Below are positions 1 through 64,000 of a stretch of DNA of 64,000 nucleotides, one piece after another; position 1 is the first letter of the stretch; each line of letters starts with the position of its first letter. The position numbers were made by a program, and so were the translations under genes. The notes under the pieces are model-generated. The model had not been told where the DNA came from. It was given only the letters and a program-made list of their open reading frames with translations, and did not search any database. Source of the stretch: an uncultured virus (IMG/VR IMGVR_UViG_3300043543_000740) (Duplodnaviria; Heunggongvirae; Uroviricota; Caudoviricetes); the IMG/VR virus record IMGVR_UViG_3300043543_000740; one strand, given 5' to 3'.

Positions 1-216
1 TCAATCGGCACGCCCCATCTCCTTCAAGAGCCAGGCGGCGTAGTGGACCAGGTTGATCGTGCCGTCGGCGTTCCTGGGCGCGCCGGCCGCCACGTCTGCC
101 TGGAGCATCTCGACGGTCACCGCCTGGCCGCCCACGCGGGCCAGCAGCCTGGCGGCATCTGCCAGCGTCAGCGCGTTCGGATTGAGGCCGGTCGCCTCGC
201 GGTAATCAGTTGTCAT
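1..216 (-). CDS. Small HTH protein, putative terminase small subunit-like
   Basis: 71 aa (MTTDYRE...INLVHYAAWL); paralog of 46871-47083, which abuts the large terminase. Confidence 0.65.
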   Translation of the reverse strand: MTTDYREATGLNPNALTLADAARLLARVGGQAVTVEMLQADVAAGAPRNADGTINLVHYAAWLLKEMGRAD

Positions 217-247
217 ACCGCCTCGCAAGAATCTCGGAATTCCCGAG

Positions 248-299
248 GGATTCCGGCCAAATCGCCTTGCCTTTCTCGGCACCCCAGCGCAACTGACTG
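248..299 (+). promoter_or_regulatory. Conserved upstream motif of accessory operon (putative promoter)
   Basis: GGATTCCGGCC..TCGC..AACTGACTG resembles 47107-47156 (+) and 51671-51723 (-). Confidence 0.4.
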
Positions 300-349
300 A
301 TGTTCGCATGTACATCATTCCGCCCACACGAGTTCCGAGAGACGGCACC

Positions 350-1213
350 ATGATCGAAGCACGCCAGCTCACCTTCGGGGTCGAGATTGAAACCGTCGCC
401 CCCGACCATCTGGTCCGCCAGGAGGGCGGCCTGCGCCTCCGCATCGGCCCGCGGCACCGCGGCATCCAGGTGCCCTACCTGCCGGTCGGCTGGCGGGCGG
501 AACAGGATTGTTCCATCGCCGCCGACCACGGCGGGCACGCCTGCGAGATCGTCAGCCCCATCCTCCAGGGACCTGAAGGGCTGGCGGCGGTCACCCAGGC
601 CTTGCAGGTGCTCAAGGACAAGGGCCATTCCGTCAACGCCAGCTGCGGCGTCCACGTCCACGTCGGCTGGCCGCGCCAGCTTCCCGCCGAGGCCCTGGCC
701 CGCCTGGTGACGATGGTCGCCTACATCGAGAAGGGCCTGTACGCCATCACCGGCACCAAGAACCGCGAACGCGGCACCTATTGCCGGGGCGTCCGCCGGT
801 ACAACGACCGCACCAACGCTACTGACCAGATCGAGCGCGTCCGCTACCACGTTTTGAACCTGACCAACCTTGCCAACGGCACCAAGCGGACCATCGAGTT
901 CCGCGTCTTCTCGGGCTCCCTCAACCCCATCAAGGTCGTCGGCTGGGTCCAGGTCTGCCTGGGCCTGGTCGAACGCGCGCTCAACGGCAAGCGCACGCCG
1001 GTCTGGCATCCCAAGCCGCCGAGCGGCGGCTGGAAGAAGCCTGGCGAGGGCCAGAGCGAGGTCGAACGCCTGCTCGGCTTTCTGGCCTGGGGACTGGGCT
1101 ACGCGCGCATTCACGGCGGCCGGCAGTACGGCTGGATGCTGGACGCCGAGACCCAGGACGCGGTCAAGGCCGAGTTCCGCCGGCTGGCCAGGAAGTACGA
1201 CGAGCAGGCTTAA
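350..1213 (+). CDS. Putative amidoligase (COOH-NH2 ligase family)
   Basis: TFGVEIE, EIVSP, SCGVHVH and TIEFR motifs. Confidence 0.85.
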   Translation: MIEARQLTFGVEIETVAPDHLVRQEGGLRLRIGPRHRGIQVPYLPVGWRAEQDCSIAADHGGHACEIVSPILQGPEGLAAVTQALQVLKDKGHSVNASCGVHVHVGWPRQLPAEALARLVTMVAYIEKGLYAITGTKNRERGTYCRGVRRYNDRTNATDQIERVRYHVLNLTNLANGTKRTIEFRVFSGSLNPIKVVGWVQVCLGLVERALNGKRTPVWHPKPPSGGWKKPGEGQSEVERLLGFLAWGLGYARIHGGRQYGWMLDAETQDAVKAEFRRLARKYDEQA

Positions 1214-1226
1214 CCGGAGAAGCATC

Positions 1227-1883
1227 ATGTGCGGCATCTTTGGATTCATCACGAAAACGGGACACGGGCCAGACCTGGCCCGCCTCAAGCGCATCGCTCG
1301 GGAGACCCAGCGCCGGGGACACCACGCCTTCGGCCTGGCCTGGGTTGCGGCCGACGGCCGCTTGCACGCGTTCAAACGTCCGGGGCCGGCCACGGCGGAC
1401 CTCGACGACCTCGACCGGTGCGCGGGGGCGTGCATCGTCATCGGCCATTGCCGGTGGGCGACGCACGGGACACCGGACGACAACCGCAACAACCATCCGC
1501 ACCCGGCCGGGCGGGGCTGGTTGGTCCACAACGGCGTCGTGGTCAACCACGCCAGCCTGGTGCAGCGCTACCGCCTGACGCCAAAGACGCAATGCGACAG
1601 CGAGGTCCTCGGCGGACTGATGGCCCGGTTCGCCGGGTCGCTGGCCGCGCGAGCGGAGCACACGACCCGGCTCGCCGAGGGGCCGCTGGCACTGCTGGGC
1701 GTCTGGCGAGCGCCGCCGCGCCTCCTGATTGTGCGGCATGGCAACCCGCTCCACTTCGGCCAGACCCACGAAGGCTTCTACTTCGGCTCCCTGGCCGATG
1801 GCCTGCCGGGCCGCGTACTGCCGGTCGCCGACGACCGCGTGCGCGTGCTGGTCTACGACGCAGAGCTTCGCTTCGGGACGTAA
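1227..1883 (+). CDS. Class II glutamine amidotransferase
   Basis: N-terminal MCGIFG, GHCRWATHG, NNHP, HNG and DSE motifs. Confidence 0.9.
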   Translation: MCGIFGFITKTGHGPDLARLKRIARETQRRGHHAFGLAWVAADGRLHAFKRPGPATADLDDLDRCAGACIVIGHCRWATHGTPDDNRNNHPHPAGRGWLVHNGVVVNHASLVQRYRLTPKTQCDSEVLGGLMARFAGSLAARAEHTTRLAEGPLALLGVWRAPPRLLIVRHGNPLHFGQTHEGFYFGSLADGLPGRVLPVADDRVRVLVYDAELRFGT

Positions 1884-1884
1884 A

Positions 1885-1947
1885 GCCGAAACGCGGGCTG
1901 GCCCCGCGTCGCGGCGGGTGGTTCCCGCCGCCTGATGATGGCAGCCA
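1885..1947 (+). ncRNA. Type II hammerhead ribozyme HHR1 (predicted cleavage after 1910)
   Basis: GCC-GAAAC-GCGGG/CCCGC-GTC-GCGGCGGG/TGGTT/CCCGCCGC-CTGATGA-T-GGC-AGCCA. Confidence 0.9.
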
Positions 1948-1979
1948 GACCATCGGGAACGCCCCGGGAGAACAACGCC

Positions 1980-2138
1980 ATGACCGAGAAGGACTGGGAC
2001 CTCTTCTGCGAGCTGCTCGAAAGGCTGGTATCGCAGCCGGGCTCCTGGAAGGAGAAGAAGGAAACGGTCGAGGCCGAGGCTTCGCGCCGCGGCGCCGACA
2101 CCGCGCTGGAAGAGTTCGTTGGCTGGTTTTCGGAATGA
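1980..2138 (+). CDS. Small hypothetical protein (52 aa) between two hammerheads
   Basis: GGAG RBS; the stop codon directly precedes HHR2. Confidence 0.65.
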   Translation: MTEKDWDLFCELLERLVSQPGSWKEKKETVEAEASRRGADTALEEFVGWFSE

Positions 2139-2139
2139 A

Positions 2140-2207
2140 GCCGAAACGCCGCAGGTCCACCCTGTGGCGTCGCGGCGGGTGGTTCCCGCCGCCTGATGAT
2201 GGCAGCC
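2140..2207 (+). ncRNA. Type II hammerhead ribozyme HHR2 (predicted cleavage after 2171)
   Basis: Same core; stem III is GCCGCAGG/CCTGTGGC. Confidence 0.9.
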
Positions 2208-2240
2208 CATCCATCGCAACCTCTTTCGAGGAGATTCACC

Positions 2241-2765
2241 ATGAAGAAGGACGAGATCAAGGTCGGCGGAACGTACCTGGCCAAGGTGAGCGACAAGGTT
2301 GTTCCCGTGCGCATCGACGCCGAGAACGCGCACGGCGGCTGGGACGCGACCAATCTGCTGACCGACAAGAAGGTCCGCATCAAGAGCGCCCAGCGCCTGC
2401 GCTGCCCGGCCAACCGCGACGGTTCGCCCCAGGTCCAGCCCGAAGTCCAGGCTCCTAGCAACGACGCTAAGAAGACCGCAAAGGGCAAAGCCAAGAAGAG
2501 TGCCAAGGCCAAGTCCGACGGCGAGGCCAAGGCGAAGAAGGTCGGCTGCCTGGACGCCGCCGCCAAGGTCCTGGCCGAAAACGGGCAGGCGATGAACTGC
2601 CAGGAGATGATCGAGGCGATGGCGACCAAGGGCTATTGGACCAGCCCCGGCGGCAAGACGCCGCACGCGACGCTCTACAGCGCCATCCTCCGAGAGATCA
2701 CCACCAAGGGCCAGGAGTCCCGATTCGTCAAGAGCGAGCGCGGCAAGTTCGCGCTGGCCCGGTAG
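2241..2765 (+). CDS. Lys-rich protein with C-terminal HARE-HTH-like winged helix
   Basis: LDAAAKVL...[16 protein letters not shown]; paralogs at 48269 and 51312. Confidence 0.8.
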   Translation: MKKDEIKVGGTYLAKVSDKVVPVRIDAENAHGGWDATNLLTDKKVRIKSAQRLRCPANRDGSPQVQPEVQAPSNDAKKTAKGKAKKSAKAKSDGEAKAKKVGCLDAAAKVLAENGQAMNCQEMIEAMATKGYWTSPGGKTPHATLYSAILREITTKGQESRFVKSERGKFALAR

Positions 2766-2779
2766 AAACGGAGACCACG

Positions 2780-3139
2780 ATGGACCGCGAAATTCTGAAG
2801 CTGATGGCCCACATCGACCAGACGCGGGCCGACGTGCGGACGTCCCTCGAACGCATGGACCCTGACGACCTGGTTGTGCTGTTCCGCGATTGCACCAGCG
2901 GCCGGCTGGCCGGCATGGATGAGCCGGTGCAGCTGTTGGTCGGCATGCTGGCGGCGATGGCCATCTACGACCTCTGCCAGAGCCAGCAAGACGAGGACGA
3001 CTGGACGCCGCCCGGCCGGGCATGCCCGCACTGCGGCGAGGACGACATCGACCACCTCGTCTGGCTCGACGACGAGAAGGTGCGCTGCACGAGCTGCGGC
3101 ACCGTCTACGATCCGAAACAGCCGGACACGGAAGCGTAG
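2780..3139 (+). CDS. Hypothetical protein with C-terminal Zn ribbon
   Basis: CPHC...CTSC; GGAG RBS. Confidence 0.65.
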   Translation: MDREILKLMAHIDQTRADVRTSLERMDPDDLVVLFRDCTSGRLAGMDEPVQLLVGMLAAMAIYDLCQSQQDEDDWTPPGRACPHCGEDDIDHLVWLDDEKVRCTSCGTVYDPKQPDTEA

Positions 3140-3165
3140 CCCGTCCCGACAACCCTGTCGCCCAC

Positions 3166-3194
3166 GAGACCCCCCAGCGGGGTCTCTTCTTGTT
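3166..3194 (+). terminator. Intrinsic terminator of accessory operon A
   Basis: GAGACCCC-N5-GGGGTCTC followed by TTCTTGTT. Confidence 0.7.
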
Positions 3195-3205
3195 GGTCGC
3201 GTGAT

Positions 3206-3649
3206 TCATCCTGGCACCTCCGACGTAGCGTGGGCTAACGTGGGCGAGCGGTCGGTCCCGGTTGGCGCTGGGTCCGCCTCCGTGGAACCGGACGCGACGT
3301 GGGCGAACGTGGGCGAACCTGTGGCCAAGTCCGGGGCCAGATAGCCTACCGGCTTGCCCAACTCCCGCGCGATGCGGATTTCCGCCTGCACGCCGACACT
3401 CTCCTCCCAGCCGTCGAGCATCAGGACCAGAACCTCGTCGCACCGCTCCAGGAACGCTCGGTCGTACCGCTCCCAGAAGTGCCAGTTGCCCGGCAGGCCG
3501 TGCTGCGCCAGCGGATGGCTGTGGGCGATGGGCGAGAAGACCACCCGGCCGGCGTGGAGCAAGGCGACCGCCGCCTGGCACGCAGCGCGAAACCGCTGTT
3601 CGCGCACCGCCGGGTCCGGGTGCGAGTACGGGCTGGCCAGGTAGATCAT
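3206..3649 (-). CDS. DUF1937 / nucleoside deoxyribosyltransferase-like protein
   Basis: MIYLASPYSH...FSPIAHSH...GWEESVGVQAEI. Confidence 0.8.
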   Translation of the reverse strand: MIYLASPYSHPDPAVREQRFRAACQAAVALLHAGRVVFSPIAHSHPLAQHGLPGNWHFWERYDRAFLERCDEVLVLMLDGWEESVGVQAEIRIARELGKPVGYLAPDLATGSPTFAHVASGSTEADPAPTGTDRSPTLAHATSEVPG

Positions 3650-4032
3650 TTTTCCTCCTTCACCTCATTCGGCTGCCGAGGACCGATGTCGATGAGCGAG
3701 GCCGGCAGACGGTCAGCATCGGCCCGCGCCTCCGTCTCCAGTGCCGCCAGCAGGTTCCAGGCGGCCGCCACGAGGTGGTCCTCGTCGTCCCGGCCCGCCA
3801 GGTAAGCGAACAGGTGTCGCAGGGCCGAGTCCACGAAGCGGCTGAGCGGGATACCCTGCTCCCAGTTCCGGTCGCCGTACTTGGCTGCGCCTTTCTCGAA
3901 GTGCCGGGCCAGGCGGGTCAAAGCCAGCGCGGGAAGCAAGTCGAACCGACCCTTGCCAGCTTGCCGGTCCCGCACCGCCCCGGTCGCAAACTGCTGGCGC
4001 TCGCCCGAGTCGTGCAGCGTGTAGTCGCGCAT
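3646..4032 (-). CDS. dATP/dGTP diphosphohydrolase-domain (DUF5664-like) protein
   Basis: GKGRFDLLP, GAAKYGDRNWEQG and EDHLVAAAWN motifs. Confidence 0.8.
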   Translation of the reverse strand: MRDYTLHDSGERQQFATGAVRDRQAGKGRFDLLPALALTRLARHFEKGAAKYGDRNWEQGIPLSRFVDSALRHLFAYLAGRDDEDHLVAAAWNLLAALETEARADADRLPASLIDIGPRQPNEVKEEK

Positions 4033-5342
4033 CACGACGATCTCCTTTCTGGCCTCTTGCCCGTAAACTTCTCGAACCTCTGGACGATCACGTCGCAGTA
4101 CAGCGGGTCCAACTCCATAAGGAACGCCTTGCGGCCTGTTTGCTCCGCGCCAATGAGCGTCGAGCCGCTGCCGCCGAAGAGATCGATCACGTTCTCACCG
4201 GCCCGCGACGAATACTGCATCGCCCGCACGGCCAGCTCGACCGGCTTCTCGGTCAGGTGGACCATGCTCTGCGGGTTGACCTTCTTGACCGACCAGACAT
4301 CGACGGCATTGTTTGGTCCGAGAAAGACATGCGCCGCGCCTTCGCGCCAGCCGTAGAAGCACCACTCATGATTGCCCATGAAGTCTTTGCGCGTGAGGAC
4401 CGGATGCTCCTTGACCCAGATGATGGCCTGCGAGAAATACAGCTCGCACGCCTTCAGCACGGGCGGGTAGTTGGCCACGTTCGCGTAACCGCCCCAGATG
4501 TAGAATGCTCGGCCGGGCTGCAGCACGCGGGCGAGGTTGCCGAACCAGGCGTGCAGCATCTGGTCGAACGCTTCCTCGGAGACGAAGTCGTTGGCCAGTG
4601 GCCGGTCCTTCGGCCGCAGCTTCTTGTGCGTCGGCGCCTTTGGCCCCTGACGCGCGACATCGAAGGACTGGTGATGGTTTTGCGGCTGGGTGTTGGAGTC
4701 GCCGAACGATGACAGGCCGGCGGCGATGGCGTTGTTGGAGCGCGGTTCGACCTTCACGTTGTACGGCGGGTCGGTGTTGACCAGGTGGATCGCCGCGCCG
4801 CCGAGTAGCCGGTCCACGCCCTCCGGCTTGCCGCTGTCGCCGCACAGCAGGCGGTGGTCGCCGAGCAGCCACAGGTCGCCGGGGCGCGTGGTCGCCTCAT
4901 CGGGCGGCGCGGGCACCTCGTCGGGGTCGGTCAGCCCGTCCTTGACGCCGGGGTCGAGCAGCCGGGCCAGCTCGTCCTGGTCGAAACCGAGCAGGCCCAG
5001 GTCGAAGTCGCACGCCTTCAGCTCGCCCAGCTCGATGGGGAGCAGGTCGTAGTTCCAGTCGGACAGCTCGGCGCTCTTGTTGTCGGCGATGCGGTAGGCC
5101 CGGATCTGCTCGGGCGTCAGGTCCGTGGCGACGTGGACCGGCACCTTCTCCAGGCCCAGCTTCTGTGCGGCCTTGTAGCGCGTGTGGCCGACGACGATGA
5201 CGCCCTCGGCGTCCACCACGATGGGCTGGCGGAAGCCGAACTCGCGGAGCGACGCGGCGACGGCGTCCACCGCGTCGTCGTTGACGCGGGGGTTGTTCGG
5301 GTAGGGCTTGATCTCGGACAGCTTCCGCAGTTCGATCTTCAT
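4032..5342 (-). CDS. ParB-N domain + N6/N4 DNA methyltransferase (intact)
   Basis: PYPNNPR/VVGHTR ParB motifs; TDPPY and DLFGGSGS MTase motifs. Confidence 0.92.
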   Translation of the reverse strand: MKIELRKLSEIKPYPNNPRVNDDAVDAVAASLREFGFRQPIVVDAEGVIVVGHTRYKAAQKLGLEKVPVHVATDLTPEQIRAYRIADNKSAELSDWNYDLLPIELGELKACDFDLGLLGFDQDELARLLDPGVKDGLTDPDEVPAPPDEATTRPGDLWLLGDHRLLCGDSGKPEGVDRLLGGAAIHLVNTDPPYNVKVEPRSNNAIAAGLSSFGDSNTQPQNHHQSFDVARQGPKAPTHKKLRPKDRPLANDFVSEEAFDQMLHAWFGNLARVLQPGRAFYIWGGYANVANYPPVLKACELYFSQAIIWVKEHPVLTRKDFMGNHEWCFYGWREGAAHVFLGPNNAVDVWSVKKVNPQSMVHLTEKPVELAVRAMQYSSRAGENVIDLFGGSGSTLIGAEQTGRKAFLMELDPLYCDVIVQRFEKFTGKRPERRSS

Positions 5343-5363
5343 GGCTCTCTGCTCCGTCGAAAG

Positions 5364-5448
5364 TTCGGACCTCGAAAACAAACTCTGCTTACCTTGGCGG
5401 CTGTTCCCGCCGGGGTCAAAAAGCGCAATAAGGCCCGGAAGTACCTAT
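5364..5448. other. Conserved non-coding site, candidate cos/packaging site
   Basis: AAACTCTGC..TGTTCC..GGAAGTACCTAT has the same spacing as 61281-61365. Confidence 0.45.
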
Positions 5449-5591
5449 CCGGCAAGGGAAACGAGGGAGAGAGAGGAGAGAGAAGACTTCTTGTTGTTAT
5501 TGCCTACCCCTCTCGCAGACCATTTCCCTCTCTCCCCTCGCTCTCGTGTGTGAAGCCGCGCGCAACAACAGCAAGAAGCGCAAGAAGTCCT

Positions 5592-7727
5592 TCACGACGA
5601 ATCCTCCTCGCTCGGGCTGGTTGGAAGCAGACGATACACAGCACCGGGGCGGCCACGCGTCTGCACGACGCGGGCCTCGATGAGCCGCTGCTCCAGCAGC
5701 GTGGCCCGGACCTCCTCGTGCTCCCGGTTGGTCCACGGCAGCCGCCGGTTGATGCGCCAGAACGGCATCCACTCGTCGCCGTGCAGGTCGCGCCACTGGG
5801 CCAGCACTTCCAGGAGCCGCTTTCGTTTGGCGTCGAACTCGCTCTCGCTGGCGTGGCAGCCGGCCATGAACAACATCCGCCGGGTCTGGTGGTCCACGAA
5901 CGACCCCGCCCAGGCGACCGCCTCCGCGCCGATGACCGGATCGACGTGGTTGGCACTGCAGGCGTGGAGCAGCGCCAGGCGGCGGGCCTTCTCGTAGGCC
6001 CGCGCCCAGATCGCCATCGCCACGGTGTCGTTGCGCGTCTCGGCCAGGGCGTAGGCCGCATCGGCCTGCTCGCGGAGCTTGCGGAACTGCTCCCTGGCGT
6101 CGTCGGTCTGCGACACCAGGCGCGGCTCGGGGTGCCAGTCGCTGAGGTTGCCCGGCGCGGCCCCGGGCCGGAATTCGGCCCACCAGCGGGCGGTGTCCAG
6201 GATCGAGGCCGGCACGGGCCGGTCGCCGTCCTCGCGGCCAGTGCCGCGCCGGCGGCATTCGAGCACGACCATGCGGGCCAGGAAGCCGTTTGTCAGAAGC
6301 CGCCGCGACAGTGCCTCATAGAACTGCTTGGGCACGGCAGTGCCGAAAATCGACAAGGACGGCTGATCGATGACGGTCCGCTCCCGGCCTGCCTTGGCTC
6401 GCATCACGTAGACGCCGCTGGCGCTGGAATACATCTGCAGCAGCATCGAAACGATCTGCTCGTGCCGCGCGTCCTTGGCCTGGCTGACGCGCAGCAAGAG
6501 GCCGTCGATCTCGTCCACCTGGTAGAGGACGGCAGGCTGGACAAACAGGCGGTCCTCGATCCCCTCGCCGCTGGCGAAGCTGTTGCCAAGGCACTCGGCC
6601 AGCCCCGCCTCGTACAGGATGCGCTGGTTCACCTTGCGGGCGTGGTCCTTGCCGACGCCGGAGTTGGCCAGGCCCAGGATGTACAAGTTGGTTCGGTTGC
6701 CCATCGGGTCGCGGACCTTGCGTCCGGCCAGCACGGCCTGCAGCGCCAGCGCCCCGCAGAAAGCCATGACCCGTTCCGGGTAAGGGGCAGTGTCGAGGGT
6801 GTAGGCCATCACCTCGTCGATGAAGCCCGGCACGCGGAGCAGGTCGTCGGAAATCGGGCCGGGGTCCTTCGCATCGGCCTCCTCGTTTGGCGTTGCCTCG
6901 GCATACATCTGATCCCAGTGGTTCTCGGCCAGGGCAACTGCGACCTGGTCCGGCTCGTACCTGGCGACGCTGGCGGCGATCCGCTCGACCTCGCGCGGCG
7001 ACAGGGCCGGCACGCACCGATCCGTGTTTACGCGCAGCAGCGCGGCCGCGATCTCGGCCTGGGACATCCCCACCCGGCGCATATTCCCGCCCAGACGCGC
7101 CAGGGTCGCGTTCCGTTGGCCCTCCGGGATCGTGTTCGCCTCGGGGGGGCCGGCCGCGACGTGGGCCAACGTGGGCGTTCCGTTGGCCGACGGCGCGGCC
7201 AACCCGTCGAGTTCCTGAGCCAACCACGGCGGCGGTTCGGGGAGGCGGTCGGGCGGCTCGTCGAGTTCCAGGCCCGGTGCCCAGCGGTAGGCCTTTCCGC
7301 CCTCGACCACGGACGGCGGGGCCACGATGTAGCCGCCGTCGGCCCGCGTATCGACCTTCGGGGCCAGCCGGCCTTCTGTGCAGCGCCAGTGCTTGCCAGC
7401 CGGCTGCCGGAACAGGCGATGACTGCCGCCGCGCGGCGTCAGTGCCATCGGCCCCGCCGCCAGGTCGAGCATCCGCTCGGGATCGTCGCCGGGCCAAGGG
7501 TTGCCGCCGCCGTCGATGTCGATGACCACCAGCCCCTCGGTGGGGATGCCGATGTTGGCGCAGGGGTGCTGCGTCCACCAGCGCTCGATCTGGTCGGGGT
7601 CGCAGGTCGCGTCGTGGAAGCCGTGCTCGGTGAGCGGGACCTTCGTGCCCGGCGCGCAGGGGAACACCCGGTAGCCCAGATCGGCATAGCGGAGCGCGGT
7701 GGTCAGCAGCTCGTTCGGCGTCACCAC
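5592..7727 (-). CDS. Bifunctional primase-polymerase with PriCT and DUF3987-like helicase domain
   Basis: YRVFP, ANIGI, VIDID, DTRADGGYIVAPPS, GQRNATL and SGVGKD motifs. Confidence 0.9.
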   Translation of the reverse strand: MVTPNELLTTALRYADLGYRVFPCAPGTKVPLTEHGFHDATCDPDQIERWWTQHPCANIGIPTEGLVVIDIDGGGNPWPGDDPERMLDLAAGPMALTPRGGSHRLFRQPAGKHWRCTEGRLAPKVDTRADGGYIVAPPSVVEGGKAYRWAPGLELDEPPDRLPEPPPWLAQELDGLAAPSANGTPTLAHVAAGPPEANTIPEGQRNATLARLGGNMRRVGMSQAEIAAALLRVNTDRCVPALSPREVERIAASVARYEPDQVAVALAENHWDQMYAEATPNEEADAKDPGPISDDLLRVPGFIDEVMAYTLDTAPYPERVMAFCGALALQAVLAGRKVRDPMGNRTNLYILGLANSGVGKDHARKVNQRILYEAGLAECLGNSFASGEGIEDRLFVQPAVLYQVDEIDGLLLRVSQAKDARHEQIVSMLLQMYSSASGVYVMRAKAGRERTVIDQPSLSIFGTAVPKQFYEALSRRLLTNGFLARMVVLECRRRGTGREDGDRPVPASILDTARWWAEFRPGAAPGNLSDWHPEPRLVSQTDDAREQFRKLREQADAAYALAETRNDTVAMAIWARAYEKARRLALLHACSANHVDPVIGAEAVAWAGSFVDHQTRRMLFMAGCHASESEFDAKRKRLLEVLAQWRDLHGDEWMPFWRINRRLPWTNREHEEVRATLLEQRLIEARVVQTRGRPGAVYRLLPTSPSEEDSS

Positions 7728-9418
7728 GGAATCTCCTCCTCCGCGGCGACCGCGTTGTAACCGAAGGGGAAGTCGAGGGCATCCTCCCGCAGGTTCTGGT
7801 CGCCCAGCGGCGGCGGGATGTCGCCCAGCTCGTAGCCGATAATCCGGTCGTAGTCCTCACCCGTGACGCTGCGGACGGTGATCTCGCGCGTCGGGGCCAG
7901 GCGTCCGGCCTGAGCCAGGGAGACCGCCTCGTCCGCCGACTCCGGGACCGGCTCCCGCGACCGCCGTCTCCACCAGGCGACCGCCTTCTGCCGGGCGTAA
8001 CCGTCGTGCTCGAAGCAGACCCACTCCGACTTGTACTCGTTCCAGCCGATCTTGTAATCGACCCGCATGGTCCTCGGGGTGTTGTCCGGCGCGCCGCGCT
8101 TCTTATGGACGCTGTAAAACACGTCGCGGACCGCGTACTTGGTCGTCGTCACCTGCCCCGAGAGGATGCCCGCTTCGCTCGCCCTGGCGTCGTGCTTCTG
8201 CCGCTCCGGCGGCGGGAACTCGTGGCCGCAGTCGGGGCAGCGGGCGTAGCCGGCGGCGATGACCGAATGGCACGCGGGGCATTCCTTCGCCGGGGCCTGC
8301 CCACCGCCTGCGTCGCGCTCCGTGACCCTGATCTGGTCCACCGGCCCGTGCCGCAGCACGTTGCCGCCGAAGTCCAAGACCAGGCAGTTGGTCTTGCTCG
8401 GGTGCAGGCGGAAGCCGCGGCCGACCATCTGGTAGTAGAGGCCTGCCGACAGCGTTGGGCGGATCAACGCCACGCAGTCGATGTTCGGAGCGTCGAAGCC
8501 GGTGGTCAAGACGTTGACGTTGCACAGGTACTTCAGCCCGCCGCGCTTGAAGCGGTCAAGCAGGGAGTCGCGCCGGTCGGTCGGCGTGTCGCCGGTGACG
8601 AAGCCACAGTCGATGCCGTGCTTGGCCTTCAGCACCGAGACGATGTGTTCGCCGTGCTTGACGCCGCTGGCAAAGAGCAGCACCGCGTTGCGGCTTCGGG
8701 TCTGCTGGACGATCTCGGCGCAGGCGGCTTCGACCAGCGCGTCGTCGTCCATCAGGTCCTCGACCTCGCCAGGGACGAACTCGCCGCCCCGGACGTGCAG
8801 CCCGCTGGTGTCCGCCTTCGCGCGGCCGGCCTTGGTGACGAGCGGGCAGAGGTAGCCCTGCACGATCAGCTCGCGGACGCCGACTTCGTAGCAGACGTGG
8901 TTGAGGAACCCGTCCGGCGTGCAGATCGACCCCGTCTTCAGGCGGAAGGGTGTCGCGGTGAAGCCGACGATCCGCAGGTGGGGGTTGACCACCTTGGCGT
9001 CGGCGAGGAACTGGCGGTACATGCCGTCACCGTCGGGCGGGATCATGTGCGCCTCGTCGATGACGACGAGGTCGAAGGCGTCGAGGTCGCAAGCGCGCCT
9101 GTAGACCGACTGGATGCCGGCCACGATCACCGGGCGGGCGGTGTCGCGCCGCCGCAGGCCGGCCGAGTAGACGCCGAAGCGGACCTCCGGGCAGATCGCG
9201 TTCAGCTTCTCGGCCGCCTGCTCCAGCAGCTCCTTGACGTGCGCGAGGATCAGGACGCGGCCGTTCCAAAGCCCGACCGCGTCCTTGCACATCGAGGCCA
9301 TGACGGGCGTCTTGCCGCCGGCCGTCGGGATCACCACGCACGGGTTGTCGTCCCGCATGCGCAGGTGGTCGTAGACCGCGGCCTTGGCCGCCTCCTGGTA
9401 GGGTCGCAGTTGCAGCAT
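7721..9418 (-). CDS. SF2 DEAH-box helicase
   Basis: LRPYQ, PTAGGKT, DEAH, TATP and QMVGRG motifs; C-terminal Zn finger. Confidence 0.93.
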   Translation of the reverse strand: MLQLRPYQEAAKAAVYDHLRMRDDNPCVVIPTAGGKTPVMASMCKDAVGLWNGRVLILAHVKELLEQAAEKLNAICPEVRFGVYSAGLRRRDTARPVIVAGIQSVYRRACDLDAFDLVVIDEAHMIPPDGDGMYRQFLADAKVVNPHLRIVGFTATPFRLKTGSICTPDGFLNHVCYEVGVRELIVQGYLCPLVTKAGRAKADTSGLHVRGGEFVPGEVEDLMDDDALVEAACAEIVQQTRSRNAVLLFASGVKHGEHIVSVLKAKHGIDCGFVTGDTPTDRRDSLLDRFKRGGLKYLCNVNVLTTGFDAPNIDCVALIRPTLSAGLYYQMVGRGFRLHPSKTNCLVLDFGGNVLRHGPVDQIRVTERDAGGGQAPAKECPACHSVIAAGYARCPDCGHEFPPPERQKHDARASEAGILSGQVTTTKYAVRDVFYSVHKKRGAPDNTPRTMRVDYKIGWNEYKSEWVCFEHDGYARQKAVAWWRRRSREPVPESADEAVSLAQAGRLAPTREITVRSVTGEDYDRIIGYELGDIPPPLGDQNLREDALDFPFGYNAVAAEEEIPW

Positions 9419-9762
9419 CAGACGCACCGGATGCGGACGACGGTCTTCCCGCCTTCGACGGGCGGGCACTTGATGATCGAGAGGCGGACGACCTGGCTGT
9501 CGTCCGCGTAGGCCCCGCCGTGCTGGAGCGCATCCAGCAGGGCCTTCTGGACGTTGTTGATGTCGCGGCGGCGGTTGTCGGGCGGGTGGACCTCGACCTC
9601 GACCGCCAGCGCGCCAGAGAGCGGCTCGAGGCGGCGGGCAGCGAGGATCGCCACGACGTTGGCGCGGAACCGGCGGCCCTCGCGGCTGATCAGCGTCTTC
9701 ACCCCAACCCGCCGCCAGTAGTGGTTGATCGACGGCGGGTAGGGCAGCTCGACCTCGAACAT
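9418..9762 (-). CDS. rusA: RusA-family Holliday junction resolvase
   Basis: LPYPPSINHYW, RRRDINN and DDSQV motifs. Confidence 0.88.
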   Translation of the reverse strand: MFEVELPYPPSINHYWRRVGVKTLISREGRRFRANVVAILAARRLEPLSGALAVEVEVHPPDNRRRDINNVQKALLDALQHGGAYADDSQVVRLSIIKCPPVEGGKTVVRIRCV

Positions 9763-10223
9763 CACGAGCGCCTCCACGGCGGCGTGTTATTGGCCGACGG
9801 CTGCGCCGCGGCCGCCGGCGCGGGGCTTTCCTTCTTGGCGTAGCCCTTGATCTCGTTGGTCAGCTCGCCGGTGTCGTCGCGCTTCTTGCACTTGACGTGG
9901 ATCACCAGCGGCAGGTCGTGCAGTTCGACCGAGTCGTTCGGGGCCAGCACGCCGACCGCCCGACAGATGGCGGACAGCTCCGCCCGCGCGATCTGCACCG
10001 CCGTCGCGTTCGGGTTGTCGAGGTTGAGGCGCGCCCACAGGTTGCGGCCCTTGTACGGGCCGTCCACGACCTGGAAGGTGAGCTGGAGGTAGTGCCCGGT
10101 CCCGGCCTTGTTGGGCTTCATCTCGGACTCGGTGATGACCGCCAGGTACTTCCCCGCCGGGATCGGCTCGAAGTCGCTGGACGGTTCCACCTGATTGGCG
10201 TCGAACCCGCGCAGGTCAGCCAT
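9762..10223 (-). CDS. DUF669-like phage ssDNA-binding protein
   Basis: PIPAGKY...NEIKGY...PPW; follows the AAA_24 gene. Confidence 0.75.
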   Translation of the reverse strand: MADLRGFDANQVEPSSDFEPIPAGKYLAVITESEMKPNKAGTGHYLQLTFQVVDGPYKGRNLWARLNLDNPNATAVQIARAELSAICRAVGVLAPNDSVELHDLPLVIHVKCKKRDDTGELTNEIKGYAKKESPAPAAAAQPSANNTPPWRRS

Positions 10224-11001
10224 GTTTTTCGGCTCCTTGTTTCTGGTTGGCGGACAGGGCGGACACGAACGCCGCCCAGGACAGGGGAAGCTCTTCCGTG
10301 ATCCCGTAACGGTTCTTGGCGACGCACGACGGGCCGCCGACGGTGCGGAGGACGCGCTCGCCGCCGTCCTTGCCGATGGCGTGGGCGATGGTGCGTTTGC
10401 GGTTGAAGCCGGCGTCTTCGGTCTGCGTGCGGAACTTGCGGGTGGCGAACAGGACGGCGTCGCACCACTCGCTGACCAGCGCCGCCGCGTGCTTGTGCAG
10501 CCGGGGCGAGTAGCGGTCGTATGGCGGGGCCTCGGGGTCCTCGAACTTCTCCACCTTGGCGTGGGCGATCAACATGACGACCATGCCGCGCTGCGAGCGA
10601 AGCAGGTTCAGGTGGTCGATCACCTCGCGCCAGTGGGTCAGCGCGTGGGTGTAGCCGCGCGCGTAGCCACCGTCGGCCTTCTCGATGTTCTTGACGTTGA
10701 ACTCGGCGCACACCCGGTCCCAGATCAGCCGCTCCAGCCAGTCGAGCGAATCGAGGACGACCGTCTCGAAGTCGTGGGGTTGAGTCCGCAGGTCCGCGAG
10801 GGCGGCCGTCACCTCGTCGTAGGTCGCGGCGAGCGGGAACTTGGCGCAGTCGATCTCGTCGAGGCCGTCCTCGGTCGGCACGAACACCGGGTTGGGGGCT
10901 TGCGACCCGAAGGTGCTCTTGCCGATGCCGGGGGTGCCGTAGACGAGCAGCCGCGGCGGCCTCGGGGTGCGGCCGCGTTGGACGCGGGCCATCAGGCTCA
11001 T
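10216..11001 (-). CDS. AAA_24 / Sak4-like ATPase
   Basis: YGTPGIGKS and VVLDSLDWLE motifs. Confidence 0.85.
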   Translation of the reverse strand: MSLMARVQRGRTPRPPRLLVYGTPGIGKSTFGSQAPNPVFVPTEDGLDEIDCAKFPLAATYDEVTAALADLRTQPHDFETVVLDSLDWLERLIWDRVCAEFNVKNIEKADGGYARGYTHALTHWREVIDHLNLLRSQRGMVVMLIAHAKVEKFEDPEAPPYDRYSPRLHKHAAALVSEWCDAVLFATRKFRTQTEDAGFNRKRTIAHAIGKDGGERVLRTVGGPSCVAKNRYGITEELPLSWAAFVSALSANQKQGAEKHG

Positions 11002-11300
11002 GCGTGGGCCTCCTGGGGTTGGTGGGCGCGGGCCTCGACGCGCTCGACGCGGAAGGCGTCGTCGCCGAACTCGCGGCGGACGAAGCCGACGAACAGGCGG
11101 TTGACGTCCCGGCCGGCCGGCGTGCCCGCGTCGATGACGCAGGTCCGCCGGTCGCGGTCGAGCAGGTGGGTCGCGTCGAGCCGGACTTGGCTCTCGCCGT
11201 GCAGGCTCTCCGCGCCCCAGATGGCCAGCAGCAGGGTCGCCTCGACCTCGTCCAGCGGGACGAGGTCGGGGAACGAGTAGCGGTAGATGTCCTTGGTCAT
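10998..11300 (-). CDS. Hypothetical protein
   Basis: 100-aa ORF translationally coupled to the AAA_24 gene. Confidence 0.7.
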   Translation of the reverse strand: MTKDIYRYSFPDLVPLDEVEATLLLAIWGAESLHGESQVRLDATHLLDRDRRTCVIDAGTPAGRDVNRLFVGFVRREFGDDAFRVERVEARAHQPQEAHA

Positions 11301-11374
11301 GTCGGTCCCCCGCGAAACGGTTCAGGGCTCCTACAAGAAGGCCTTTGCCGTTCGCGGGGGAACTGACGCGGCGA

Positions 11375-11920
11375 TCACAGGTAAATCCGCAGGCCGGCGT
11401 CCTCGAAGCAGCGCCGCAGGCGCTCGACCTGGCGCAGCAGCGTGGTGCGTGGCACGTTCAGGTCGCGGGCCGCCTGCGAGACGGTCTGCACCTTGAGCCG
11501 CTCGGCCAGGTCGCGCAGCTCCGCCGGCAGCCCGGCCAGGACCTCGGCCAGGTCGTGGGCCAGGTCGAACCGCTCCGCGTCCCGGCCGCCGTCGCGGAGG
11601 TCGGGCAGGTCGGTCGCCCCGCCGCCGTCGGCGGCCGGCGTGTCCAGCGACCGGATGCCGGTGGTGTCGCGCTTCTTGGCCCAGCGCTCGCGGAGCAGCA
11701 TGGCCACCGACCGCTCGACCACGGTCGTGATGAACACGTTGATGTGGCCCTGCTCGGGGTCGAACTGGGCCAGGCCCTGCAGCAGGCGCAGGAACAGCTC
11801 CTGCTCGATGTCGCGCAGGTCCCGCGCGGTGAACCCGTCGCAGCGGGCGATGAGTCGGGCCTTGCGGCGGATGATGGAACGGGCGAAGCCCTGGAGAACG
11901 ATCTTGTTGTCGTGAACCAC
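11375..11920 (-). CDS. Sigma-70/ECF-like factor
   Basis: DIEQELFLRLL..FDP region 2 and a C-terminal HTH; GTG start inferred. Confidence 0.75.
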   Translation of the reverse strand: MVHDNKIVLQGFARSIIRRKARLIARCDGFTARDLRDIEQELFLRLLQGLAQFDPEQGHINVFITTVVERSVAMLLRERWAKKRDTTGIRSLDTPAADGGGATDLPDLRDGGRDAERFDLAHDLAEVLAGLPAELRDLAERLKVQTVSQAARDLNVPRTTLLRQVERLRRCFEDAGLRIYL

Positions 11921-12116
11921 TTGGGATCTCCTCCGGCCGCGGAGGAGCAGGCGTGGGCCACGACGACAGGCGTGAAGGTGCAGGCCAACGCGAAGCGAAG
12001 GCGATGCGAGGAGCGCCATGATCGGCGTCGCCCACATTCGCCTCCGCTGCGCGGCCGGCAAAAAGTCGGGTGAGTTGGAAACCGGGTTGTTGTTCGCGTG
12101 CGGGTGTGGCCCGCGA

Positions 12117-12446
12117 TTACGCGGCGACGTCCGCCACGAGCAGGCGGAACGGCAGTCCGTGCTTGACCTCGAGGACCGCGACCGTGCCGTCGCGGAGGTG
12201 GTCGAGGTGGTGGAGCAGCTCGACCACCTGGTCCTTGAGCAGGAAGTTGGCGGCGTCGCGCTCGGGGCGCGGGCCGTTGTCGCCGCCGATCTTGATCTCG
12301 CGGACGACGCGCGGCGGCGGGTCGAAAACCGGGTTGCCGCCGCGCACGGCCAGGCCCTCGATGCGCCCGAAGTTGATGGTCTGCATCAACTCGACCAGTC
12401 GCTGCCGGGGTTCGGGCAGCGCGGCCTTCGTCAGGCCAGGTTTCAT
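12117..12446 (-). CDS. Hypothetical protein, first gene of replication operon
   Basis: GGAGGTG RBS; coherent 109-aa ORF. Confidence 0.7.
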   Translation of the reverse strand: MKPGLTKAALPEPRQRLVELMQTINFGRIEGLAVRGGNPVFDPPPRVVREIKIGGDNGPRPERDAANFLLKDQVVELLHHLDHLRDGTVAVLEVKHGLPFRLLVADVAA

Positions 12447-12582
12447 GGAGTCACCTCCTGCGCGGGTCGGCGCAAAGAAACACCCCGCGAAGCAGGCCCG
12501 GCGAAAGGCTGTTCACGGGGTGTTTTGCCGCCCTTGACGGCGGCTGGCTGTTTGGCTCGCCGGGCCATGCCTTCGCAGGGAA

Positions 12583-12624
12583 GGCGCTACATCCGGCGTA
12601 GCGGGCGCTACATTTGGCGTAGCG
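12583..12624. promoter_or_regulatory. Tandem palindromic operators CGCTAC-N7-GTAGCG x2
   Basis: GGCGCTACATCCGGCGTAGCG followed directly by GGCGCTACATTTGGCGTAGCG. Confidence 0.55.
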
Positions 12625-12645
12625 CTGTCTTTTCTGCGGCGGGGA

Positions 12646-14688
12646 TCAGGTCTCCCAGGTCACGTCCTGGGCGGGCGAGTAGCAGGGATTGAGGCCGCAA
12701 CACAGGCATGGTGATTTGAGGTGGTCCGCGAGGCGCTTATCGAACTGGCCAATGTCCTTGACCGCACGCCGAATGGCGTTCCCGACGGCCTTCCGGACTC
12801 GATCACGATCATCCGCATCCTTCCGTATCCGCCCACCAAGCCCCTTGGCTTTGCGAATCTCCTCCATGAACGACTCCATCTCGCCTTGGATGCGACTAAT
12901 GGCGGCGTCATCGCGGTTGGACTTGGCCTCTTCCAGTTCCTCCTTTAATTCCGCGTACCGCGCCTGATACGCGAAAAGAGCGTCTTGATCGATCTTGTCG
13001 CCGGCGCTACCGAGAGAGTAGTTGTCCCTGTTTTGGGAAAGTCGGCATGCCATGACGATTGCAGAGACGGGTGTCCGGGGCTGAGAGAGCAGCATGTGTA
13101 GGTACGCTGCTCCCTTGCTGGGGAGCAAGATGTTCTCGGCGCCCCCGGCAAAGCGGATTTGCCAGACCTGGCCCTTCTTGCGGAAGATGTTGTCACTCGG
13201 CGCCACAGCGGGTTTGGACGGCGGTGGCTTCTTGGGGCCGTTGCCGGAAGCGCTCGCGTCGCAGACGAGTCGCACCAGGCAACTCGGAGGCAGCTCTCGT
13301 TTCCTGATGGCCGGGGCGTACCTGACGATGGCCTGATCAATGACGCCGGTGACTTGCTTGGCGTGCAGCTTGTACAGATCGAATATCTTGATCGCCGTAG
13401 CGTCTGGGCTTCCGTCGAACTGCCGCAGCACGCGCGTCGCTTCGCCGAACCGGCTGAAGAACTTCAAGGCCGTCATCGAGTTGATTTCGTTGGCGGTCTC
13501 CAGATAAGCCGCCAGCATAGTTTTTGGGTCGCCGTCGTTGCGCTCGCCGACGAGCAAATCTACCTTGTATGCTTCAGCCGGGTCATGGGCCTCCACGCCG
13601 GCAGCCAAGACAGCGAACCGACGGTCGATGCACTGCGAGCAGACGCCGCAGTGGGTGTGCTGCTGGGTGATCTCCCATGTGTGGGTGCAGCTCGTCGAAA
13701 ACTTAATCAGGTCGCCACAGCCGGCGTCTCCGATCAGCTTGACCACCTCGGTCTTGGTCTTCCAAAGGAATGGATTCTCGACGATGAATGGCTTCGCGGC
13801 CAAGCTGCTGAAGAGCCTGGCGAACCCATTGAGCACTTGCGGGTGCGTGGTGCGCGTTGCCCGCGCACCGACAACTTGCGCGGAGGGCGGTAGGTTGAGG
13901 CTGACGACGCCGTTCTCGTAGAACCTTATCCGGTTCAGCCCGATCATCGTGGCGATGGTCGCGGCAAGCGATGCGTAAACGAAGGATCGGGATCGCTGCG
14001 TGTATTCCCGCCCGAGGCCTTTCTCCTTGTTGATCCGCACAGGGATGTGAAGAGGGTCGTGGCCTTTCGCGTGGCCGTCGAGCAAGTTCAAGAGGTGCCT
14101 GTGGCGCGGCGTGAGTTTCTCGGTGGATCGGTGATTCACCAATAGCACCTTGCGTTTGTCCACGACCGATTCCTTCACGGCCCCGGCTACGGAATCCAGG
14201 CCGCCCGAAAACAACGCGACCTCTTCGACGACGCCGTCGAAAGGTGTGGAGTTGAAATCGAGGTATCCCTGAAGCGAGATGTCCTTCTTCAGGTGCTCGA
14301 ATTCGAAATGGTATTCGTCCTCCGACAAGAAGCTCAACGTGGAGATCAACTCGGACAGCACCGACCTGCTCTTCCAAATATCTGGATTCCGCACAGGAAT
14401 GCGGAAGAACAGCGTTCGCCGCCAGTTCTGGCCGATCTCCCCGCCGCTTTGAATCCCCCCGCCGCCTCGGGTTATCGCTTGGTCCGCGCAGTAGACGTAA
14501 ACCGCAATGTCGATGAGGTCGAGGAAGGCGGTCGGCACGGCCTTGTACATCGCCTTCCGCACGTCCTCGATCTTCAGGTGGACGTTGCTGTGCGGCCCCC
14601 ACATCCGGAGGCGCACCGGATCCTTGTCCCCAACCGAAAGGGAGGCGTCGCCGACGGAACCGCACAGGATGGCGCGTTCATTTGCCAT
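12646..14688 (-). CDS. QueC/QatC-like PP-loop ATPase with C-terminal putative DNA-binding extension
   Basis: LFSGGLDS, QRSRSF, TRTTHP, ENPF and SC..HCGVCSQCIDRR motifs. Confidence 0.85.
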   Translation of the reverse strand: MANERAILCGSVGDASLSVGDKDPVRLRMWGPHSNVHLKIEDVRKAMYKAVPTAFLDLIDIAVYVYCADQAITRGGGGIQSGGEIGQNWRRTLFFRIPVRNPDIWKSRSVLSELISTLSFLSEDEYHFEFEHLKKDISLQGYLDFNSTPFDGVVEEVALFSGGLDSVAGAVKESVVDKRKVLLVNHRSTEKLTPRHRHLLNLLDGHAKGHDPLHIPVRINKEKGLGREYTQRSRSFVYASLAATIATMIGLNRIRFYENGVVSLNLPPSAQVVGARATRTTHPQVLNGFARLFSSLAAKPFIVENPFLWKTKTEVVKLIGDAGCGDLIKFSTSCTHTWEITQQHTHCGVCSQCIDRRFAVLAAGVEAHDPAEAYKVDLLVGERNDGDPKTMLAAYLETANEINSMTALKFFSRFGEATRVLRQFDGSPDATAIKIFDLYKLHAKQVTGVIDQAIVRYAPAIRKRELPPSCLVRLVCDASASGNGPKKPPPSKPAVAPSDNIFRKKGQVWQIRFAGGAENILLPSKGAAYLHMLLSQPRTPVSAIVMACRLSQNRDNYSLGSAGDKIDQDALFAYQARYAELKEELEEAKSNRDDAAISRIQGEMESFMEEIRKAKGLGGRIRKDADDRDRVRKAVGNAIRRAVKDIGQFDKRLADHLKSPCLCCGLNPCYSPAQDVTWET

Positions 14689-15466
14689 CGGCAGCCGCCC
14701 CCTCCTTCAGTTCCGAGGTGAGTTTCGTCATCGCGTAGCTGGTGAAGTCCCTCACGTCTTTCCGGGTGATCTCACCGCCCGTCTCCCAGTTCTTTTTCGA
14801 GAACCAGCCGCCGGAGTAAGTCTCGATGATCTTGGCTGCCTCCTTGCAGTGCGTCTCCATTGCTTGTGTGAACTCGGCTTGTTCCGCGAGGGTGCTGAAC
14901 CGCTGGCCTTCGCCGAGGTGATGAGACACCGCTTTGCTGAGGAAGTAGTCGAGACACTTGTTGGTGAATCGGGCGAAGAAGTCCTTGGCGAAGACGCTGA
15001 ACTGCTTGGTGGTCGCCAACTTGGAGAAGGCTTGTTGCACGTCCTCGGGCGTCGTGCCGAAGAGGCTATGCACTCGCCCGCCGATCACCTCGGTCAGCGT
15101 TTCGACGGCTGCCATCTGGGCCATCTCGCCCAGGTCCGTCCTGCCCTTGCAGTTCGGCATCTTCGCGTCGATGGCTTCCGTCACCGCACTCACAATTTCC
15201 ATGAGCCCTGGCGAGTCGGAGACGTTTAGGCCGTGCTGGCGAAGGGCCTCAGCGAACTGGTCGGTTCTGGCGGCCAGTGGGAGGTGGATGAGCAGGTAGA
15301 TCGTTTCTACAACGCCGTGGTCCTTGGCCGCAAAACTCAGCCCGCTCTCGGCCGCGTTGATCGTGGCGTTCGCAACCTGGACCGTGCCCGCGCCGCCTGC
15401 GATCAGCCCCACGACCTGGGACCACTTCCGTGTGCGTGGCAAATCGCCAAGTCGGATGTGGCCCAT
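14678..15466 (-). CDS. Helical protein coupled to the QueC-like gene (QatB-like position)
   Basis: Starts MGHIRLG; overlaps the QueC-like start. Confidence 0.7.
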   Translation of the reverse strand: MGHIRLGDLPRTRKWSQVVGLIAGGAGTVQVANATINAAESGLSFAAKDHGVVETIYLLIHLPLAARTDQFAEALRQHGLNVSDSPGLMEIVSAVTEAIDAKMPNCKGRTDLGEMAQMAAVETLTEVIGGRVHSLFGTTPEDVQQAFSKLATTKQFSVFAKDFFARFTNKCLDYFLSKAVSHHLGEGQRFSTLAEQAEFTQAMETHCKEAAKIIETYSGGWFSKKNWETGGEITRKDVRDFTSYAMTKLTSELKEGAAADGK

Positions 15467-15601
15467 AGCCGGTGGCTCCTGGGGACACCTGGGGGTTGAT
15501 GAGTTTGGACGCAAATCCGGAGATTATCGCATCTCCGTTCAGTTTTTCTAGCTCAGCAGCAGAGCAGCGGGTAGCGCGACAAGGCATTTCTGAGCAATGT
15601 C

Positions 15602-16009
15602 TTACGTCGAGACCAGTTCCTGCCACATCCGCCGCTGCTTCCGCCAGTCGGGCGTGGAGGCGATCGGTTGCAGCTGCGCGAGGATGATCGGAGCGCGGCC
15701 GGCCTCGATCCGGGGCAGGTTCAGAATCGCCTCCTGGATGTCCGGGGCCAGGTTCAGCAGGTTCATAATCTGGCTAACGCGGGCTCGGGTGACGTGCCCC
15801 AGCCGGCCAAGCTCCGTGTAGCTCTCGATCACCCCGTCGCGGAGCAGCCCGTCGCAACGGATTGCGAGTGCCATCAGCCGCGCCACGCGGGACACCCGTC
15901 CCGGCGCGGCCGGGCGGAACGGCTTCGGGCCGGTCTCCAGCACCTTGCGGCTGCCGCGCCCCTTGCGGTTGAAGTGGACCTCGCACTCGATGGTCAGTGG
16001 CGTCTTCAT
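15602..16009 (-). CDS. Recombinase-associated HTH protein
   Basis: VTRARVSQIMNLLNLAPDIQ; coupled to the recombinase gene. Confidence 0.75.
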   Translation of the reverse strand: MKTPLTIECEVHFNRKGRGSRKVLETGPKPFRPAAPGRVSRVARLMALAIRCDGLLRDGVIESYTELGRLGHVTRARVSQIMNLLNLAPDIQEAILNLPRIEAGRAPIILAQLQPIASTPDWRKQRRMWQELVST

Positions 16010-17598
16010 GCCCGTCTCTCCTCACGCTTGTCGGCCAGCTCGCGGGCCAGCGTCTTGATGCCGGCGGGCCGGAAGGCGATGGCGACCTTCCCCTTCGACC
16101 CGTCGTAGTCCACCTGCTCGACCAGCAGATGCACCACGCGCACCTGCTCGTGCGGCGTCAGCGACCCCCACACCGGGTCGAAGATCGACATCGCCAGGGC
16201 CGCCTCGTCCTCGTCCAAAAGCTGGTGGTGGACGGCGTGGATCTGCTCGCGCAGCTTCCGGACCCGTCCCTCGACCGTGCCGATGCGCTCCTGCAAGTCG
16301 GCGAGGCGGGCGATCACCGAGCCGGTGTCGTCGCCCGGCTTGATCTGGCCCGACAGCGACCGCATCTCGGCGTGCCAGGCGCGGAGGTCCTTCTCCAAAG
16401 CGTGCTGCTCGGTCCCCAGTTCGGCGGCCCGCGCCTCGTCCTGGCGGCGGGCCTCGGCGAGGACTTCTTGCAGCACGCGGGGGTCCTGGCCGATGGTCTT
16501 GATCTGCTTGACGACGAGGTCTTCGATCTGGGCGGCCGGGACCGACTTCGACGGGCAGGTGTGCCAGCCCCGCTTCTGGGCCGACGAGCAGACGTAGTAG
16601 CGGTAGCGCTTGGTCCCCTCGCGCGTCGAGTGCGACGGCGTCATGGCGCAGCCGCAGGGGACGCAGCGGATGATCCCCTTGAGCAAGGCCCCGAACTTGT
16701 TGCGGACGGGTGCGCCGCCGGTGCGCCCGTTCCGCTCCAGCAGCGCCTGGACCTTCTGCCAGACGACCGGATCGACGATGGCCGGGTGCTCGCCGTCGTG
16801 GACCTCGTCCTTGTAGCGCACCTTGCCGATGTACGCGACGTTGGTCAGCAGCTTGTAAAGACTGGTGCGGGTGAACGGCTTGCCGCCCTTCCGCGGCCCC
16901 TTCCGCGTGGCCCACTCCTTGTTCTTCCAGCCGCGCTTTTCGAGTTCCAGCACCACCGGCAACAGCGACTCGTGGTCCAGGTAGAGCTTGAAGATGGCGC
17001 GGACACGCTCGGCCTCGGCCGGGTTGACGACCAGGCGGAATCCCTGCGGGTCCACGTCGTAGCCGAGGATGGGCCAGCCGCCTGCCCACTTCCCCTTGCG
17101 GCGCGTGGCGGCGATCTTGTCCCGCGTCCGTTCGCTGATGATCTCACGCTCGAACTGGGCGAACGAGAGCAGCACGTTCAGCACCAGCCGGCCCATGCTG
17201 GTCGCGGTGTTGAACTGTTGCGTCACGGAGACGAACGACACCTTGTGCTTCTCGAACGTCTGCATCATCTGGGCGAAGTCGAGCAGGCTGCGGCTGAGGC
17301 GGTCCACCTTGTAGACCACGACCGCGTCGATCTTGCCCGCCTCGATGTCGGCCATCAGGCGCTGGAGCGCCGGCCGCTCCATGTTGCCGCCCGTGAAGCC
17401 GCCATCGTCGTAGCGTTCGGCCAGCACCGTCCACCCCTCGCCGGCCTGGCTGCGGACGAAAAGCTCGCCCGCCTCCCGTTGGGCGTCAAGGCTGTTGAAC
17501 TCCTGCTCCAGGCCCTCCTCGGTGGACTTGCGGGTGTAGACCGCGCACCGGACCAGCGGCACGGTCGCCGGCGTCGCGGTCCTCGCCTTCCTCTTCAT
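16006..17598 (-). CDS. Large serine recombinase
   Basis: YTRKS, DRLSR, recombinase domain and a CVPC..C Zn ribbon. Confidence 0.95.
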   Translation of the reverse strand: MKRKARTATPATVPLVRCAVYTRKSTEEGLEQEFNSLDAQREAGELFVRSQAGEGWTVLAERYDDGGFTGGNMERPALQRLMADIEAGKIDAVVVYKVDRLSRSLLDFAQMMQTFEKHKVSFVSVTQQFNTATSMGRLVLNVLLSFAQFEREIISERTRDKIAATRRKGKWAGGWPILGYDVDPQGFRLVVNPAEAERVRAIFKLYLDHESLLPVVLELEKRGWKNKEWATRKGPRKGGKPFTRTSLYKLLTNVAYIGKVRYKDEVHDGEHPAIVDPVVWQKVQALLERNGRTGGAPVRNKFGALLKGIIRCVPCGCAMTPSHSTREGTKRYRYYVCSSAQKRGWHTCPSKSVPAAQIEDLVVKQIKTIGQDPRVLQEVLAEARRQDEARAAELGTEQHALEKDLRAWHAEMRSLSGQIKPGDDTGSVIARLADLQERIGTVEGRVRKLREQIHAVHHQLLDEDEAALAMSIFDPVWGSLTPHEQVRVVHLLVEQVDYDGSKGKVAIAFRPAGIKTLARELADKREERRA

Positions 17599-18092
17599 GC
17601 GTCACCCCCTTTGCCGCCCAGGCGGAAGAAGAGGAAGCCGTTGCAGTGCGACCCGGTGATCTGCTTCGCCACGGCGCTGAGCGAGGTGAAGACCACGCCC
17701 TCGTACTCGAACCCGTCCGGCCGGACCTTCACCTGCTGCACTTCGCCCTTGTACTTGCGGGTGATGACCGTGCCCGGCGGCGGCAGCCGGTCGTCGGCCT
17801 GGAACTTCAGCACCCGCACAGGAACGTCGTCCTCGACCGGCGGGGCCGCCTTCATCGGCGGCGGGTTCAGGCGCAGGTCGGCGTCGTCCGCCAGTTCGGC
17901 GGCCCGCCGGAGGGCGCGGTCGGACAGGCCGCCCTCGGCCCGCGCCTGGAGCCGCCAGGCGATCCGCTTGACCAGCCACGCCTTGTTGTGGCCGTTGGTC
18001 TCCTCGCCGAAGACCTCGGCGTACCTCTGCCGCAATTGCTTCACGGTCATCCGCTGCAAGGCGGCGACCTCGCGTCCGACGTTCATCTCCAT
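17595..18092 (-). CDS. DUF2924-like protein
   Basis: RIAWRLQ..GGL, PGTVITR and SLSAVAKQITGSHCNG motifs. Confidence 0.85.
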   Translation of the reverse strand: MEMNVGREVAALQRMTVKQLRQRYAEVFGEETNGHNKAWLVKRIAWRLQARAEGGLSDRALRRAAELADDADLRLNPPPMKAAPPVEDDVPVRVLKFQADDRLPPPGTVITRKYKGEVQQVKVRPDGFEYEGVVFTSLSAVAKQITGSHCNGFLFFRLGGKGGDA

Positions 18093-18126
18093 CGTTGGCT
18101 CCCTTGTCTCAGGGTCTCGGAAATCG

Positions 18127-18327
18127 TCAACCGACGTGGACACTGAGCGGGTTTTCGGGAACAGCTTCAAGGGGCTTTTCCGCTGTGTCGGGCAGGATTT
18201 CCGGGGCGGGAGCGGACGCGAGCGCGGCGCGGTCGCGGAGCCGCCGCAGGCCGGCGGCCAGGATCGCCGCGACCTCGCGGCGGCGCTCGTCGGGGGTCAA
18301 CAGGGAGGGGTCGAGATCGGGTCGCAT
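18127..18327 (-). CDS. Small hypothetical protein
   Basis: LTPDERRREVAAILAAGL; upstream of the DUF2924 gene. Confidence 0.55.
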   Translation of the reverse strand: MRPDLDPSLLTPDERRREVAAILAAGLRRLRDRAALASAPAPEILPDTAEKPLEAVPENPLSVHVG

Positions 18328-18528
18328 GGCGGGCCATCTCCGAGGTGCCCACAGCGACCTACGCGGCGCGGCCGGTCGGCTGTCTGGCGGGAACGGAACG
18401 GGACGCACTACCCATAGGCCTTTGCGGACGCCGTTCGAGATGACGCATCGGGGTCCGAGAGGAAACGGGTTGGTAACTTTTCGGGGGGTGGTAACCAGAG
18501 ACTCTGAGAGTTTTGGCGGGAGAGTTTC

Positions 18529-18565
18529 GGGTCCGACAGGAACCTTCAAGGTTCCTGTCGGACCC
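18529..18565. repeat. Perfect 18-bp inverted repeat
   Basis: GGGTCCGACAGGAACCTT-C-AAGGTTCCTGTCGGACCC. Confidence 0.85.
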
Positions 18566-19153
18566 CGATGGCTCTCTCTCGGAACGGAGAGCGCGGGGCC
18601 AGGGGATGGGTCGTCGGAAACCGTGCGGGAAAGGCGGAAAACGCGAAACGCCGAGAGCAGCCGCTCTCGGCGTTTCCTGGTAACTCCTGTGTCCCCTTCG
18701 CTCGAAGGCGAAGGGGCAAGCTCCCCGTGCGGAACACTCTTCGTAACAAACCTCACCCTGACGCGCGCGAGAGCATCGCTTCTGCACGCAGCAAACGCAG
18801 TAATTTCTAGGGCTTGGTCGATCTGACCGAAGGAAGAGTCTGACTGACCCGATATGCGACCGTGTTCCTCTCGTGTCCCAAGATCACGTCTTGCGAACAC
18901 TCCAGCGCGCGCGACCTGTCAACCAGTCGGTGTTCGTTCCGCAGATGTGCAACGACCGCACTGACTGATCCGATGCTGCTCAGCCGCTCCGCGCCTCACG
19001 TCGGGCGCATCCCGCACCACGCGCGCTCCGCACCCATGTCCCCGCCGACACCCCCGAAAACCGCTCTCTCCCCGAGGCTGTCAGCGCTGTACGGAAACTA
19101 TGTCCCACCCCCGAAATGTTGGCGTTCCACCGCACTCAGACAGTTGTCACTCC

Positions 19154-20236
19154 ATGAAGCGATTCCTCCAGCCGCTTTGGCTTCTTCTCACCACCAGCAA
19201 GGATTCCGACCTCCGGCAGATGATCGAGTACCTCAAGGAGGAGAACAAGATCCTCCGCTCCAAGCTACCAGACCGCATTACCGTCACCGCCCGCGAACGC
19301 AATCGACTCATTAAGTTCGGTACGAGGATCGGCGGCGCGATCCGCGAACTCATCTCAATCGTTTCCTACCGCACGTTCTGCCGCTGGCGCGCCGACGCCG
19401 AGCCGAGCAAGGACAAGAAGAAAGCACCGAAGCGCAAGCCGGGCCGGCCGAAGACCAAGGAAGAGATCCGCGAGCTGATCCTGAAGCTGGCGCGAGAGAA
19501 CAACGGCTGGGGTTCGACCCGCGTGCTCGGCGAGCTGAAGAAGCTCGGGATCACGACCGTCGGCCGCACCACCGTGGCCGAGATCATGCGCGAGGCGGGG
19601 CTCGACCCCGGCCCCAAGCGCGGCGAGGGGAGTTGGGACGAGTTCGTGAAGCGCCACGCGGCGACGCTCTGGGCCGCGGACTTCCTCACGGTCAAGTCAC
19701 TGACGCTGGCGGGCTTCGTGGACCTGCACCTGTTGTTCTTCATCCACATCGGCAGCCGCCGCGTGTTCGTCTCCAGCCCGACCGCCAACCCCGACTCGGC
19801 GTGGGTGGCGCAGCAAGCGCGGAACGTCTCGATGCAGATGGAGGACTGGGGCCTGACTGCCAGCCGGGTCATCATCGACCACGACACCAAGTTCGCCCAG
19901 TCATTCGACACGGTGTTCGCGGCCAACGACACCGAGGTGCAGCGCGTCGGCCCGCGCAGTCCGAACATGAACGCTTATTCAGAGCGGTTCGCGCAGACCT
20001 TGCGGAAGGAGTGCTTGGACCACTTCGTTGTCTGCGGCGAGAAGCACCTGAACCACATCGTCCGTGAGTTCCTGACCCATTACCTCGAAGAACGCCCACA
20101 CCAATCGCGCGGGAACGTGCCACTCTGCGAGGCCGACGCGGAGGAACCGCGCATCCTGAAGTTCCCCTCTGGCGAGGTGAAGTGCCGCGAGCGCCTCGGC
20201 GGGCTCCTCAAGCACTATTACCACGAGGCGGCGTGA
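19154..20236 (+). CDS. DDE (rve) integrase-core transposase
   Basis: LARENNGWG, AADF, DHDTKF, SPNMNAYSERF and RLGGLLKHY motifs; IS ends not identified. Confidence 0.88.
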   Translation: MKRFLQPLWLLLTTSKDSDLRQMIEYLKEENKILRSKLPDRITVTARERNRLIKFGTRIGGAIRELISIVSYRTFCRWRADAEPSKDKKKAPKRKPGRPKTKEEIRELILKLARENNGWGSTRVLGELKKLGITTVGRTTVAEIMREAGLDPGPKRGEGSWDEFVKRHAATLWAADFLTVKSLTLAGFVDLHLLFFIHIGSRRVFVSSPTANPDSAWVAQQARNVSMQMEDWGLTASRVIIDHDTKFAQSFDTVFAANDTEVQRVGPRSPNMNAYSERFAQTLRKECLDHFVVCGEKHLNHIVREFLTHYLEERPHQSRGNVPLCEADAEEPRILKFPSGEVKCRERLGGLLKHYYHEAA

Positions 20237-20437
20237 GCCGGTTCCCGACTGCCGCAACTCGGTGGCAATCCACTGTCACTTGCCGCGGTGACCGGCCCCC
20301 GCGTAACCGAGCTACGCCCAACCGCATTTCTGCGCGACGCCGGCCCGATTATGGGACATCCACCCGTCGCTCCGACACCGCGCACCGCCCATTGCCGAAG
20401 CCGTTTCCTTGAGGACACACTTTCTGCACATGACGGA

Positions 20438-21544
20438 TCATGGCTTTGCCAGCTTGAGAATGTCCTCGACATTCCAAACTTTGATTTGCCCGTTGCGGCC
20501 ACTGGTGACCAGTTGCTTACCGTCTGGTGTGAAGACCATCTTCCGCATCCCACCGCTGCCACCCGTGAACGGGGGGTAGGCCTTGAAGGCGGCGAGCTCG
20601 TGCTTGGCTTGCGCATCCCAGAGTCGAACCGAACCATCGTCCTCGTCACCGAAGGCCATGAGACGTCCGTCGTGCGAGACGGCAGGTTCCGTGAGCATAC
20701 TCTTGCGGTCCACCTTAAACAGCACCTTGCCCGCTCTCCAGTCGTAGACCTCCAGAACGTCCTTCTCAGCCAGATACTTACTCCATTTCACCACCAACCG
20801 GTCCTTGTCGAGGAAGACGAGGGATTCGATCGCCCCCTTGTAATCATCCTCACCCTTGAACTCAGGTTGCACCAGATGCCATGTCTTCTTCTCCATATCC
20901 CAGACCTGAACCAGTCCGCCAAAGAAGCCAAAGGCAAGGAAGCAGCCGGACGGATCGATTACCATCCGTTTCATCTCGATCCAGGAATCTTTTTCTCTTA
21001 TTTTGAGCGACAGTTCCTTGACGAGATCAATTTCTGCAACCTTTTTCAAGGACACGCGGTCCCAGAAGCAAACCGTATGATCATCAAATTTGTCACCGGC
21101 CGTGACGAGCCAGTTCTGCTTGGGAATGACGGCGAGCGCCGCAGCATGGTCCTTGTGCGCCGCCCAGTCGGCCTTGATCGTCTCCGTGGCGAAGTCGAAC
21201 AGGACATAGCGGGTGTGGTAGCCATCCTCCTTGATCCAGAAGAGGGGACGGCTAATGGCCAGCAGCCAGACATCCTTTTCGACGTGGACGCCGCGGTAGA
21301 TTTTCTCCCCGCGGAGTTTCTGCGGCAGGGGGAGCACCTTGCCAGTCTTCAGGTCGATCCGATGCACCGTACAGAAGTCGAAGCAATAGACCTGCTTGCC
21401 ATCCGGGCTGAGGCCGATGGACGCAGCGGCCTCGCAACTCGCGTCGATCACCCGGACCGGCTTGATCACCATGTCCTCGGCCGGTAGGTAGTTACCGGGA
21501 AATAGAGACACGGCAACTCCGAGTACCGTGAAATAGGTAGTCAC
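20438..21544 (-). CDS. WD40-repeat protein, possibly exported
   Basis: Repeated WD/WN-ending units; hydrophobic N-terminus. Confidence 0.8.
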   Translation of the reverse strand: MTTYFTVLGVAVSLFPGNYLPAEDMVIKPVRVIDASCEAAASIGLSPDGKQVYCFDFCTVHRIDLKTGKVLPLPQKLRGEKIYRGVHVEKDVWLLAISRPLFWIKEDGYHTRYVLFDFATETIKADWAAHKDHAAALAVIPKQNWLVTAGDKFDDHTVCFWDRVSLKKVAEIDLVKELSLKIREKDSWIEMKRMVIDPSGCFLAFGFFGGLVQVWDMEKKTWHLVQPEFKGEDDYKGAIESLVFLDKDRLVVKWSKYLAEKDVLEVYDWRAGKVLFKVDRKSMLTEPAVSHDGRLMAFGDEDDGSVRLWDAQAKHELAAFKAYPPFTGGSGGMRKMVFTPDGKQLVTSGRNGQIKVWNVEDILKLAKP

Positions 21545-24500
21545 TGGATCCCCTTATGGTCTTTGAGAATCTTTTCGACGCTGGGTGGATTGCCGGTCAG
21601 AGCCCAATTCGTGTCCTCGGGCGCAAGCTCGATTTGCGGCAACTTCCGAAGCACTTTCTGGACAGCGGGCGGGGCGAGCGGGGGAATCAGCGTCTTATCC
21701 GTACCCCAGAAGATCCCGGTGGTGGAGAAGACATTCTTCCCGGCCTTGATCCGGTCGGCCGATTGGGCATAACTGCCGAGGCAGGCGTAAATGATCCCCA
21801 CGCCGAGTTTGTACTTCTGGGCGTCCTGCCAAGCGTCGTACTTGATGAAGTACTTCTCCGCCTCCTTCTCGCCATTGACGGAAGCGTTGAGGAGGAACCC
21901 GTCCTTGCCGCCGTGACCCCAGACAACGACTCCCTGCAGGGATTTGTTCGCCGTGCCGTCGGCCAACATCTTCTCGAACTGCGCCGCCGTCCACGGCTCG
22001 TCCTTCCACCCGTTTTTCTTGCCGGATTCCCACTGTGCCTTCGCCAATTTCGCCTGATAGTCGGCGTAGTTTTTGGCATCCGTGTCCTCGTTGCCGGTCA
22101 GCTCTGGCACGGGGATGTTGACAGCGACTTTGGGTGTGTATCCCGCGTAGAGGACTTTATACCCCTTCGGGAACTTCTGCAACGCCGACATGTCGGCGTC
22201 CCAATTCACCCAGTAGCGCCCCAACGACCCACCCTCCCCACCCCAGTAGGCGACGATGCGGTTGGGCACCCACAACGTGTAATTCTTGCCAAAGATGTCC
22301 GCCACCGTCTTCGTCGGATCGCTTAACGCGTCGATAATCGCTTGGTTCTGTTGAGCATTCAACTTGCCCGGCTTCGTGGGGTCTTCCCACGAAAGCCATT
22401 TCGCAGCCTCCTTCGGCTCCAAACCAGCCGTCTTCGCGAGCCCGGCGATCGTGGCCTTCGTCGGATCCACCGCGAATACCGGTGCCCAATCGCGGTTCGC
22501 CCGACGGACGATCAACCACTGTGCCTCGACCTTATCCTGTGCGGCGACCCGGAACAGGGTCATGGCGTAGGCACCCGTGAGACCGCCCACGCCACTCCCC
22601 CCAACGAGCGGGTTGTACGTGGTATTGCCGTGGTGGGTGACCCCGACGTAATAGGCCCCCTCGGCAGGTGCGGTAAACGAGACGCGATCGCTCACTTGGA
22701 GCCCGGTGCCCACCCCGGCGTGAAGCAATTCGGTGCCCGAAGCATCGAAGACCCGGAGCGCGAGTTTGAAATTGGGGTCGTTGGACAACCCAGCGGCCAA
22801 GGCCTGGAACATCACGGTTAGCGAATCGCCTGCGCCCAGTTGTACGCGATACAGGTCCACGTCCAAACTGCCGAAGCTGTTGTCGCCAATCATCGCGGCA
22901 ACGGGCGACATGCCGGATGCATCAAATGAAATCGGCTGGGCGGTCGCGAGGATTTCGCCCGGGACGTCCATTTGTGCTGCGCTCTGCGTCACCCGCCACA
23001 TGAACGTCTGGCTCGCGGTGTTCGTCCCGTCGGAGACGGCCACCGCCACCTGGTAAGGCGTGTCGCTCGCGGCGTTCGCCGCGATTGTCCCCGAGATCAG
23101 CCCTGTGGAGGAGTTGAGGCTCAGCCCCGTCGGCAGGCCCGAGGCGGAATACGAGATCGAACCGCCGGTCGCGCTCGTCGCGACCAACTGTAACGAAACC
23201 ACGTCACCCACGGCGTTGACTCGATCGCCGGGTGCGTCCAGCGCGATCGCGACTCGGGGCGAGACGTTCCAACTGAAGGACTCGCGGTCGCTGCGCATGC
23301 CGTCCGAGGCCGTCACGGTCACGACGTAGGGGCTCCCGGCGCTCGCGTTCGTCGTTAGCGTCCCAGAGATCAGGCCCGTTGAGGAATTGATACTCAAACC
23401 GGGTGGCAAGCCCGCGGCGCTGTAGGTCACCGAGCGGCCGGACGCATTATGTGTCCCAAGTTGGAGGGACACCGAGTCCCCGTCGTCATTAAACTGGTCG
23501 CCGGGGTTGGTGAGGCTGACGAAGTTGACCGTCCACCAGAACGTCTGGCTGACCGTATTCGTCCCGTCTGAGACGGTCACGGTCACTTGGTAAGGAGTGC
23601 TGCTCGCCGCGGCATCAGCGATCGTGCCCGTGATCACGCCGTCGCTCGGATCGATGCTCAGCCCGATCGGGAGACCCGCTGCCGAATAGACGAGCGTAGC
23701 TGTGGACGGACCGACGGCGGAAAGGCCCAATGCGATGTCGTCCCCAGCCGCACTGACCTGATCACCCGGTGGGTCAAGAGAGAGTGCGGGTTGAGGGGTC
23801 ACATACCACTCGAAGGACTCGCTGTCGCTGTGCGTGCCAGTGGAGGCCGTCACGGTGACCGTGTAGGGACTGCCCGTCCCCGCTCCGACCGCGATCGTCC
23901 CGAAAATCACTCCGGTGAGGGAATCGATGCTCAGCCCGGGGGGCAGACCGGTGGCGCTGTAAGTCAGCGATCCAGAGGAGGCATGGCCTTGGAGGGCCAA
24001 TGACACCTCTTCGCCGGCATTGTTGAACTGGGAACCGGGGGATTCGAGGCCGACGAAATTGACGGTCCAAGCGAACGTCTGGCTGACGGTGTTGGTGCCA
24101 TCGGAGACGGTTGCCGTAACCTGGTAAGGCGTCGCGCTGGCCGCCGTGTCGGAGATAGTCCCCGAGATGAGGCCGGTGCTCGAGTCGATATTCAGTCCGG
24201 TCGGAAGGCCCGATGCCGAGTAGGTCAGCAGGGGCGTGTCCCAATCCGTCGCCACCAACTGGAGCGAAACGGCGTCGCCCGCAGCGTTCACTTGATCGCC
24301 CGGCGCGTCGAGCGACAGGACGGGCAGCGCGCCGACGTACCAGGTGAAAGATTGGTTGGTACTGTGGGTGCCGTCGGACGCTGTGACGGTGACGGTGTAC
24401 GGGCTGCCTTGACTGGCCGAGGTTGCGAGAGTGCCCGAGATGACCCCGGTGTTCTGATCGATGCTCAGACCGACGGGCAAACCTGTGGCACCGAACGTTA

Positions 24501-26409
24501 ACGTCCCGGATGCCGAATGGGCTTGGAGCGGCAACGAGACCTCGTCTTCGTCGTCGTTGTACTGCGTGCCGGGCGATTCGAGACTGACGAAGTTGACGAT
24601 CCAAGAGAGCGACTGGCTGACGGTGTTGACCCCGTCGGTCACGGTCGCCGTGACATCATAAGGTGTGGCGCTCGCGGCACTGTTGGCGATCGTGCCGGAA
24701 ATGAGGCCGGTGTTCGAGTTGATGCTCAGGCCGGAGGGTAAGCCGGTCGCGGAGTAGGTCAGAGTCGCGGCCGAGGCGCTCGTTGCAGACAGTTGTAGAA
24801 GTACCTGATCGCCGGCCGCACCGACTTGATCGCCGGGATTCGCCAACGCAGGGACGGCCGGTCGGCTGACGTACCAGGTGAAACCCAGGCTGGCCTGGAG
24901 CGTACCATCCGTCGCAGAGATGGTGACCGCGTAGGGGCTGTTCGTGTCGGCCGTGATCGAGATGGTGCCGGAGATGACACCGGTCTGCGAATCGATACTC
25001 AACCCTGCAGGCAAGTTCGACGCACTGAACTGCGGTGCTCCGGAGGCTCCACGAACCTGGATCGCGAGCGATATGGGATCGCCGCTGCGATTGTGCTGTG
25101 CACCTGGGTTGGTGAGATCGAGGGCAGTGACGACCCACGAGAACGTTTGGCCGGTGCTAACCGTTCCGTCTGAAGCGGTCACAGTGACAGTGTACGGAGA
25201 GTTACTGGCGGCACCGCTCTGGACAGTCCCAGAAATGTAGCCAGTCGCGGGATTGATGCTCAAGCCGGGCGGCAGGCCAGTCGCCCCGTAGGTGAGAGGG
25301 TCGTCATCCGGATCGGTGGCGAAAATCTGCAAGCCGATTGCTTCACCAACCACATCGATCTGAGCGCCTGGGTTTTGGACGACGGGGGTCTGATTGGCGA
25401 CAGTGTCGGTGATGCGCACGTCGGCAGTGGTTGCCGACCCACCACTCCCACCAGAGCCACCGCTCCCGCCGGAGCCGAAGCCGGCCAGGTAGTTACTTCC
25501 GCCCGGTTGGAGGGTCACCCGGAAACCCTCGGTCCCCTCCGTTTGGTTGTCCGACAACGCCATCAGGTACAGGTAGACGGCGCTCTGGCCCGCCCCGAAC
25601 GTCACCGTCCCGCCGCTCGCGGACAGCGACGCCGACGACCCGCCTGACGGCCCGGTCAGAGTGTAGTCAACGCCCCACGTCGCCAGCGGGTCGCCGTACC
25701 CGTCCTGCCCGAACAGCACATTCACGGTCAGCGCCGAGCCGATGTCCCCGCCGCTCCGCAGCACCCAAATGCCCTCACCCTGGCTGCCCTCGGCCACCGT
25801 TTGCGTCTGCGGGCTGAGCCACGCCACCGGCGCGTCGTCGGTGATCCGAATGTCGGCCACGGTCCCCATTCCACCGGACCCGCCACTGCCGCCCGAGCCG
25901 CCGCTCCCCCCGCTGCCATACCCGGGCGTGTAGCCCGTTCCGTTCTGGACCGTCAGCCGGAACCCTTCGGTCCCCTCCACGATGTTGTCCGGCAGCGCCG
26001 GCAGGGTCAGGTAAAGCTGTGTCTGGTTCGCCCCGAACGTCACCGTGCCGCCGCTAGAGGAAAGCGAGTACTGACCGGACGGGCCGGTCAGCGTGTAGTC
26101 GGTGTTCCACGCGGCCAGTGGGTCGCCGTAGCCGTTCTGGCTGATCCCCAGGTTCACAACGAGCGATGACGAAGTGTCGCCGCTGCGGTACACGTACACG
26201 CCGGCGGTCACGCCCTCCGAAAGGCTCTGGGCGATGGGGTCCAGCCAGACCTGCGCGACCGGGACCACCCGGTCCTCCATCGCCTCCACCGCAAGCTGGG
26301 TCGTCCGCGCCGTATGTGCCGGGCCGCCGAGGGAGCGGAGCCAGTCCCACAGGGCGAGCAACCGATCTACGAGGGTGTAACGAGACGGGAGGCGGGCAGG
26401 ACGGCTCAT
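21541..26409 (-). CDS. Large secreted protein: Calx-beta-like domains, He_PIG Ig repeats, variable C-terminal domain
   Basis: VEAMEDRVVP planctomycete motif; about 9 GLPxGLSI..TGxISGT repeats. The start could be 26538. Confidence 0.85.
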   Translation of the reverse strand: MSRPARLPSRYTLVDRLLALWDWLRSLGGPAHTARTTQLAVEAMEDRVVPVAQVWLDPIAQSLSEGVTAGVYVYRSGDTSSSLVVNLGISQNGYGDPLAAWNTDYTLTGPSGQYSLSSSGGTVTFGANQTQLYLTLPALPDNIVEGTEGFRLTVQNGTGYTPGYGSGGSGGSGGSGGSGGMGTVADIRITDDAPVAWLSPQTQTVAEGSQGEGIWVLRSGGDIGSALTVNVLFGQDGYGDPLATWGVDYTLTGPSGGSSASLSASGGTVTFGAGQSAVYLYLMALSDNQTEGTEGFRVTLQPGGSNYLAGFGSGGSGGSGGSGGSATTADVRITDTVANQTPVVQNPGAQIDVVGEAIGLQIFATDPDDDPLTYGATGLPPGLSINPATGYISGTVQSGAASNSPYTVTVTASDGTVSTGQTFSWVVTALDLTNPGAQHNRSGDPISLAIQVRGASGAPQFSASNLPAGLSIDSQTGVISGTISITADTNSPYAVTISATDGTLQASLGFTWYVSRPAVPALANPGDQVGAAGDQVLLQLSATSASAATLTYSATGLPSGLSINSNTGLISGTIANSAASATPYDVTATVTDGVNTVSQSLSWIVNFVSLESPGTQYNDDEDEVSLPLQAHSASGTLTFGATGLPVGLSIDQNTGVISGTLATSASQGSPYTVTVTASDGTHSTNQSFTWYVGALPVLSLDAPGDQVNAAGDAVSLQLVATDWDTPLLTYSASGLPTGLNIDSSTGLISGTISDTAASATPYQVTATVSDGTNTVSQTFAWTVNFVGLESPGSQFNNAGEEVSLALQGHASSGSLTYSATGLPPGLSIDSLTGVIFGTIAVGAGTGSPYTVTVTASTGTHSDSESFEWYVTPQPALSLDPPGDQVSAAGDDIALGLSAVGPSTATLVYSAAGLPIGLSIDPSDGVITGTIADAAASSTPYQVTVTVSDGTNTVSQTFWWTVNFVSLTNPGDQFNDDGDSVSLQLGTHNASGRSVTYSAAGLPPGLSINSSTGLISGTLTTNASAGSPYVVTVTASDGMRSDRESFSWNVSPRVAIALDAPGDRVNAVGDVVSLQLVATSATGGSISYSASGLPTGLSLNSSTGLISGTIAANAASDTPYQVAVAVSDGTNTASQTFMWRVTQSAAQMDVPGEILATAQPISFDASGMSPVAAMIGDNSFGSLDVDLYRVQLGAGDSLTVMFQALAAGLSNDPNFKLALRVFDASGTELLHAGVGTGLQVSDRVSFTAPAEGAYYVGVTHHGNTTYNPLVGGSGVGGLTGAYAMTLFRVAAQDKVEAQWLIVRRANRDWAPVFAVDPTKATIAGLAKTAGLEPKEAAKWLSWEDPTKPGKLNAQQNQAIIDALSDPTKTVADIFGKNYTLWVPNRIVAYWGGEGGSLGRYWVNWDADMSALQKFPKGYKVLYAGYTPKVAVNIPVPELTGNEDTDAKNYADYQAKLAKAQWESGKKNGWKDEPWTAAQFEKMLADGTANKSLQGVVVWGHGGKDGFLLNASVNGEKEAEKYFIKYDAWQDAQKYKLGVGIIYACLGSYAQSADRIKAGKNVFSTTGIFWGTDKTLIPPLAPPAVQKVLRKLPQIELAPEDTNWALTGNPPSVEKILKDHKGIQ

Positions 26410-26571
26410 GGGTGCGATCCTCGGCACGCGACGAACCGGAGGCGACGTGCGGTTCGGTATCGGGTCAACGAAGGTTGGATTTTGTGGCGCGACCTGCCCA
26501 CTGTCAACACCCTCGTGGCGATTTTCAGGGTTCTTCACGATACGCCCACACGGGCGTTGGACCGAAGCCGG

Positions 26572-27777
26572 TCAGCGCTCAACTGCGAGGGACGCCAGGA
26601 ACTCCTCCCACCGCGGCACCACCTCCTCCGGGTGCCACGCTACCGATGCCGATTTCGCGGCTGCGGAGGCCGCTTCGTATCGCATTCCGTCCTCCCACAG
26701 ACCGATCACCGTCTCGACCCACGGGATGACTTCCTCAGCCGACGGTGGGGTTCGGGTCTCCGGTGTGATGTGCGCGGGGATCGACAAGCATGTCCCGCCG
26801 GTTCCGACCACCTCCGGCAGCGCACCGCGGTCGCTGGCGAGGACTGGGATGCCGTTGAACATCGCCTCCGCCGCCACCCGCCCGAACGACTCGCGCCACA
26901 ACGACGGGATCACGACGAGCCGCGTCTGCTGGTAGAACGCCCGCGGGTCCGGCGTGTTGGCCATCCGGTGGAGTGATGTCACGCCGCGAAGGTCAACACC
27001 ACATCGCCCCAGCCAGTCAGCACGGCCACGACCCTCGACCACCAGGAGCGGGGTGTCGGGTCGCTGCCGCCCAAGCACCTCAGCCAGCCGAGCAAACCAG
27101 AACACGCCCTTCTCCGGGATCGGGTTCACGAACGTCACGAATCGTCCGCCGCCCGGACGTTCGCATGCCACCCGGGTCACGTCGATCACCGGTGGCAATG
27201 CAACACATTCGATCCCGAGCGTCTTGCGGTGGTACTCGCGGCTGAACTGCGACGGCACGATCACCGCGTCGCAACCGGCGAACGCCGCCGCGTCCGGGTA
27301 CGCGAAGTTGTGCAGCAAGAACGCCACCTTCGCCCCGGCATTCCTCGCCACCTGCACGACGCCCCGGCTCGCCGCGTCGCCGCCGTAGGTCAGCACGACT
27401 TCTGGGCGGAACCGCCGCATCGCCTCGGCGAGGATGGCCAGGAACCCGACGGTCTCTTCCGGTGAGGGGAGTTTGGCCGGCGCGGGCGGGTCGGGGGCGA
27501 ACACCGTGACCGGGAAGCCGCCCGGCCCCGGAACCGTGTGGACGGCAAACTTGCTCGCCCCGGCCGTGCCGGGAGCACTCGTGACCCCGGGCTGATCAAG
27601 GAGTGTAACGCCGATCGGCGTGGCGGCCGGGTCGTCGAGGAACGGGCCGGTGAACGCCCCGCACCGCCACCCCCGCGCCGCCAGCGCCGCGAACAGGTCG
27701 CGGGTGCAGACCGCCGCCCCGCTCGCCGGGTCGTGGTAGCAGTGATAGGACGCGAACATCACACGCGGTGGCATCAT
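26572..27777 (-). CDS. GT4 glycosyltransferase
   Basis: PSLWRESFGRVAAEAM..G.PV. Confidence 0.9.
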   Translation of the reverse strand: MMPPRVMFASYHCYHDPASGAAVCTRDLFAALAARGWRCGAFTGPFLDDPAATPIGVTLLDQPGVTSAPGTAGASKFAVHTVPGPGGFPVTVFAPDPPAPAKLPSPEETVGFLAILAEAMRRFRPEVVLTYGGDAASRGVVQVARNAGAKVAFLLHNFAYPDAAAFAGCDAVIVPSQFSREYHRKTLGIECVALPPVIDVTRVACERPGGGRFVTFVNPIPEKGVFWFARLAEVLGRQRPDTPLLVVEGRGRADWLGRCGVDLRGVTSLHRMANTPDPRAFYQQTRLVVIPSLWRESFGRVAAEAMFNGIPVLASDRGALPEVVGTGGTCLSIPAHITPETRTPPSAEEVIPWVETVIGLWEDGMRYEAASAAAKSASVAWHPEEVVPRWEEFLASLAVER

Positions 27778-27796
27778 CGGCTCGCTGGCGAGGGGT

Positions 27797-29200
27797 TCAA
27801 GATGGGGTGGACGAAGAGGCGAGGTCGGCCCGGACGTACTTGAGCGTCCCAACTCGGGGCGAGTGGATCACCGCCCCGAACAGCAAGTGCCCAGTAAGGA
27901 GTCCGTCCACCTGACGCCGGTCGTCGGGCGTGTGGTACTCCACCAGCACGACTCGCGTCCGGGCCAGCCGCGGCCCGAGGGCCGCCAGAATCTCAGCTTC
28001 CATCCCCTCGGCGTCCACCTTCAGCACATCCACCTCGCCCAACTCCAGTTCGTCCCACGCGACGGCGGCGTCCCGGATCGCCACAGGGACGCGGGCAGCT
28101 GGCTTCGGAACCAGGGAGGGAACGGTCGAATGTCCGGCCCCGGACCCCGAGTCCAGTAGCAACTCGGCCGTCCCGTCGGTTCGCCCCAAACCAACGGGGT
28201 GAACTGTCACCCCGGCGAGCGACGCGACGTTGCCGCGGAGCAGTTCGACGTGCGGCGGGTACGGCTCGAAGCAGTGGACGGCTGCCGGACGGATGGTCAA
28301 CTTGGCGTATAGGGCGAACGCCCCGCAGTGCGCACCGATGTCCACGACGACCGGAGCTGCGGTCAGCCACTCCGGTCGGACCCCTGCGTACTCGCCCCGC
28401 TCGAACAGTTGGCGGACGACCCAGGCGTCAACTGCCGGCATCCGCAGGACGTGCCGATCCGTCCCCCGGGCGACCTCGATGGCGACCACGCCGGGCGCGG
28501 CCGGTGCGGGTGCCGGCTTCTCGGTCGGCGCGGGCGGCCGGACGCGGGCGAAGCTGTCGGCGCGGACGTGGTAGCGGCCGCTCTTGGCCGGGACTGGCAG
28601 GAACCGGGCACCGGCTCGGGCGAACCGCCGCCACAGGTCGCCGTCCTCGTCCTGGCCCCGGTACTTCCCGAGCGACTCGTCGAAGAGTCCCGTTCGGTCG
28701 AGCAGGTCGCGCCGGTGGACGACCCCGAGCGGGACGGCGATGGTCTCAACGGCCATGCAGGACAGCCGGTGGGCGGGGTCGTAGGTGGTCACCCCGCCCA
28801 GCCCCGGGTGTCCCGTTCGCTCCTCGACGAGGTCGTACTGGAACAGAAAAACGTCAGCGTGGTTGCGGAGGCCCCACGCCCGCTCCAAGTGGTTGGGGTA
28901 GAACTCGTCGTCTTGGTCGAGGTAGGCGACTAGTTCGCCTCGGGCCGCCCGCAGGGCCGTGTTCCGGGCGGCTGCCTGTCCCCGGTTGACCGGGTGGCGA
29001 AACACGCGGACACGGGCGTCGAACGCGGCGAAGGCGTCGAGCCGGGCCTGGGAGTCATCCGTCGAGGCGTCGTCCACGGCGAGCAGTTCCCAGTCGGGGC
29101 AGGTCTGGGCGCAGAGGGAGGCGAAGGCCCGGTCGAGGAACCGAGCACCGTCGAAGACGGGCATGATGACCGAGACGAGAGTCCCGCCGGACACGGACAT
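27797..29200 (-). CDS. GT2 glycosyltransferase fused to FkbM-type methyltransferase
   Basis: VSVIMP, VDDASTD, LDQDD; DIGAHCG, FEP, LKVDAEG. Confidence 0.9.
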   Translation of the reverse strand: MSVSGGTLVSVIMPVFDGARFLDRAFASLCAQTCPDWELLAVDDASTDDSQARLDAFAAFDARVRVFRHPVNRGQAAARNTALRAARGELVAYLDQDDEFYPNHLERAWGLRNHADVFLFQYDLVEERTGHPGLGGVTTYDPAHRLSCMAVETIAVPLGVVHRRDLLDRTGLFDESLGKYRGQDEDGDLWRRFARAGARFLPVPAKSGRYHVRADSFARVRPPAPTEKPAPAPAAPGVVAIEVARGTDRHVLRMPAVDAWVVRQLFERGEYAGVRPEWLTAAPVVVDIGAHCGAFALYAKLTIRPAAVHCFEPYPPHVELLRGNVASLAGVTVHPVGLGRTDGTAELLLDSGSGAGHSTVPSLVPKPAARVPVAIRDAAVAWDELELGEVDVLKVDAEGMEAEILAALGPRLARTRVVLVEYHTPDDRRQVDGLLTGHLLFGAVIHSPRVGTLKYVRADLASSSTPS

Positions 29201-29302
29201 GGGGCCGAGCCGTTGTGGTGTCTTGGGGCCAAGCGATGCCGCAGGAGACAGTCTATCGGCGCCTCCTCGCCTGGAGAATGGACGATTGGGCGGTGTACGC
29301 GG

Positions 29303-30940
29303 TCAAGATGCCAGGCCGCGAGCTGTGTCGAGGTGCGCGAGAACTGTATCGGCGATTCTCTCGGTGGTGAACTCCTGGGCCGCGGCGGCACGGACGGATC
29401 GACGGTCCAACTCCATCGCGCGACGGACGGATTTGAAGTAGGCATCCAAGGCCACCGCATCCAAGTCGCTCGCCACACACCGCGCTCCAGGCGGCAGGCG
29501 ATCGACCCGGATGCCGGTCACACCGTCGCGGACGAACGAGGCCCCCGTGCGGACGCCGACGACCGGACAGCCGGCGAGCAGGATCTCCTGCAGCGCGAGC
29601 GGGCCGTGGTCGTCGTCGGCCAGGTAGGCGCACGCCCGCGACCGCCGCGCGGCCTCGAACAACTCCTCGCGGTGGTAGCGGCCGTAGTGGATCTGGACGT
29701 GGCGCGGGAACACCTCGGCCAGGTGCTCGAGCAGCTGCGGACGGTGGCCGTTCTTGCCGTAGATCAGCAAGTCGTACTCGTCGGGCAGCGGCTCGCCGGG
29801 CCACGGGTCGATGGGGTACGGCCACAGGACGATCGGCGACTGGTTCGCGGGGCCGCGGTGCCGGGCGATCAGGTCGCGATACCACCCGCTGTGACAGAAC
29901 ATCGCCCGGCAGTTGGCCGCGTCGAGCAGGCCGCACTCCTCGGCGTCGATCCGGGGCGACCCGGAGTGCGTGAAGAGCAGGTTCGGGCCCTGCACGAACG
30001 GCAGCCCCTCCGAGTCCCACCAGACCGCGTAGCGCCGGTCGTCCCAGTGCCAGAACCACGGCACCGCGCCCCGGCTCACCGGGAGCGGCCGGATCGACAG
30101 CCAGTCCAGTCCGGCGTCGATGCGCTTCCGCAGCGCCTTCTGGAGCGCGAACATGCCGTTCGTCGGCCCGTTGCGGCCGGGCGCGGTGACGGGGCCGATC
30201 AGCTCGACGGGCAGCTTGCCGTCGCGGGACGAGGCGGGCGGTCCGAACGTGAAGCGGCGGACCACCGGCAGCTTGTCGAACTCGCGAGGCCAGCCGGGAG
30301 TGATGGTCCCGGTCGTCACCGTCTGGCGGCCCAGGTCGGCGTAGCCGCGGTCGTCGAGGTAGCTGACGTGGTAGCTGCCGTTGTCGGTGCGGTAGTGGTA
30401 GAACGGCGGCGCGAACGCGCACGGGTCGCAGACGCTCACCTTCGCCTCGACCAGCCGGCCGGCGAGTTCCTGGTCCTCGCCGTTGTTCATCGCCGCGTAG
30501 CCCCGCACCCGGTCGAACGCGGACCGGCGCAACGCCCACCCGCCGTGGTAGAGGCCGCCGGTGTCTATCTCCTTGAGTCCACCGCCGTGTTCGAGCAGCA
30601 CCAGACCGGGGCGCGACCATTCGGCACGACGCAACGCCTCGGCCTGCGTCCGGAACCAGTGCGGCAGGTAGATGTCGTCGTCGTCCGCGACCAGGAGCCC
30701 CTCGGCGTCGGGCGAGGCCAGCGCGGCGCAGGCGTTCCGCTTCTCACCGAGCGTGCGGACCCGGGCCGGGATCGAGACCAGCCGCCAGCCGTCGCCGGTC
30801 TGGTTGGCGTACTGCCCGGCGTCGTCGAGGATGACCAGCTCGCGGAGCTCACGTGGGTGGTCCTGGCGCAGGAACGACTCGATCAACTGCCCGAGCAGGT
30901 GCGGGCGGTGGAACGTGCAGCACAGCGCGGCCAGTCTCAT
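29303..30940 (-). CDS. Two-domain glycosyltransferase (GT2-like + GT-B-like)
   Basis: ILDD, LGEKRN, DDDD, GED; LALQEILLAGCPVV. Confidence 0.75.
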   Translation of the reverse strand: MRLAALCCTFHRPHLLGQLIESFLRQDHPRELRELVILDDAGQYANQTGDGWRLVSIPARVRTLGEKRNACAALASPDAEGLLVADDDDIYLPHWFRTQAEALRRAEWSRPGLVLLEHGGGLKEIDTGGLYHGGWALRRSAFDRVRGYAAMNNGEDQELAGRLVEAKVSVCDPCAFAPPFYHYRTDNGSYHVSYLDDRGYADLGRQTVTTGTITPGWPREFDKLPVVRRFTFGPPASSRDGKLPVELIGPVTAPGRNGPTNGMFALQKALRKRIDAGLDWLSIRPLPVSRGAVPWFWHWDDRRYAVWWDSEGLPFVQGPNLLFTHSGSPRIDAEECGLLDAANCRAMFCHSGWYRDLIARHRGPANQSPIVLWPYPIDPWPGEPLPDEYDLLIYGKNGHRPQLLEHLAEVFPRHVQIHYGRYHREELFEAARRSRACAYLADDDHGPLALQEILLAGCPVVGVRTGASFVRDGVTGIRVDRLPPGARCVASDLDAVALDAYFKSVRRAMELDRRSVRAAAAQEFTTERIADTVLAHLDTARGLAS

Positions 30941-30945
30941 GGGGT

Positions 30946-31452
30946 TCACCACAGGGGGCGGAGGGCCGCGTCGAGCCAGTCGAGCGGGTCGGTGTCGCTG
31001 ACGACCGTCGTCCAGGGCACGAGGCGGTCGAACGTGTAGCGGTACTTGAAGCGCCCGAACGCGGGGCCGTACCCGTAGGCGTCGTGCTGGGAGTCGTGGG
31101 CGATCAGCAACCGGCACTTGCCGTGGAGGCGCGCGACCTCGACCCCGCGGCGGTGCGGCGGCTCGTGGTCGATCAGCACGACCGACCAGTCGTGGTCGTG
31201 AATCGGGGCGTGCTGATAGTCGGGCACGAACACGATCTGGTGGTTGTGCTTCGTCACCGGCTGCTCGGTGCAGACGGATGACACGACCGAGAACCAGCGC
31301 GGGTCGGCCTCGACCGTGCGGGCCACGCGACCGGCCGCGAAGGCGCTCAGGATCGGCGTGCTGAACCAGCCGGACCCGAACCCCAGGACCGGGCCGGTCG
31401 TGCGCCGGATGCACGCCAACAGAACGGGGATGTGGGTGGCGAACGGGTTCAT
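30946..31452 (-). CDS. Small methyltransferase-like protein
   Basis: VLGFGSG..ST, LIDH and AHD motifs. Confidence 0.55.
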   Translation of the reverse strand: MNPFATHIPVLLACIRRTTGPVLGFGSGWFSTPILSAFAAGRVARTVEADPRWFSVVSSVCTEQPVTKHNHQIVFVPDYQHAPIHDHDWSVVLIDHEPPHRRGVEVARLHGKCRLLIAHDSQHDAYGYGPAFGRFKYRYTFDRLVPWTTVVSDTDPLDWLDAALRPLW

Positions 31453-32513
31453 GCGACCTCCGCGAGCGCCGGCTCGGCACGTCGCCCGATCCCGGCGAAC
31501 AGCCGCCGCCACCCAGCCCAGATCACGTCCGGGTTGGCGAACTCGTTGACGAGCCGCTCGCGGGCGGCGTGCGCGATCCGCAGGCGCAGTTCCTCGTCGT
31601 AGGCGAGCGTCGCGGCGTAGTGGGCCAGTTCCTCGTCGCACGAGCCGAGGAACCCGGTCACGGCGTGGTCGATCATCTCCCGCCAGCCCCACTCGTTCTG
31701 GGCGACCACGGGGACGCCGGCGGCCATCGCCTCCAGGCCGGCGCGGGGCCAGTTCTCGCGGGCCCCGCCGTTGACCGGCAGCAGGCAGTGCAGTGTGGCG
31801 AAGAACTGCTGCGGGGTGATCGCCATCGGTTTCAGGCAGTCGGCCCACGCCGGCGGCTTGCCGAGCTTCGCGTGGGTGCGGTCGTCCATCCCGAGCATGA
31901 AGGCCCGCTTGTTGCGGACCTGGATGCGCTCGTAGATCGGCCAGGTGTTGCTCGACCACTTGTCGGCGTCGGGACGTGCCACCCGCCCGACGAAGAACGG
32001 CTCGCCCTTCGCGTGCGGGCGCGGGCGGAACTCCCACTCGGTGAGGTCGAACGCACCCCGGATCAGGTGCCCGGTCGCCGGGTCGTACCCGAACTCCGCA
32101 AGCTTCGGCTCGATCTCCACTCGCTGGAACTCGGACTGGTAGACCATCGCGTCGGCCGGTCCGTGCTTTGCGAAGAACCGCCTCTCGTGCTCGAACAGGA
32201 AGGTCATGCAGTTGACCCAGACGATGGGGCAGCCCAGCGCGCGGAAGCGGTGGGCGTGCGCCATGAACTCGGCGTTGCAGAACGAGACCACGGGCGAACC
32301 CGCCAGGCCGGGCACGCGCTCCAGCTCCTCGGGGCGGACCTGGTGGGTCGTGCAACCCAGCGCGTCGAGCCGCGCCCGCCAGCGGTCGTTCGCCCACCAC
32401 GTCGGGATCAGGCGGACCTCGACGCCGTAGCGCCGCCACAGCTTGACCGTGTGCCAGGCCTCGGTGTTGGCCCCGCCCATCTCGCCGGGGTAGCCGATCA
32501 GGAAGACACGCAT
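31449..32513 (-). CDS. GT4 glycosyltransferase
   Basis: GGANTE and LEAMAAGVPVV motifs. Confidence 0.85.
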   Translation of the reverse strand: MRVFLIGYPGEMGGANTEAWHTVKLWRRYGVEVRLIPTWWANDRWRARLDALGCTTHQVRPEELERVPGLAGSPVVSFCNAEFMAHAHRFRALGCPIVWVNCMTFLFEHERRFFAKHGPADAMVYQSEFQRVEIEPKLAEFGYDPATGHLIRGAFDLTEWEFRPRPHAKGEPFFVGRVARPDADKWSSNTWPIYERIQVRNKRAFMLGMDDRTHAKLGKPPAWADCLKPMAITPQQFFATLHCLLPVNGGARENWPRAGLEAMAAGVPVVAQNEWGWREMIDHAVTGFLGSCDEELAHYAATLAYDEELRLRIAHAARERLVNEFANPDVIWAGWRRLFAGIGRRAEPALAEVA

Positions 32514-32518
32514 CGCGT

Positions 32519-34165
32519 TCAGACCTCCACCACACTGGATGACGGACCCGGCAGCCCGTCACCGGAGGACGAACCCGAGTCGCCGTCGCTCCCGCTACTC
32601 CCGTCCGAGGAGCTTCCGCTCGACCCCGAGGATGATCCACTGTCGCTCGACGATGACACATCGATCGCGCTGGACGACGGGTCGCCACTGCCGCTCGGCG
32701 TGTCCGCCGCGCTGGAGGTCGGCAGGTCGATCCCGCTGGACGAGTGGACGACCCACGAAGACGTGTCGTCCGCCGCGCTCGACGACGGGAGCGGGGCGCT
32801 GGAGGACGCCTCGTCCCCACTGCCGCTCGGCCCGCTGGACGTGTCGATCCCGCTCGAGGAGTGGGTCACGCCGGACGAGCCGTCGTCCACGGCGCTCGAC
32901 GAGGGGAGCGGGCCGCCGGACGATGAGTCGTCGGCGCTACTGCTCGGCGGCGGGAGTGAGGAGCTGCTCTCGTATCCGGACGAGCTGCTGTCGTAACCGC
33001 TCGATGATCCGCTCGACGAGACACCGGATGAGCCGCTGCTCGACCCGCTGGTGCAACCCTCGCAGCAGCAACACCCGGCCGGGTGGCTGAACTGCCACGC
33101 GCCTTCTTCCTTGGTCAGCGCCCCGTTTTCGATCCGCAGCGTGATCGTCCGTGTGTAGACGTTGAGCTTGCCGGCCTCGCACCGGACGTCGGTCTCGGTG
33201 ACCGTGACGCCGGGCGGGCCGCTCGACGACCCGCCGCTCGAACTGCCGGAGGAACTGCCCGAGGAGGAACCCGACGACGATCCGGACGAAGATCCCGAGG
33301 ACGAATCCGAGGAGGATCCCGACGACGAGGAATCGCAGCACCCCTCGCCGAGGGCCAGGACTTCCCACTTGCGGCTGTCCGCGTAGTACTTGGCGACGCC
33401 GTAGGTGCCGGCCGGGACCGAGGTCGCCGGCGGGCAGCCGCAGCCGCTCCCCGACGAACCCATCGCCTTGCAGAGTTCCGGGCAGACGACGCCGATGGCG
33501 TCGTGGACGGTGATCGTCGCCTCGACGGGGCACCACTTGCCGTCCCGGAACACGACCAGCTTCGCCGGCGCGGAGCCGCACCGCGCCAGCGACCCGGTCA
33601 GCCGGAACCGGACGTGGTCCTCCCCGTCCCCCAGCCGCACGACGGCCCACCGCTCGACCGACCCGGTCTCCTCGACCCACAGCACCCGCGCGGACCCCGC
33701 CGGAGCGTTGCGGAGCGATTGCGTGCCGCCCGGCCCGACCTCGGCGAACTCGTATCGGTAACTGGGATCGACCCCCAACCGCACCGGCGTTACCCCCGCG
33801 ACGACCCCCCGGCCGATGGCACCGGCGTCGAGCGGGTCGAGCAGTACCGCGAACCGACCGACGGCCGGTGGGTCTTCGGGTACGCCGCCGTCGAACGTGA
33901 CGCGGGTCTGGAACTCCGACAGGTTGTCCAGCGGCCCGACGATCGGGCCGGATAGCGCGAGGACCGCGAACCGGGAGAGCGCCACGCCGGTCGTGTTCCG
34001 CACCTTCACGATGCCCGTCTGGCGGAACAGGTCGGCCTCGTCGCGGTCGGTCTCGTGCAGCCGGCCGCGAGTTTTCCGGGCGGCCTCGAGGAACGCGTTG
34101 TACGCCGCCGCCGGGATCTCCAGCCGCTGGCCGGGCGTGACGCTCTTGAACGGGTCGCCGGGCAC
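32519..34165 (-). CDS. Tail-associated protein with Cys clusters and long Ser/Gly-rich tail
   Basis: Second gene after the tape measure; SSSG repeats. Confidence 0.7.
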   Translation of the reverse strand: MPGDPFKSVTPGQRLEIPAAAYNAFLEAARKTRGRLHETDRDEADLFRQTGIVKVRNTTGVALSRFAVLALSGPIVGPLDNLSEFQTRVTFDGGVPEDPPAVGRFAVLLDPLDAGAIGRGVVAGVTPVRLGVDPSYRYEFAEVGPGGTQSLRNAPAGSARVLWVEETGSVERWAVVRLGDGEDHVRFRLTGSLARCGSAPAKLVVFRDGKWCPVEATITVHDAIGVVCPELCKAMGSSGSGCGCPPATSVPAGTYGVAKYYADSRKWEVLALGEGCCDSSSSGSSSDSSSGSSSGSSSGSSSGSSSGSSSGGSSSGPPGVTVTETDVRCEAGKLNVYTRTITLRIENGALTKEEGAWQFSHPAGCCCCEGCTSGSSSGSSGVSSSGSSSGYDSSSSGYESSSSLPPPSSSADDSSSGGPLPSSSAVDDGSSGVTHSSSGIDTSSGPSGSGDEASSSAPLPSSSAADDTSSWVVHSSSGIDLPTSSAADTPSGSGDPSSSAIDVSSSSDSGSSSGSSGSSSDGSSGSDGDSGSSSGDGLPGPSSSVVEV

Positions 34166-34166
34166 G

Positions 34167-35000
34167 TCAGCCTCCGATCCCGAGGAGCGCGAAGTTGCCC
34201 GGCTCGTACACCCGCTCGATGTAGACCGACTCCGGCTGCTTCACGAGGACCTTCTGGTCCTCGACGTCCCCGTAGCGGACCCAGAGGTACTCCCACCCCT
34301 TCTTGTTGATGTTCTGGATGTCGCCGACCTGAAGGTTGACCGCGTTCGGGCTGGCGGCGAACTGGTAGGTAAGCTCCCACTTCTCGAGGCCGCGGCGCGA
34401 GCCCGACGCGCCGAGGAACAGCACCTCGCCCGCCGCGAACCCCCTGAACGGGGCGTTGTTGACCCGCCCGGTGAGCTGGAAGAGCGTGATCTTGTAGCCG
34501 TGCGTGACCAGCGCCACCGGGATCGAGTAGGTCTCGGAGAACCGGAACACCGGCACGGTGATGTCGGTCCCCTCGACGGAGTCGTTGTTGAACCCGATCG
34601 CGCCCTTGAGGTCGGGCGGGATCTTCCCCGGCTTGCCGTGCTTGGCGACGGTCTGGAGCGACTGGGTGATGTGCTGCGTGCCGCCCGAGGTCTCGAACGT
34701 GTAGCTCGGGCCGAGCGGGGCGTTGGGCTGGGGCGGGTCGTTGCCGGGCGGGGCGTCGTCCGCCTGCGTGTCCTCGCGGCCGTACCGGACCGACACGTCC
34801 CAGACCCCGCCGCCCTTGTGGTCGATGCGGTAGTTCTGGAAGATCATGCCGCGGAAGATCGCCGGGATCGTCGCCTCGACCAGCGCCCGCACGTCGAGGT
34901 CGCTCTCGGTGCCGAGGACGGCGAACAGCAGGTCGACGGACGGGCTGTCCGGCCCGACCGTCGCCCCGCCGCTGTCGAACTTCTCGACGATGATCGCCAC
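34167..35000 (-). CDS. Putative tail/baseplate protein
   Basis: Directly follows the tape measure gene. Confidence 0.6.
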   Translation of the reverse strand: MAIIVEKFDSGGATVGPDSPSVDLLFAVLGTESDLDVRALVEATIPAIFRGMIFQNYRIDHKGGGVWDVSVRYGREDTQADDAPPGNDPPQPNAPLGPSYTFETSGGTQHITQSLQTVAKHGKPGKIPPDLKGAIGFNNDSVEGTDITVPVFRFSETYSIPVALVTHGYKITLFQLTGRVNNAPFRGFAAGEVLFLGASGSRRGLEKWELTYQFAASPNAVNLQVGDIQNINKKGWEYLWVRYGDVEDQKVLVKQPESVYIERVYEPGNFALLGIGG

Positions 35001-35012
35001 CGGGTGGAGCCC

Positions 35013-36845
35013 TCACACGAAGACCAGTCCGCCGTGGACGGCCGCGACCGCGATCTTCTTGACGTTGTCGTTGATCTGGTCGACCGCCTTGGCGGCGCGC
35101 TCGTTGAGCGACTCGCCGCCCAGCCCACGAACGGCCAGGGCGTTGAACGTCCCCTGGACGTCCACCTTCTTGGAGAGGTCGATCACCTCGTCGAGTGAGG
35201 ACATCGACCCGGACTTGGCCTTCGGCGGGACGCGGTCGCCCATGCCGGCGCGCTTGCGTTCCGCCTCCTTCACCGCGTCGCGGAGCTCATCGGCCGCCTT
35301 CCGCACGTCGTCCATCGCCTCGGCCGCGTTCGCCTTGCGGGCCGCGTCGGCCTCGCGCTGCCGGCGGAGCCGCTCGTCGAGGATCTGGTTCTTGATCCGG
35401 TCGCGGTTGCGGTTGATGTTCTCGTCCGAGAAGTCGAAGTTCTCGCGGAGCTTCCGGGCGAACGTCTCGAACCCGAGCTTGTCCGCGACCCAGGCGGCGG
35501 CCTTGAAGAGCTTCTCGATGGCGAACGCGAAGGTGCGGGCGATCCAGGCGGTGAAGTCCCAGAACATGAGCTTCAACCCGGCCACCGCGTCGTGCCAGCC
35601 GTCGACGAAGATGCCCTTGAAGGCGTTCCACTTCTCGGTCCACCACAGCACCGCCTTGGCCCACTCCAGGTTGATGGCCGCGAGTGCGATCTTGGCCGCC
35701 AGTTCCAGGTCGCCGGCCTGGATCGCGGCGACGATCCCGCCCCAGGCGGTCTTCGCCGTCTCCGCGAAGCTCATGAACCCCGCGCTCAACTCGTCCGTCA
35801 TCCGCTTCCCGGCGTCGGTCTGCGTGGCGAACAGGTAGCCGAGGCCGACCAGGGCCGCGACCACCAGGCCGATGGGCGACAGGAGCGCGCCGAGGACCGA
35901 GCCGATCACCCCGATGACCGTGCCGAGCATCGAGAAGACGGTGACCAGTCCGCTGATCGCGAAGCCCGCCAGACTGACGAACGCGCCGAGCGCGACCAGT
36001 GCCGCGCCGACCCCGAGGACGACCGCGACAATCTTGGCGATCGAGACGACCAGGCCGCGGTTGCGGTCGATCCACTCGGAGACGTCCCGCGAGGTCGTGA
36101 TGATCCAGTTGGCCAGTTCCACGAGCGACGGCACGAGCGCCGCCCCGACGGAGAACGCGCCGCGCTTGATCACCTTCCAGAGCACGTCGAGCGTGTCGCC
36201 GAACTCCTCGGCGGCGGCCGCGTCCTCGGTCGAAATGGTGAGTCCCAACCGCCGCGCCTTCTCCTGGAGCGCCTCGATCCCGGCCGCCCCGTCGTTCATC
36301 AGGGGCAGGAGCTTCGTCCCCGACTTGCCGAACACGTCCATCGCCAGCGCCGCCCGCAGGGTCGGGTTCTCGACCTTGCTGAGCCGCTCGGCGATCAGTT
36401 TGAACTGCTCGTCGGGCGCGAGCGCCTTCAGGTCGGCCACCGTGAGGCCGAGCTTTTCCAGGGCGGCGCGCGCCGCTTTGGAGCCGTCCGCGGCCTCGAC
36501 GACGAACTTCTGAATCTTCCGCAGGCCCGCCTCGAGCGTTTCCATGTCCGCGCCCGACTGCTCGGCCGCGAACCCCAACTCCGAGAGCGCCTCGACCGAG
36601 ACGCCGGTCCGCTGGCTCATGTCGATCAGGTCGCTGCCCAGCTCGGTGAAGACCTTCGTGGCCAGCACGAACGGCGCGGCGAAGGCGGCACCGACGCCGA
36701 GCAGTTGCGTGCCGAGGCCCGTGATCCCGGCGCCGAACGCCTTCAGCTTGGCGGCCGCGGCGGCGAGCCCCTTCGTCAGCCGGTTGTCCTTGACGAACAA
36801 CTCGACGTAGGCGGCCCCCGCGCGAATCCCCGCAGCCGACGCCAT
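35013..36845 (-). CDS. Tape measure protein
   Basis: Ala-rich helical protein with SQRTGVSVEALS and FGKSG..LLP; follows the tail chaperones. Confidence 0.88.
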   Translation of the reverse strand: MASAAGIRAGAAYVELFVKDNRLTKGLAAAAAKLKAFGAGITGLGTQLLGVGAAFAAPFVLATKVFTELGSDLIDMSQRTGVSVEALSELGFAAEQSGADMETLEAGLRKIQKFVVEAADGSKAARAALEKLGLTVADLKALAPDEQFKLIAERLSKVENPTLRAALAMDVFGKSGTKLLPLMNDGAAGIEALQEKARRLGLTISTEDAAAAEEFGDTLDVLWKVIKRGAFSVGAALVPSLVELANWIITTSRDVSEWIDRNRGLVVSIAKIVAVVLGVGAALVALGAFVSLAGFAISGLVTVFSMLGTVIGVIGSVLGALLSPIGLVVAALVGLGYLFATQTDAGKRMTDELSAGFMSFAETAKTAWGGIVAAIQAGDLELAAKIALAAINLEWAKAVLWWTEKWNAFKGIFVDGWHDAVAGLKLMFWDFTAWIARTFAFAIEKLFKAAAWVADKLGFETFARKLRENFDFSDENINRNRDRIKNQILDERLRRQREADAARKANAAEAMDDVRKAADELRDAVKEAERKRAGMGDRVPPKAKSGSMSSLDEVIDLSKKVDVQGTFNALAVRGLGGESLNERAAKAVDQINDNVKKIAVAAVHGGLVFV

Positions 36846-36848
36846 CGC

Positions 36849-37265
36849 TCACGCCCCCCTGGGTCGGTCCACGAACACCTGCTTCAGGACGGCGACGCCG
36901 ACCCTGGCCGCGACCGGCTCCTTCCGCCGCAGGTGCGGGTTGAAGTCGGCCGGCTGGAACGGGCGGGTCTTCTTCGGGTCGCGGTGCGCGTTGGCGAGCA
37001 GGGCCAGTACGGCGGACGTGTGCGCCCACCGCTGGCGGCCGGCCGCCTCGGCCATCGTCAGGAGTTCGCGGAGGGTGAAGGGTCCGGGGTCGATCCCGAG
37101 GACGCCGGCGAGTTCCCAAACGAGGCGATCAACCTGCTCGCTTCCGCCGCCGGGTCGAGGCGGTCGATCACCACCTCGGCGTGGTCCAGGAGCTTGTCCC
37201 GCACCTTCCGCCCGGCCGAGAGCACCTTCGTCAGGCTCGCCCGCGCCCGGGCGTCGGGGAAAAAA
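36849..37265 (-). CDS. Tail assembly chaperone T portion (via -1 frameshift)
   Basis: The -1 frame is open from the slippery T TTT TTC at 37265-37259. Confidence 0.65.
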   Translation of the reverse strand, partial: FFPRRPGAGEPDEGALGRAEGAGQAPGPRRGGDRPPRPGGGSEQVDRLVWELAGVLGIDPGPFTLRELLTMAEAAGRQRWAHTSAVLALLANAHRDPKKTRPFQPADFNPHLRRKEPVAARVGVAVLKQVFVDRPRGA

Positions 37266-37555
37266 TCGATCAGCTCCTCGACGAACGCGTCCGCGGCGAG
37301 CGTGATCGCGTCGCCGGCCAGCGCCCGCCCGAAGTCCTCGTCGGTGACCTGCTTGGCGTCTGCCTCGTCCTTGCACAGGCAGTACAGGACGTCGGCCAGT
37401 TGCACCGGGTCGGACACGAGCGCCCCGAGCGGCTTGAACCCCTCGTCGATGAGCTTGTAGAGGTCGATGCCGACGAGCCCGCGGACCCGCTTGACGGCGG
37501 CCACGTTGATGGCCACCGTCCACGCCCGCCCGGCGTTGTCGCGGAAGCTGTGCAC
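37058..37555 (-). CDS. Tail assembly chaperone G
   Basis: Position before the tape measure; contains the slippery site. Confidence 0.75.
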   Translation of the reverse strand: MHSFRDNAGRAWTVAINVAAVKRVRGLVGIDLYKLIDEGFKPLGALVSDPVQLADVLYCLCKDEADAKQVTDEDFGRALAGDAITLAADAFVEELIDFFPDARARASLTKVLSAGRKVRDKLLDHAEVVIDRLDPAAEASRLIASFGNSPASSGSTPDPSPSANS

Positions 37556-37556
37556 G

Positions 37557-38576
37557 TCACTTCCTCCGGATGAGGGGGATGTCGATCGGCTCCCAGTCCG
37601 CGTCGGTCCGCTTGGCGACGCAGACCGGTATCGCGAGCGGCTCCCAGGCGTCCGCGTCGGTCTTCGCGACGGGCCGCAGCCGGCCCGCCCGCTCGGCGCT
37701 GCCGCCGAACATGAGCGTCTTGCGGCCGCGCTCGGTGGTGCAGCAGACGACGGCGACCAGCTCGTCGGTGTCGGCCCGGAAGATGCCGCCGCCCGAGTCG
37801 CCGGAGGAAACGCTCAGCTCCATCTGCAACTGCCCGTCGTGCGTCTCCGCGCCGGTGACGCGGCCGGTCTCGCGGTTACCCGGCTTGTCGATGCCGTAGC
37901 CCATGTGCCAGACCTCGGTCCCGACGGGCGGATTCCTCGCGGCGAGGTTGGCGAACGGCAGGTCTTCGATGGCCGCGTCGGTGACGAGCCAGGTCAGGTC
38001 GGCGTCGGCGTTCCGCGCCGCGACCGTGACGGCGAGGGTGCGGCCGTCCTTGAGCGTGAAGCTCCCCCGGCTGCCGACCCCGCCGGTGCAGTGCGAAGCG
38101 GTCAGGACGTCCCACTTCCCGTCGGGACGGCGCGGGCCGATCACCGTCGCGGTGCAACCGGCGCTGCCGAAGCGGAGCTTGCCGATGGCCTGCTCGGCGT
38201 TGGCCTTCCCCGGCGGCTTCGGCTCGGGCTTGGGCGGCACCGGCCCGCACCCCTCGACGACGACCGTGACCTGGCTCTCCTCGACGACCAGCCCGCCCTC
38301 GGCCTGCCGGATCACCAGCAGTTCGACCTCGTAGGTGCCGGGGTGGGCGGCGAACTCCAGCACGCCTCGCGGTGTGGTCGCCCGCTGCACGTCCTTCGCC
38401 GGGTGAACGCGCCACAGGATCGCGGCCTTCGGGTCCACCCCCTCGGCACGCAGCTGGACCAGCGAGTGCGGTTTGTACTTCGTCTCGCCCGTGATGCGGA
38501 CGGGCGGGTTCGGGTCCGCGCGGACCGACGCGGCGACGGACAGCAGAATCGAGAACCCGACAACGAAAACGCGCAT
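37557..38576 (-). CDS. Secreted trypsin-like serine protease
   Basis: Signal peptide; LTASHC, D and GDSGG triad motifs. Confidence 0.88.
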   Translation of the reverse strand: MRVFVVGFSILLSVAASVRADPNPPVRITGETKYKPHSLVQLRAEGVDPKAAILWRVHPAKDVQRATTPRGVLEFAAHPGTYEVELLVIRQAEGGLVVEESQVTVVVEGCGPVPPKPEPKPPGKANAEQAIGKLRFGSAGCTATVIGPRRPDGKWDVLTASHCTGGVGSRGSFTLKDGRTLAVTVAARNADADLTWLVTDAAIEDLPFANLAARNPPVGTEVWHMGYGIDKPGNRETGRVTGAETHDGQLQMELSVSSGDSGGGIFRADTDELVAVVCCTTERGRKTLMFGGSAERAGRLRPVAKTDADAWEPLAIPVCVAKRTDADWEPIDIPLIRRK

Positions 38577-38593
38577 GGTGCTCCTCGGGGTGA

Positions 38594-39034
38594 TCAGGGA
38601 ACCGTCATCCAGGTGGGCGGGTTGGCGGAGAACGTCGGCTTCACGGTCACGCTCACGGTGATCGCCTCTTCGAGCGCCTCGTTGCGGCTGAAGTTGGTGA
38701 CCGCGCAGGTGGCCCGCAGCCCCTGCGAGCCGGCCGTGGCAATGTCGCCGTCCATGACCGCGAACTCGAGCGCGGTGTGGTTCAGGAACGCATCGCGGAT
38801 CGCGGCGAAGTCGTCGTCCTCGGTGTCCCACACCATGTCGAACTCGATGGAGCCGTCCTTGAGCGTCGCCACGGTCGCGCGCCAGCCGGCGTTGCCGCGG
38901 GTGGTCACGTCGGCCTCGCCGGCCTCGAGGTTGAGCGTCACGTCCTTGACGTTCTTGATCTCGTTCCAGACCGGGGCGGCCTGGGTGCCCGTGTTGCGGT
39001 AGAGCTTGGCGTCGAGCCCGAGTTTCACACCCAC
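38594..39034 (-). CDS. Tail tube protein
   Basis: EADVTTR..GWR motif and position. Confidence 0.75.
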   Translation of the reverse strand: MGVKLGLDAKLYRNTGTQAAPVWNEIKNVKDVTLNLEAGEADVTTRGNAGWRATVATLKDGSIEFDMVWDTEDDDFAAIRDAFLNHTALEFAVMDGDIATAGSQGLRATCAVTNFSRNEALEEAITVSVTVKPTFSANPPTWMTVP

Positions 39035-39046
39035 GCGACACCTCCG

Positions 39047-39478
39047 TCAGCGAACCGAGTTCTTCCACAGGGCCGGCAGTTGCGGCTTCTCGGCCTCGAA
39101 CGCCGGACCCATGTACGGGCGCGGGCGATAGTGCGCCCGCTTCGGTCCTTCGCGTGTCTCCAGCGTCGTGTCGCCGCCGTGTTCCAAGAGGCGCGGGGCT
39201 TCGGACCCCTCCTTCGTCAGCGTCGGCCCGATCACCACCGACTTGCGGTCGGGGTCGTAGGCGAACAGGATGAACTTCCGCAAGAGGCCGACGTGCGAGA
39301 AGGGCGGGCCGCCCGGCGGGCTGGTCCCCTTCCGCTTGCGGATCGAGGTCTTCGCCCGCTGCCGGACGAAGGCCCCGAAACGGGACAGCACCCTGCGGGT
39401 GCCGGCGTCCACCGACCGCTTCACCTTCTCGCGGTCGAAGAAGCCGCGCTTGGCGGCGGCGAACGTCAGCCCAACCAC
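39047..39478 (-). CDS. Tail completion / neck protein
   Basis: Basic protein with LLEHGG and RPYMGPAF. Confidence 0.65.
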   Translation of the reverse strand: MVGLTFAAAKRGFFDREKVKRSVDAGTRRVLSRFGAFVRQRAKTSIRKRKGTSPPGGPPFSHVGLLRKFILFAYDPDRKSVVIGPTLTKEGSEAPRLLEHGGDTTLETREGPKRAHYRPRPYMGPAFEAEKPQLPALWKNSVR

Positions 39479-39481
39479 CCG

Positions 39482-39910
39482 TCACCTCCACACCCGGAAG
39501 GTCAGCGTCAGGACGCTCGTGAACTGGCGGAACTCGTCCAGGTGCTCCGGCGCGTAAACCGGCACGTTCTCGACCTCGGTGCAGCGGGCCTGCGGGTAAC
39601 CCGCCAGCGGCTCCGACCGGAAGTGGTCGGCGATCTCCTCCACCAGCACCATGAGCGCATCGAGGTTCCCCGGCGTCGGGTCGAGCTTCTGCTGCACCGC
39701 GACGTCGATGCGGCAGTCGAAGCTGTCGCGGTTGCGGTCGAGCCCCTTGCTCGCCACCGACCGGGGGACCACGCTCACGCGGAGCGTCGTCATGTCCGCG
39801 AGCTCGAACTGCGGCAGGTAGTGCCGCTCGGCCGTCAGCGGTTGGCTGAACGCGGTCGCGTTCAACTGGGCGACCACGGCGTCGGCGATGGCCAGGATCG
39901 TGGCCGGCAT
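39482..39910 (-). CDS. Putative tail terminator
   Basis: Size and position. Confidence 0.55.
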   Translation of the reverse strand: MPATILAIADAVVAQLNATAFSQPLTAERHYLPQFELADMTTLRVSVVPRSVASKGLDRNRDSFDCRIDVAVQQKLDPTPGNLDALMVLVEEIADHFRSEPLAGYPQARCTEVENVPVYAPEHLDEFRQFTSVLTLTFRVWR

Positions 39911-39913
39911 TCG

Positions 39914-40099
39914 TCACCCCGGCGGGACGAGGGCCCGCACGACCCGGAGGACGAGGTCGTCCACCGGCGACTTCGTGGCGCGGACGGCCTCGGTCAGCGC
40001 GTCGCTGTGCAGGATCGCCTTGACGAGCGGCAACACGTCGCGGAAGCCGGCCGGGTTTTGGCCGTGCAGGCCGATCAGTTGACGGAACAGGTCGAGCAT
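39914..40099 (-). CDS. Small hypothetical protein
   Basis: 61 aa, coupled ORF (TKSPVDDLVL). Confidence 0.55.
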   Translation of the reverse strand: MLDLFRQLIGLHGQNPAGFRDVLPLVKAILHSDALTEAVRATKSPVDDLVLRVVRALVPPG

Positions 40100-40479
40100 T
40101 ACTCCACCCCCACTTGCTTGGTGTGAATCCGCAGCACCTTGCGATACACGTCCGACCAGCGCCACGGCGGTTCCTTGCCGGGGGCCATCACCTCGTACAC
40201 GAAGGTCGTCGTGCCGACCGTCTCCCGGACCGTGTCGCCGCGTTCGGGCAGCACCGCGACCGCCCCCAGCACCAAGTCCGCGGCGTGGATCAGGAAGTCG
40301 CGGTCGGTCCACTCCATCCGCACGCCGCCGTACCCGTCGTCGAGCTTCAGGAGCGTCCGGCCGGCCGTGGCCTGAACCCCGACCTCGGCCGCCCCGCGGC
40401 GGTACACGACCGGCCGCGACGCGTGCTCCTTGAGCATGTCGGCCAGCCAGTCCGAGCCGGTGCGGAGCAGGTCGGGCAT
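40099..40479 (-). CDS. Head-tail joining protein
   Basis: Size and position after the capsid cement gene. Confidence 0.6.
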   Translation of the reverse strand: MPDLLRTGSDWLADMLKEHASRPVVYRRGAAEVGVQATAGRTLLKLDDGYGGVRMEWTDRDFLIHAADLVLGAVAVLPERGDTVRETVGTTTFVYEVMAPGKEPPWRWSDVYRKVLRIHTKQVGVE

Positions 40480-40486
40480 CGCGGTC

Positions 40487-40816
40487 TCACGGGCTCAGGC
40501 GGGCGCGGACGGTGGCGTCGGCCGCGGCCGCGGCACGGACGACCTTGCCGATCAGCTTGTTGCCGGCCGACACGTTGGTGGCGACGTTAGCCGCGTCGTC
40601 CCAGTAGATGAGCGTGCCGACTGCCAGCACGAGGCCGGCGAGCTTGGCGAAGTCGAACACCCCGCTGACCGCCAGCGCACCGGGCGTGTTGGCCGCGATC
40701 GGCTGCTTGGCGACGCCGATGAGGTCGCCCTGCACGACCACGTCACCGGCCGCCACCGCCGCCCCGGGCGTGTAGTCGATGCACTCGCCGTCGTGAACGA
40801 ACACTGCCTGTGCCAT
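40487..40816 (-). CDS. DUF2190-like capsid cement protein
   Basis: G..IDYT, VAAGDVV, GVFDF and YWD motifs. Confidence 0.8.
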   Translation of the reverse strand: MAQAVFVHDGECIDYTPGAAVAAGDVVVQGDLIGVAKQPIAANTPGALAVSGVFDFAKLAGLVLAVGTLIYWDDAANVATNVSAGNKLIGKVVRAAAAADATVRARLSP

Positions 40817-40834
40817 CGGTGAAACTCCGTGGGA

Positions 40835-42790
40835 TTACGCCTCGCCCTTGACCTTGACCCCCGCGAGCCACTCGGCGAAGTCGACGCCGAAGTCGTGGTA
40901 GCCGCGGAACTGCACGCCCAACTGGTTGAAGTCGGCCTCGGCCATGTCCACCGTCGGCGTCTGCACCCCGTCGAGGAAGCTGACCACGACCGGCGCGAGC
41001 ACGGACGGCGCGCGGAACAAGTACCACGCCTTCGCCGACTGGCCGGTGAAGGCCGCGTCGGAGAGCCAGTCGCACACCACCGGGCGGTACTTGCCGGCGT
41101 GGATGTTGTCGCTCGGCACGGAATCCTTCGTGGAGGCACCGCCGGTGTTGACCGTCGTGCTCTGATAGAGCCGCTGCGCGACGAACTGGAGTTCCGGCGG
41201 CACGAGCAGGATGACCGGCACGCCGCCGACGCGCTTGCCGTCGGGCGACTTCAGCTTGCGGAAGGCGAGGACGCCCGCCTGCAAACCCGCGCCATCGACA
41301 TCGAGTGCGGTGCCGGCCCCGGCGATGAAGTTGCCCCGCGCAGCCGTAAAGAACGCCGCGTTGTCGAGGAACCGGGTCCAGAAGACGGTGTTGAACTTGC
41401 GGGCCGCCCCGCCGCCGAGCCGGGTGCGGATGTCCTCGAAGGCGCTCAGGTCGTCGTTGATCAGGTCCTCGCGGGTCAGCGCGAACATCTTGGCGTAGGT
41501 CCGGGCCTGCCGGGTGTACGACTCCTCGGACACCTTGCCGTGCTTGATCTCGCCGCCCGGCGGGAGTTCCTCGTACTCCATGTCGTCGAGCAGCCGGTAG
41601 CTGGTGACCTGCTTGAAGTCGCTGACCGACTTCACGGCCGCGACCTCGCGCCAGGTCTGGTCCTCCTCCTGGAAGCCGGCGAGCAGTTCCTTGTTGGCGA
41701 CGTTCGAGAAGAGGCCCGGCAAGGACAGGGTGCTGAACGCGGCCTGCACCGAACCGAATGCGGCGCGGAAGATCGCCGGCAGCGTGTCGCGGCGGACCGC
41801 CGTGCGGCCGGTGTAGCCGTTGGCCTGGGCCGCCATCACGACCAGTTCCTGCAGGCCGAGCCCCTTGAACTGCCGATCGGCGGCGTCGAGCGTCTCCGCG
41901 GAGAAGAGCCTCTCGCGGTTCGGGGTGCGGAGCGTCTTGCACAGCGCCGCCTCGATCACCTCCGCGCCAGGCAGGCCGCCCTGGCCGCCCGCGACGGCGG
42001 GCGGGGCCGGCCGCTTGCGGCGCAGCAGTTCCAACTCGGCCCGGGTCACGTCCCAGCCTTCCTCGATGGCCCGCGCCTCCACGTCGGGGAGCTTGCCGTC
42101 GTACAGCGTGCGGATGGCGGCGATCCGCTTCGCCTCGTTCGCCGTCGCCGTCCGCACGGCGGTCACGGCGTCGGCCGCCGCGGTCGCGGCCAGCGCGTCC
42201 GTCGAACTGGTGGCCGTCGGCATGATCGAACTCTCCTGGGCGTGGGCGGCCACGCTCGCACTGGTGTTCCCGTCCGCGCCGAGGTCGACGAAGCTGATCT
42301 CGCCGAGCGTGGACTTGCGGACGACGACGACCGGGCCGGTGAACTCCCGGCCGTTGGCCGACGCCACTTGGCCGTCCTTGATGAACTCGAACTGCTCGAC
42401 CCGCGCCCCGATGCTCGCCTGCCACGGGAAGCCGTTGCGCGACCCGGCGACGACCCGATCGGTGTCGGGACCGGGGATGCTCAGCACGCCCGAGGCGATC
42501 AACCGCCCCGCGTCCTGCGCGATGGCGTCGGTGTGGCCGACGAGCCGGTCGGTGTTGTGGCCGACGCGGATCGGGCGGTTCTGCGAGGGGATCGCCATCC
42601 CCGCCAAGTCGACGACGACCGGGTACTTCCACCCCTCCAGCCGCATCGCCCCGCCGGTGTAGGCGACCATGTGGAAGCGCGGCAGCTTCGGTGTGCCGTC
42701 GCCGGCGGCCGCACTCTCGGCGGCCGCGATCTGCATGGTCGCGGTCAGCCAGAGCTTCTCAGGCAGCGGCTCGGGACTGTTCGTCCTCAT
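40835..42790 (-). CDS. Prohead protease-major capsid fusion
   Basis: AYTGG, H..VGH, QASIG, EISFV; SDFK, GGEIKHG, LINDDL. Confidence 0.9.
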   Translation of the reverse strand: MRTNSPEPLPEKLWLTATMQIAAAESAAAGDGTPKLPRFHMVAYTGGAMRLEGWKYPVVVDLAGMAIPSQNRPIRVGHNTDRLVGHTDAIAQDAGRLIASGVLSIPGPDTDRVVAGSRNGFPWQASIGARVEQFEFIKDGQVASANGREFTGPVVVVRKSTLGEISFVDLGADGNTSASVAAHAQESSIMPTATSSTDALAATAAADAVTAVRTATANEAKRIAAIRTLYDGKLPDVEARAIEEGWDVTRAELELLRRKRPAPPAVAGGQGGLPGAEVIEAALCKTLRTPNRERLFSAETLDAADRQFKGLGLQELVVMAAQANGYTGRTAVRRDTLPAIFRAAFGSVQAAFSTLSLPGLFSNVANKELLAGFQEEDQTWREVAAVKSVSDFKQVTSYRLLDDMEYEELPPGGEIKHGKVSEESYTRQARTYAKMFALTREDLINDDLSAFEDIRTRLGGGAARKFNTVFWTRFLDNAAFFTAARGNFIAGAGTALDVDGAGLQAGVLAFRKLKSPDGKRVGGVPVILLVPPELQFVAQRLYQSTTVNTGGASTKDSVPSDNIHAGKYRPVVCDWLSDAAFTGQSAKAWYLFRAPSVLAPVVVSFLDGVQTPTVDMAEADFNQLGVQFRGYHDFGVDFAEWLAGVKVKGEA

Positions 42791-44216
42791 GCTCGGAGTC
42801 CTCGTTCGGGTCGTTGCGGACGGGTGGAACGGCCGCCGCCGGCGCGAGGCCCAACTCGGCCATGAACGCGACCTCTTTGGCCCGCTGGCGCAGGGCGTCC
42901 TCCCAGTCCCGCCCCTGGCGGGCGTACTCGTGCGCGAGGGTGGTCGTGTGGTTGGCGAGCCGCGTCGCCTGGGCGGTCGCTTCCTTCGCGGGATCGACGT
43001 GCTCCCGGCCGTCCCAGAACCAGGCGTGGTCGAGCGTGAAGAACGGACCCAGACCCGCCGGCAGCAGGCCCGGAATGAGGGCCGCCTCGTCGAACCAGGC
43101 GGCGAGGAGGCGGTCGAGGATCGTCTCCTCGATCTGGGCCTGCTCGACCCGCATCGCCTGGAAGTAGGTCTGGTGGTCGAGCCGGCCGGAGGCGTAGTTG
43201 TAAGACGCCGAGTTGCCCGCCGCGACGTTGAACGGCATGTTCAGGCAGCGGGCGATCTCGTTGAGAATCTCCCGCTTGAACTCGGCGTAAGTCGTCGCCG
43301 GTTGTTCCGCCTGCAACTGGCTCATCTTCCAGCCGCCGGGCATGGTGACGAGCGCCCGCTTCTCCAACTCGATCGGCTCGAACGGCTCGGCCGCGTCCGC
43401 CTCGCCGCTGGCCGGCGCGTCCGTGTAGAGAATGCCCGCGAAGTCGGCGGCGGTCTCGGCGGCCGCCAGCACCGCCAGCGTGAACCGCCGCAGTTGCGCG
43501 AACAGCGGCAGCGCGGGCGTGATGTCCGGGATGCCGCGGGCCTGCCCCGGTCGGTCCACGCGGAACCAGTGCAGCATCGACTCGGCGGGGATGCGGTCGA
43601 AGGCCAGCGCCCGGCGGAACGCCACGTCGCCCGGATGCTCCCGGAGGACGTGGTACTCGACCGGGTTACCCGCCGCGTCGAAGACGATCCCGTCCACGGT
43701 CGCGTCGAGGCGCGGGTCGGGCGTCGTCACCTGTTCGGCCTCGACGAGCTTCAGGTCGAGTTGCACGGCGTGCGGCAACTTCGGGTTGCTCGTCAGCACC
43801 GCGAAGGACTCGCCGTCCGTGGCGCGGGCCGAGCGCATCGTGCGGAGCTTCTCGGCGAGGCGGATCGCGGTCGTCCAGCGCCCGAACTCGCGTTCGATCC
43901 GCCGGTTGGCGTCGGCGTCGTCGGTGAGCAACTGGAGCCGCGGCCCGGTGCCGACGACGTCGTTGGCGAGCGTCAGCACGATCCCGCGGGCGTAGCTGTT
44001 GTTGGCGACCTCGTGCCGGGCGCGGTTCCGCAGCACCCGGCGGACTTCCGGGTTGTTGGCGGCGTTGGCGGACAGGCCGTCGGCGTTGGCCCAGTGGCGG
44101 CGGTTGTCGTCGGTCGTCGCCGCCGCGTCGTAGCGGCCGCGGACGACGCGAACGACCCGCTCGCGACCGGGTCGCGTCGGCTTGGTGCTCCAGAAGTTGG
44201 CGAGCCAGCGCAGCAC
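42759..44216 (-). CDS. Lambda-family portal protein
   Basis: LRNRAR..NN.YA, RPGQARG and NYASGR motifs. Confidence 0.92.
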   Translation of the reverse strand: MLRWLANFWSTKPTRPGRERVVRVVRGRYDAAATTDDNRRHWANADGLSANAANNPEVRRVLRNRARHEVANNSYARGIVLTLANDVVGTGPRLQLLTDDADANRRIEREFGRWTTAIRLAEKLRTMRSARATDGESFAVLTSNPKLPHAVQLDLKLVEAEQVTTPDPRLDATVDGIVFDAAGNPVEYHVLREHPGDVAFRRALAFDRIPAESMLHWFRVDRPGQARGIPDITPALPLFAQLRRFTLAVLAAAETAADFAGILYTDAPASGEADAAEPFEPIELEKRALVTMPGGWKMSQLQAEQPATTYAEFKREILNEIARCLNMPFNVAAGNSASYNYASGRLDHQTYFQAMRVEQAQIEETILDRLLAAWFDEAALIPGLLPAGLGPFFTLDHAWFWDGREHVDPAKEATAQATRLANHTTTLAHEYARQGRDWEDALRQRAKEVAFMAELGLAPAAAVPPVRNDPNEDSEHEDEQSRAAA

Positions 44217-44414
44217 TCAGTCGGCCCCCGGCGGAACGAGCTTGTTGAACCGCAGCCCGCGCTGCGGCTTCTTGGCGGCTTCCTTGGACGCGAGGTAGCG
44301 GTCGGCCTCGATCTGCTCGGAGAGCGGGTGCTGCTCGACGGAGCCGGCGTCGCCCGAGGCCTTGGCCGGTCCCTTCGCGTTCTCTGCGATGGTGTCGTCG
44401 AGTTCGTCCGGCAT
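44217..44414 (-). CDS. gpW-like head completion protein
   Basis: 65 aa between terminase and portal. Confidence 0.65.
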   Translation of the reverse strand: MPDELDDTIAENAKGPAKASGDAGSVEQHPLSEQIEADRYLASKEAAKKPQRGLRFNKLVPPGAD

Positions 44415-44613
44415 CGCTGCGCCGATCCGAAACTGGTGAATGGCCGCCTACTTTAGACCCTTGCCGGAGGGCGACCAAACTACGCAGAAATCTGGTAAAA
44501 CGGCGATGCGCAGAAGTGACCGTTGCCCGAGACGGGGAAGGGAATCGTAGTGGGCTCGGGAGATCACGCCGGAATTCGGCGTGTTGCCAAGCGCCCGGAT
44601 CACACGATTGGAA

Positions 44614-46881
44614 TCAGCGTCGTTTCGCCTTCTGGAGTTCTGCGAAGCTCACCCGCTCGCGTTTGGGCGCGGGCTTCACGTCCGTGCCCGGCAGGGAGCA
44701 GCCCTGCATCGACGCGGCCACGGCGCAGCCGACGACGCCGTCGAGCCAGTGGTTGTCGCTCCGCTCGGGCCGCATCTTCCACTCGTCCACCGTGCGCCCG
44801 CGCCCCTCGGTCTTCACGCGGTACTCGGCGGTCAGGTGGTCCGCGAAGAGCCGGTGCGTCTCGGCCCGGTCGCCGAAGAGCGACAGGCACCCGCGGTCGC
44901 CCAGCACCACCGCCAGCCGCGCCTGCACGAACGACTTCCAGTAGTTGGTGTCGAACAGGACGTGCCGGACGGCCCGCTTCCCCTGCACGTTCGGGACGCG
45001 CCAGTGGTGGCCGACGCGGTCGCCCGGCCGCCGCTTGTACTCGCTGAACGGCTGGCTCGACGCGCCGACAAACCGTCCGTGGGCCGGCGTCACGACGGAG
45101 GCGTGGGCGGACTCGCGGCAGAACTGGTACACGACGTCCGTTGAGGTGCCCCAGTTGGCGTCGATCAGGCAGCGCTCGATTCGCAGGACCGCGCCGTCGT
45201 CGCGCGGCCAGTCGCGGCCGAGGAGCGCGGCCGTCAACTTCTCCAGCCCCTGGTAGATTGCCCCCTCGATCCCCGCCGCGCCGGTCGCGACGGCCAGCGT
45301 CGGGTTCGCCTCGCGGAGAGTGAAGTACGGCCGCCGCTGGTCGGGCCAGGTGCCGTAATCCAGGACGTAGCCGGTGAAATCGTCCTCCCAGCCGCACGCG
45401 ACCCAGAACAGCAGGCTCCCCTGCACGTCCACGAACGCGGTCAGCCGCCCGCAGCCGATCGGCACCTCGCCGCGGCCGCGCCGGTTGAACTTACCCGCGA
45501 TCTGGTCGGCGGTGAGCTCGTCGTCGCCGGCGACCTCCTCGAGGAGTGGCTCGTTCTGGTACTCGGCGAAGAAGGCGGCCTCGTCCTGGAGCCGCAGGTT
45601 CATCGCGTGCTGGATGGCCGACAGTTCGTCGTGGTTGAACCGGGCCGGCCAGGCGACGCGCGACCCGGCGTCCATCGCCTCCCGATGGGCGCGGTAGAAC
45701 TCGGTCGCCTCGACGCCCTCACGCCCCTCCCGCAGGCTCTCGGCGCGGATCTCGGCGTAGCGCTGCCAGAGCTTCTCGTCGGCCGGGAACGAGTAGACCA
45801 TCTTGGTCCGCTCGCCGTTCCACTCCGGGTGTTTGTCGCGCGAGAGGATGTTGTCCGCCATGTCGCCGGGGCGGATGACCGTACACGGCATGATCCCGGA
45901 GATCTTCCGCCCCGGCCCAGCCAGCCCCAGCACCGCGCCGGCGAGGATGCTCTCGCGGGTGGCGCACTGGGACAGCGACCGCGCCGACTCGTCGGTCTGC
46001 GGGTCGTCGAGCACGACGAGCGACGGCCGCACGGTCTTGCCGTCGGCCCGCTTGTACTTCATGCCACGGATGCGGCCGGTGATCCCCGCCACCTTGACGA
46101 TCGCGCCGCTGGCGGTGCTGCCGGGGATCGTCGGCAGCACGACTTCACGCGCCGTCCAGCCGATGTGGGTCCGCTCGCCCTTGTAGAGCTGGCCGTTGCA
46201 GCGGTTGGCGATCCCGTCGAGGCAGTGGATCGGGTAGACGACCTCCGGGAAGTCTTCGAGCAGCAGGTCGTTGCCGTCGAGCTCCATCTTGATGGCGTCG
46301 AGCATGTCCATCGCGTGCCCCTCGTCCGACCCGATCAGGCAGACGAACTCGCGGTGCCCGTAGAGCACCGCCCAGATGCACGCGCACTCCGAGATCGAAC
46401 TCTTCCCCGAGCCCCGCGGCATCGCCATCGCGAACAGGCCGCCGCGCAGGACTGCCTGCTCGATCCGGGCAATCACCTTCAGGTGGTCGTCGGACCACGG
46501 CAGCGAGAACGTCAGCGGGAAGTAGCTGTCGCAGAAGAACCGGAAGTCCGACGCGGCCCGCTCCTTCCGCTCGCGGTTCACCACGTCCGGTAGCTCACCA
46601 ATATCCCGCCCCGCCAGCGACAGCGCGAGGTTCCGCGCCCTCGACCGGGTCTTCAGCTCCTCGTAGGGGTCGCCGGCCGGTTCCGGTTTCGGGGCGTGGC
46701 GCTGCGAGACGAGCCACGCGACGTAGCGGACGAGGTCGACGTGCTTGCCGTCGCCGACCCGCATGCCGGCGCGGGAGCGGTGACGGTAGAGCTGCCGCTC
46801 GCTGATGACCTCGCCGAGCGGAGTCGAGTTCAGCAACCGGCAGAGCTCCGAGGGCTTCAGCCGCCGCGGGTCAGTCGCCAT
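44614..46881 (-). CDS. Terminase large subunit (GpA-like) with N-terminal HTH extension
   Basis: MPRGSGKS, VVLDDPQ, EYQNEP, VDVQ and NHWLD motifs. Confidence 0.92.
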   Translation of the reverse strand: MATDPRRLKPSELCRLLNSTPLGEVISERQLYRHRSRAGMRVGDGKHVDLVRYVAWLVSQRHAPKPEPAGDPYEELKTRSRARNLALSLAGRDIGELPDVVNRERKERAASDFRFFCDSYFPLTFSLPWSDDHLKVIARIEQAVLRGGLFAMAMPRGSGKSSISECACIWAVLYGHREFVCLIGSDEGHAMDMLDAIKMELDGNDLLLEDFPEVVYPIHCLDGIANRCNGQLYKGERTHIGWTAREVVLPTIPGSTASGAIVKVAGITGRIRGMKYKRADGKTVRPSLVVLDDPQTDESARSLSQCATRESILAGAVLGLAGPGRKISGIMPCTVIRPGDMADNILSRDKHPEWNGERTKMVYSFPADEKLWQRYAEIRAESLREGREGVEATEFYRAHREAMDAGSRVAWPARFNHDELSAIQHAMNLRLQDEAAFFAEYQNEPLLEEVAGDDELTADQIAGKFNRRGRGEVPIGCGRLTAFVDVQGSLLFWVACGWEDDFTGYVLDYGTWPDQRRPYFTLREANPTLAVATGAAGIEGAIYQGLEKLTAALLGRDWPRDDGAVLRIERCLIDANWGTSTDVVYQFCRESAHASVVTPAHGRFVGASSQPFSEYKRRPGDRVGHHWRVPNVQGKRAVRHVLFDTNYWKSFVQARLAVVLGDRGCLSLFGDRAETHRLFADHLTAEYRVKTEGRGRTVDEWKMRPERSDNHWLDGVVGCAVAASMQGCSLPGTDVKPAPKRERVSFAELQKAKRR

Positions 46882-47083
46882 GCGCGTCCTCCGCCACCAG
46901 CCACGCCGCGTAGTGAACCAGGTTGATCGTCCCGTCCGCATTGGTCGGCGCACCGGCGTCGATGTCCGCCCGGATCATCGCCTCCGTCACGCCGAACCCG
47001 CCCACCCGCGCGAGCATGCGCGCGGCGTCCGCGACGGGCATCGCGGCGGGGTTGAGCACGGGCTTCGCCTCGTCGGGCGGCAT
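46871..47083 (-). CDS. Small HTH protein, terminase small subunit-like
   Basis: Overlaps the terL start; paralog of 1-216. Confidence 0.65.
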   Translation of the reverse strand: MPPDEAKPVLNPAAMPVADAARMLARVGGFGVTEAMIRADIDAGAPTNADGTINLVHYAAWLVAEDAHGD

Positions 47084-47106
47084 GTCGGAAACCTCGAAAA
47101 CTCTCA

Positions 47107-47156
47107 GGAATTCGGGCCGGATTCGCTTCCCTGTCCCGCGAACCGGCTGTAACTGT
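47107..47156 (+). promoter_or_regulatory. Conserved upstream motif (putative promoter)
   Basis: GGAATTCGGGCCGGA..GCGAACCGGCTGTAACTG, shared with 51671-51723. Confidence 0.45.
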
Positions 47157-47206
47157 CATCACACGTTCGCGGGGTGCGGACGCGACGCAAACCATTACGG
47201 GAGAAC

Positions 47207-47530
47207 ATGATGCGCACCGAAGATGCGGAGTTCGGCGACGACCTGAGTTTCACCCACCTCAACCCCCGCCCCGGCTGCGCGGGCACCTGGATCGCCGGCC
47301 GGGTCGCGGGGCACCGGTTCGAGGCGCTGGTCTTCCGCGACCACGCCGAGAACCCGGCCTGGGAGTTGGGCGACAGCGGCATCTCGAAGCTGTGGGTGCA
47401 GCGCCTGGCCGACCGGGCGGTGGTGTTCAACTGGGACCGCGGCCCCGACGTACCCGCGGCCGACGCGGCTGCGGCGCGGGTGGTGGACTTCCTCGCCGCG
47501 GGCCTGGCCGAACACGTCTTCGGGTGCTGA
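47207..47530 (+). CDS. Hypothetical protein
   Basis: GGAG RBS; ISKLWV..FNWDRG; the stop abuts HHR3. Confidence 0.75.
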   Translation: MMRTEDAEFGDDLSFTHLNPRPGCAGTWIAGRVAGHRFEALVFRDHAENPAWELGDSGISKLWVQRLADRAVVFNWDRGPDVPAADAAAARVVDFLAAGLAEHVFGC

Positions 47531-47531
47531 A

Positions 47532-47600
47532 GCCGAAACGCCTTCCCCACGCGGGAAGGTGTCGCGGCGGGTGGTTCCCGCCGCCTGATGACGGCAGCCA
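47532..47600 (+). ncRNA. Type II hammerhead ribozyme HHR3 (predicted cleavage after 47563)
   Basis: Intact core; stem III is GCCTTCCC/GGGAAGGT. Confidence 0.9.
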
Positions 47601-47617
47601 AACAACGGGGGACGAGC

Positions 47618-47869
47618 ATGTCGGCACAAACGGAGCGCAAGGTGACGGACGCGGCCGCGGCGATGCTGGTCGGCCGGCGGGTGGTGCGGGTCGGGTACAT
47701 GCCGGCCGCGGAGGCGGCGGACCTGGGGTGGTCGCACCGGCCGGCCGTGCTGGAGTTCGACGACGGGACCGTCGCCTACGCCGCCTGCGACGAGGAGGGG
47801 AACGACGCGGGCGTGCTGTTCGTGGAGGCGGGGCGAGGCGACCTCTGCCTCGGGCGGTTCCCGACCTGA
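47618..47869 (+). CDS. Hypothetical protein
   Basis: 83 aa with DEEGNDAG; the stop abuts HHR4. Confidence 0.7.
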   Translation: MSAQTERKVTDAAAAMLVGRRVVRVGYMPAAEAADLGWSHRPAVLEFDDGTVAYAACDEEGNDAGVLFVEAGRGDLCLGRFPT

Positions 47870-47933
47870 GCCGAAACGCGGGACGTCCCGCGTCGCCCGG
47901 CCGTGGCGGGCCGGGCCTGATGACGGCAGCCAC
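47870..47933 (+). ncRNA. Type II hammerhead ribozyme HHR4 (predicted cleavage after 47894)
   Basis: Intact core; divergent but paired stem I GCCCGGCC/GGCCGGGC; loop GTGGC pairs with tail GCCAC. Confidence 0.9.
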
Positions 47934-47954
47934 CGAACCCCGAGGAGCGGAACG

Positions 47955-48182
47955 ATGAACCCGCCGAAGCCGGTGACGATCGAGTTGGAGGTGACCGAGT
48001 TCCCCACCGCCCGCGAGGCGATCGAGCACGCCCGCGCGCACGGCGGCCGGGCGATCCGGCTGGGCGGCCGGAGCCTGGTGGTCCGCGACCAGGACGCGGA
48101 GTGGTTGGCGACCGCCCGGGTGGAGTTCGCGTACCTGTGCGACCACCACGGGCAGATCGTGACGGTCCCGGTCAACGATTGA
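47955..48182 (+). CDS. Hypothetical protein
   Basis: GAGGAG RBS; the stop abuts HHR5. Confidence 0.7.
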
Positions 48183-48183
48183 A

Positions 48184-48243
48184 GCCGAAACGCCCCCGCG
48201 GGCGTCGCGGCGGGTGGCTCCCGCCGCCTGATGATGGCAGCCA
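48184..48243 (+). ncRNA. Type II hammerhead ribozyme HHR5 (predicted cleavage after 48206)
   Basis: Intact core; stem III GCCC/GGGC; loop TGGCT pairs with tail AGCCA. Confidence 0.9.
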
Positions 48244-48268
48244 ACCCCATCGACCCGGAGCGACGACC

Positions 48269-48697
48269 ATGACCGCGAAGAAGACCACGAAGAGTTCCCC
48301 CGCCCCGAAGAAGGCCACCGGGGGCAAGAAGCCGAAGGCCGCCAAGAACGCGACGCCCGCCGTCGAGGAGCCCGCGAAGACCCCGGAGGCGACCACCCCG
48401 CCGGCCGAGGCCGCGGATGCCAAGCCCGCCAAGACCAGGAAGGCCCGCGCCGAGAAGCCGAAGAAGATGAGCGCCCTCGACGCCGCCGCCAAGGTCCTCG
48501 GCGAGGCGGGCAGCGCGATGAACGCCAAGGAGATGATCGAGGCGATGGCGAGCAAGGGGTACTGGACGACCCCCGGCGGGAAGACCCCGCACGCGACCCT
48601 CTACGCCGCCATCCTGCGCGAGATCACCGCCAAGGGGAAGGAGGCCCGGTTCGCCAAGACGGAGCGTGGCAAGTTCGCCCTCAACGGGGAGGCCTGA
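48269..48697 (+). CDS. Lys-rich HARE-HTH-like protein
   Basis: Paralog of 2241-2765. Confidence 0.8.
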
Positions 48698-48722
48698 CCC
48701 CGGACGCCGCCCGTTCGCCCAC

Positions 48723-48746
48723 GAGGCCCCCACGCGGGGCCTCTTC
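48723..48746 (+). terminator. Terminator-like hairpin
   Basis: GAGGCCCC-N5-GGGGCCTC-TTC, homologous to 3166; weak U-tract. Confidence 0.55.
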
Positions 48747-48765
48747 CCGCTTGCCGTCGTTCCGT

Positions 48766-49137
48766 TCAACGTGCGCCCTCCGACGCGACGTGGGCCGACG
48801 TGGGCGAACGGGCGGCCTCCGGGGCGAGGAACCGGACCGGCTTGCCCAGCGCGCGGGCCATCGCGATCTCCTCCCGCACCCCGATGCTCTCCCGCCACCC
48901 GTCGAGCATCAGCACCGCGACCTCGTCGCACCGCTCCAGGTGGACCCGGTCGATGCGTTCCCAATACGACCATGCGGTCGGCAACTCGAACTCGATGAGC
49001 GAGTGGCTGTGGACGATCGGCGAGAACACGACCTCGCCGGCGCGGAGCAGCGCGGCGGTCGCCCGGCAGGCGGCGCGGAACCGCTCTTCGCGGACCGCGG
49101 GGTCGGGATGCGAGTATGGACTGGCGAGGTAGATCAC
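48766..49137 (-). CDS. DUF1937-like protein
   Basis: Paralog of 3206-3649. Confidence 0.8.
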   Translation of the reverse strand: MIYLASPYSHPDPAVREERFRAACRATAALLRAGEVVFSPIVHSHSLIEFELPTAWSYWERIDRVHLERCDEVAVLMLDGWRESIGVREEIAMARALGKPVRFLAPEAARSPTSAHVASEGAR

Positions 49138-49499
49138 GCGGACACCTCCGCGCCGGTCCGCTCGGCCTTGCGGCCGGTGAACTTCTCCCACCGCTGGACG
49201 ATGACGTCGCAGTACAGCGGGTCCAACTCCATCAGGTACGCCTTCCGTCCGGTCTGCTCGGCGGCGATGAGCGTGCTGCCGGAGCCGCCGAACAAGTCGA
49301 GAACATGCTCACCCTCGCGGGACGAGTACTGCATCGCCCGCACGGCCAACTCGACCGGCTTCTCGGTGAGATGCACCATCGACTGCGGGTTGACCTTCTT
49401 CACGCTCCACACGTCCGTGGCGTTGTTCGGCCCGAGGTAGACGTGCGCCGCGCCCTCGCGCCAGCCGTAGAAGCACCACTCGTGGTTGCCCATGAAGTC
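49134..49499 (-). pseudogene. 3' part of the interrupted ParB-DNA methyltransferase
   Basis: DFMGNHEW...DLFGGSGS matches the C-terminus of 4032-5342. Confidence 0.9.
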
Positions 49500-51245
49500 C
49501 CCTCCGGGTAGCCGTGTGGAGCCATCGGCGAACGCACGCTCCAGGCCCGCGTGTAGGTAGACTGTGCCCGTCTTGTCGTCGGGGTTGACCTCGATCTTCT
49601 CGACGAACGCGGCGAGCATCTGCCGGTCCGCGAGGTCGATGTCCGTCCGCGTCGCCAGGGCGTCGAGTTTGGCGAACTGCTCCATCGCCCAGGCCCGCAG
49701 ATCGGCCTCGGTGATGATCGGTGTGGCAGGTTCATCGGTGGGCTTCAAGCGGGCCTCCAGCACGTCGCGCTTGGCCTTCAGGTCGGCCAGGGTGGTCCGC
49801 AGTTCGTCCAGACCGTCGAACGTCGGGTCGGCCAGCATCGACACGGTCGCCTTGATCTTGCGGTTCAGCAGGTCGAGCTCGCGCTCGTCGCCCCGCGTCG
49901 GCTTGGCCTTCGCTCGCGGGGCCAGCACCGCTTTGACGAACGCATCGACCGCCTTCTCGACCGTGGCGTGGTCGCCCAGCAGCACCTTCCGCACAGCATC
50001 CAGCACGAACCGGTCGAGGGCCGGGCCGGGGACGTTCACCACCCGGCAGACCGTCTTGCCGTAGCGGTGGTAGCCCGAGCAGGCGTAGACGCGATAGCCC
50101 TCGCCGGTCGGGCCGGGCCAGCGGCGGTCGCGGATCGTGGTGAACGGGTTGCCACACCGCTTGCACACCAGCAGGCCAGCCAGCAGGGTGCGTTTGGTCG
50201 GCCGGGCGTTGCCGTGCTCGGCCCGCCGCTTGGCCACGGCCCGCTGGGCGGCCGCCCAGGTATCCTTGCTGACCAACGCCTCGTGAACGTCCTCGCTGAT
50301 GATCCAGTCGGCCTCGGTGTTGCGCTGCCACATCTTCTTCCGCTTCGGCTTCAGCACGCCCTGGCCGTCGAGGCCGAACAGGCTGCCCATCGTGTGGCGG
50401 TTCCAGACGACCGCCCCGCGATAGACCGGGTTGCGGATCAGCTTGGCGATGCGGGCCGTGTTCCACTTCTGCCCGCCGGGCGACGGGATGCCCTCGGCGT
50501 TGAACGTCTGCGCGATGTGGTGGAAGCCGTAGCCCTGCACGCACAGGTCGAACATCCGCTTCACCACCGCTACCCGCTCGGGCAGGCTCGGGACGTAGCG
50601 GATGATGTCGCTCTTGGCCTTCTTCAGGTTGACGCCCACCGGGACCACTCGCAGCAGTCGGCCATCCGGCCCGAACTCCTGCTTACTACCGTCGGGCATC
50701 CACCGCAGCGTGCGGAGCAGTTGCCCGTCGCCGGTCAAGTGCTGCTTGTCGTAGCCGTACGGGGCCATGCCGCCGGGCGCGGACTTGCGTTCGCGGATGT
50801 TCGAGATCTGGCCCCGGATGCTGTCGCGGGCGAGCTTGACCGAGTACTGGCGGGCCTGCCAGGATTTGACGCCCTGGATCAGTTCGCCCTCGTCGCCCTC
50901 GGGGATGCCGTCGGCAGTGAAGACCACGCCGACGCCGGCCAGGTGCAGGCGGTGCAGGTAGAAGCCGGTCTCGTTGGTGCCGCCCCGCGAGAAGCGGGAG
51001 ATGTCGTAGCACAGCACCGCCTCGAAGTCGCGGCCGTTCTCGGCGGCCTTCATCATCTGCTCGAAGGCGTCGCGGCCGCGGGCACTGGTGCCGGACACCG
51101 CGTCGTCGATGTACCAGCGCAGCACGCGGTAGCCGTGCTCGGCCGCCCAGCGTTCGACGGCGGCCTGCTGGTCGGGGATCGAGCGTTCCTGCATGTCGGT
51201 GCTGCGGCGCGCGTAGCCGACGGCCGGGATCAAGGTCTTGGTCAT
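49134..51245 (-). CDS. Large serine integrase of the satellite, reading in-frame into the MTase C-terminus
   Basis: YARRS, DISRFSR and CKRC Zn ribbon; junction STRLPGG-DFMGNHEW. Confidence 0.9.
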   Translation of the reverse strand: MTKTLIPAVGYARRSTDMQERSIPDQQAAVERWAAEHGYRVLRWYIDDAVSGTSARGRDAFEQMMKAAENGRDFEAVLCYDISRFSRGGTNETGFYLHRLHLAGVGVVFTADGIPEGDEGELIQGVKSWQARQYSVKLARDSIRGQISNIRERKSAPGGMAPYGYDKQHLTGDGQLLRTLRWMPDGSKQEFGPDGRLLRVVPVGVNLKKAKSDIIRYVPSLPERVAVVKRMFDLCVQGYGFHHIAQTFNAEGIPSPGGQKWNTARIAKLIRNPVYRGAVVWNRHTMGSLFGLDGQGVLKPKRKKMWQRNTEADWIISEDVHEALVSKDTWAAAQRAVAKRRAEHGNARPTKRTLLAGLLVCKRCGNPFTTIRDRRWPGPTGEGYRVYACSGYHRYGKTVCRVVNVPGPALDRFVLDAVRKVLLGDHATVEKAVDAFVKAVLAPRAKAKPTRGDERELDLLNRKIKATVSMLADPTFDGLDELRTTLADLKAKRDVLEARLKPTDEPATPIITEADLRAWAMEQFAKLDALATRTDIDLADRQMLAAFVEKIEVNPDDKTGTVYLHAGLERAFADGSTRLPGGDFMGNHEWCFYGWREGAAHVYLGPNNATDVWSVKKVNPQSMVHLTEKPVELAVRAMQYSSREGEHVLDLFGGSGSTLIAAEQTGRKAYLMELDPLYCDVIVQRWEKFTGRKAERTGAEVSA
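49498..49520. other. att junction (integrase-proximal)
   Basis: TC-N6-GGGTAGCCGTGTGGA, inverted relative to 60093-60115. Confidence 0.85.
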
Positions 51246-51311
51246 GGGTTCGTCTCCGGGTTGCGCACCGACGCCCCGCATGGGCGGGGCGTGGCGGCGG
51301 GTTGTTTGGAA

Positions 51312-51611
51312 TCAGGCCAGCGTGAACCGGCCGCGGGCGACCTTGTGGAACTTGGCATCCTTGCCCTTGGCCCGGATCTGTCGCAGTAGGGAGGCGTACA
51401 GGGTCGCGGCCGGGGTCTTGCCCGCCGGGCTGCTCCAGAGCCCCTTGGCCATCATCGCCTCGACCATCTCACCGCAGGTCATCGGCTCGCCGGCGTCGGC
51501 CAGGACGCGCTCGGCGGCGGCGATCTGGCTCAGCTTCTCGGCCGGGGCCGGTTGCGGTTCAGGCTTCTTCTTCGGGGCTGCCTTCTTCTTCGTGGTCGTC
51601 TTCGTCGCCAT
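51312..51611 (-). CDS. HARE-HTH-like protein
   Basis: GKTPAATLYASLLRQI; third paralog. Confidence 0.8.
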   Translation of the reverse strand: MATKTTTKKKAAPKKKPEPQPAPAEKLSQIAAAERVLADAGEPMTCGEMVEAMMAKGLWSSPAGKTPAATLYASLLRQIRAKGKDAKFHKVARGRFTLA

Positions 51612-51942
51612 CGTGGTTCTCCCGCATCGGGTCGTCGTGGTCGCGGGGCGACGATCCCTCCGCGTCAGGACAGTCAGTTACAAGCCGGTTCGCCCCGGTT
51701 CCAGCGACTTCCGGCCCGATTCCGGGAGATTCTTCCGGGGCCAGCAGGTGCTTCCGACCCGCCCGGATGTCGGCCTCGAGTTGTTTGAAGAACCGCCACT
51801 CCCACAACGGCACCAGCACCACGTCCGCCTTGCCGTAGCGGGTGATGACGACCGGCTCGTCGGTGCGGGCGACGTGCAGGCAGACCATGCCCAGCCCGTC
51901 GCGCAGCAGCGACACCGCCATCTTGTGCTCGGTCGGCTTCAT
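51559..51942 (-). CDS. Phd/YefM-like antitoxin or regulator
   Basis: EPVVITRYGK..VVLVP; the C-terminal tail is doubtful. Confidence 0.6.
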   Translation of the reverse strand: MKPTEHKMAVSLLRDGLGMVCLHVARTDEPVVITRYGKADVVLVPLWEWRFFKQLEADIRAGRKHLLAPEESPGIGPEVAGTGANRLVTDCPDAEGSSPRDHDDPMRENHDGDEDDHEEEGSPEEEA

Positions 51943-52027
51943 GGTTCCTTTCCGGGTTTGGCTCCCCGCGATGAGGTCGGGCGGAACAGGCACGGGGAAC
52001 AAGACACACATCTTGTGACCAACAAAA

Positions 52028-52120
52028 TCCGGACCTGTACAAGAAGGAAACTGTGCTTACCCCGGTCGGTGTTCCGCGTGCCAATTTTTCTTTTCGATCC
52101 GGCCGGGAAGGAACCATTGG
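52028..52120. other. Satellite copy of the cos-like conserved site
   Basis: TCCGGAC..AAACTGTGC..TGTTCC..GGCCGGGAAGGAACCATTGG. Confidence 0.45.
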
Positions 52121-52178
52121 CCAGTTGTTGCGTGTGCAACACCTGATCCATTTGAATCACCCGGTCCGGCGGGTTGTC

Positions 52179-52368
52179 TTCCACACGGCTACCCCGCGAC
52201 CTCTCATCGTGCCGCGCGTGCTTGTGCGCGCTTCCTATACCCGCCCCCCGGGGTGCGTTCACGCACCCACGGGGGGTATAAGGGGGGTGCGCGCACACAC
52301 ACACAGACACCCGAGGCGGGTCAGCAAGACGCCGGGAGGAAGTTTCCACACGGCTACCCCGCGACCTC
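52179..52368. repeat. Two 25-bp direct repeats containing the att arm, flanking a long imperfect palindrome (candidate ori)
   Basis: TTCCACACGGCTACCCCGCGACCTC at 52179 and 52344. Confidence 0.75.
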
Positions 52369-52381
52369 ATGAACGCGGTCA

Positions 52382-53971
52382 TCACTCATCCTCCGGCTGG
52401 GGTCGCGTGGCGAACTGGACCGGCTGGTTGGCTCCGAACTTCCAGCGGTGGACGAGCCCGGCGGCCTCGGCCTGCTTGAGCAGCTTCTTGGCCAGCGGTT
52501 CGGGCACATCCGCCTCCGTGGCCCGGTGGACGATGCGCGCCGTCATGGCGGGCGTCTTGGTCACGAACGCCGCCACGAACGAAGGGACGGTCCACTCCGG
52601 CTTCGACGGCTTGGCCGGCTCGGGCTGCGGGGTCGGCTTCGGCTTGCGGCGGAGCTTCTCGGACTTGAGGTCGGACGGGTCGAGCGCGTCCTCGACGGTC
52701 CAGACCGGGAACGACCAGCGCAGACACCTGGGTTCGATCGGCGGCCACGAGCGGACGGCGGCGTCGAGGACGGCCACTCCGGGCTCCTCGTGCGGACGCA
52801 GGACGAGGTGCGTGTCCGCCGCACGCGACTGCGCCCCGGCCCCCGCGCCGACATCCGTGACCGCCTTGCCCGACTGGTTCCCCTTGGTGCTGTGGTGGAT
52901 CAGCACGAACGCGCACTGCAACTTCGCGGCATAGGCGTCCAGCACGTTGTACACCTGGGCCATCGTGCCGTTGTCGTTCTCGTCCGTGTCCCTCGGCATC
53001 GCCCGGTAGAAGGCGTCGATCACGACTAGCTTGTACCTGCCCGGCTCGATCCGGCTGAAGCACGGCCCCAGGCCGAAGATGTCTTTCAGCTTGCCACGCA
53101 GGTTCACGATGTCGATGCGGTCGCCGCACTCGGCGAGCGTGATGCCGCGGGCCTCCATGACCTTCGGGATGCGGCCGGCCGACGTTTCCTTGTGCAACTC
53201 GTTGTCGATGAGCAGCACCCGGCCCTGTTCGCACGGGAACAGATCGAGCCACGGGCGGCCGGTCGCCACGGCCAGGGCGAGGTCGCTCACCAGCCAGGAC
53301 TTGCCGACCTTGGGCGAAGCGATGACGTTCAGCGTCTCGCCTTCGCGGAGCAGCCCATGCACGACCGGCGGTCGCAGGTGCGGATACCGCATGACGAGTT
53401 CGCGGAGCGACTGGATGGGAAACTCGTCCGGCTCCGACTTGGCGGGTGTCGGCACCGGCTTGGTCCCGGTGCGAAGCCACTCCAAGTTGCCGGGCTTCTT
53501 GGTGAGCGGTGCCGGCTCGGGTTCCGGCGGTTCGTCCCAATCGTCGTCGGGACGGGGTGGTTCGGTGGGTTGGTCGAAGTCGATCGGCTCGGCCGCCCAG
53601 CGTTCGACTCGAGTGAGCCAGCGTTCCAGTTCCACGCCGAAGTCGCGCTCCTCGGCATCGGGGTTGAACCACGCCTGCTCGACGAACGCCAGCGCGTGAT
53701 GCCGACCGCGCAGTTGAGCCGCCAGAACCTCGTGGCCCGGCGTGTACCACTCCGCGCCGTCACGCTCGACCCGCGCGTTCTCCCGGGCGATCTGCCGCTG
53801 CTCCTCGACGAACTGGATCACCTCGATGTCCGGCCGGAGCCACTGCGACGCCTCGCGGGCACCGAGGAGAAATCCCTCCCGATAGGCATGCTCGGCCTGC
53901 TCCCGATGCGGATGGCCCTCGGGCAGCACGGAATCGCCGTAGTAGGGCACCATTTCAGTTGCGTTCGACAC
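52382..53971 (-). CDS. AAA_25 / RepA-like helicase
   Basis: ASPKVGKS, LIDNE, VVIDAFY and LIHHSTKG motifs. Confidence 0.85.
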   Translation of the reverse strand: MSNATEMVPYYGDSVLPEGHPHREQAEHAYREGFLLGAREASQWLRPDIEVIQFVEEQRQIARENARVERDGAEWYTPGHEVLAAQLRGRHHALAFVEQAWFNPDAEERDFGVELERWLTRVERWAAEPIDFDQPTEPPRPDDDWDEPPEPEPAPLTKKPGNLEWLRTGTKPVPTPAKSEPDEFPIQSLRELVMRYPHLRPPVVHGLLREGETLNVIASPKVGKSWLVSDLALAVATGRPWLDLFPCEQGRVLLIDNELHKETSAGRIPKVMEARGITLAECGDRIDIVNLRGKLKDIFGLGPCFSRIEPGRYKLVVIDAFYRAMPRDTDENDNGTMAQVYNVLDAYAAKLQCAFVLIHHSTKGNQSGKAVTDVGAGAGAQSRAADTHLVLRPHEEPGVAVLDAAVRSWPPIEPRCLRWSFPVWTVEDALDPSDLKSEKLRRKPKPTPQPEPAKPSKPEWTVPSFVAAFVTKTPAMTARIVHRATEADVPEPLAKKLLKQAEAAGLVHRWKFGANQPVQFATRPQPEDE

Positions 53972-54125
53972 GTTGCACCTCCTCCCGGCCGCGGAGCCAC
54001 TGGGCCAGGAGCCATGCCGCCAACGCCTCGGCGCGCCGCTCGACGCGGGCCTGGGCCTCGGGCGCGGGGTCGCTGAACGCCACGGTGAACGTGAACGAGC
54101 CGATCTGCGGGTTGGTGTCGGACAT
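53955..54125 (-). CDS. Small hypothetical protein (56 aa)
   Basis: GAGAGG RBS, MSDTNPQIG; overlaps the helicase start. Confidence 0.5.
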   Translation of the reverse strand: MSDTNPQIGSFTFTVAFSDPAPEAQARVERRAEALAAWLLAQWLRGREEVQRVERN

Positions 54126-54259
54126 GGCCCCTCTCCTGTGCCGGTCCTGCCGAGGCAGGGATGAACCCCACGGCGGGGTTCGGCGACGGCTTGCCGGGTC
54201 GGCAAGTCGCGTTCGCCAGAGGCGAAGAGGGTCGGTCGATAGGTTGTGTCAGTGGGCTG

Positions 54260-56102
54260 TCAGTTCTCCCCTTTGGCCTTGTACGCGGCCCGGTGGTCGG
54301 CCAGCGCGGCCCCGTAGTCGAAGTAGACCCGCCAGGACACGGCCAGCTTATTCGGCTCCGCATCCATGCCGAAGAACTCGACGTTCGGCGACTGAACACC
54401 TTGCAGGAAGGCGACGATCAGCGGGGTGTCGGCCGGCCCGGCGAACAGGTACCACGCCTTCGCCGAGGTGCCGCTGAACCGCCCCGCGTTCGACAGTCGC
54501 GGCTCCACTTCCAGCGTCACGGCGTTCTTGAGGGCGTTGCCGGTGGGCACGTCGTTGTTGGCCCGCTGCAGAAAGTCGCTCATGAGCAACTCCTTGGCGG
54601 TCTGCTGCAACTCCGGCGGCACCAGCAGCACGCGCGGCCGGATGTCCAGATCGCGGCCCTCGCCGTCGCGCTGGCTCATCATCTTGGCGATGCCCGCCCC
54701 CAGCGACGCGCTGGACAACGCCGTGGCCGTCCCGGTGTCGTAGTTGGCGTGGCCGCCGCTGAAGAAGTTCCCGGCGTTGGCCAGCAGCACCTGGTACACG
54801 AGGTCGCTCAAGGACCGCATCGCCGCCCGGCCGAGGTTCCGGGCCGTCTCGTCGAACAACGATAAATCGTCGTTCACAACATCCCTGCGGTCGATGCTGA
54901 GCATCTTGGCGAAGGTGTCGATGCGGAACGGGTAGGTCATCTCCTTGATGGAGCCGTGCTTGATCTCGCCGCCGGGGGCCAGCTGGGTGAGGTCCCCCAC
55001 GTCACTACCCCGCACCCCGGTGTGCGGCTTGAAGTCCGTCGCCGACTTGATGCCCGCGAACGACCGCCACGTCGCCGGCGTCTCGGTGTAGGCGTCCATC
55101 AGCAGCTTGTTGGCCGCGTCACCCAACGCCACCGGCAGTGAGTAGGTGGACAGCGCGGCGCGGATCAGGGCGTCCCGGCTGCTGGGAATGTCCCGGCCGT
55201 CGAGTTGCAACGCCGCCCGGCACAGGTCGATCAGGTTCGTGGCCCGGAGGTCGCGGGCCTGCTGGGCTGCCGTGGCCCCGAGGTGCCGTTCGGCGAGGTG
55301 TTCGTAGCCCATGTGGCTCAGCACCGCCGCCTCCAGCGTCTGTCGGGTCGTGGTGAACGTCCGGCTGTGGATCGTCGTCACCTGCGGCCGGCTGGCACGC
55401 AGGACTTCGAGCCGCGTGCGGCGGACATCCCAGCCTTCCACGATGGCGCGGGCCTCGATGTCGCCGAACTGCCCGCCGCACGCGGTGCGGATGGCGTGGA
55501 CCCGCTCCGTCTCGGCCAGGGCCGCCGCTCGGATGTCATCGGCCGTCTGCGTCTCGTTCATGGTGCTCTCCTTCCCTTGGGCCGCGATGGCGACCGACGT
55601 GTTCGCATCGGCCCCGATGGCGACGATGCTCACCTCCCGCAGCACGCCGGCCTTGACCAGCGTGAACCCACTCCGTCCGGCGGTGATCGCCCGGCCGTTC
55701 ACCTGCACGGATTCGCCGCCACGAACCCGCTCGTAATCGGTAGGCATCACGCCGACCGATGCTTGGAACTTGAACCCGCCCCGAGCGAGTTCAACCACCT
55801 GCCGGGCCGCCTCGGTCACGCCGGTAAGCGTGCCGTGGACGAGCAGCTTGCCGTCGATCACCTGCGCGCGGCCGTGCCCGACGATGCCGTCGAGTGTGGC
55901 GTCGTGGTCCGCCAAGAGGCTGATCTGCTCGGCTCCGGCATCAAGCCCCGCGAGGTCGATGGCAACCGGCCCCCAGCCCGGCACCGTCATCAGCCCGCCC
56001 GTGTACGCCACGATGGAAACGCTCGGCGGTTTGCCGGACGCGGCTTGAATCTCGACCTCGGCGGATGACAGCAGGATTTCTTGAGACGCAGTGGAACGCA
56101 TG
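54260..56102 (-). CDS. Satellite protease-major capsid fusion
   Basis: Homologous to 40835-42790 (AYTGG, QASVG, GGEIKHG, NDDL). Confidence 0.88.
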
Positions 56103-56392
56103 AGGTGACCGACCTCCCCGGAACGACGGAACGGAAGCAACCGGTCGGGCACGGTGCCCGCCGGTCGAGGGGTGGTTGGATGGGTGGGTCGTTGGGTTGG
56201 GTCGGTCGGTCGATGGGTTCGTTCGGGTCGTCAGGGTGGGAAGGTTTGCTCCCGGTCCTTGGCCGTCATGGCGCGACCGTTCCCCGACTGGAAGAATTGT
56301 AGCGGATGTACACCTTGACGACAAGCCCGGGAGATGATTTTCTTTCGTATAACAATGTTCTCATCGAGAAAGGCATCCCGAGAGTACTTGCC

Positions 56393-59300
56393 ATGCGTCG
56401 TTCCCTATCGTCCTGGGCCAAGAGCATCTTCCCGACCGCCCCGACTCGGCCGATCCGTAAGCCTCGTTCCTTGACCCTGGAACAGTTGGAAACGCGCGAC
56501 TGCCCGACCGTCCTGCCGCCGGGCGGCCCCGAACCGCAGCCGCCCGGCCCCGGCTTCCCGCCGGTAGCCAACCCGGACCACTTCGCCTTCGCTCCCGACG
56601 CGCCGATCCGCATCAGCGTCGCCGACCTGCTGGCCAACGACACGGCCGCGCCCGGCGTGCCGCTGACGGTCGAACTGCTCGATAGCCCCGCCGGCGGGCA
56701 ACTCGACCTGATCGACGTGGGCCTGTGGGAGTACACGCCCGGCACCGGTTTCAGCGGCAGCGACGCTTTCAGCTACCGCCTCTTCGACGGCACCGATTAC
56801 AGCCTGCCCGCCCTCGTGACCTTCGAGCAGCAGCCCACCCCGCCAAGCACACCAGCCACACCCACCGTCACCGACGTGACCGAGGCGTGGCTGACCGGCT
56901 TCGAGGATGAGGCCCTCGGCAGTGTCACCGTCGCGGTGTTCGAGACGGCCGAGGCGGACGTGCTCGACTGGACCGCCAGCATCGACTGGGGCGACGGCAC
57001 CACAACCACCGGGCAGATCGTGGCCGACGGCGACGGCCGGTTTCGCGTCGTGGGCGAACACACCTACGACGCGTGGGGCCTGTACCTCGTGCAGGTCACG
57101 CTGACCGACACGGTCGAGGAGACGCACGACCTCTACAACCTGGCGAGCATCCAGTTCCGCAACTACACTTACACGTTTACCGACCCGATCGGCAACAGCA
57201 CGCAGTTCGTCTTCGCCGAGGGCTGGCAACTCACGCAGGAGATCGACCCGCTCGGGAATTCGACCTTCTACAGCTACACCACCGACGGCCTGCTCGCCAG
57301 CCGCACCGACCGGCTGGGCCGGGCCATCACCTTCGACTACGGCACCGACGGCGTGCTCCTGAGCCAGACGTGGCTGGCCGCCGACCTGACCACCGTGGTG
57401 GACACGCTGTCGTTCAGCTACACCAGCGACGGCCTTTTGCTCAGTGCGAGCAACGGCGTCGGGGCGTACACATTCAGTTGGGCCGACGGGGTGCTGACCG
57501 GCGTGACCAACCCGTTCGGGGTGACGCTGACGTTCGGCTACGACACCGACGGCCGACGGACCTCGGTGGCCGACTCGTTCGGCGGGCTGATCACCTCGAC
57601 CTACACCGACGGCCTGCTCAGCAGCCGGACGCTCGTGGCCGGGGCGTTGAACCTGCGGGTCGATCTGGGCTACGACGCCGACGGGGTGCCGACCCAGATC
57701 AGCCGGTTCGCCGGGCCGCTGCAGGAGTTGGTGTCGCAGACGGAGTACGCCTTCGCGCAGGGCTTGCTCGCCTCGATCACGCATCGCGGCGCGGGCGGGG
57801 TGATCCTCGACCAGTTCCTCTACCAGTTCGACGAGGACGGCTTCCTCTCGCAGATCACCTCCGACTTCGTGGGCGAGACCGACTACGCCTACGACGCCGA
57901 CGGGCAGTTGACCGGCGAATCGTCAATCTTGGTGTCCAGCACGTTCAGCTACGACGCCAACGGGAACCGGGTGGGCGGCGGGTACGTCGTCGGGCCGGGC
58001 AACCGCCTGCTGGCCGACGGCACGTGGAGCTACAGCTACGACGCCGAGGGGAACCTCGTCGGCAAGACGCACCTCGTGACCGGCGATAGTTGGACCTACA
58101 GCTACGACCACCGCAACCAGATGACCCTGGCCGAGAAGCGTGACGCGAGCGGGTCGGTGGTGCTCTACGCAGTCTACAAGTACGACGTGTTCGGCAACCG
58201 CATCGAGAAGGCGGTGGACTGGGACGGTGATGGACCAAACACGCCAGTCATGACGCGGTACGTGCTTGACGGCTGGAACAACATGAAGCCGACGCCGGTC
58301 GGCAACGAGCACTTCGACGTGTACGCCGAGTTGGACGGCACGAATCAGTTGATCGCCCGGTATCTGCACGGCGACGAGTTCGACCAGACGTTCGCGCGGG
58401 TGTTGGTGGACGGCAGCACGCCCGAGGTCCACTGGCTGTTGGCCGACCACCTGAACTCGGTGCGTTTGGTGCTGGACGAGAGCGGCGCGGTACTCGACCA
58501 GATCGCCTATGATGCCTTCGGCAATATCGTGGCGCAGCTGAACCCGCTGCTCGTTAACCCGATCCTGTTCGCCTCGCGCGAGTTCGACGCCGAGACGGGC
58601 CTCTACTACAACCGCGCCCGCTACCTCGACCCCACCACCGGCTGCTGGACCACGCAAGACCCGCTCGGCTTCGCCGCCGGCGACGCCAACCTCTATCGCT
58701 ACCTGAACAACAGCCCGACCCTTGCCACCGACCCGAGTGGCTTGATCTGGTATCCGGGGAAGTATCTGTACCAGATGTACAGCGAATACCGACGGGGTCA
58801 GGAACTGGATCGCCAGATTAACCAGCATCGTGCCACGCAAAACTTACCGCCACTCCCGCCGCCGCCTCACTGGGCACGAGTGGCTGTCACGGAGTTTGGT
58901 GATGGTCTGCGGATCGGGTTTCAAGCCAACGTGAATGCGGTAGCGACGGCCGGACGTTCGTTGGTCACCTTGGGTATCTGGGCCGAGCCGTGGGAAGTGT
59001 GGGCAGTGGATGACGTCGATCGGCCGTTCTACGAGGATGGGTTTTTGGCTGCACGCTTCGGCTGGGAGTTGCTGCCGACGGCGGGGATTGGCAAGCTGAC
59101 GCAAGTGCCGGGTCAGATGGGTCGCTGGGGCCGGTACGCTCTGTACTGGGACGCTGGCCAGAATGTTGTCCAGGTCGGTCGGGGTGGTTATGATATCTAC
59201 GAAAACGGCCTGACCTGGACGAATGGCCTGCAAGTCGGCGGCCTGCTCGGACTGGGCGGCAACTACACCACTTGGCGGAGGCTGCCGAGTGTAGCTCCAG

Positions 59301-59602
59301 CAGGTAAGGGGGGAAGAGGGGACATCATGCGGATGGCCCCGTCTGATGCCCCTCGGTCTGCCGCCGAGGCCGCCTTGCGACGGGAAGCAGAATTGCGACA
59401 GCGAATCCTGGCAGATCGTCTTGCTGAGTTAGGTCACGGTGAGGGTGGTGCTGTCGGAAAGGGAGCGACCCGCCTTCCTCCTGAAGCAGCGAATGATCCC
59501 ACGGCCCGAGGTATGTGGGAAGAGTTGCAAAGGATTCGTCGCCAGATTGCTGACCTTCGCCGTAACCCGCCTTCTGGCCCCCGTGAAATGCTGGAACCTT
59601 GA
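56393..59602 (+). CDS. Rhs/YD-repeat polymorphic toxin with planctomycete export motif
   Basis: LEQLETRDCP, Ig-like domains, YD repeats, GLYYNRARY..DPLG..NLYRY..DPSGL. Confidence 0.92.
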   Translation: MRRSLSSWAKSIFPTAPTRPIRKPRSLTLEQLETRDCPTVLPPGGPEPQPPGPGFPPVANPDHFAFAPDAPIRISVADLLANDTAAPGVPLTVELLDSPAGGQLDLIDVGLWEYTPGTGFSGSDAFSYRLFDGTDYSLPALVTFEQQPTPPSTPATPTVTDVTEAWLTGFEDEALGSVTVAVFETAEADVLDWTASIDWGDGTTTTGQIVADGDGRFRVVGEHTYDAWGLYLVQVTLTDTVEETHDLYNLASIQFRNYTYTFTDPIGNSTQFVFAEGWQLTQEIDPLGNSTFYSYTTDGLLASRTDRLGRAITFDYGTDGVLLSQTWLAADLTTVVDTLSFSYTSDGLLLSASNGVGAYTFSWADGVLTGVTNPFGVTLTFGYDTDGRRTSVADSFGGLITSTYTDGLLSSRTLVAGALNLRVDLGYDADGVPTQISRFAGPLQELVSQTEYAFAQGLLASITHRGAGGVILDQFLYQFDEDGFLSQITSDFVGETDYAYDADGQLTGESSILVSSTFSYDANGNRVGGGYVVGPGNRLLADGTWSYSYDAEGNLVGKTHLVTGDSWTYSYDHRNQMTLAEKRDASGSVVLYAVYKYDVFGNRIEKAVDWDGDGPNTPVMTRYVLDGWNNMKPTPVGNEHFDVYAELDGTNQLIARYLHGDEFDQTFARVLVDGSTPEVHWLLADHLNSVRLVLDESGAVLDQIAYDAFGNIVAQLNPLLVNPILFASREFDAETGLYYNRARYLDPTTGCWTTQDPLGFAAGDANLYRYLNNSPTLATDPSGLIWYPGKYLYQMYSEYRRGQELDRQINQHRATQNLPPLPPPPHWARVAVTEFGDGLRIGFQANVNAVATAGRSLVTLGIWAEPWEVWAVDDVDRPFYEDGFLAARFGWELLPTAGIGKLTQVPGQMGRWGRYALYWDAGQNVVQVGRGGYDIYENGLTWTNGLQVGGLLGLGGNYTTWRRLPSVAPAGKGGRGDIMRMAPSDAPRSAAEAALRREAELRQRILADRLAELGHGEGGAVGKGATRLPPEAANDPTARGMWEELQRIRRQIADLRRNPPSGPREMLEP

Positions 59603-59610
59603 GGAAGATC

Positions 59611-59943
59611 ATGATGGAAAGAAAGAACGGTCGAATCGTCGGCGGCTCTTTCGATGAGCTTGTGGCGATGCTATCTTCGTCCAATCACTTCGACCGGGCT
59701 GAGGCGGCCAGGCTGCTCGTCAACATGCGGAAGGAGGCCATCAAGGCATTACCCGCACTTCTGGCTCTGCACAATGACCCCTGTGATCTGGTTCGCATTC
59801 AAGTACCCCGTGCGATTATTCACATGGAAGCTCGCCCTGATGAGGCTGCTGAGGTTCTACGCTGCCTTTTGAATGACAAGAACAAGATCGTCAGGCTGTA
59901 TGCTGAAGAAGCGCAGCAGTTTCTCACCCAGCGAACGTCATAG
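59611..59943 (+). CDS. HEAT-repeat protein, putative immunity protein
   Basis: Directly after Rhs; LHNDPCDLVR / LLNDKNKIVR; lower GC. Confidence 0.65.
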   Translation: MMERKNGRIVGGSFDELVAMLSSSNHFDRAEAARLLVNMRKEAIKALPALLALHNDPCDLVRIQVPRAIIHMEARPDEAAEVLRCLLNDKNKIVRLYAEEAQQFLTQRTS

Positions 59944-60092
59944 CTCTTTGTGTGCTGCTCGTCCCGAAGTACGCCGCCGCCTTTTCACCCCCCGGAGTCC
60001 CAATCAAGAACACAGGCCGGGGTAGCTACCAGCCTAGCCTGAAAAATGTTCACATCCACACGTTTCCCCGTTCCCACTCGAACCCGACCCGT

Positions 60093-60115
60093 TCCACACG
60101 GCTACCCCGTGAATC
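60093..60115. other. att junction (distal)
   Basis: TCCACACGGCTACCC-N6-TC. Confidence 0.85.
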
Positions 60116-61060
60116 CTTGCGGGTGAGCACCGGGTGCTCCTTCACCCAGATGATCGCCTGCGAAAAGTACAACTCGCAGGCCTTCAGCACCGGCGGGTAG
60201 TTGGCGCAGTTGGCGTAGCCGCCCCAGATGTAGAAGCCGCGGCCGGGCTCCAGCACGCGGGCGAGGTTCCCGAACCACGCGGCCAAGAGCCGGTCGAACT
60301 CGGCGTCGGAGACGAAGTCGTTGGCGAGCGGCCGGTCCTTGGCGCGGAGCTTCTTCCCCGTCGGTTTGGCCTTCTCGGGGTGGCGCTCGACGTCGAGCTT
60401 CTGGTGGTGGGTGGTGCCGGCGAACGAGGAGAGGCCGGCGGCGATGGCGTTGTTGGAACGCGGCTCGACCTTCACGTTGTACGGCGGGTCGGTGTTCACC
60501 AGGTGGATGCCCGCGCCGCCGAGCAACCGGTCCACGTCCGCCGGCTTGCTGCTGTCGCCGCACAGGAGGCGGTGGTCGCCCAGCACCCACAGGTCGCCCG
60601 GTTTGGTCGTCGCCTCGTCCGGCGGTTCGGGCACCTCGTCCGGGTCGGTCAACCCGTCCTTCAGGGTCGGGTCGAGCAGCTTCGCCAGCTCGTCCGCGTC
60701 GAAGCCGAGGAGCGCGAGGTCGTAGTTGGCCTCCTTCAGCCCGGCCAGTTCGATCGGGAGCAGGTCGTAGTCCCACGTCGCCAGCGACGCCGTCTGGTTG
60801 TCGGCGATCCGGTAGGCGCGGATCTGCTCGGGGGTCAGGTCCGTGGCGACGTGGACCGGCACCTTCTCCAGGCCCAGCTTCAGTGCCGCCTTGTAGCGCG
60901 TGTGGCCGACGACGATGACGCCCTCGGCATCGACGACGATCGGCTGGCGGAACCCGAACTCGCGGAGCGACGCCGCGACCGCATCGACCGCGTCGGCGTT
61001 ATCCCGCGGGTTGCCGGGGTACGGCTTCACGTCGGTGATCTTCCAGAGTTCGATCTTCAC
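60114..61060 (-). pseudogene. 5' part of the interrupted ParB-DNA methyltransferase
   Basis: Matches 4032-5342 up to HPVLTRKD, then diverges. Confidence 0.9.
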
Positions 61061-61280
61061 AGGTCGTCCCTCCAGGTTTCGCCGTGGTACAGCTCGATGG
61101 CGGTCAGCTCGTGGGCAGGTCGCCTCTCGACTCCGAACGGCTCGGTCGGCACGGGGCGGGCGCGGCGCGTCCCGGCCTCGCTGAGCTAGGCCGGGCGGCC
61201 GACGCATCGAAGGCAATAGGGGCCGTGCGGCGTGTCCCGACCGCACCCCTCACATCAGCGCATGGAGCACCTCTCCGAAG

Positions 61281-61365
61281 TCCGGACAGCGAAAACAAAC
61301 TGTGTCCTGTAGCGCGGCTGTTCCCCCTGGCGTCGCGGGCGAAACATGCGGCCGGGAGTACCTAT
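61281..61365. other. Candidate cos/packaging site of prophage B
   Basis: Same blocks and spacing as 5364-5448. Confidence 0.45.
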
Positions 61366-61487
61366 TGGACCGATCGACCTTCGGGGCGTAGCGGCATCGG
61401 CCACGCCGATGTTCGGATCTCACCACGAACCAGAAACGATGGATCGGCACCTCCAACACGATGAAGAACAAGAAGAGAATCCGAGGG

Positions 61488-61627
61488 GGAGGTAGTTCGT
61501 AGTTTTTGGTAGCCACCCTTTCTCTCCTCCAGCGCCGATCGCGCACACACGAGGTGGGTGCGAAAAACGACGAACTACCTCCTTCACGCGGAGACAAGGC
61601 GGGTACGAAAAACTACGAACTACCTCC
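61488..61627. repeat. Iteron-like repeats (candidate ori)
   Basis: AAAAAC(T/G)ACGAACTACCTCC at 61563 and 61608; inverted copy at 61488. Confidence 0.7.
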
Positions 61628-63721
61628 CGCGACCGCCGTCGCCACGTAGCGCACCCCGGGTGCCCCACCCTGGCGGCCGGATGGCTGGGTCACCTCGCGG
61701 ATGTCGCCGCACGCGACCAGGGCTTCGAGAATCTCGGCGCGTTCGCGGTTGGTGAACGCCCGCGTCTTGCCGTAGAGGTCGGAGCGGGTGATGCCGTGTT
61801 CGCCGGCGTCCGCCACCAGCCGGAGGACGCGCTTGCGGCGCGCGTCGAAGGGGTTCTCCGCGACCCAGCGGCCGGCGAGGAAGACCAGCCGTCGGGTCAG
61901 GTAGCGGCTGAGGTCGCACGCCCAGGTCGCGGCCGGCTCGTCGATGGCGGGGTTGCGGGCGTCGCGGCTGCACGCGTACAGCAAGGCCAACTTGCGGGCC
62001 TTCTCGGTCGCCCGCGTCCAGAGCGAGCCGAGCGGCTCGCCCAGGTCGCGCTGGGCCGCGTCCGCTTCCGCGTCCAGCGCGTCGAAGATGCCTTCTGCGG
62101 CCGTCGTTGCCGCAATCACGACCGGCTCGGGGTGCTCCTGGTTCAGGTTGCCCGACGGGTTGAACTCGGCCCAGTACTTCGCGGCACCGATCACGCCCTG
62201 CGGGATCGGCAGCCGCGCCGGCTTGCGTTTGGGCGGCAGCTCTTGAGCACACTCGAAGATCATGACCCGCGACAGGAAGCCGTCGGTGACGTTCTCGGCG
62301 GTGAACCCCTCGTAGAGCGACTGCGGCACGGTGGTCCCCCAGAGGCACGCGTGCGGCTGGTGGATGACCTTGTTCCGCTTGGCGTCCGCGTAGGCGTCGC
62401 CGAGGTAGACCGACGCCGAGCTGGTGAACAGCTTCATCAGGTTGGTCGCGATGTGGTACAGGTGCGGCGACCGACCCGGGTCCGCCAGCGTGCGCAGGAG
62501 ACGCCCCACCTCGTCGAGTTGGAACAGGATCGCCGGCTGCTGCTCGACGGCGGTAATGAGGCCCGCGTGCGACGCCAGCCCCTCGGGACCGGCGAGCTTC
62601 TCCGCGCCGGCGAGGAAGAGGATCTCCTTGTTGACCAGGCGGGCGCGTTCCTTGCCGCCGCCGGTCGGGCAGACGCCGAGGCAGTAGACGTTGGTGCGGG
62701 TATCGACCTCGTCGCGGACCTTGCGGCCGGTCAGCGTGCCCAAGAGCGCGAGTGCACCGGCCAGTGCCAGGACCGGCTGCCGGCGGAAGGCGGTGGCCAG
62801 GGTGTAATCCGTGACCTCGCCGACGAAGCCGGGGACGGCCAGAAGCGCTCCTGGGAACGGCCCCGGATCGGGCGGGCCGGCCGCGGCCGTGGGACACTGG
62901 AACGTCTGGTCGTAGTGGTTCTCGACCAGCGCGACCGACACTTCGTCGGGGCGGTAGCGGGCGACGCTCTCCGCGATCCGGTCCACTTCGCGTTCGGCCA
63001 GCGGCGGAACGCAGCGGACGCGGTTGGTCTGGTGCAAGGCGGCCGCGATCTCCACCCGGCCCATTCCGACGCGGCGCATGGTGCCGGCGAGTTTCGCCAG
63101 GGTCGCGTTGCGTTGGCCGGACGGGATCGGGTTGGCGTCCGGTACGCCCTGGCCCGCCGTCGGCGAACGTGGGGCCAACGGGGGCGTTCCTGTGGCCAAA
63201 CGGTCGAGTTGGGCGACGAGCCACGGCGGCGGTTCGGGCAACTGCTCCAGGCGGTCGTCGAGTTCGAGCGTGTCGGCCCAGCGGTACGGCCCTTCTTTGA
63301 TCTCGGACGGCGGGGCCACGATGTAGCCGCCGTCGGTGCGGACATCGACGCCGCAGGCGAGCTGGCCCGTCGAACACTTCCAGTTCTTGTCCGCGAGCCG
63401 CCGGAACAGGTAGTGCCGGCCGCCTCTTGGCGTCTGCGCGACCGCCCCGGCACCGGCCAGATCAGCGGCACGTTCGGGATCGCCGGGCCAGGGGTTGTCC
63501 GCTCCATCGATGTCAACGACGAGCATCCCCTCGGCCGCGATGCCGATGTTCGCGGTCGGGTGCCTCGACCACCACTTCTCGATCTGCGCGGCGTCGGTCG
63601 AGGCATCATGGAAACCGTGTTCAGTCACCGGCTTCTTGCTGCCGGGCCAACATGGGAACACGCGATAGCCAAGCTCGGCGTAGCGCAGTGCGGCGGTCAG
63701 CAGTTCGCCGGGTGTCACCAC
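61613..63721 (-). CDS. Bifunctional primase-polymerase / DUF3987-like protein
   Basis: Paralog of 5592-7727. Confidence 0.9.
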   Translation of the reverse strand: MVTPGELLTAALRYAELGYRVFPCWPGSKKPVTEHGFHDASTDAAQIEKWWSRHPTANIGIAAEGMLVVDIDGADNPWPGDPERAADLAGAGAVAQTPRGGRHYLFRRLADKNWKCSTGQLACGVDVRTDGGYIVAPPSEIKEGPYRWADTLELDDRLEQLPEPPPWLVAQLDRLATGTPPLAPRSPTAGQGVPDANPIPSGQRNATLAKLAGTMRRVGMGRVEIAAALHQTNRVRCVPPLAEREVDRIAESVARYRPDEVSVALVENHYDQTFQCPTAAAGPPDPGPFPGALLAVPGFVGEVTDYTLATAFRRQPVLALAGALALLGTLTGRKVRDEVDTRTNVYCLGVCPTGGGKERARLVNKEILFLAGAEKLAGPEGLASHAGLITAVEQQPAILFQLDEVGRLLRTLADPGRSPHLYHIATNLMKLFTSSASVYLGDAYADAKRNKVIHQPHACLWGTTVPQSLYEGFTAENVTDGFLSRVMIFECAQELPPKRKPARLPIPQGVIGAAKYWAEFNPSGNLNQEHPEPVVIAATTAAEGIFDALDAEADAAQRDLGEPLGSLWTRATEKARKLALLYACSRDARNPAIDEPAATWACDLSRYLTRRLVFLAGRWVAENPFDARRKRVLRLVADAGEHGITRSDLYGKTRAFTNRERAEILEALVACGDIREVTQPSGRQGGAPGVRYVATAVAGGSS

Positions 63722-64000
63722 GGAATTTTCTCCTCCGTGGGCGCCACGTTGTACCCGAACGGGAAGAGTTCTTCTTCCGGTGCCGCGGGCTCGACCGCTT
63801 CGGGGATCGGCCCGAGCTGGTGATCGGTGATGCGGTCGTAGTCCTCGCCGCTGACCGAGCGCACGGTGATCGACTTCGTGTCGGCCAGCCCGCCGGCTTT
63901 GGCAATCTCGACCGCCTCGGCTGCCGTCGCCGGCACCGGCATCTTCGACCGCTTCCTCCACCACGCGACCGCCTTGCCCCGCGCGTAGCCGGTGTGTTCG
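63715..64000 (-). CDS. SF2 helicase, C-terminal part (truncated by window edge)
   Basis: ITVRSVSGEDYDRI..FPFGYN..IPW, as in 7721-9418. Confidence 0.85.
   Translation of the reverse strand, partial: EHTGYARGKAVAWWRKRSKMPVPATAAEAVEIAKAGGLADTKSITVRSVSGEDYDRITDHQLGPIPEAVEPAAPEEELFPFGYNVAPTEEKIPW

Follow-up and report, generated by a model that had tools for sequence, protein, structure and literature searches.

The 10,616-bp insert described here sits in a gene of a prophage. It is probably an integrative phage satellite from a planctomycete family not described before, with this prophage as its likely helper. It occupies positions 49498-60113, with a 3-bp shared core, of the window (the whole 64,000-nucleotide stretch of DNA that was analyzed). 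The surrounding DNA is a lambda-like planctomycete prophage whose ParB-methyltransferase gene is split by the element at one Asp codon. The features of the element and its surroundings are collected in Table 1.

Table 1. Features of the element and of the prophage around it, in window coordinates.
Feature	Position	Strand	Basis or remarks
Surrounding prophage head and packaging genes	38594..46953	-	tail tube, head-tail joining, cement, protease-capsid, lambda-family portal, gpA-type TerL
Methyltransferase 3' part, interrupted helper gene	49134..49497	-	Pfam; paralogue; G001
attL core, left 3-bp copy	49498..49500	TCC on + strand, GGA of Asp codon on coding strand	junctions vs. intact paralogue; joint 49497->60114
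Large serine integrase, 594 element-encoded aa	49501..51281	-	Pfam Resolvase, Recombinase, Zn_ribbon_recom; phrog_95 integrase
attP P-arm 15-mer TCCACACGGCTACCC	49506..49520	-	inverted copy of P' arm; 4 exact copies in window
HARE-HTH DNA-binding protein	51312..51677	-	55% identical in HARE-HTH domain to helper protein (48101-48697)
Small conserved protein, Phd/YefM-like	51559..51942	-	25.1 bits vs. Pfam cut-off 29.8 (sub-threshold)
Control or origin region, probably non-coding	51943..52381	.	repeats and palindrome
AAA_25 / RepA-like helicase	52382..54205	-	Pfam, PHROGs
Satellite-type prohead protease-scaffold-major capsid protein fusion	54260..56152	-	Pfam, PHROGs, tree, dN/dS
Rhs-repeat protein, cargo	56306..59602	+	N-terminal Big_9/cadherin-like domain; C-terminal ~200 aa without assignment
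HEAT-repeat protein, cargo	59599..59943	+	overlaps Rhs stop codon
P' side of attP	60050..60116	-	arm 15-mer at 60093-60107(+), core at 60114-60116
Methyltransferase 5' part, interrupted helper ParB-N6/N4 gene	60117..61246	-	Pfam; paralogue; G001

Insertion site and empty site

An intact methylase paralogue in the same window (4032-5381) aligns to both halves of the split gene, up to ...VLTRKD on one side and from DFMGNHEW... on the other. The virus record G001 joins window positions 46000-49500 directly to 60106-64000, with flanks 100% identical, and its methylase is an uninterrupted 498-aa ORF. In addition, Logan contigs from two of four metagenome runs (X3 and X5) go from 49497 to 60114, skipping 10,616 bp with 3 shared letters. 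A sequence-only reading had proposed a discrete integrative element nested in a prophage, with limits 49500-60115 and with a prophage gene as attB. The paralogue alignment, the empty site of G001, and the Logan joints bear out the element, its limits agree with the joint inside the 3-bp core ambiguity, and the gene that serves as attB is the ParB-methylase gene, interrupted here and uninterrupted in G001.

The attP, with inverted TCCACACGGCTACCC arms around a GA core, is located inside the 3' end of the integrase gene. These are short sites with inverted arms around a central dinucleotide, as in the elements of large serine recombinases. The arm 15-mer has 4 exact copies in the window vs. 0.19 expected by chance, and relatives have this arm, too, at the ends of the element. 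With the element integrated, the ORF at 49134-51281(-) has the three integrase domains at aa 20-431 and continues in frame across attL into the methylase 3' part, with its stop at 49134, so that its last ~120 aa correspond to positions 139-220 of the 221 in the N6_N4 methyltransferase profile. On the other side, the ORF at 60050-61246(-) has ParB_N and methyltransferase profile positions 1-91, and its portion 60050..60116 encodes the native integrase tail, (D)SRGSRVERVGFEWERG, joined to the methylase N-part when the element is integrated. Integration exchanges the last ~17 integrase residues for 121 methylase residues. The junctions show that the integrase recombines the attP embedded in its own reading frame with a target in the helper ParB-methylase gene, and that excision of the element rebuilds the methylase gene exactly.

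Gene content and the capsid fusion

The genes that had been named from the sequence (serine integrase, HARE-HTH, AAA_25, protease-capsid fusion, and Rhs) are all recovered with Pfam and PHROGs. The Phd-like protein also named at 51559-51942 is there and is conserved in relatives at 41-93%, but the Phd match itself is below the Pfam cut-off (Table 1). The HEAT-repeat protein is a candidate immunity protein.

The element integrase has only 23% identity to the integrase of prophage type at 16006-17598. The HARE-HTH gene has 73-75% nucleotide identity to the helper copies. The RepA-like helicase, whose true start is probably near 53974 because its relatives are ~530 aa long, is in its C-terminal half 55-62% identical to the helicase part of the PrimPol-AAA_25 replicases in helper-type prophages. 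The element and the surrounding prophage type have three genes in common, those for the capsid, the replicase helicase, and HARE-HTH. In the control region, two perfect 25-nt direct repeats (52179-52203 and 52344-52368), each with the att-arm 15-mer, stand on either side of a palindrome (52244-52275). Relatives also have internal arm copies directly after RepA, a pair in L010, L011, L172, and L244, and one in L045.

As had been claimed, no portal, terminase, or tail family is matched inside the element by Pfam or PHROGs. The same searches find in it no connector or HNH, no match to AlpA, Bro-N, or primase domains, and no TerS in either the element or the helper. A blastn-short search for a packaging signal found no non-coding DNA common to the element and the rest of the window. 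The element is mobile and its virion module is incomplete, as is general for phage satellites. The description as capsid-only is right for this copy and for its relative L172, which has the same layout (Rhs 85%, capsid 92%), but not for the family. Most close relatives have an ECF-sigma-like gene and one gene without known family upstream of the capsid, both absent from the window copy, which could therefore be a crippled variant, but the layout of L172 is the same.

The capsid fusion, which is likely to start at Met18 (56101), has a full-length match to phrog_4523 ("major head and protease protein"). It is 35% identical to the prophage's own fusion (40835-42790) across 626 aa, which confirms the homology proposed between them. 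In the capsid tree, 29 satellite-type rows are split from 13 helper-type rows by one branch with SH-aLRT 99, the rows including 6 loci that hold both types of capsid. The dN/dS of the capsid is 0.04-0.29 in all 11 pairs compared (purifying selection). The satellite clade has kept all three parts (protease, scaffold, and capsid), colinear with the helper fusions, and its N-terminal protease part has conserved His and Ser columns, which we assume to be the catalytic residues. Judging by the tree, the dN/dS, and the conserved protease columns, the satellite capsid appears to be functional and separate from the helper capsids.

Relatives, helper genes, and alternative readings

The satellite capsid type is held by 112 loci (17 genome, 15 viral, 80 metagenome), drawn from three collections and including some duplicate records. 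Most have the gene order capsid-RepA-(Phd)-HARE-Int, and the module is found across Planctomycetia and Phycisphaerae. A search for the same gene set in other genomes, as the sequence-only reading had suggested, thus finds it again, and the family is large and apparently undescribed. No portal, terminase, tail gene, or connector lies inside the arms of any relative examined. The cargo among relatives includes SacI and type I restriction-modification (R-M) systems, methylases, and Rhs. In the rearranged loci L092, L096, and L202, helper head-tail genes come directly after a capsid gene of the satellite type.

As an example of the excised state, L201 is a relative assembled in attP form, as a circular permutation across attP. 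Its positions 1-10237 match 1078-11314 of L200 at 99.98%, its positions 10234-10448 match 762-976 of L200 at 100%, and its Int carries the native tail. For the window copy we see only the empty attB; the attP junction is seen in L201 (67% identical capsid), and a tandem array could also give that junction. No contig among the loci checked has terminal repeats.

Could the insert be the deletion remnant of a complete prophage that inserted into another prophage? Helper-type phages have homologues of its capsid, helicase, and HARE-HTH genes alike, and the rearranged loci go in the same direction. We find this very hard to believe when the same compact module occurs in 112 loci of Planctomycetia and Phycisphaerae, has its own conserved att arms and a capsid clade apart from the helper capsids, and has no portal, terminase, or tail gene between its arms in any relative examined. 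The sequence-only reading had named relatives pointing to such a remnant as what would speak against a satellite. The relatives came out against the remnant, which is largely refuted by the conserved module, the attP-form contig, and the tight size distribution.

Thirteen elements measure 10.2-11.4 kb between the arms with differing cargo, and a size so tight suggests a packaging limit. The helper without the insert is ~29-43 kb (its limits are approximate) vs. 10.6 kb for the element, which is about a quarter to a third of the helper genome, a size that suits a satellite. The composite of helper and element is over the helper genome size by the same quarter to a third.

Beside 37 of the 112 loci there are prophage genes of the helper type (methylase, TerL, portal, capsid 3' end, tail tube), co-oriented with the element in 36 of them. 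Among the 42 loci of at least 12 kb, 25 have helper-type genes and 17 have none. The targets are split at ~aa 333 (methylase), aa 316 (TerL), ~aa 325 (portal), aa 77 (tail tube), or at the capsid 3' end. Four examined copies are at chromosomal sites, and for two chromosomal copies (L012 and L045) the insertion sequences resemble the methylase and TerL sites. L071 and L073 have an SU10-type capsid gene on one side and an SPP1-type portal gene on the other, and their orientation is opposite. Embedding in a helper gene, as first proposed for the window copy, is common among the longer loci (25 of 42), but with four chromosomal copies it is no universal rule. A helper-type TerL is present elsewhere in 4 of 5 genomes with non-embedded copies; this co-occurrence is weak evidence, because prophages of the helper type occur commonly in these genomes. 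Embedding does not require the capsid gene, since related RepA elements that lack one are likewise found within the portal and capsid genes of helpers.

The chromosomal copies, and the capsid-less relatives that embed equally well, would suit a serine-integrase genomic island for which conserved prophage genes are no more than safe, widespread attachment sites. Such an island would spread only inside the prophage, and its capsid fusion would build no island shell and would interfere, by co-assembly or competition, with the capsid of resident or incoming related phages. The cargo (SacI, type I R-M, methylases, Rhs) is typical of defence or competition islands, no cos/pac sequence or TerS was found (blastn-short against the window; profile searches), and PICI capsid genes have been reported to be unnecessary for transfer (PMC10111431). 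We take the island to be unlikely, if still a serious contender. The constant size across 13 elements despite their cargo, a composite that would be a quarter to a third larger than the helper genome, and the existence of an excised form (L201) all count against it. The intact, colinear capsid clade under purifying selection is compatible with either role, and argues against decay.

The insertion is always in coding sequence, in frame and co-oriented, and excision restores the gene exactly. This is also what one would expect of a regulatory switch for the host prophage, similar to developmentally excised elements. Expression of the methylase (in relatives, of TerL, portal, or tube) would then have to await excision, and the element would have no horizontal route of its own. 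The published model for helper-embedded PICIs (HE-PICIs) proposes the same cis-delay (PMC10111431). A switch leaves unexplained the conserved replication helicase, the selected capsid gene, the constant size, and the copies outside prophages, and it is compatible with the satellite explanation as one step of it. As an alternative to a satellite, we consider it improbable.

The satellite that we favor would work as follows. Upon prophage induction, the composite would replicate and helper transcription would read into the element. The element would then excise, and replicate via its RepA helicase from the adjacent repeat-and-palindrome region. Its protease-scaffold-capsid fusion would assemble, on the helper portal, a shell for ~10-11 kb of DNA, which the helper terminase would fill and to which the connectors and tail of the helper would be added. 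Only once the satellite has left would the helper regain its methylase (in relatives TerL, portal, or tail tube). Rhs and HEAT would be accessory cargo. We infer that the element is packaged, and that its capsid gene builds the satellite's own shell.

A more ambitious version, to which we lend only tentative credence, is that these are "shell-only" satellites, a strategy between capsid-remodelling satellites and capsid-forming PICIs (cf-PICIs). The single satellite-encoded polyprotein would make, on the helper portal, a small shell that excludes the helper genome, and the satellite would steal the portal, terminase, connectors, and tail. By convergence with the HE-PICIs, serine integrases whose attP is in their own ORF would have come to lodge in helper genes, and each integration would at once alter the C-terminus of the integrase and gate a gene of the helper.

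Comparison with known systems

P4-like satellites have Sid/Psu capsid-size and decoration genes, an alpha primase-helicase, and a tyrosine integrase; none of these families has a match in the element (Pfam, PHROGs). The B. subtilis skin and SPbeta elements use a large serine recombinase, insert within coding sequence, and restore it precisely on excision. Their targets are host sporulation genes; those of our elements are prophage genes, and our elements also bring genes for replication and a capsid. PLEs (Vibrio cholerae) integrate in chromosomal repeats and remodel the helper capsid. With PLEs and the marine VEIMEs our elements have in common serine recombinases and a compact replicative island, in their case in or near phage particles (PMC9618062). 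VEIMEs are described in that source as without major capsid genes and packaged as concatemers in full-size capsids.

Like cf-PICIs, the element would supply its own capsid protein and not remodel that of the helper. cf-PICIs carry capsid, protease, portal, head-tail connectors, and TerS/HNH. Here we find the protease-capsid fusion only, with no portal, connector, TerS, or HNH, which places the element outside cf-PICIs, described as encoding all capsid formation and packaging proteins and stealing only tails (10.1101/2022.09.08.507074). Gram-negative PICIs are also 10-20 kb islands with integrase and replication genes, and their commonest late gene is a single major capsid gene, present in 21 of 29 reference PICIs and not required for transfer (PMC10111431). 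They differ in having other integrase and replication families, a lambda E-like capsid without protease fusion, and chromosomal, tRNA-independent sites in Enterobacterales and Pasteurellaceae (PMC10111431).

The closest parallel is with those HE-PICIs, known from E. coli, that sit in helper late genes and bring a capsid gene with them (Tommasini, Mageeney & Williams 2023, NAR Genom Bioinform, PMC10111431). In both cases an ~11 kb element lies inside a lambdoid helper prophage gene and co-oriented with it (here in 36 of the 37 loci with helper-type genes), related integrases use many head, packaging, and tail gene sites (14 sites in 9 genes for HE-PICIs; methylase, TerL, portal, capsid 3' end, and tail tube here), and the helper gene is restored on excision; the founding HE-PICI has its own capsid gene. 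On the other hand, the integrases of PICIs belong to a single tyrosine-integrase clade, vs. a large serine recombinase here, and their four-zone organization (AlpA, Bro-N network zone, Pri-Rep) is not detected in our element. Here the capsid is a protease-scaffold-capsid fusion in its own deep clade, attP is inside the int ORF, the hosts are Planctomycetota, and the methylase gene that serves as the site in the window stands between the modules for replication and packaging and is not one of the classical late genes.

If these are satellites, no earlier ones would be on record for Planctomycetota. Our literature search found no publication combining "phage satellite" with "Planctomycetes", and in the literature on "helper-embedded" elements serine integrases and Planctomycetota are absent from the titles and abstracts as listed. 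If true, the helper-embedded lifestyle would have arisen twice, with unrelated integrase families and in distant phyla, which suggests that lodging in helper genes is a general satellite solution. The family provides a simple, one-polyprotein test case of whether a satellite can set capsid size by its own shell protein alone, as well as related serine integrases whose natural sites in phage genes differ. Since the elements carry R-M systems and Rhs, they would also move defence and competition genes among these bacteria. The initial proposal of a different satellite type overstated the novelty, as capsid-carrying HE-PICIs in helper late genes were already published (PMC10111431). The kind is known, and the window element is its serine-integrase, planctomycete analogue.

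Boundaries and genes of the insert

The insert (the element, 49498-60113, with a 3-bp shared core) splits the ParB-methyltransferase (methylase) gene of prophage B, and segment A of the same window carries an intact paralogue to which the two pieces can be compared. The first piece is 78% identical to the paralogue up to ...VLTRKD, and the second is 90% identical from DFMGNHEW... on. Since the matches stop and resume at these points, the break falls inside a single Asp codon. With a slash at the break, the reconstructed sites read, on the coding strand, CTCACCCGCAAGGA/CTTCATGGGCAAC for attB and TCCACACGGCTACCCGGAGGGGA/TTCACGGGGTAGCCGTGTGGA for attP, which has 15-nt inverted arms.

Strong evidence for the empty site comes from G001, a virus record of 49,536 bp that matches window 46000-49500 and 60106-64000 at 100%. 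Both matches abut in G001, and its methylase is uninterrupted (498 aa, reading ...VLTRKDFMGNHEW...). The metagenome runs add evidence that is modest because the sides of the joint are short: contigs of X3 and X5 (two of the four runs) carry the joint 49497 to 60114, which skips 10,616 bp with 3 letters in common, and its shorter side has 22 letters in X3 and 40 in X5. None of the run-contig joints listed is the attP joint of the window copy. Taken together, the paralogue break, G001 and the run joint give an element of 10,616 bp.

Features of the element and of the two prophage segments in the window
Feature	Location	Strand	Remark
Methylase 5' piece	ORF 60050-61246	-	ParB_N and methylase profile positions 1-91
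Methylase 3' piece	last ~120 residues of ORF 49134-51281	-	methylase profile positions 139-220
HEAT cargo	59599-59943	opposite to coding strand	
Rhs cargo	56306-59602	opposite to coding strand	
Element protease-scaffold-capsid fusion	54260-56152	-	
AAA_25 helicase (RepA)	52382-54205	-	
~440-bp region	after RepA		read as non-coding
Small protein	after ~440-bp region		Phd match below threshold
Element HARE-HTH	after small Phd-like protein		
Large serine integrase (Int)	last in coding-strand order		
Segment B	beyond 64000 down to at least 32519	-	Pfam, PHROG; gene order as in the next eight rows
PrimPol/PriCT replicase	61613-63964	-	Pfam/PHROG
ParB-N6/N4 methyltransferase	after replicase, in two pieces	-	Pfam/PHROG
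DUF1937 gene	after methyltransferase		Pfam/PHROG
Divergent HARE-HTH gene	48101-48697	+	Pfam/PHROG
gpA-type TerL	44614-46953	-	Pfam/PHROG
Lambda-family portal	42759-44216	-	Pfam/PHROG
Protease-capsid fusion	40835-42790	-	Pfam/PHROG
Cement, head-tail joining, tail tube, further genes	after protease-capsid fusion	-	Pfam/PHROG
Segment A	1 to about 18700		colinear with replication half of B
Intact methyltransferase paralogue	4032-5381		segment A; 449 aa
Serine integrase and DUF2924	16006-18170		terminal in segment A

Pfam and PHROG scans of the element give no match to portal, terminase, connector or tail families. The sequence-only reading had described a 10,616-bp insert with these genes and without portal, terminase or tail genes, and the domain scans, the split Asp codon and the intact gene of G001 bear this out in full.

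Several element proteins have helper counterparts. The capsid fusions of element and helper are both full-length matches to phrog_4523 and share 35% identity over 626 aa, the two HARE-HTH proteins share 55%, and the helicase half of RepA has 55-62% identity to PrimPol-AAA_25 replicases of helper-type prophages elsewhere. The element integrase has only 23% identity to the prophage-type integrase of segment A. RepA probably starts later than its ORF does, as relatives of about 530 aa suggest. Profile searches assign no family to the C-terminal 199 aa of Rhs. Comparison with cultured phages, by capsid and integrase, finds no named phage relative of the element; the nearest matches are about 30% over half of the protein for the capsid and 27% for the integrase. 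We rejected ORF 51939-52385 ('o148') as a gene: its conservation is weak and patchy, and it is full of repeats, with one palindrome.

The window has a G+C of about 69%, and the Pfam and PHROG scans show in it two related prophage segments, A (1-18700) and B (about 20400 to beyond 64000), nearly head to tail. Past the window end, prophage B continues, according to G001, with helicase, RusA, DUF669, AAA_24, a sigma-like gene, an integrase (85% identical to that of segment A) and DUF2924. Minus the insert, B measures about 29 kb with an end at 32519, or about 41-43 kb when the glycosyltransferase, He_PIG and WD40 genes as far as about 20 kb are counted in, so that the satellite is roughly a quarter to a third of its probable helper. 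The stretch 19100-32513, from the end of A to the tail genes of B, encodes an rve_3 transposase, a WD40 protein, a 1665-aa He_PIG/cadherin-repeat protein and four glycosyltransferases; these may be host genes or may form the distal end of B.

The methylase site is occupied in B only; in A, 3 of the 27 positions around the core differ. Prophage A also carries a lower-GC pair (0.59-0.61) at 12646-15514, a 680-aa protein with a QueC-like stretch and a 278-aa protein, which may be a moron or a defence insert; tblastn finds no counterpart in prophage B's extension as represented by locus L169. Nucleotide-metabolism genes, an amidoligase among them, adjoin the methylases (308-1213, 3206-4035, 48766-49191). 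A DUF1937/nucleoside deoxyribosyltransferase-like gene is present in both prophages, and a dATP/dGTP diphosphohydrolase N-domain gene in A only. This neighborhood hints at modified DNA bases.

A recurrent family and its insertion sites

We scanned three collections and mapped the window proteins onto the matches by tblastn, using a RepA alignment for genome_contigs and one satellite-capsid alignment for viral_contigs and metagenome_contigs. A satellite-type capsid (identity of 45% or more across 150 aa or more) is found at 112 loci (17 genome, 15 viral, 80 metagenome), a count that includes duplicate records such as L097/L207, L091/L101, L098/L099 and L096/L202. The same gene set recurs at these loci, mostly in the same order, capsid-RepA-(Phd)-HARE-Int, where contigs are long enough. 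Record labels are Gemmataceae, Planctomycetaceae, Pirellulaceae and Phycisphaerae; L013 is labelled Pseudomonadales, which we suspect is a binning error.

The distance between arms is 10.2-11.4 kb in 13 elements with differing cargo. Cargo types are SacI R-M, an Eco57I-like methylase, methylase plus HEAT, cadherin/LRR proteins, transglutaminase and Rhs. Close relatives have an ECF-sigma-like gene and an unknown gene directly upstream of the capsid; the window copy has neither, and its capsid gene is only about 150-200 bp from Rhs. Locus L172 has the same layout (capsid 92%, RepA 94%, Rhs 85% identity), so this variant has persisted. The unknown gene has no Pfam or PHROG match, and a Foldseek search of its AlphaFold model (pLDDT 71.4, pTM 0.67, 10 sequences) against PDB returns nothing at E ≤ 0.001, the top hit being a MerR-type regulator at E 0.15.

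Helper-type genes are seen at 37 of the 112 loci (genome 5/17, viral 15/15, metagenome 17/80), and in 36 of these 37 the element is co-oriented with them. Loci without helper genes are mostly contigs too short to show them; at loci of at least 12 kb, helper genes are present in 25/42, or in 14/31 when the virus-biased collection is left out. The interrupted gene is the methylase at about aa 333 (for example L010, L013, L016, L019, L020, L090, L094, L186, L198, L250), TerL at aa 316 (L011, L091/L101, L093, L102, L220), the portal at about aa 325 (L095), or the tail tube at aa 77 (L098/L099, L210, L223). At L097/L207 and L075 the insertion falls in the final codons of the helper's capsid gene, as read from integrase tails. 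When 35 integrase ORFs are traced past the crossover, 11 run into the methylase C-part, five into TerL, four into tail tube, three into the capsid end and 10 into other sequence; one of the remaining two has a native tail (L201) and the other a native-like tail (L244).

Copies at L012, L084, L045 and L018 lie amid ordinary chromosomal genes. The L012 site resembles the methylase site and the L045 site the TerL site, and hence we read these as secondary sites. At L071 and L073 the element has an SU10-type capsid gene on one side and an SPP1-type portal gene on the other, and its orientation is opposite. Four of the five genomes with non-embedded copies have a helper-type TerL elsewhere, which is weak support for a helper link because such prophages are common in these genomes.

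Capsid-less RepA elements likewise sit inside helper capsid and portal genes. These RepA plus Phd-like elements (L034 7885-12143, L043 8605-20351, also L032 and L064) occupy the helper capsid gene at about aa 425 or portal genes at about aa 310, and L043 has a type I restriction-modification system on board.

Some loci depart from the simple layout. At L092 (5157-9146) and at L096 and L202 (~4800-8900), a methylase 5' part and cargo precede a satellite-type capsid gene, directly followed by the helper capsid 3' part, cement, head-tail joining or tube genes. All three loci lack RepA, Int, TerL and portal and resemble products of deletion or recombination between a satellite and its helper. In L194, in the integrase tail after 13942, the fused methylase C-part starts DYMGAHEWC and gives way to about 150 unrelated residues, and the methylase resumes later (hMtase 341-446 at 14405-14722); the extra residues may represent an intein or a further insertion into the same gene. 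In L200 (11314-11546) the element has the methylase 5' part on its left, and the sequence past the right crossover is not the methylase 3' part, from either a rearrangement beside the element or a chimeric contig. At G004:C369:7707-11174, about 1 kb interrupts a helper-type TerL at about aa 320-330, near the satellite's TerL site, and could be a remnant or some other small insertion.

An attachment site within the integrase gene

All examined junctions place the crossover at the GA of an Asp codon. The native integrase tail, D-x-x-G-S-R-V-E-R-V-G-F-x-W-E, is conserved and is encoded by the P' arm; its codons vary synonymously among relatives. Because the crossover lies inside the integrase ORF, integration swaps the last ~17 residues of Int for target-encoded residues (121 in the window), and the truncated target protein receives Int's native tail.

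One family member, L201 (10,448 bp; capsid 67% and integrase 75% identical to the window's), was identified via its integrase tail, which is the native one; its sequence is that of the integrated element of L200, circularly permuted. The native tail and the permutation imply an excised circle or a head-to-tail array. Terminal direct repeats, as in circular contigs, are found in none of the genome loci L010-L089, the viral loci L090-L109 or the metagenome loci of at least 6 kb. L244 has, at 11296-11345, a P arm immediately before a P'-like arm (2 mismatches), and a further P' arm, an exact one, at the far end (197); it may hold two satellites in tandem, or one inside the other's attP.

The window contains four copies of the arm 15-mer, where 0.19 copies are expected by chance. 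Two copies are the att arms. The other two lie in perfect 25-nt direct repeats 165 bp apart, directly downstream of RepA and flanking a palindrome. Paired internal arms are also present in L010, L011, L172 and L244, and a single copy in L045. Serine integrases do not usually have further arm copies outside attP. We infer that this repeat region may be an origin or control region, also bound by the integrase or another arm-recognising protein. Within 52179-52368 the 25-nt repeats flank a GT/GC alternating tract along with the palindrome, a layout kept in L010, L011, L172 and L244.

The capsid gene and comparison with known satellites

A quick IQ-TREE capsid tree (54 rows, SH-aLRT support only), from which 43 of 97 rows had been removed as near-identical (~29% IMG/VR rows), places 29 satellite-type and 13 helper-type capsids on opposite sides of a branch with support 99. 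The split holds at the six loci with both types: the window, L011, L095, L097, L099 and L102. The alternative that the insert is a deletion remnant of a full prophage does not agree with a separate capsid clade and a module that recurs at 112 loci.

Satellite capsid genes have Nei-Gojobori dN/dS of 0.04-0.29 in 11 of 11 pairs, and the N-terminal protease part of the fusion has invariant His and Ser columns. The gene may have an interference role; capsid genes of PICIs are reported dispensable for transfer (PMC10111431). As to packaging, blastn and blastn-short comparisons of the element with the remainder of the window, made to look for a shared packaging site, return coding similarity only, in HARE-HTH and capsid, and no TerS-like family appears among the small ORFs near TerL or in any element ORF.

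We found no publication that treats both phage satellites and Planctomycetes. In titles and abstracts, the helper-embedded literature makes no mention of serine integrases or Planctomycetota. Marine VEIMEs are reported to be without capsid genes (PMC9618062).

The closest known systems are the helper-embedded PICIs (HE-PICIs) of Tommasini, Mageeney and Williams (2023). As described in PMC10111431, they are about 11 kb long, are inserted into late genes of lambdoid prophages in the orientation of those genes, and use 14 sites across nine genes, the subclades of their integrases tracking the sites; the founding HE-PICI is located in a helper capsid gene and has its own capsid gene on board. The sequence-only reading was right in substance to see an integrative, capsid-carrying element that is embedded in a probable helper, prophage B, and uses a gene of it as attB. 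Its claim of a different satellite type was overstated, since HE-PICIs with their own capsid gene are published and the kind is already known (PMC10111431); what stands of it is a convergent variant. PICIs have a tyrosine integrase, whereas the present family has a serine integrase and lacks the PICI traits AlpA, Bro and Pri-Rep; unlike capsid-forming PICIs (cf-PICIs), it has no portal, connectors or TerS. We rate the element as a convergent serine-integrase planctomycete counterpart of HE-PICIs, with a putative capsid function and putative packaging.
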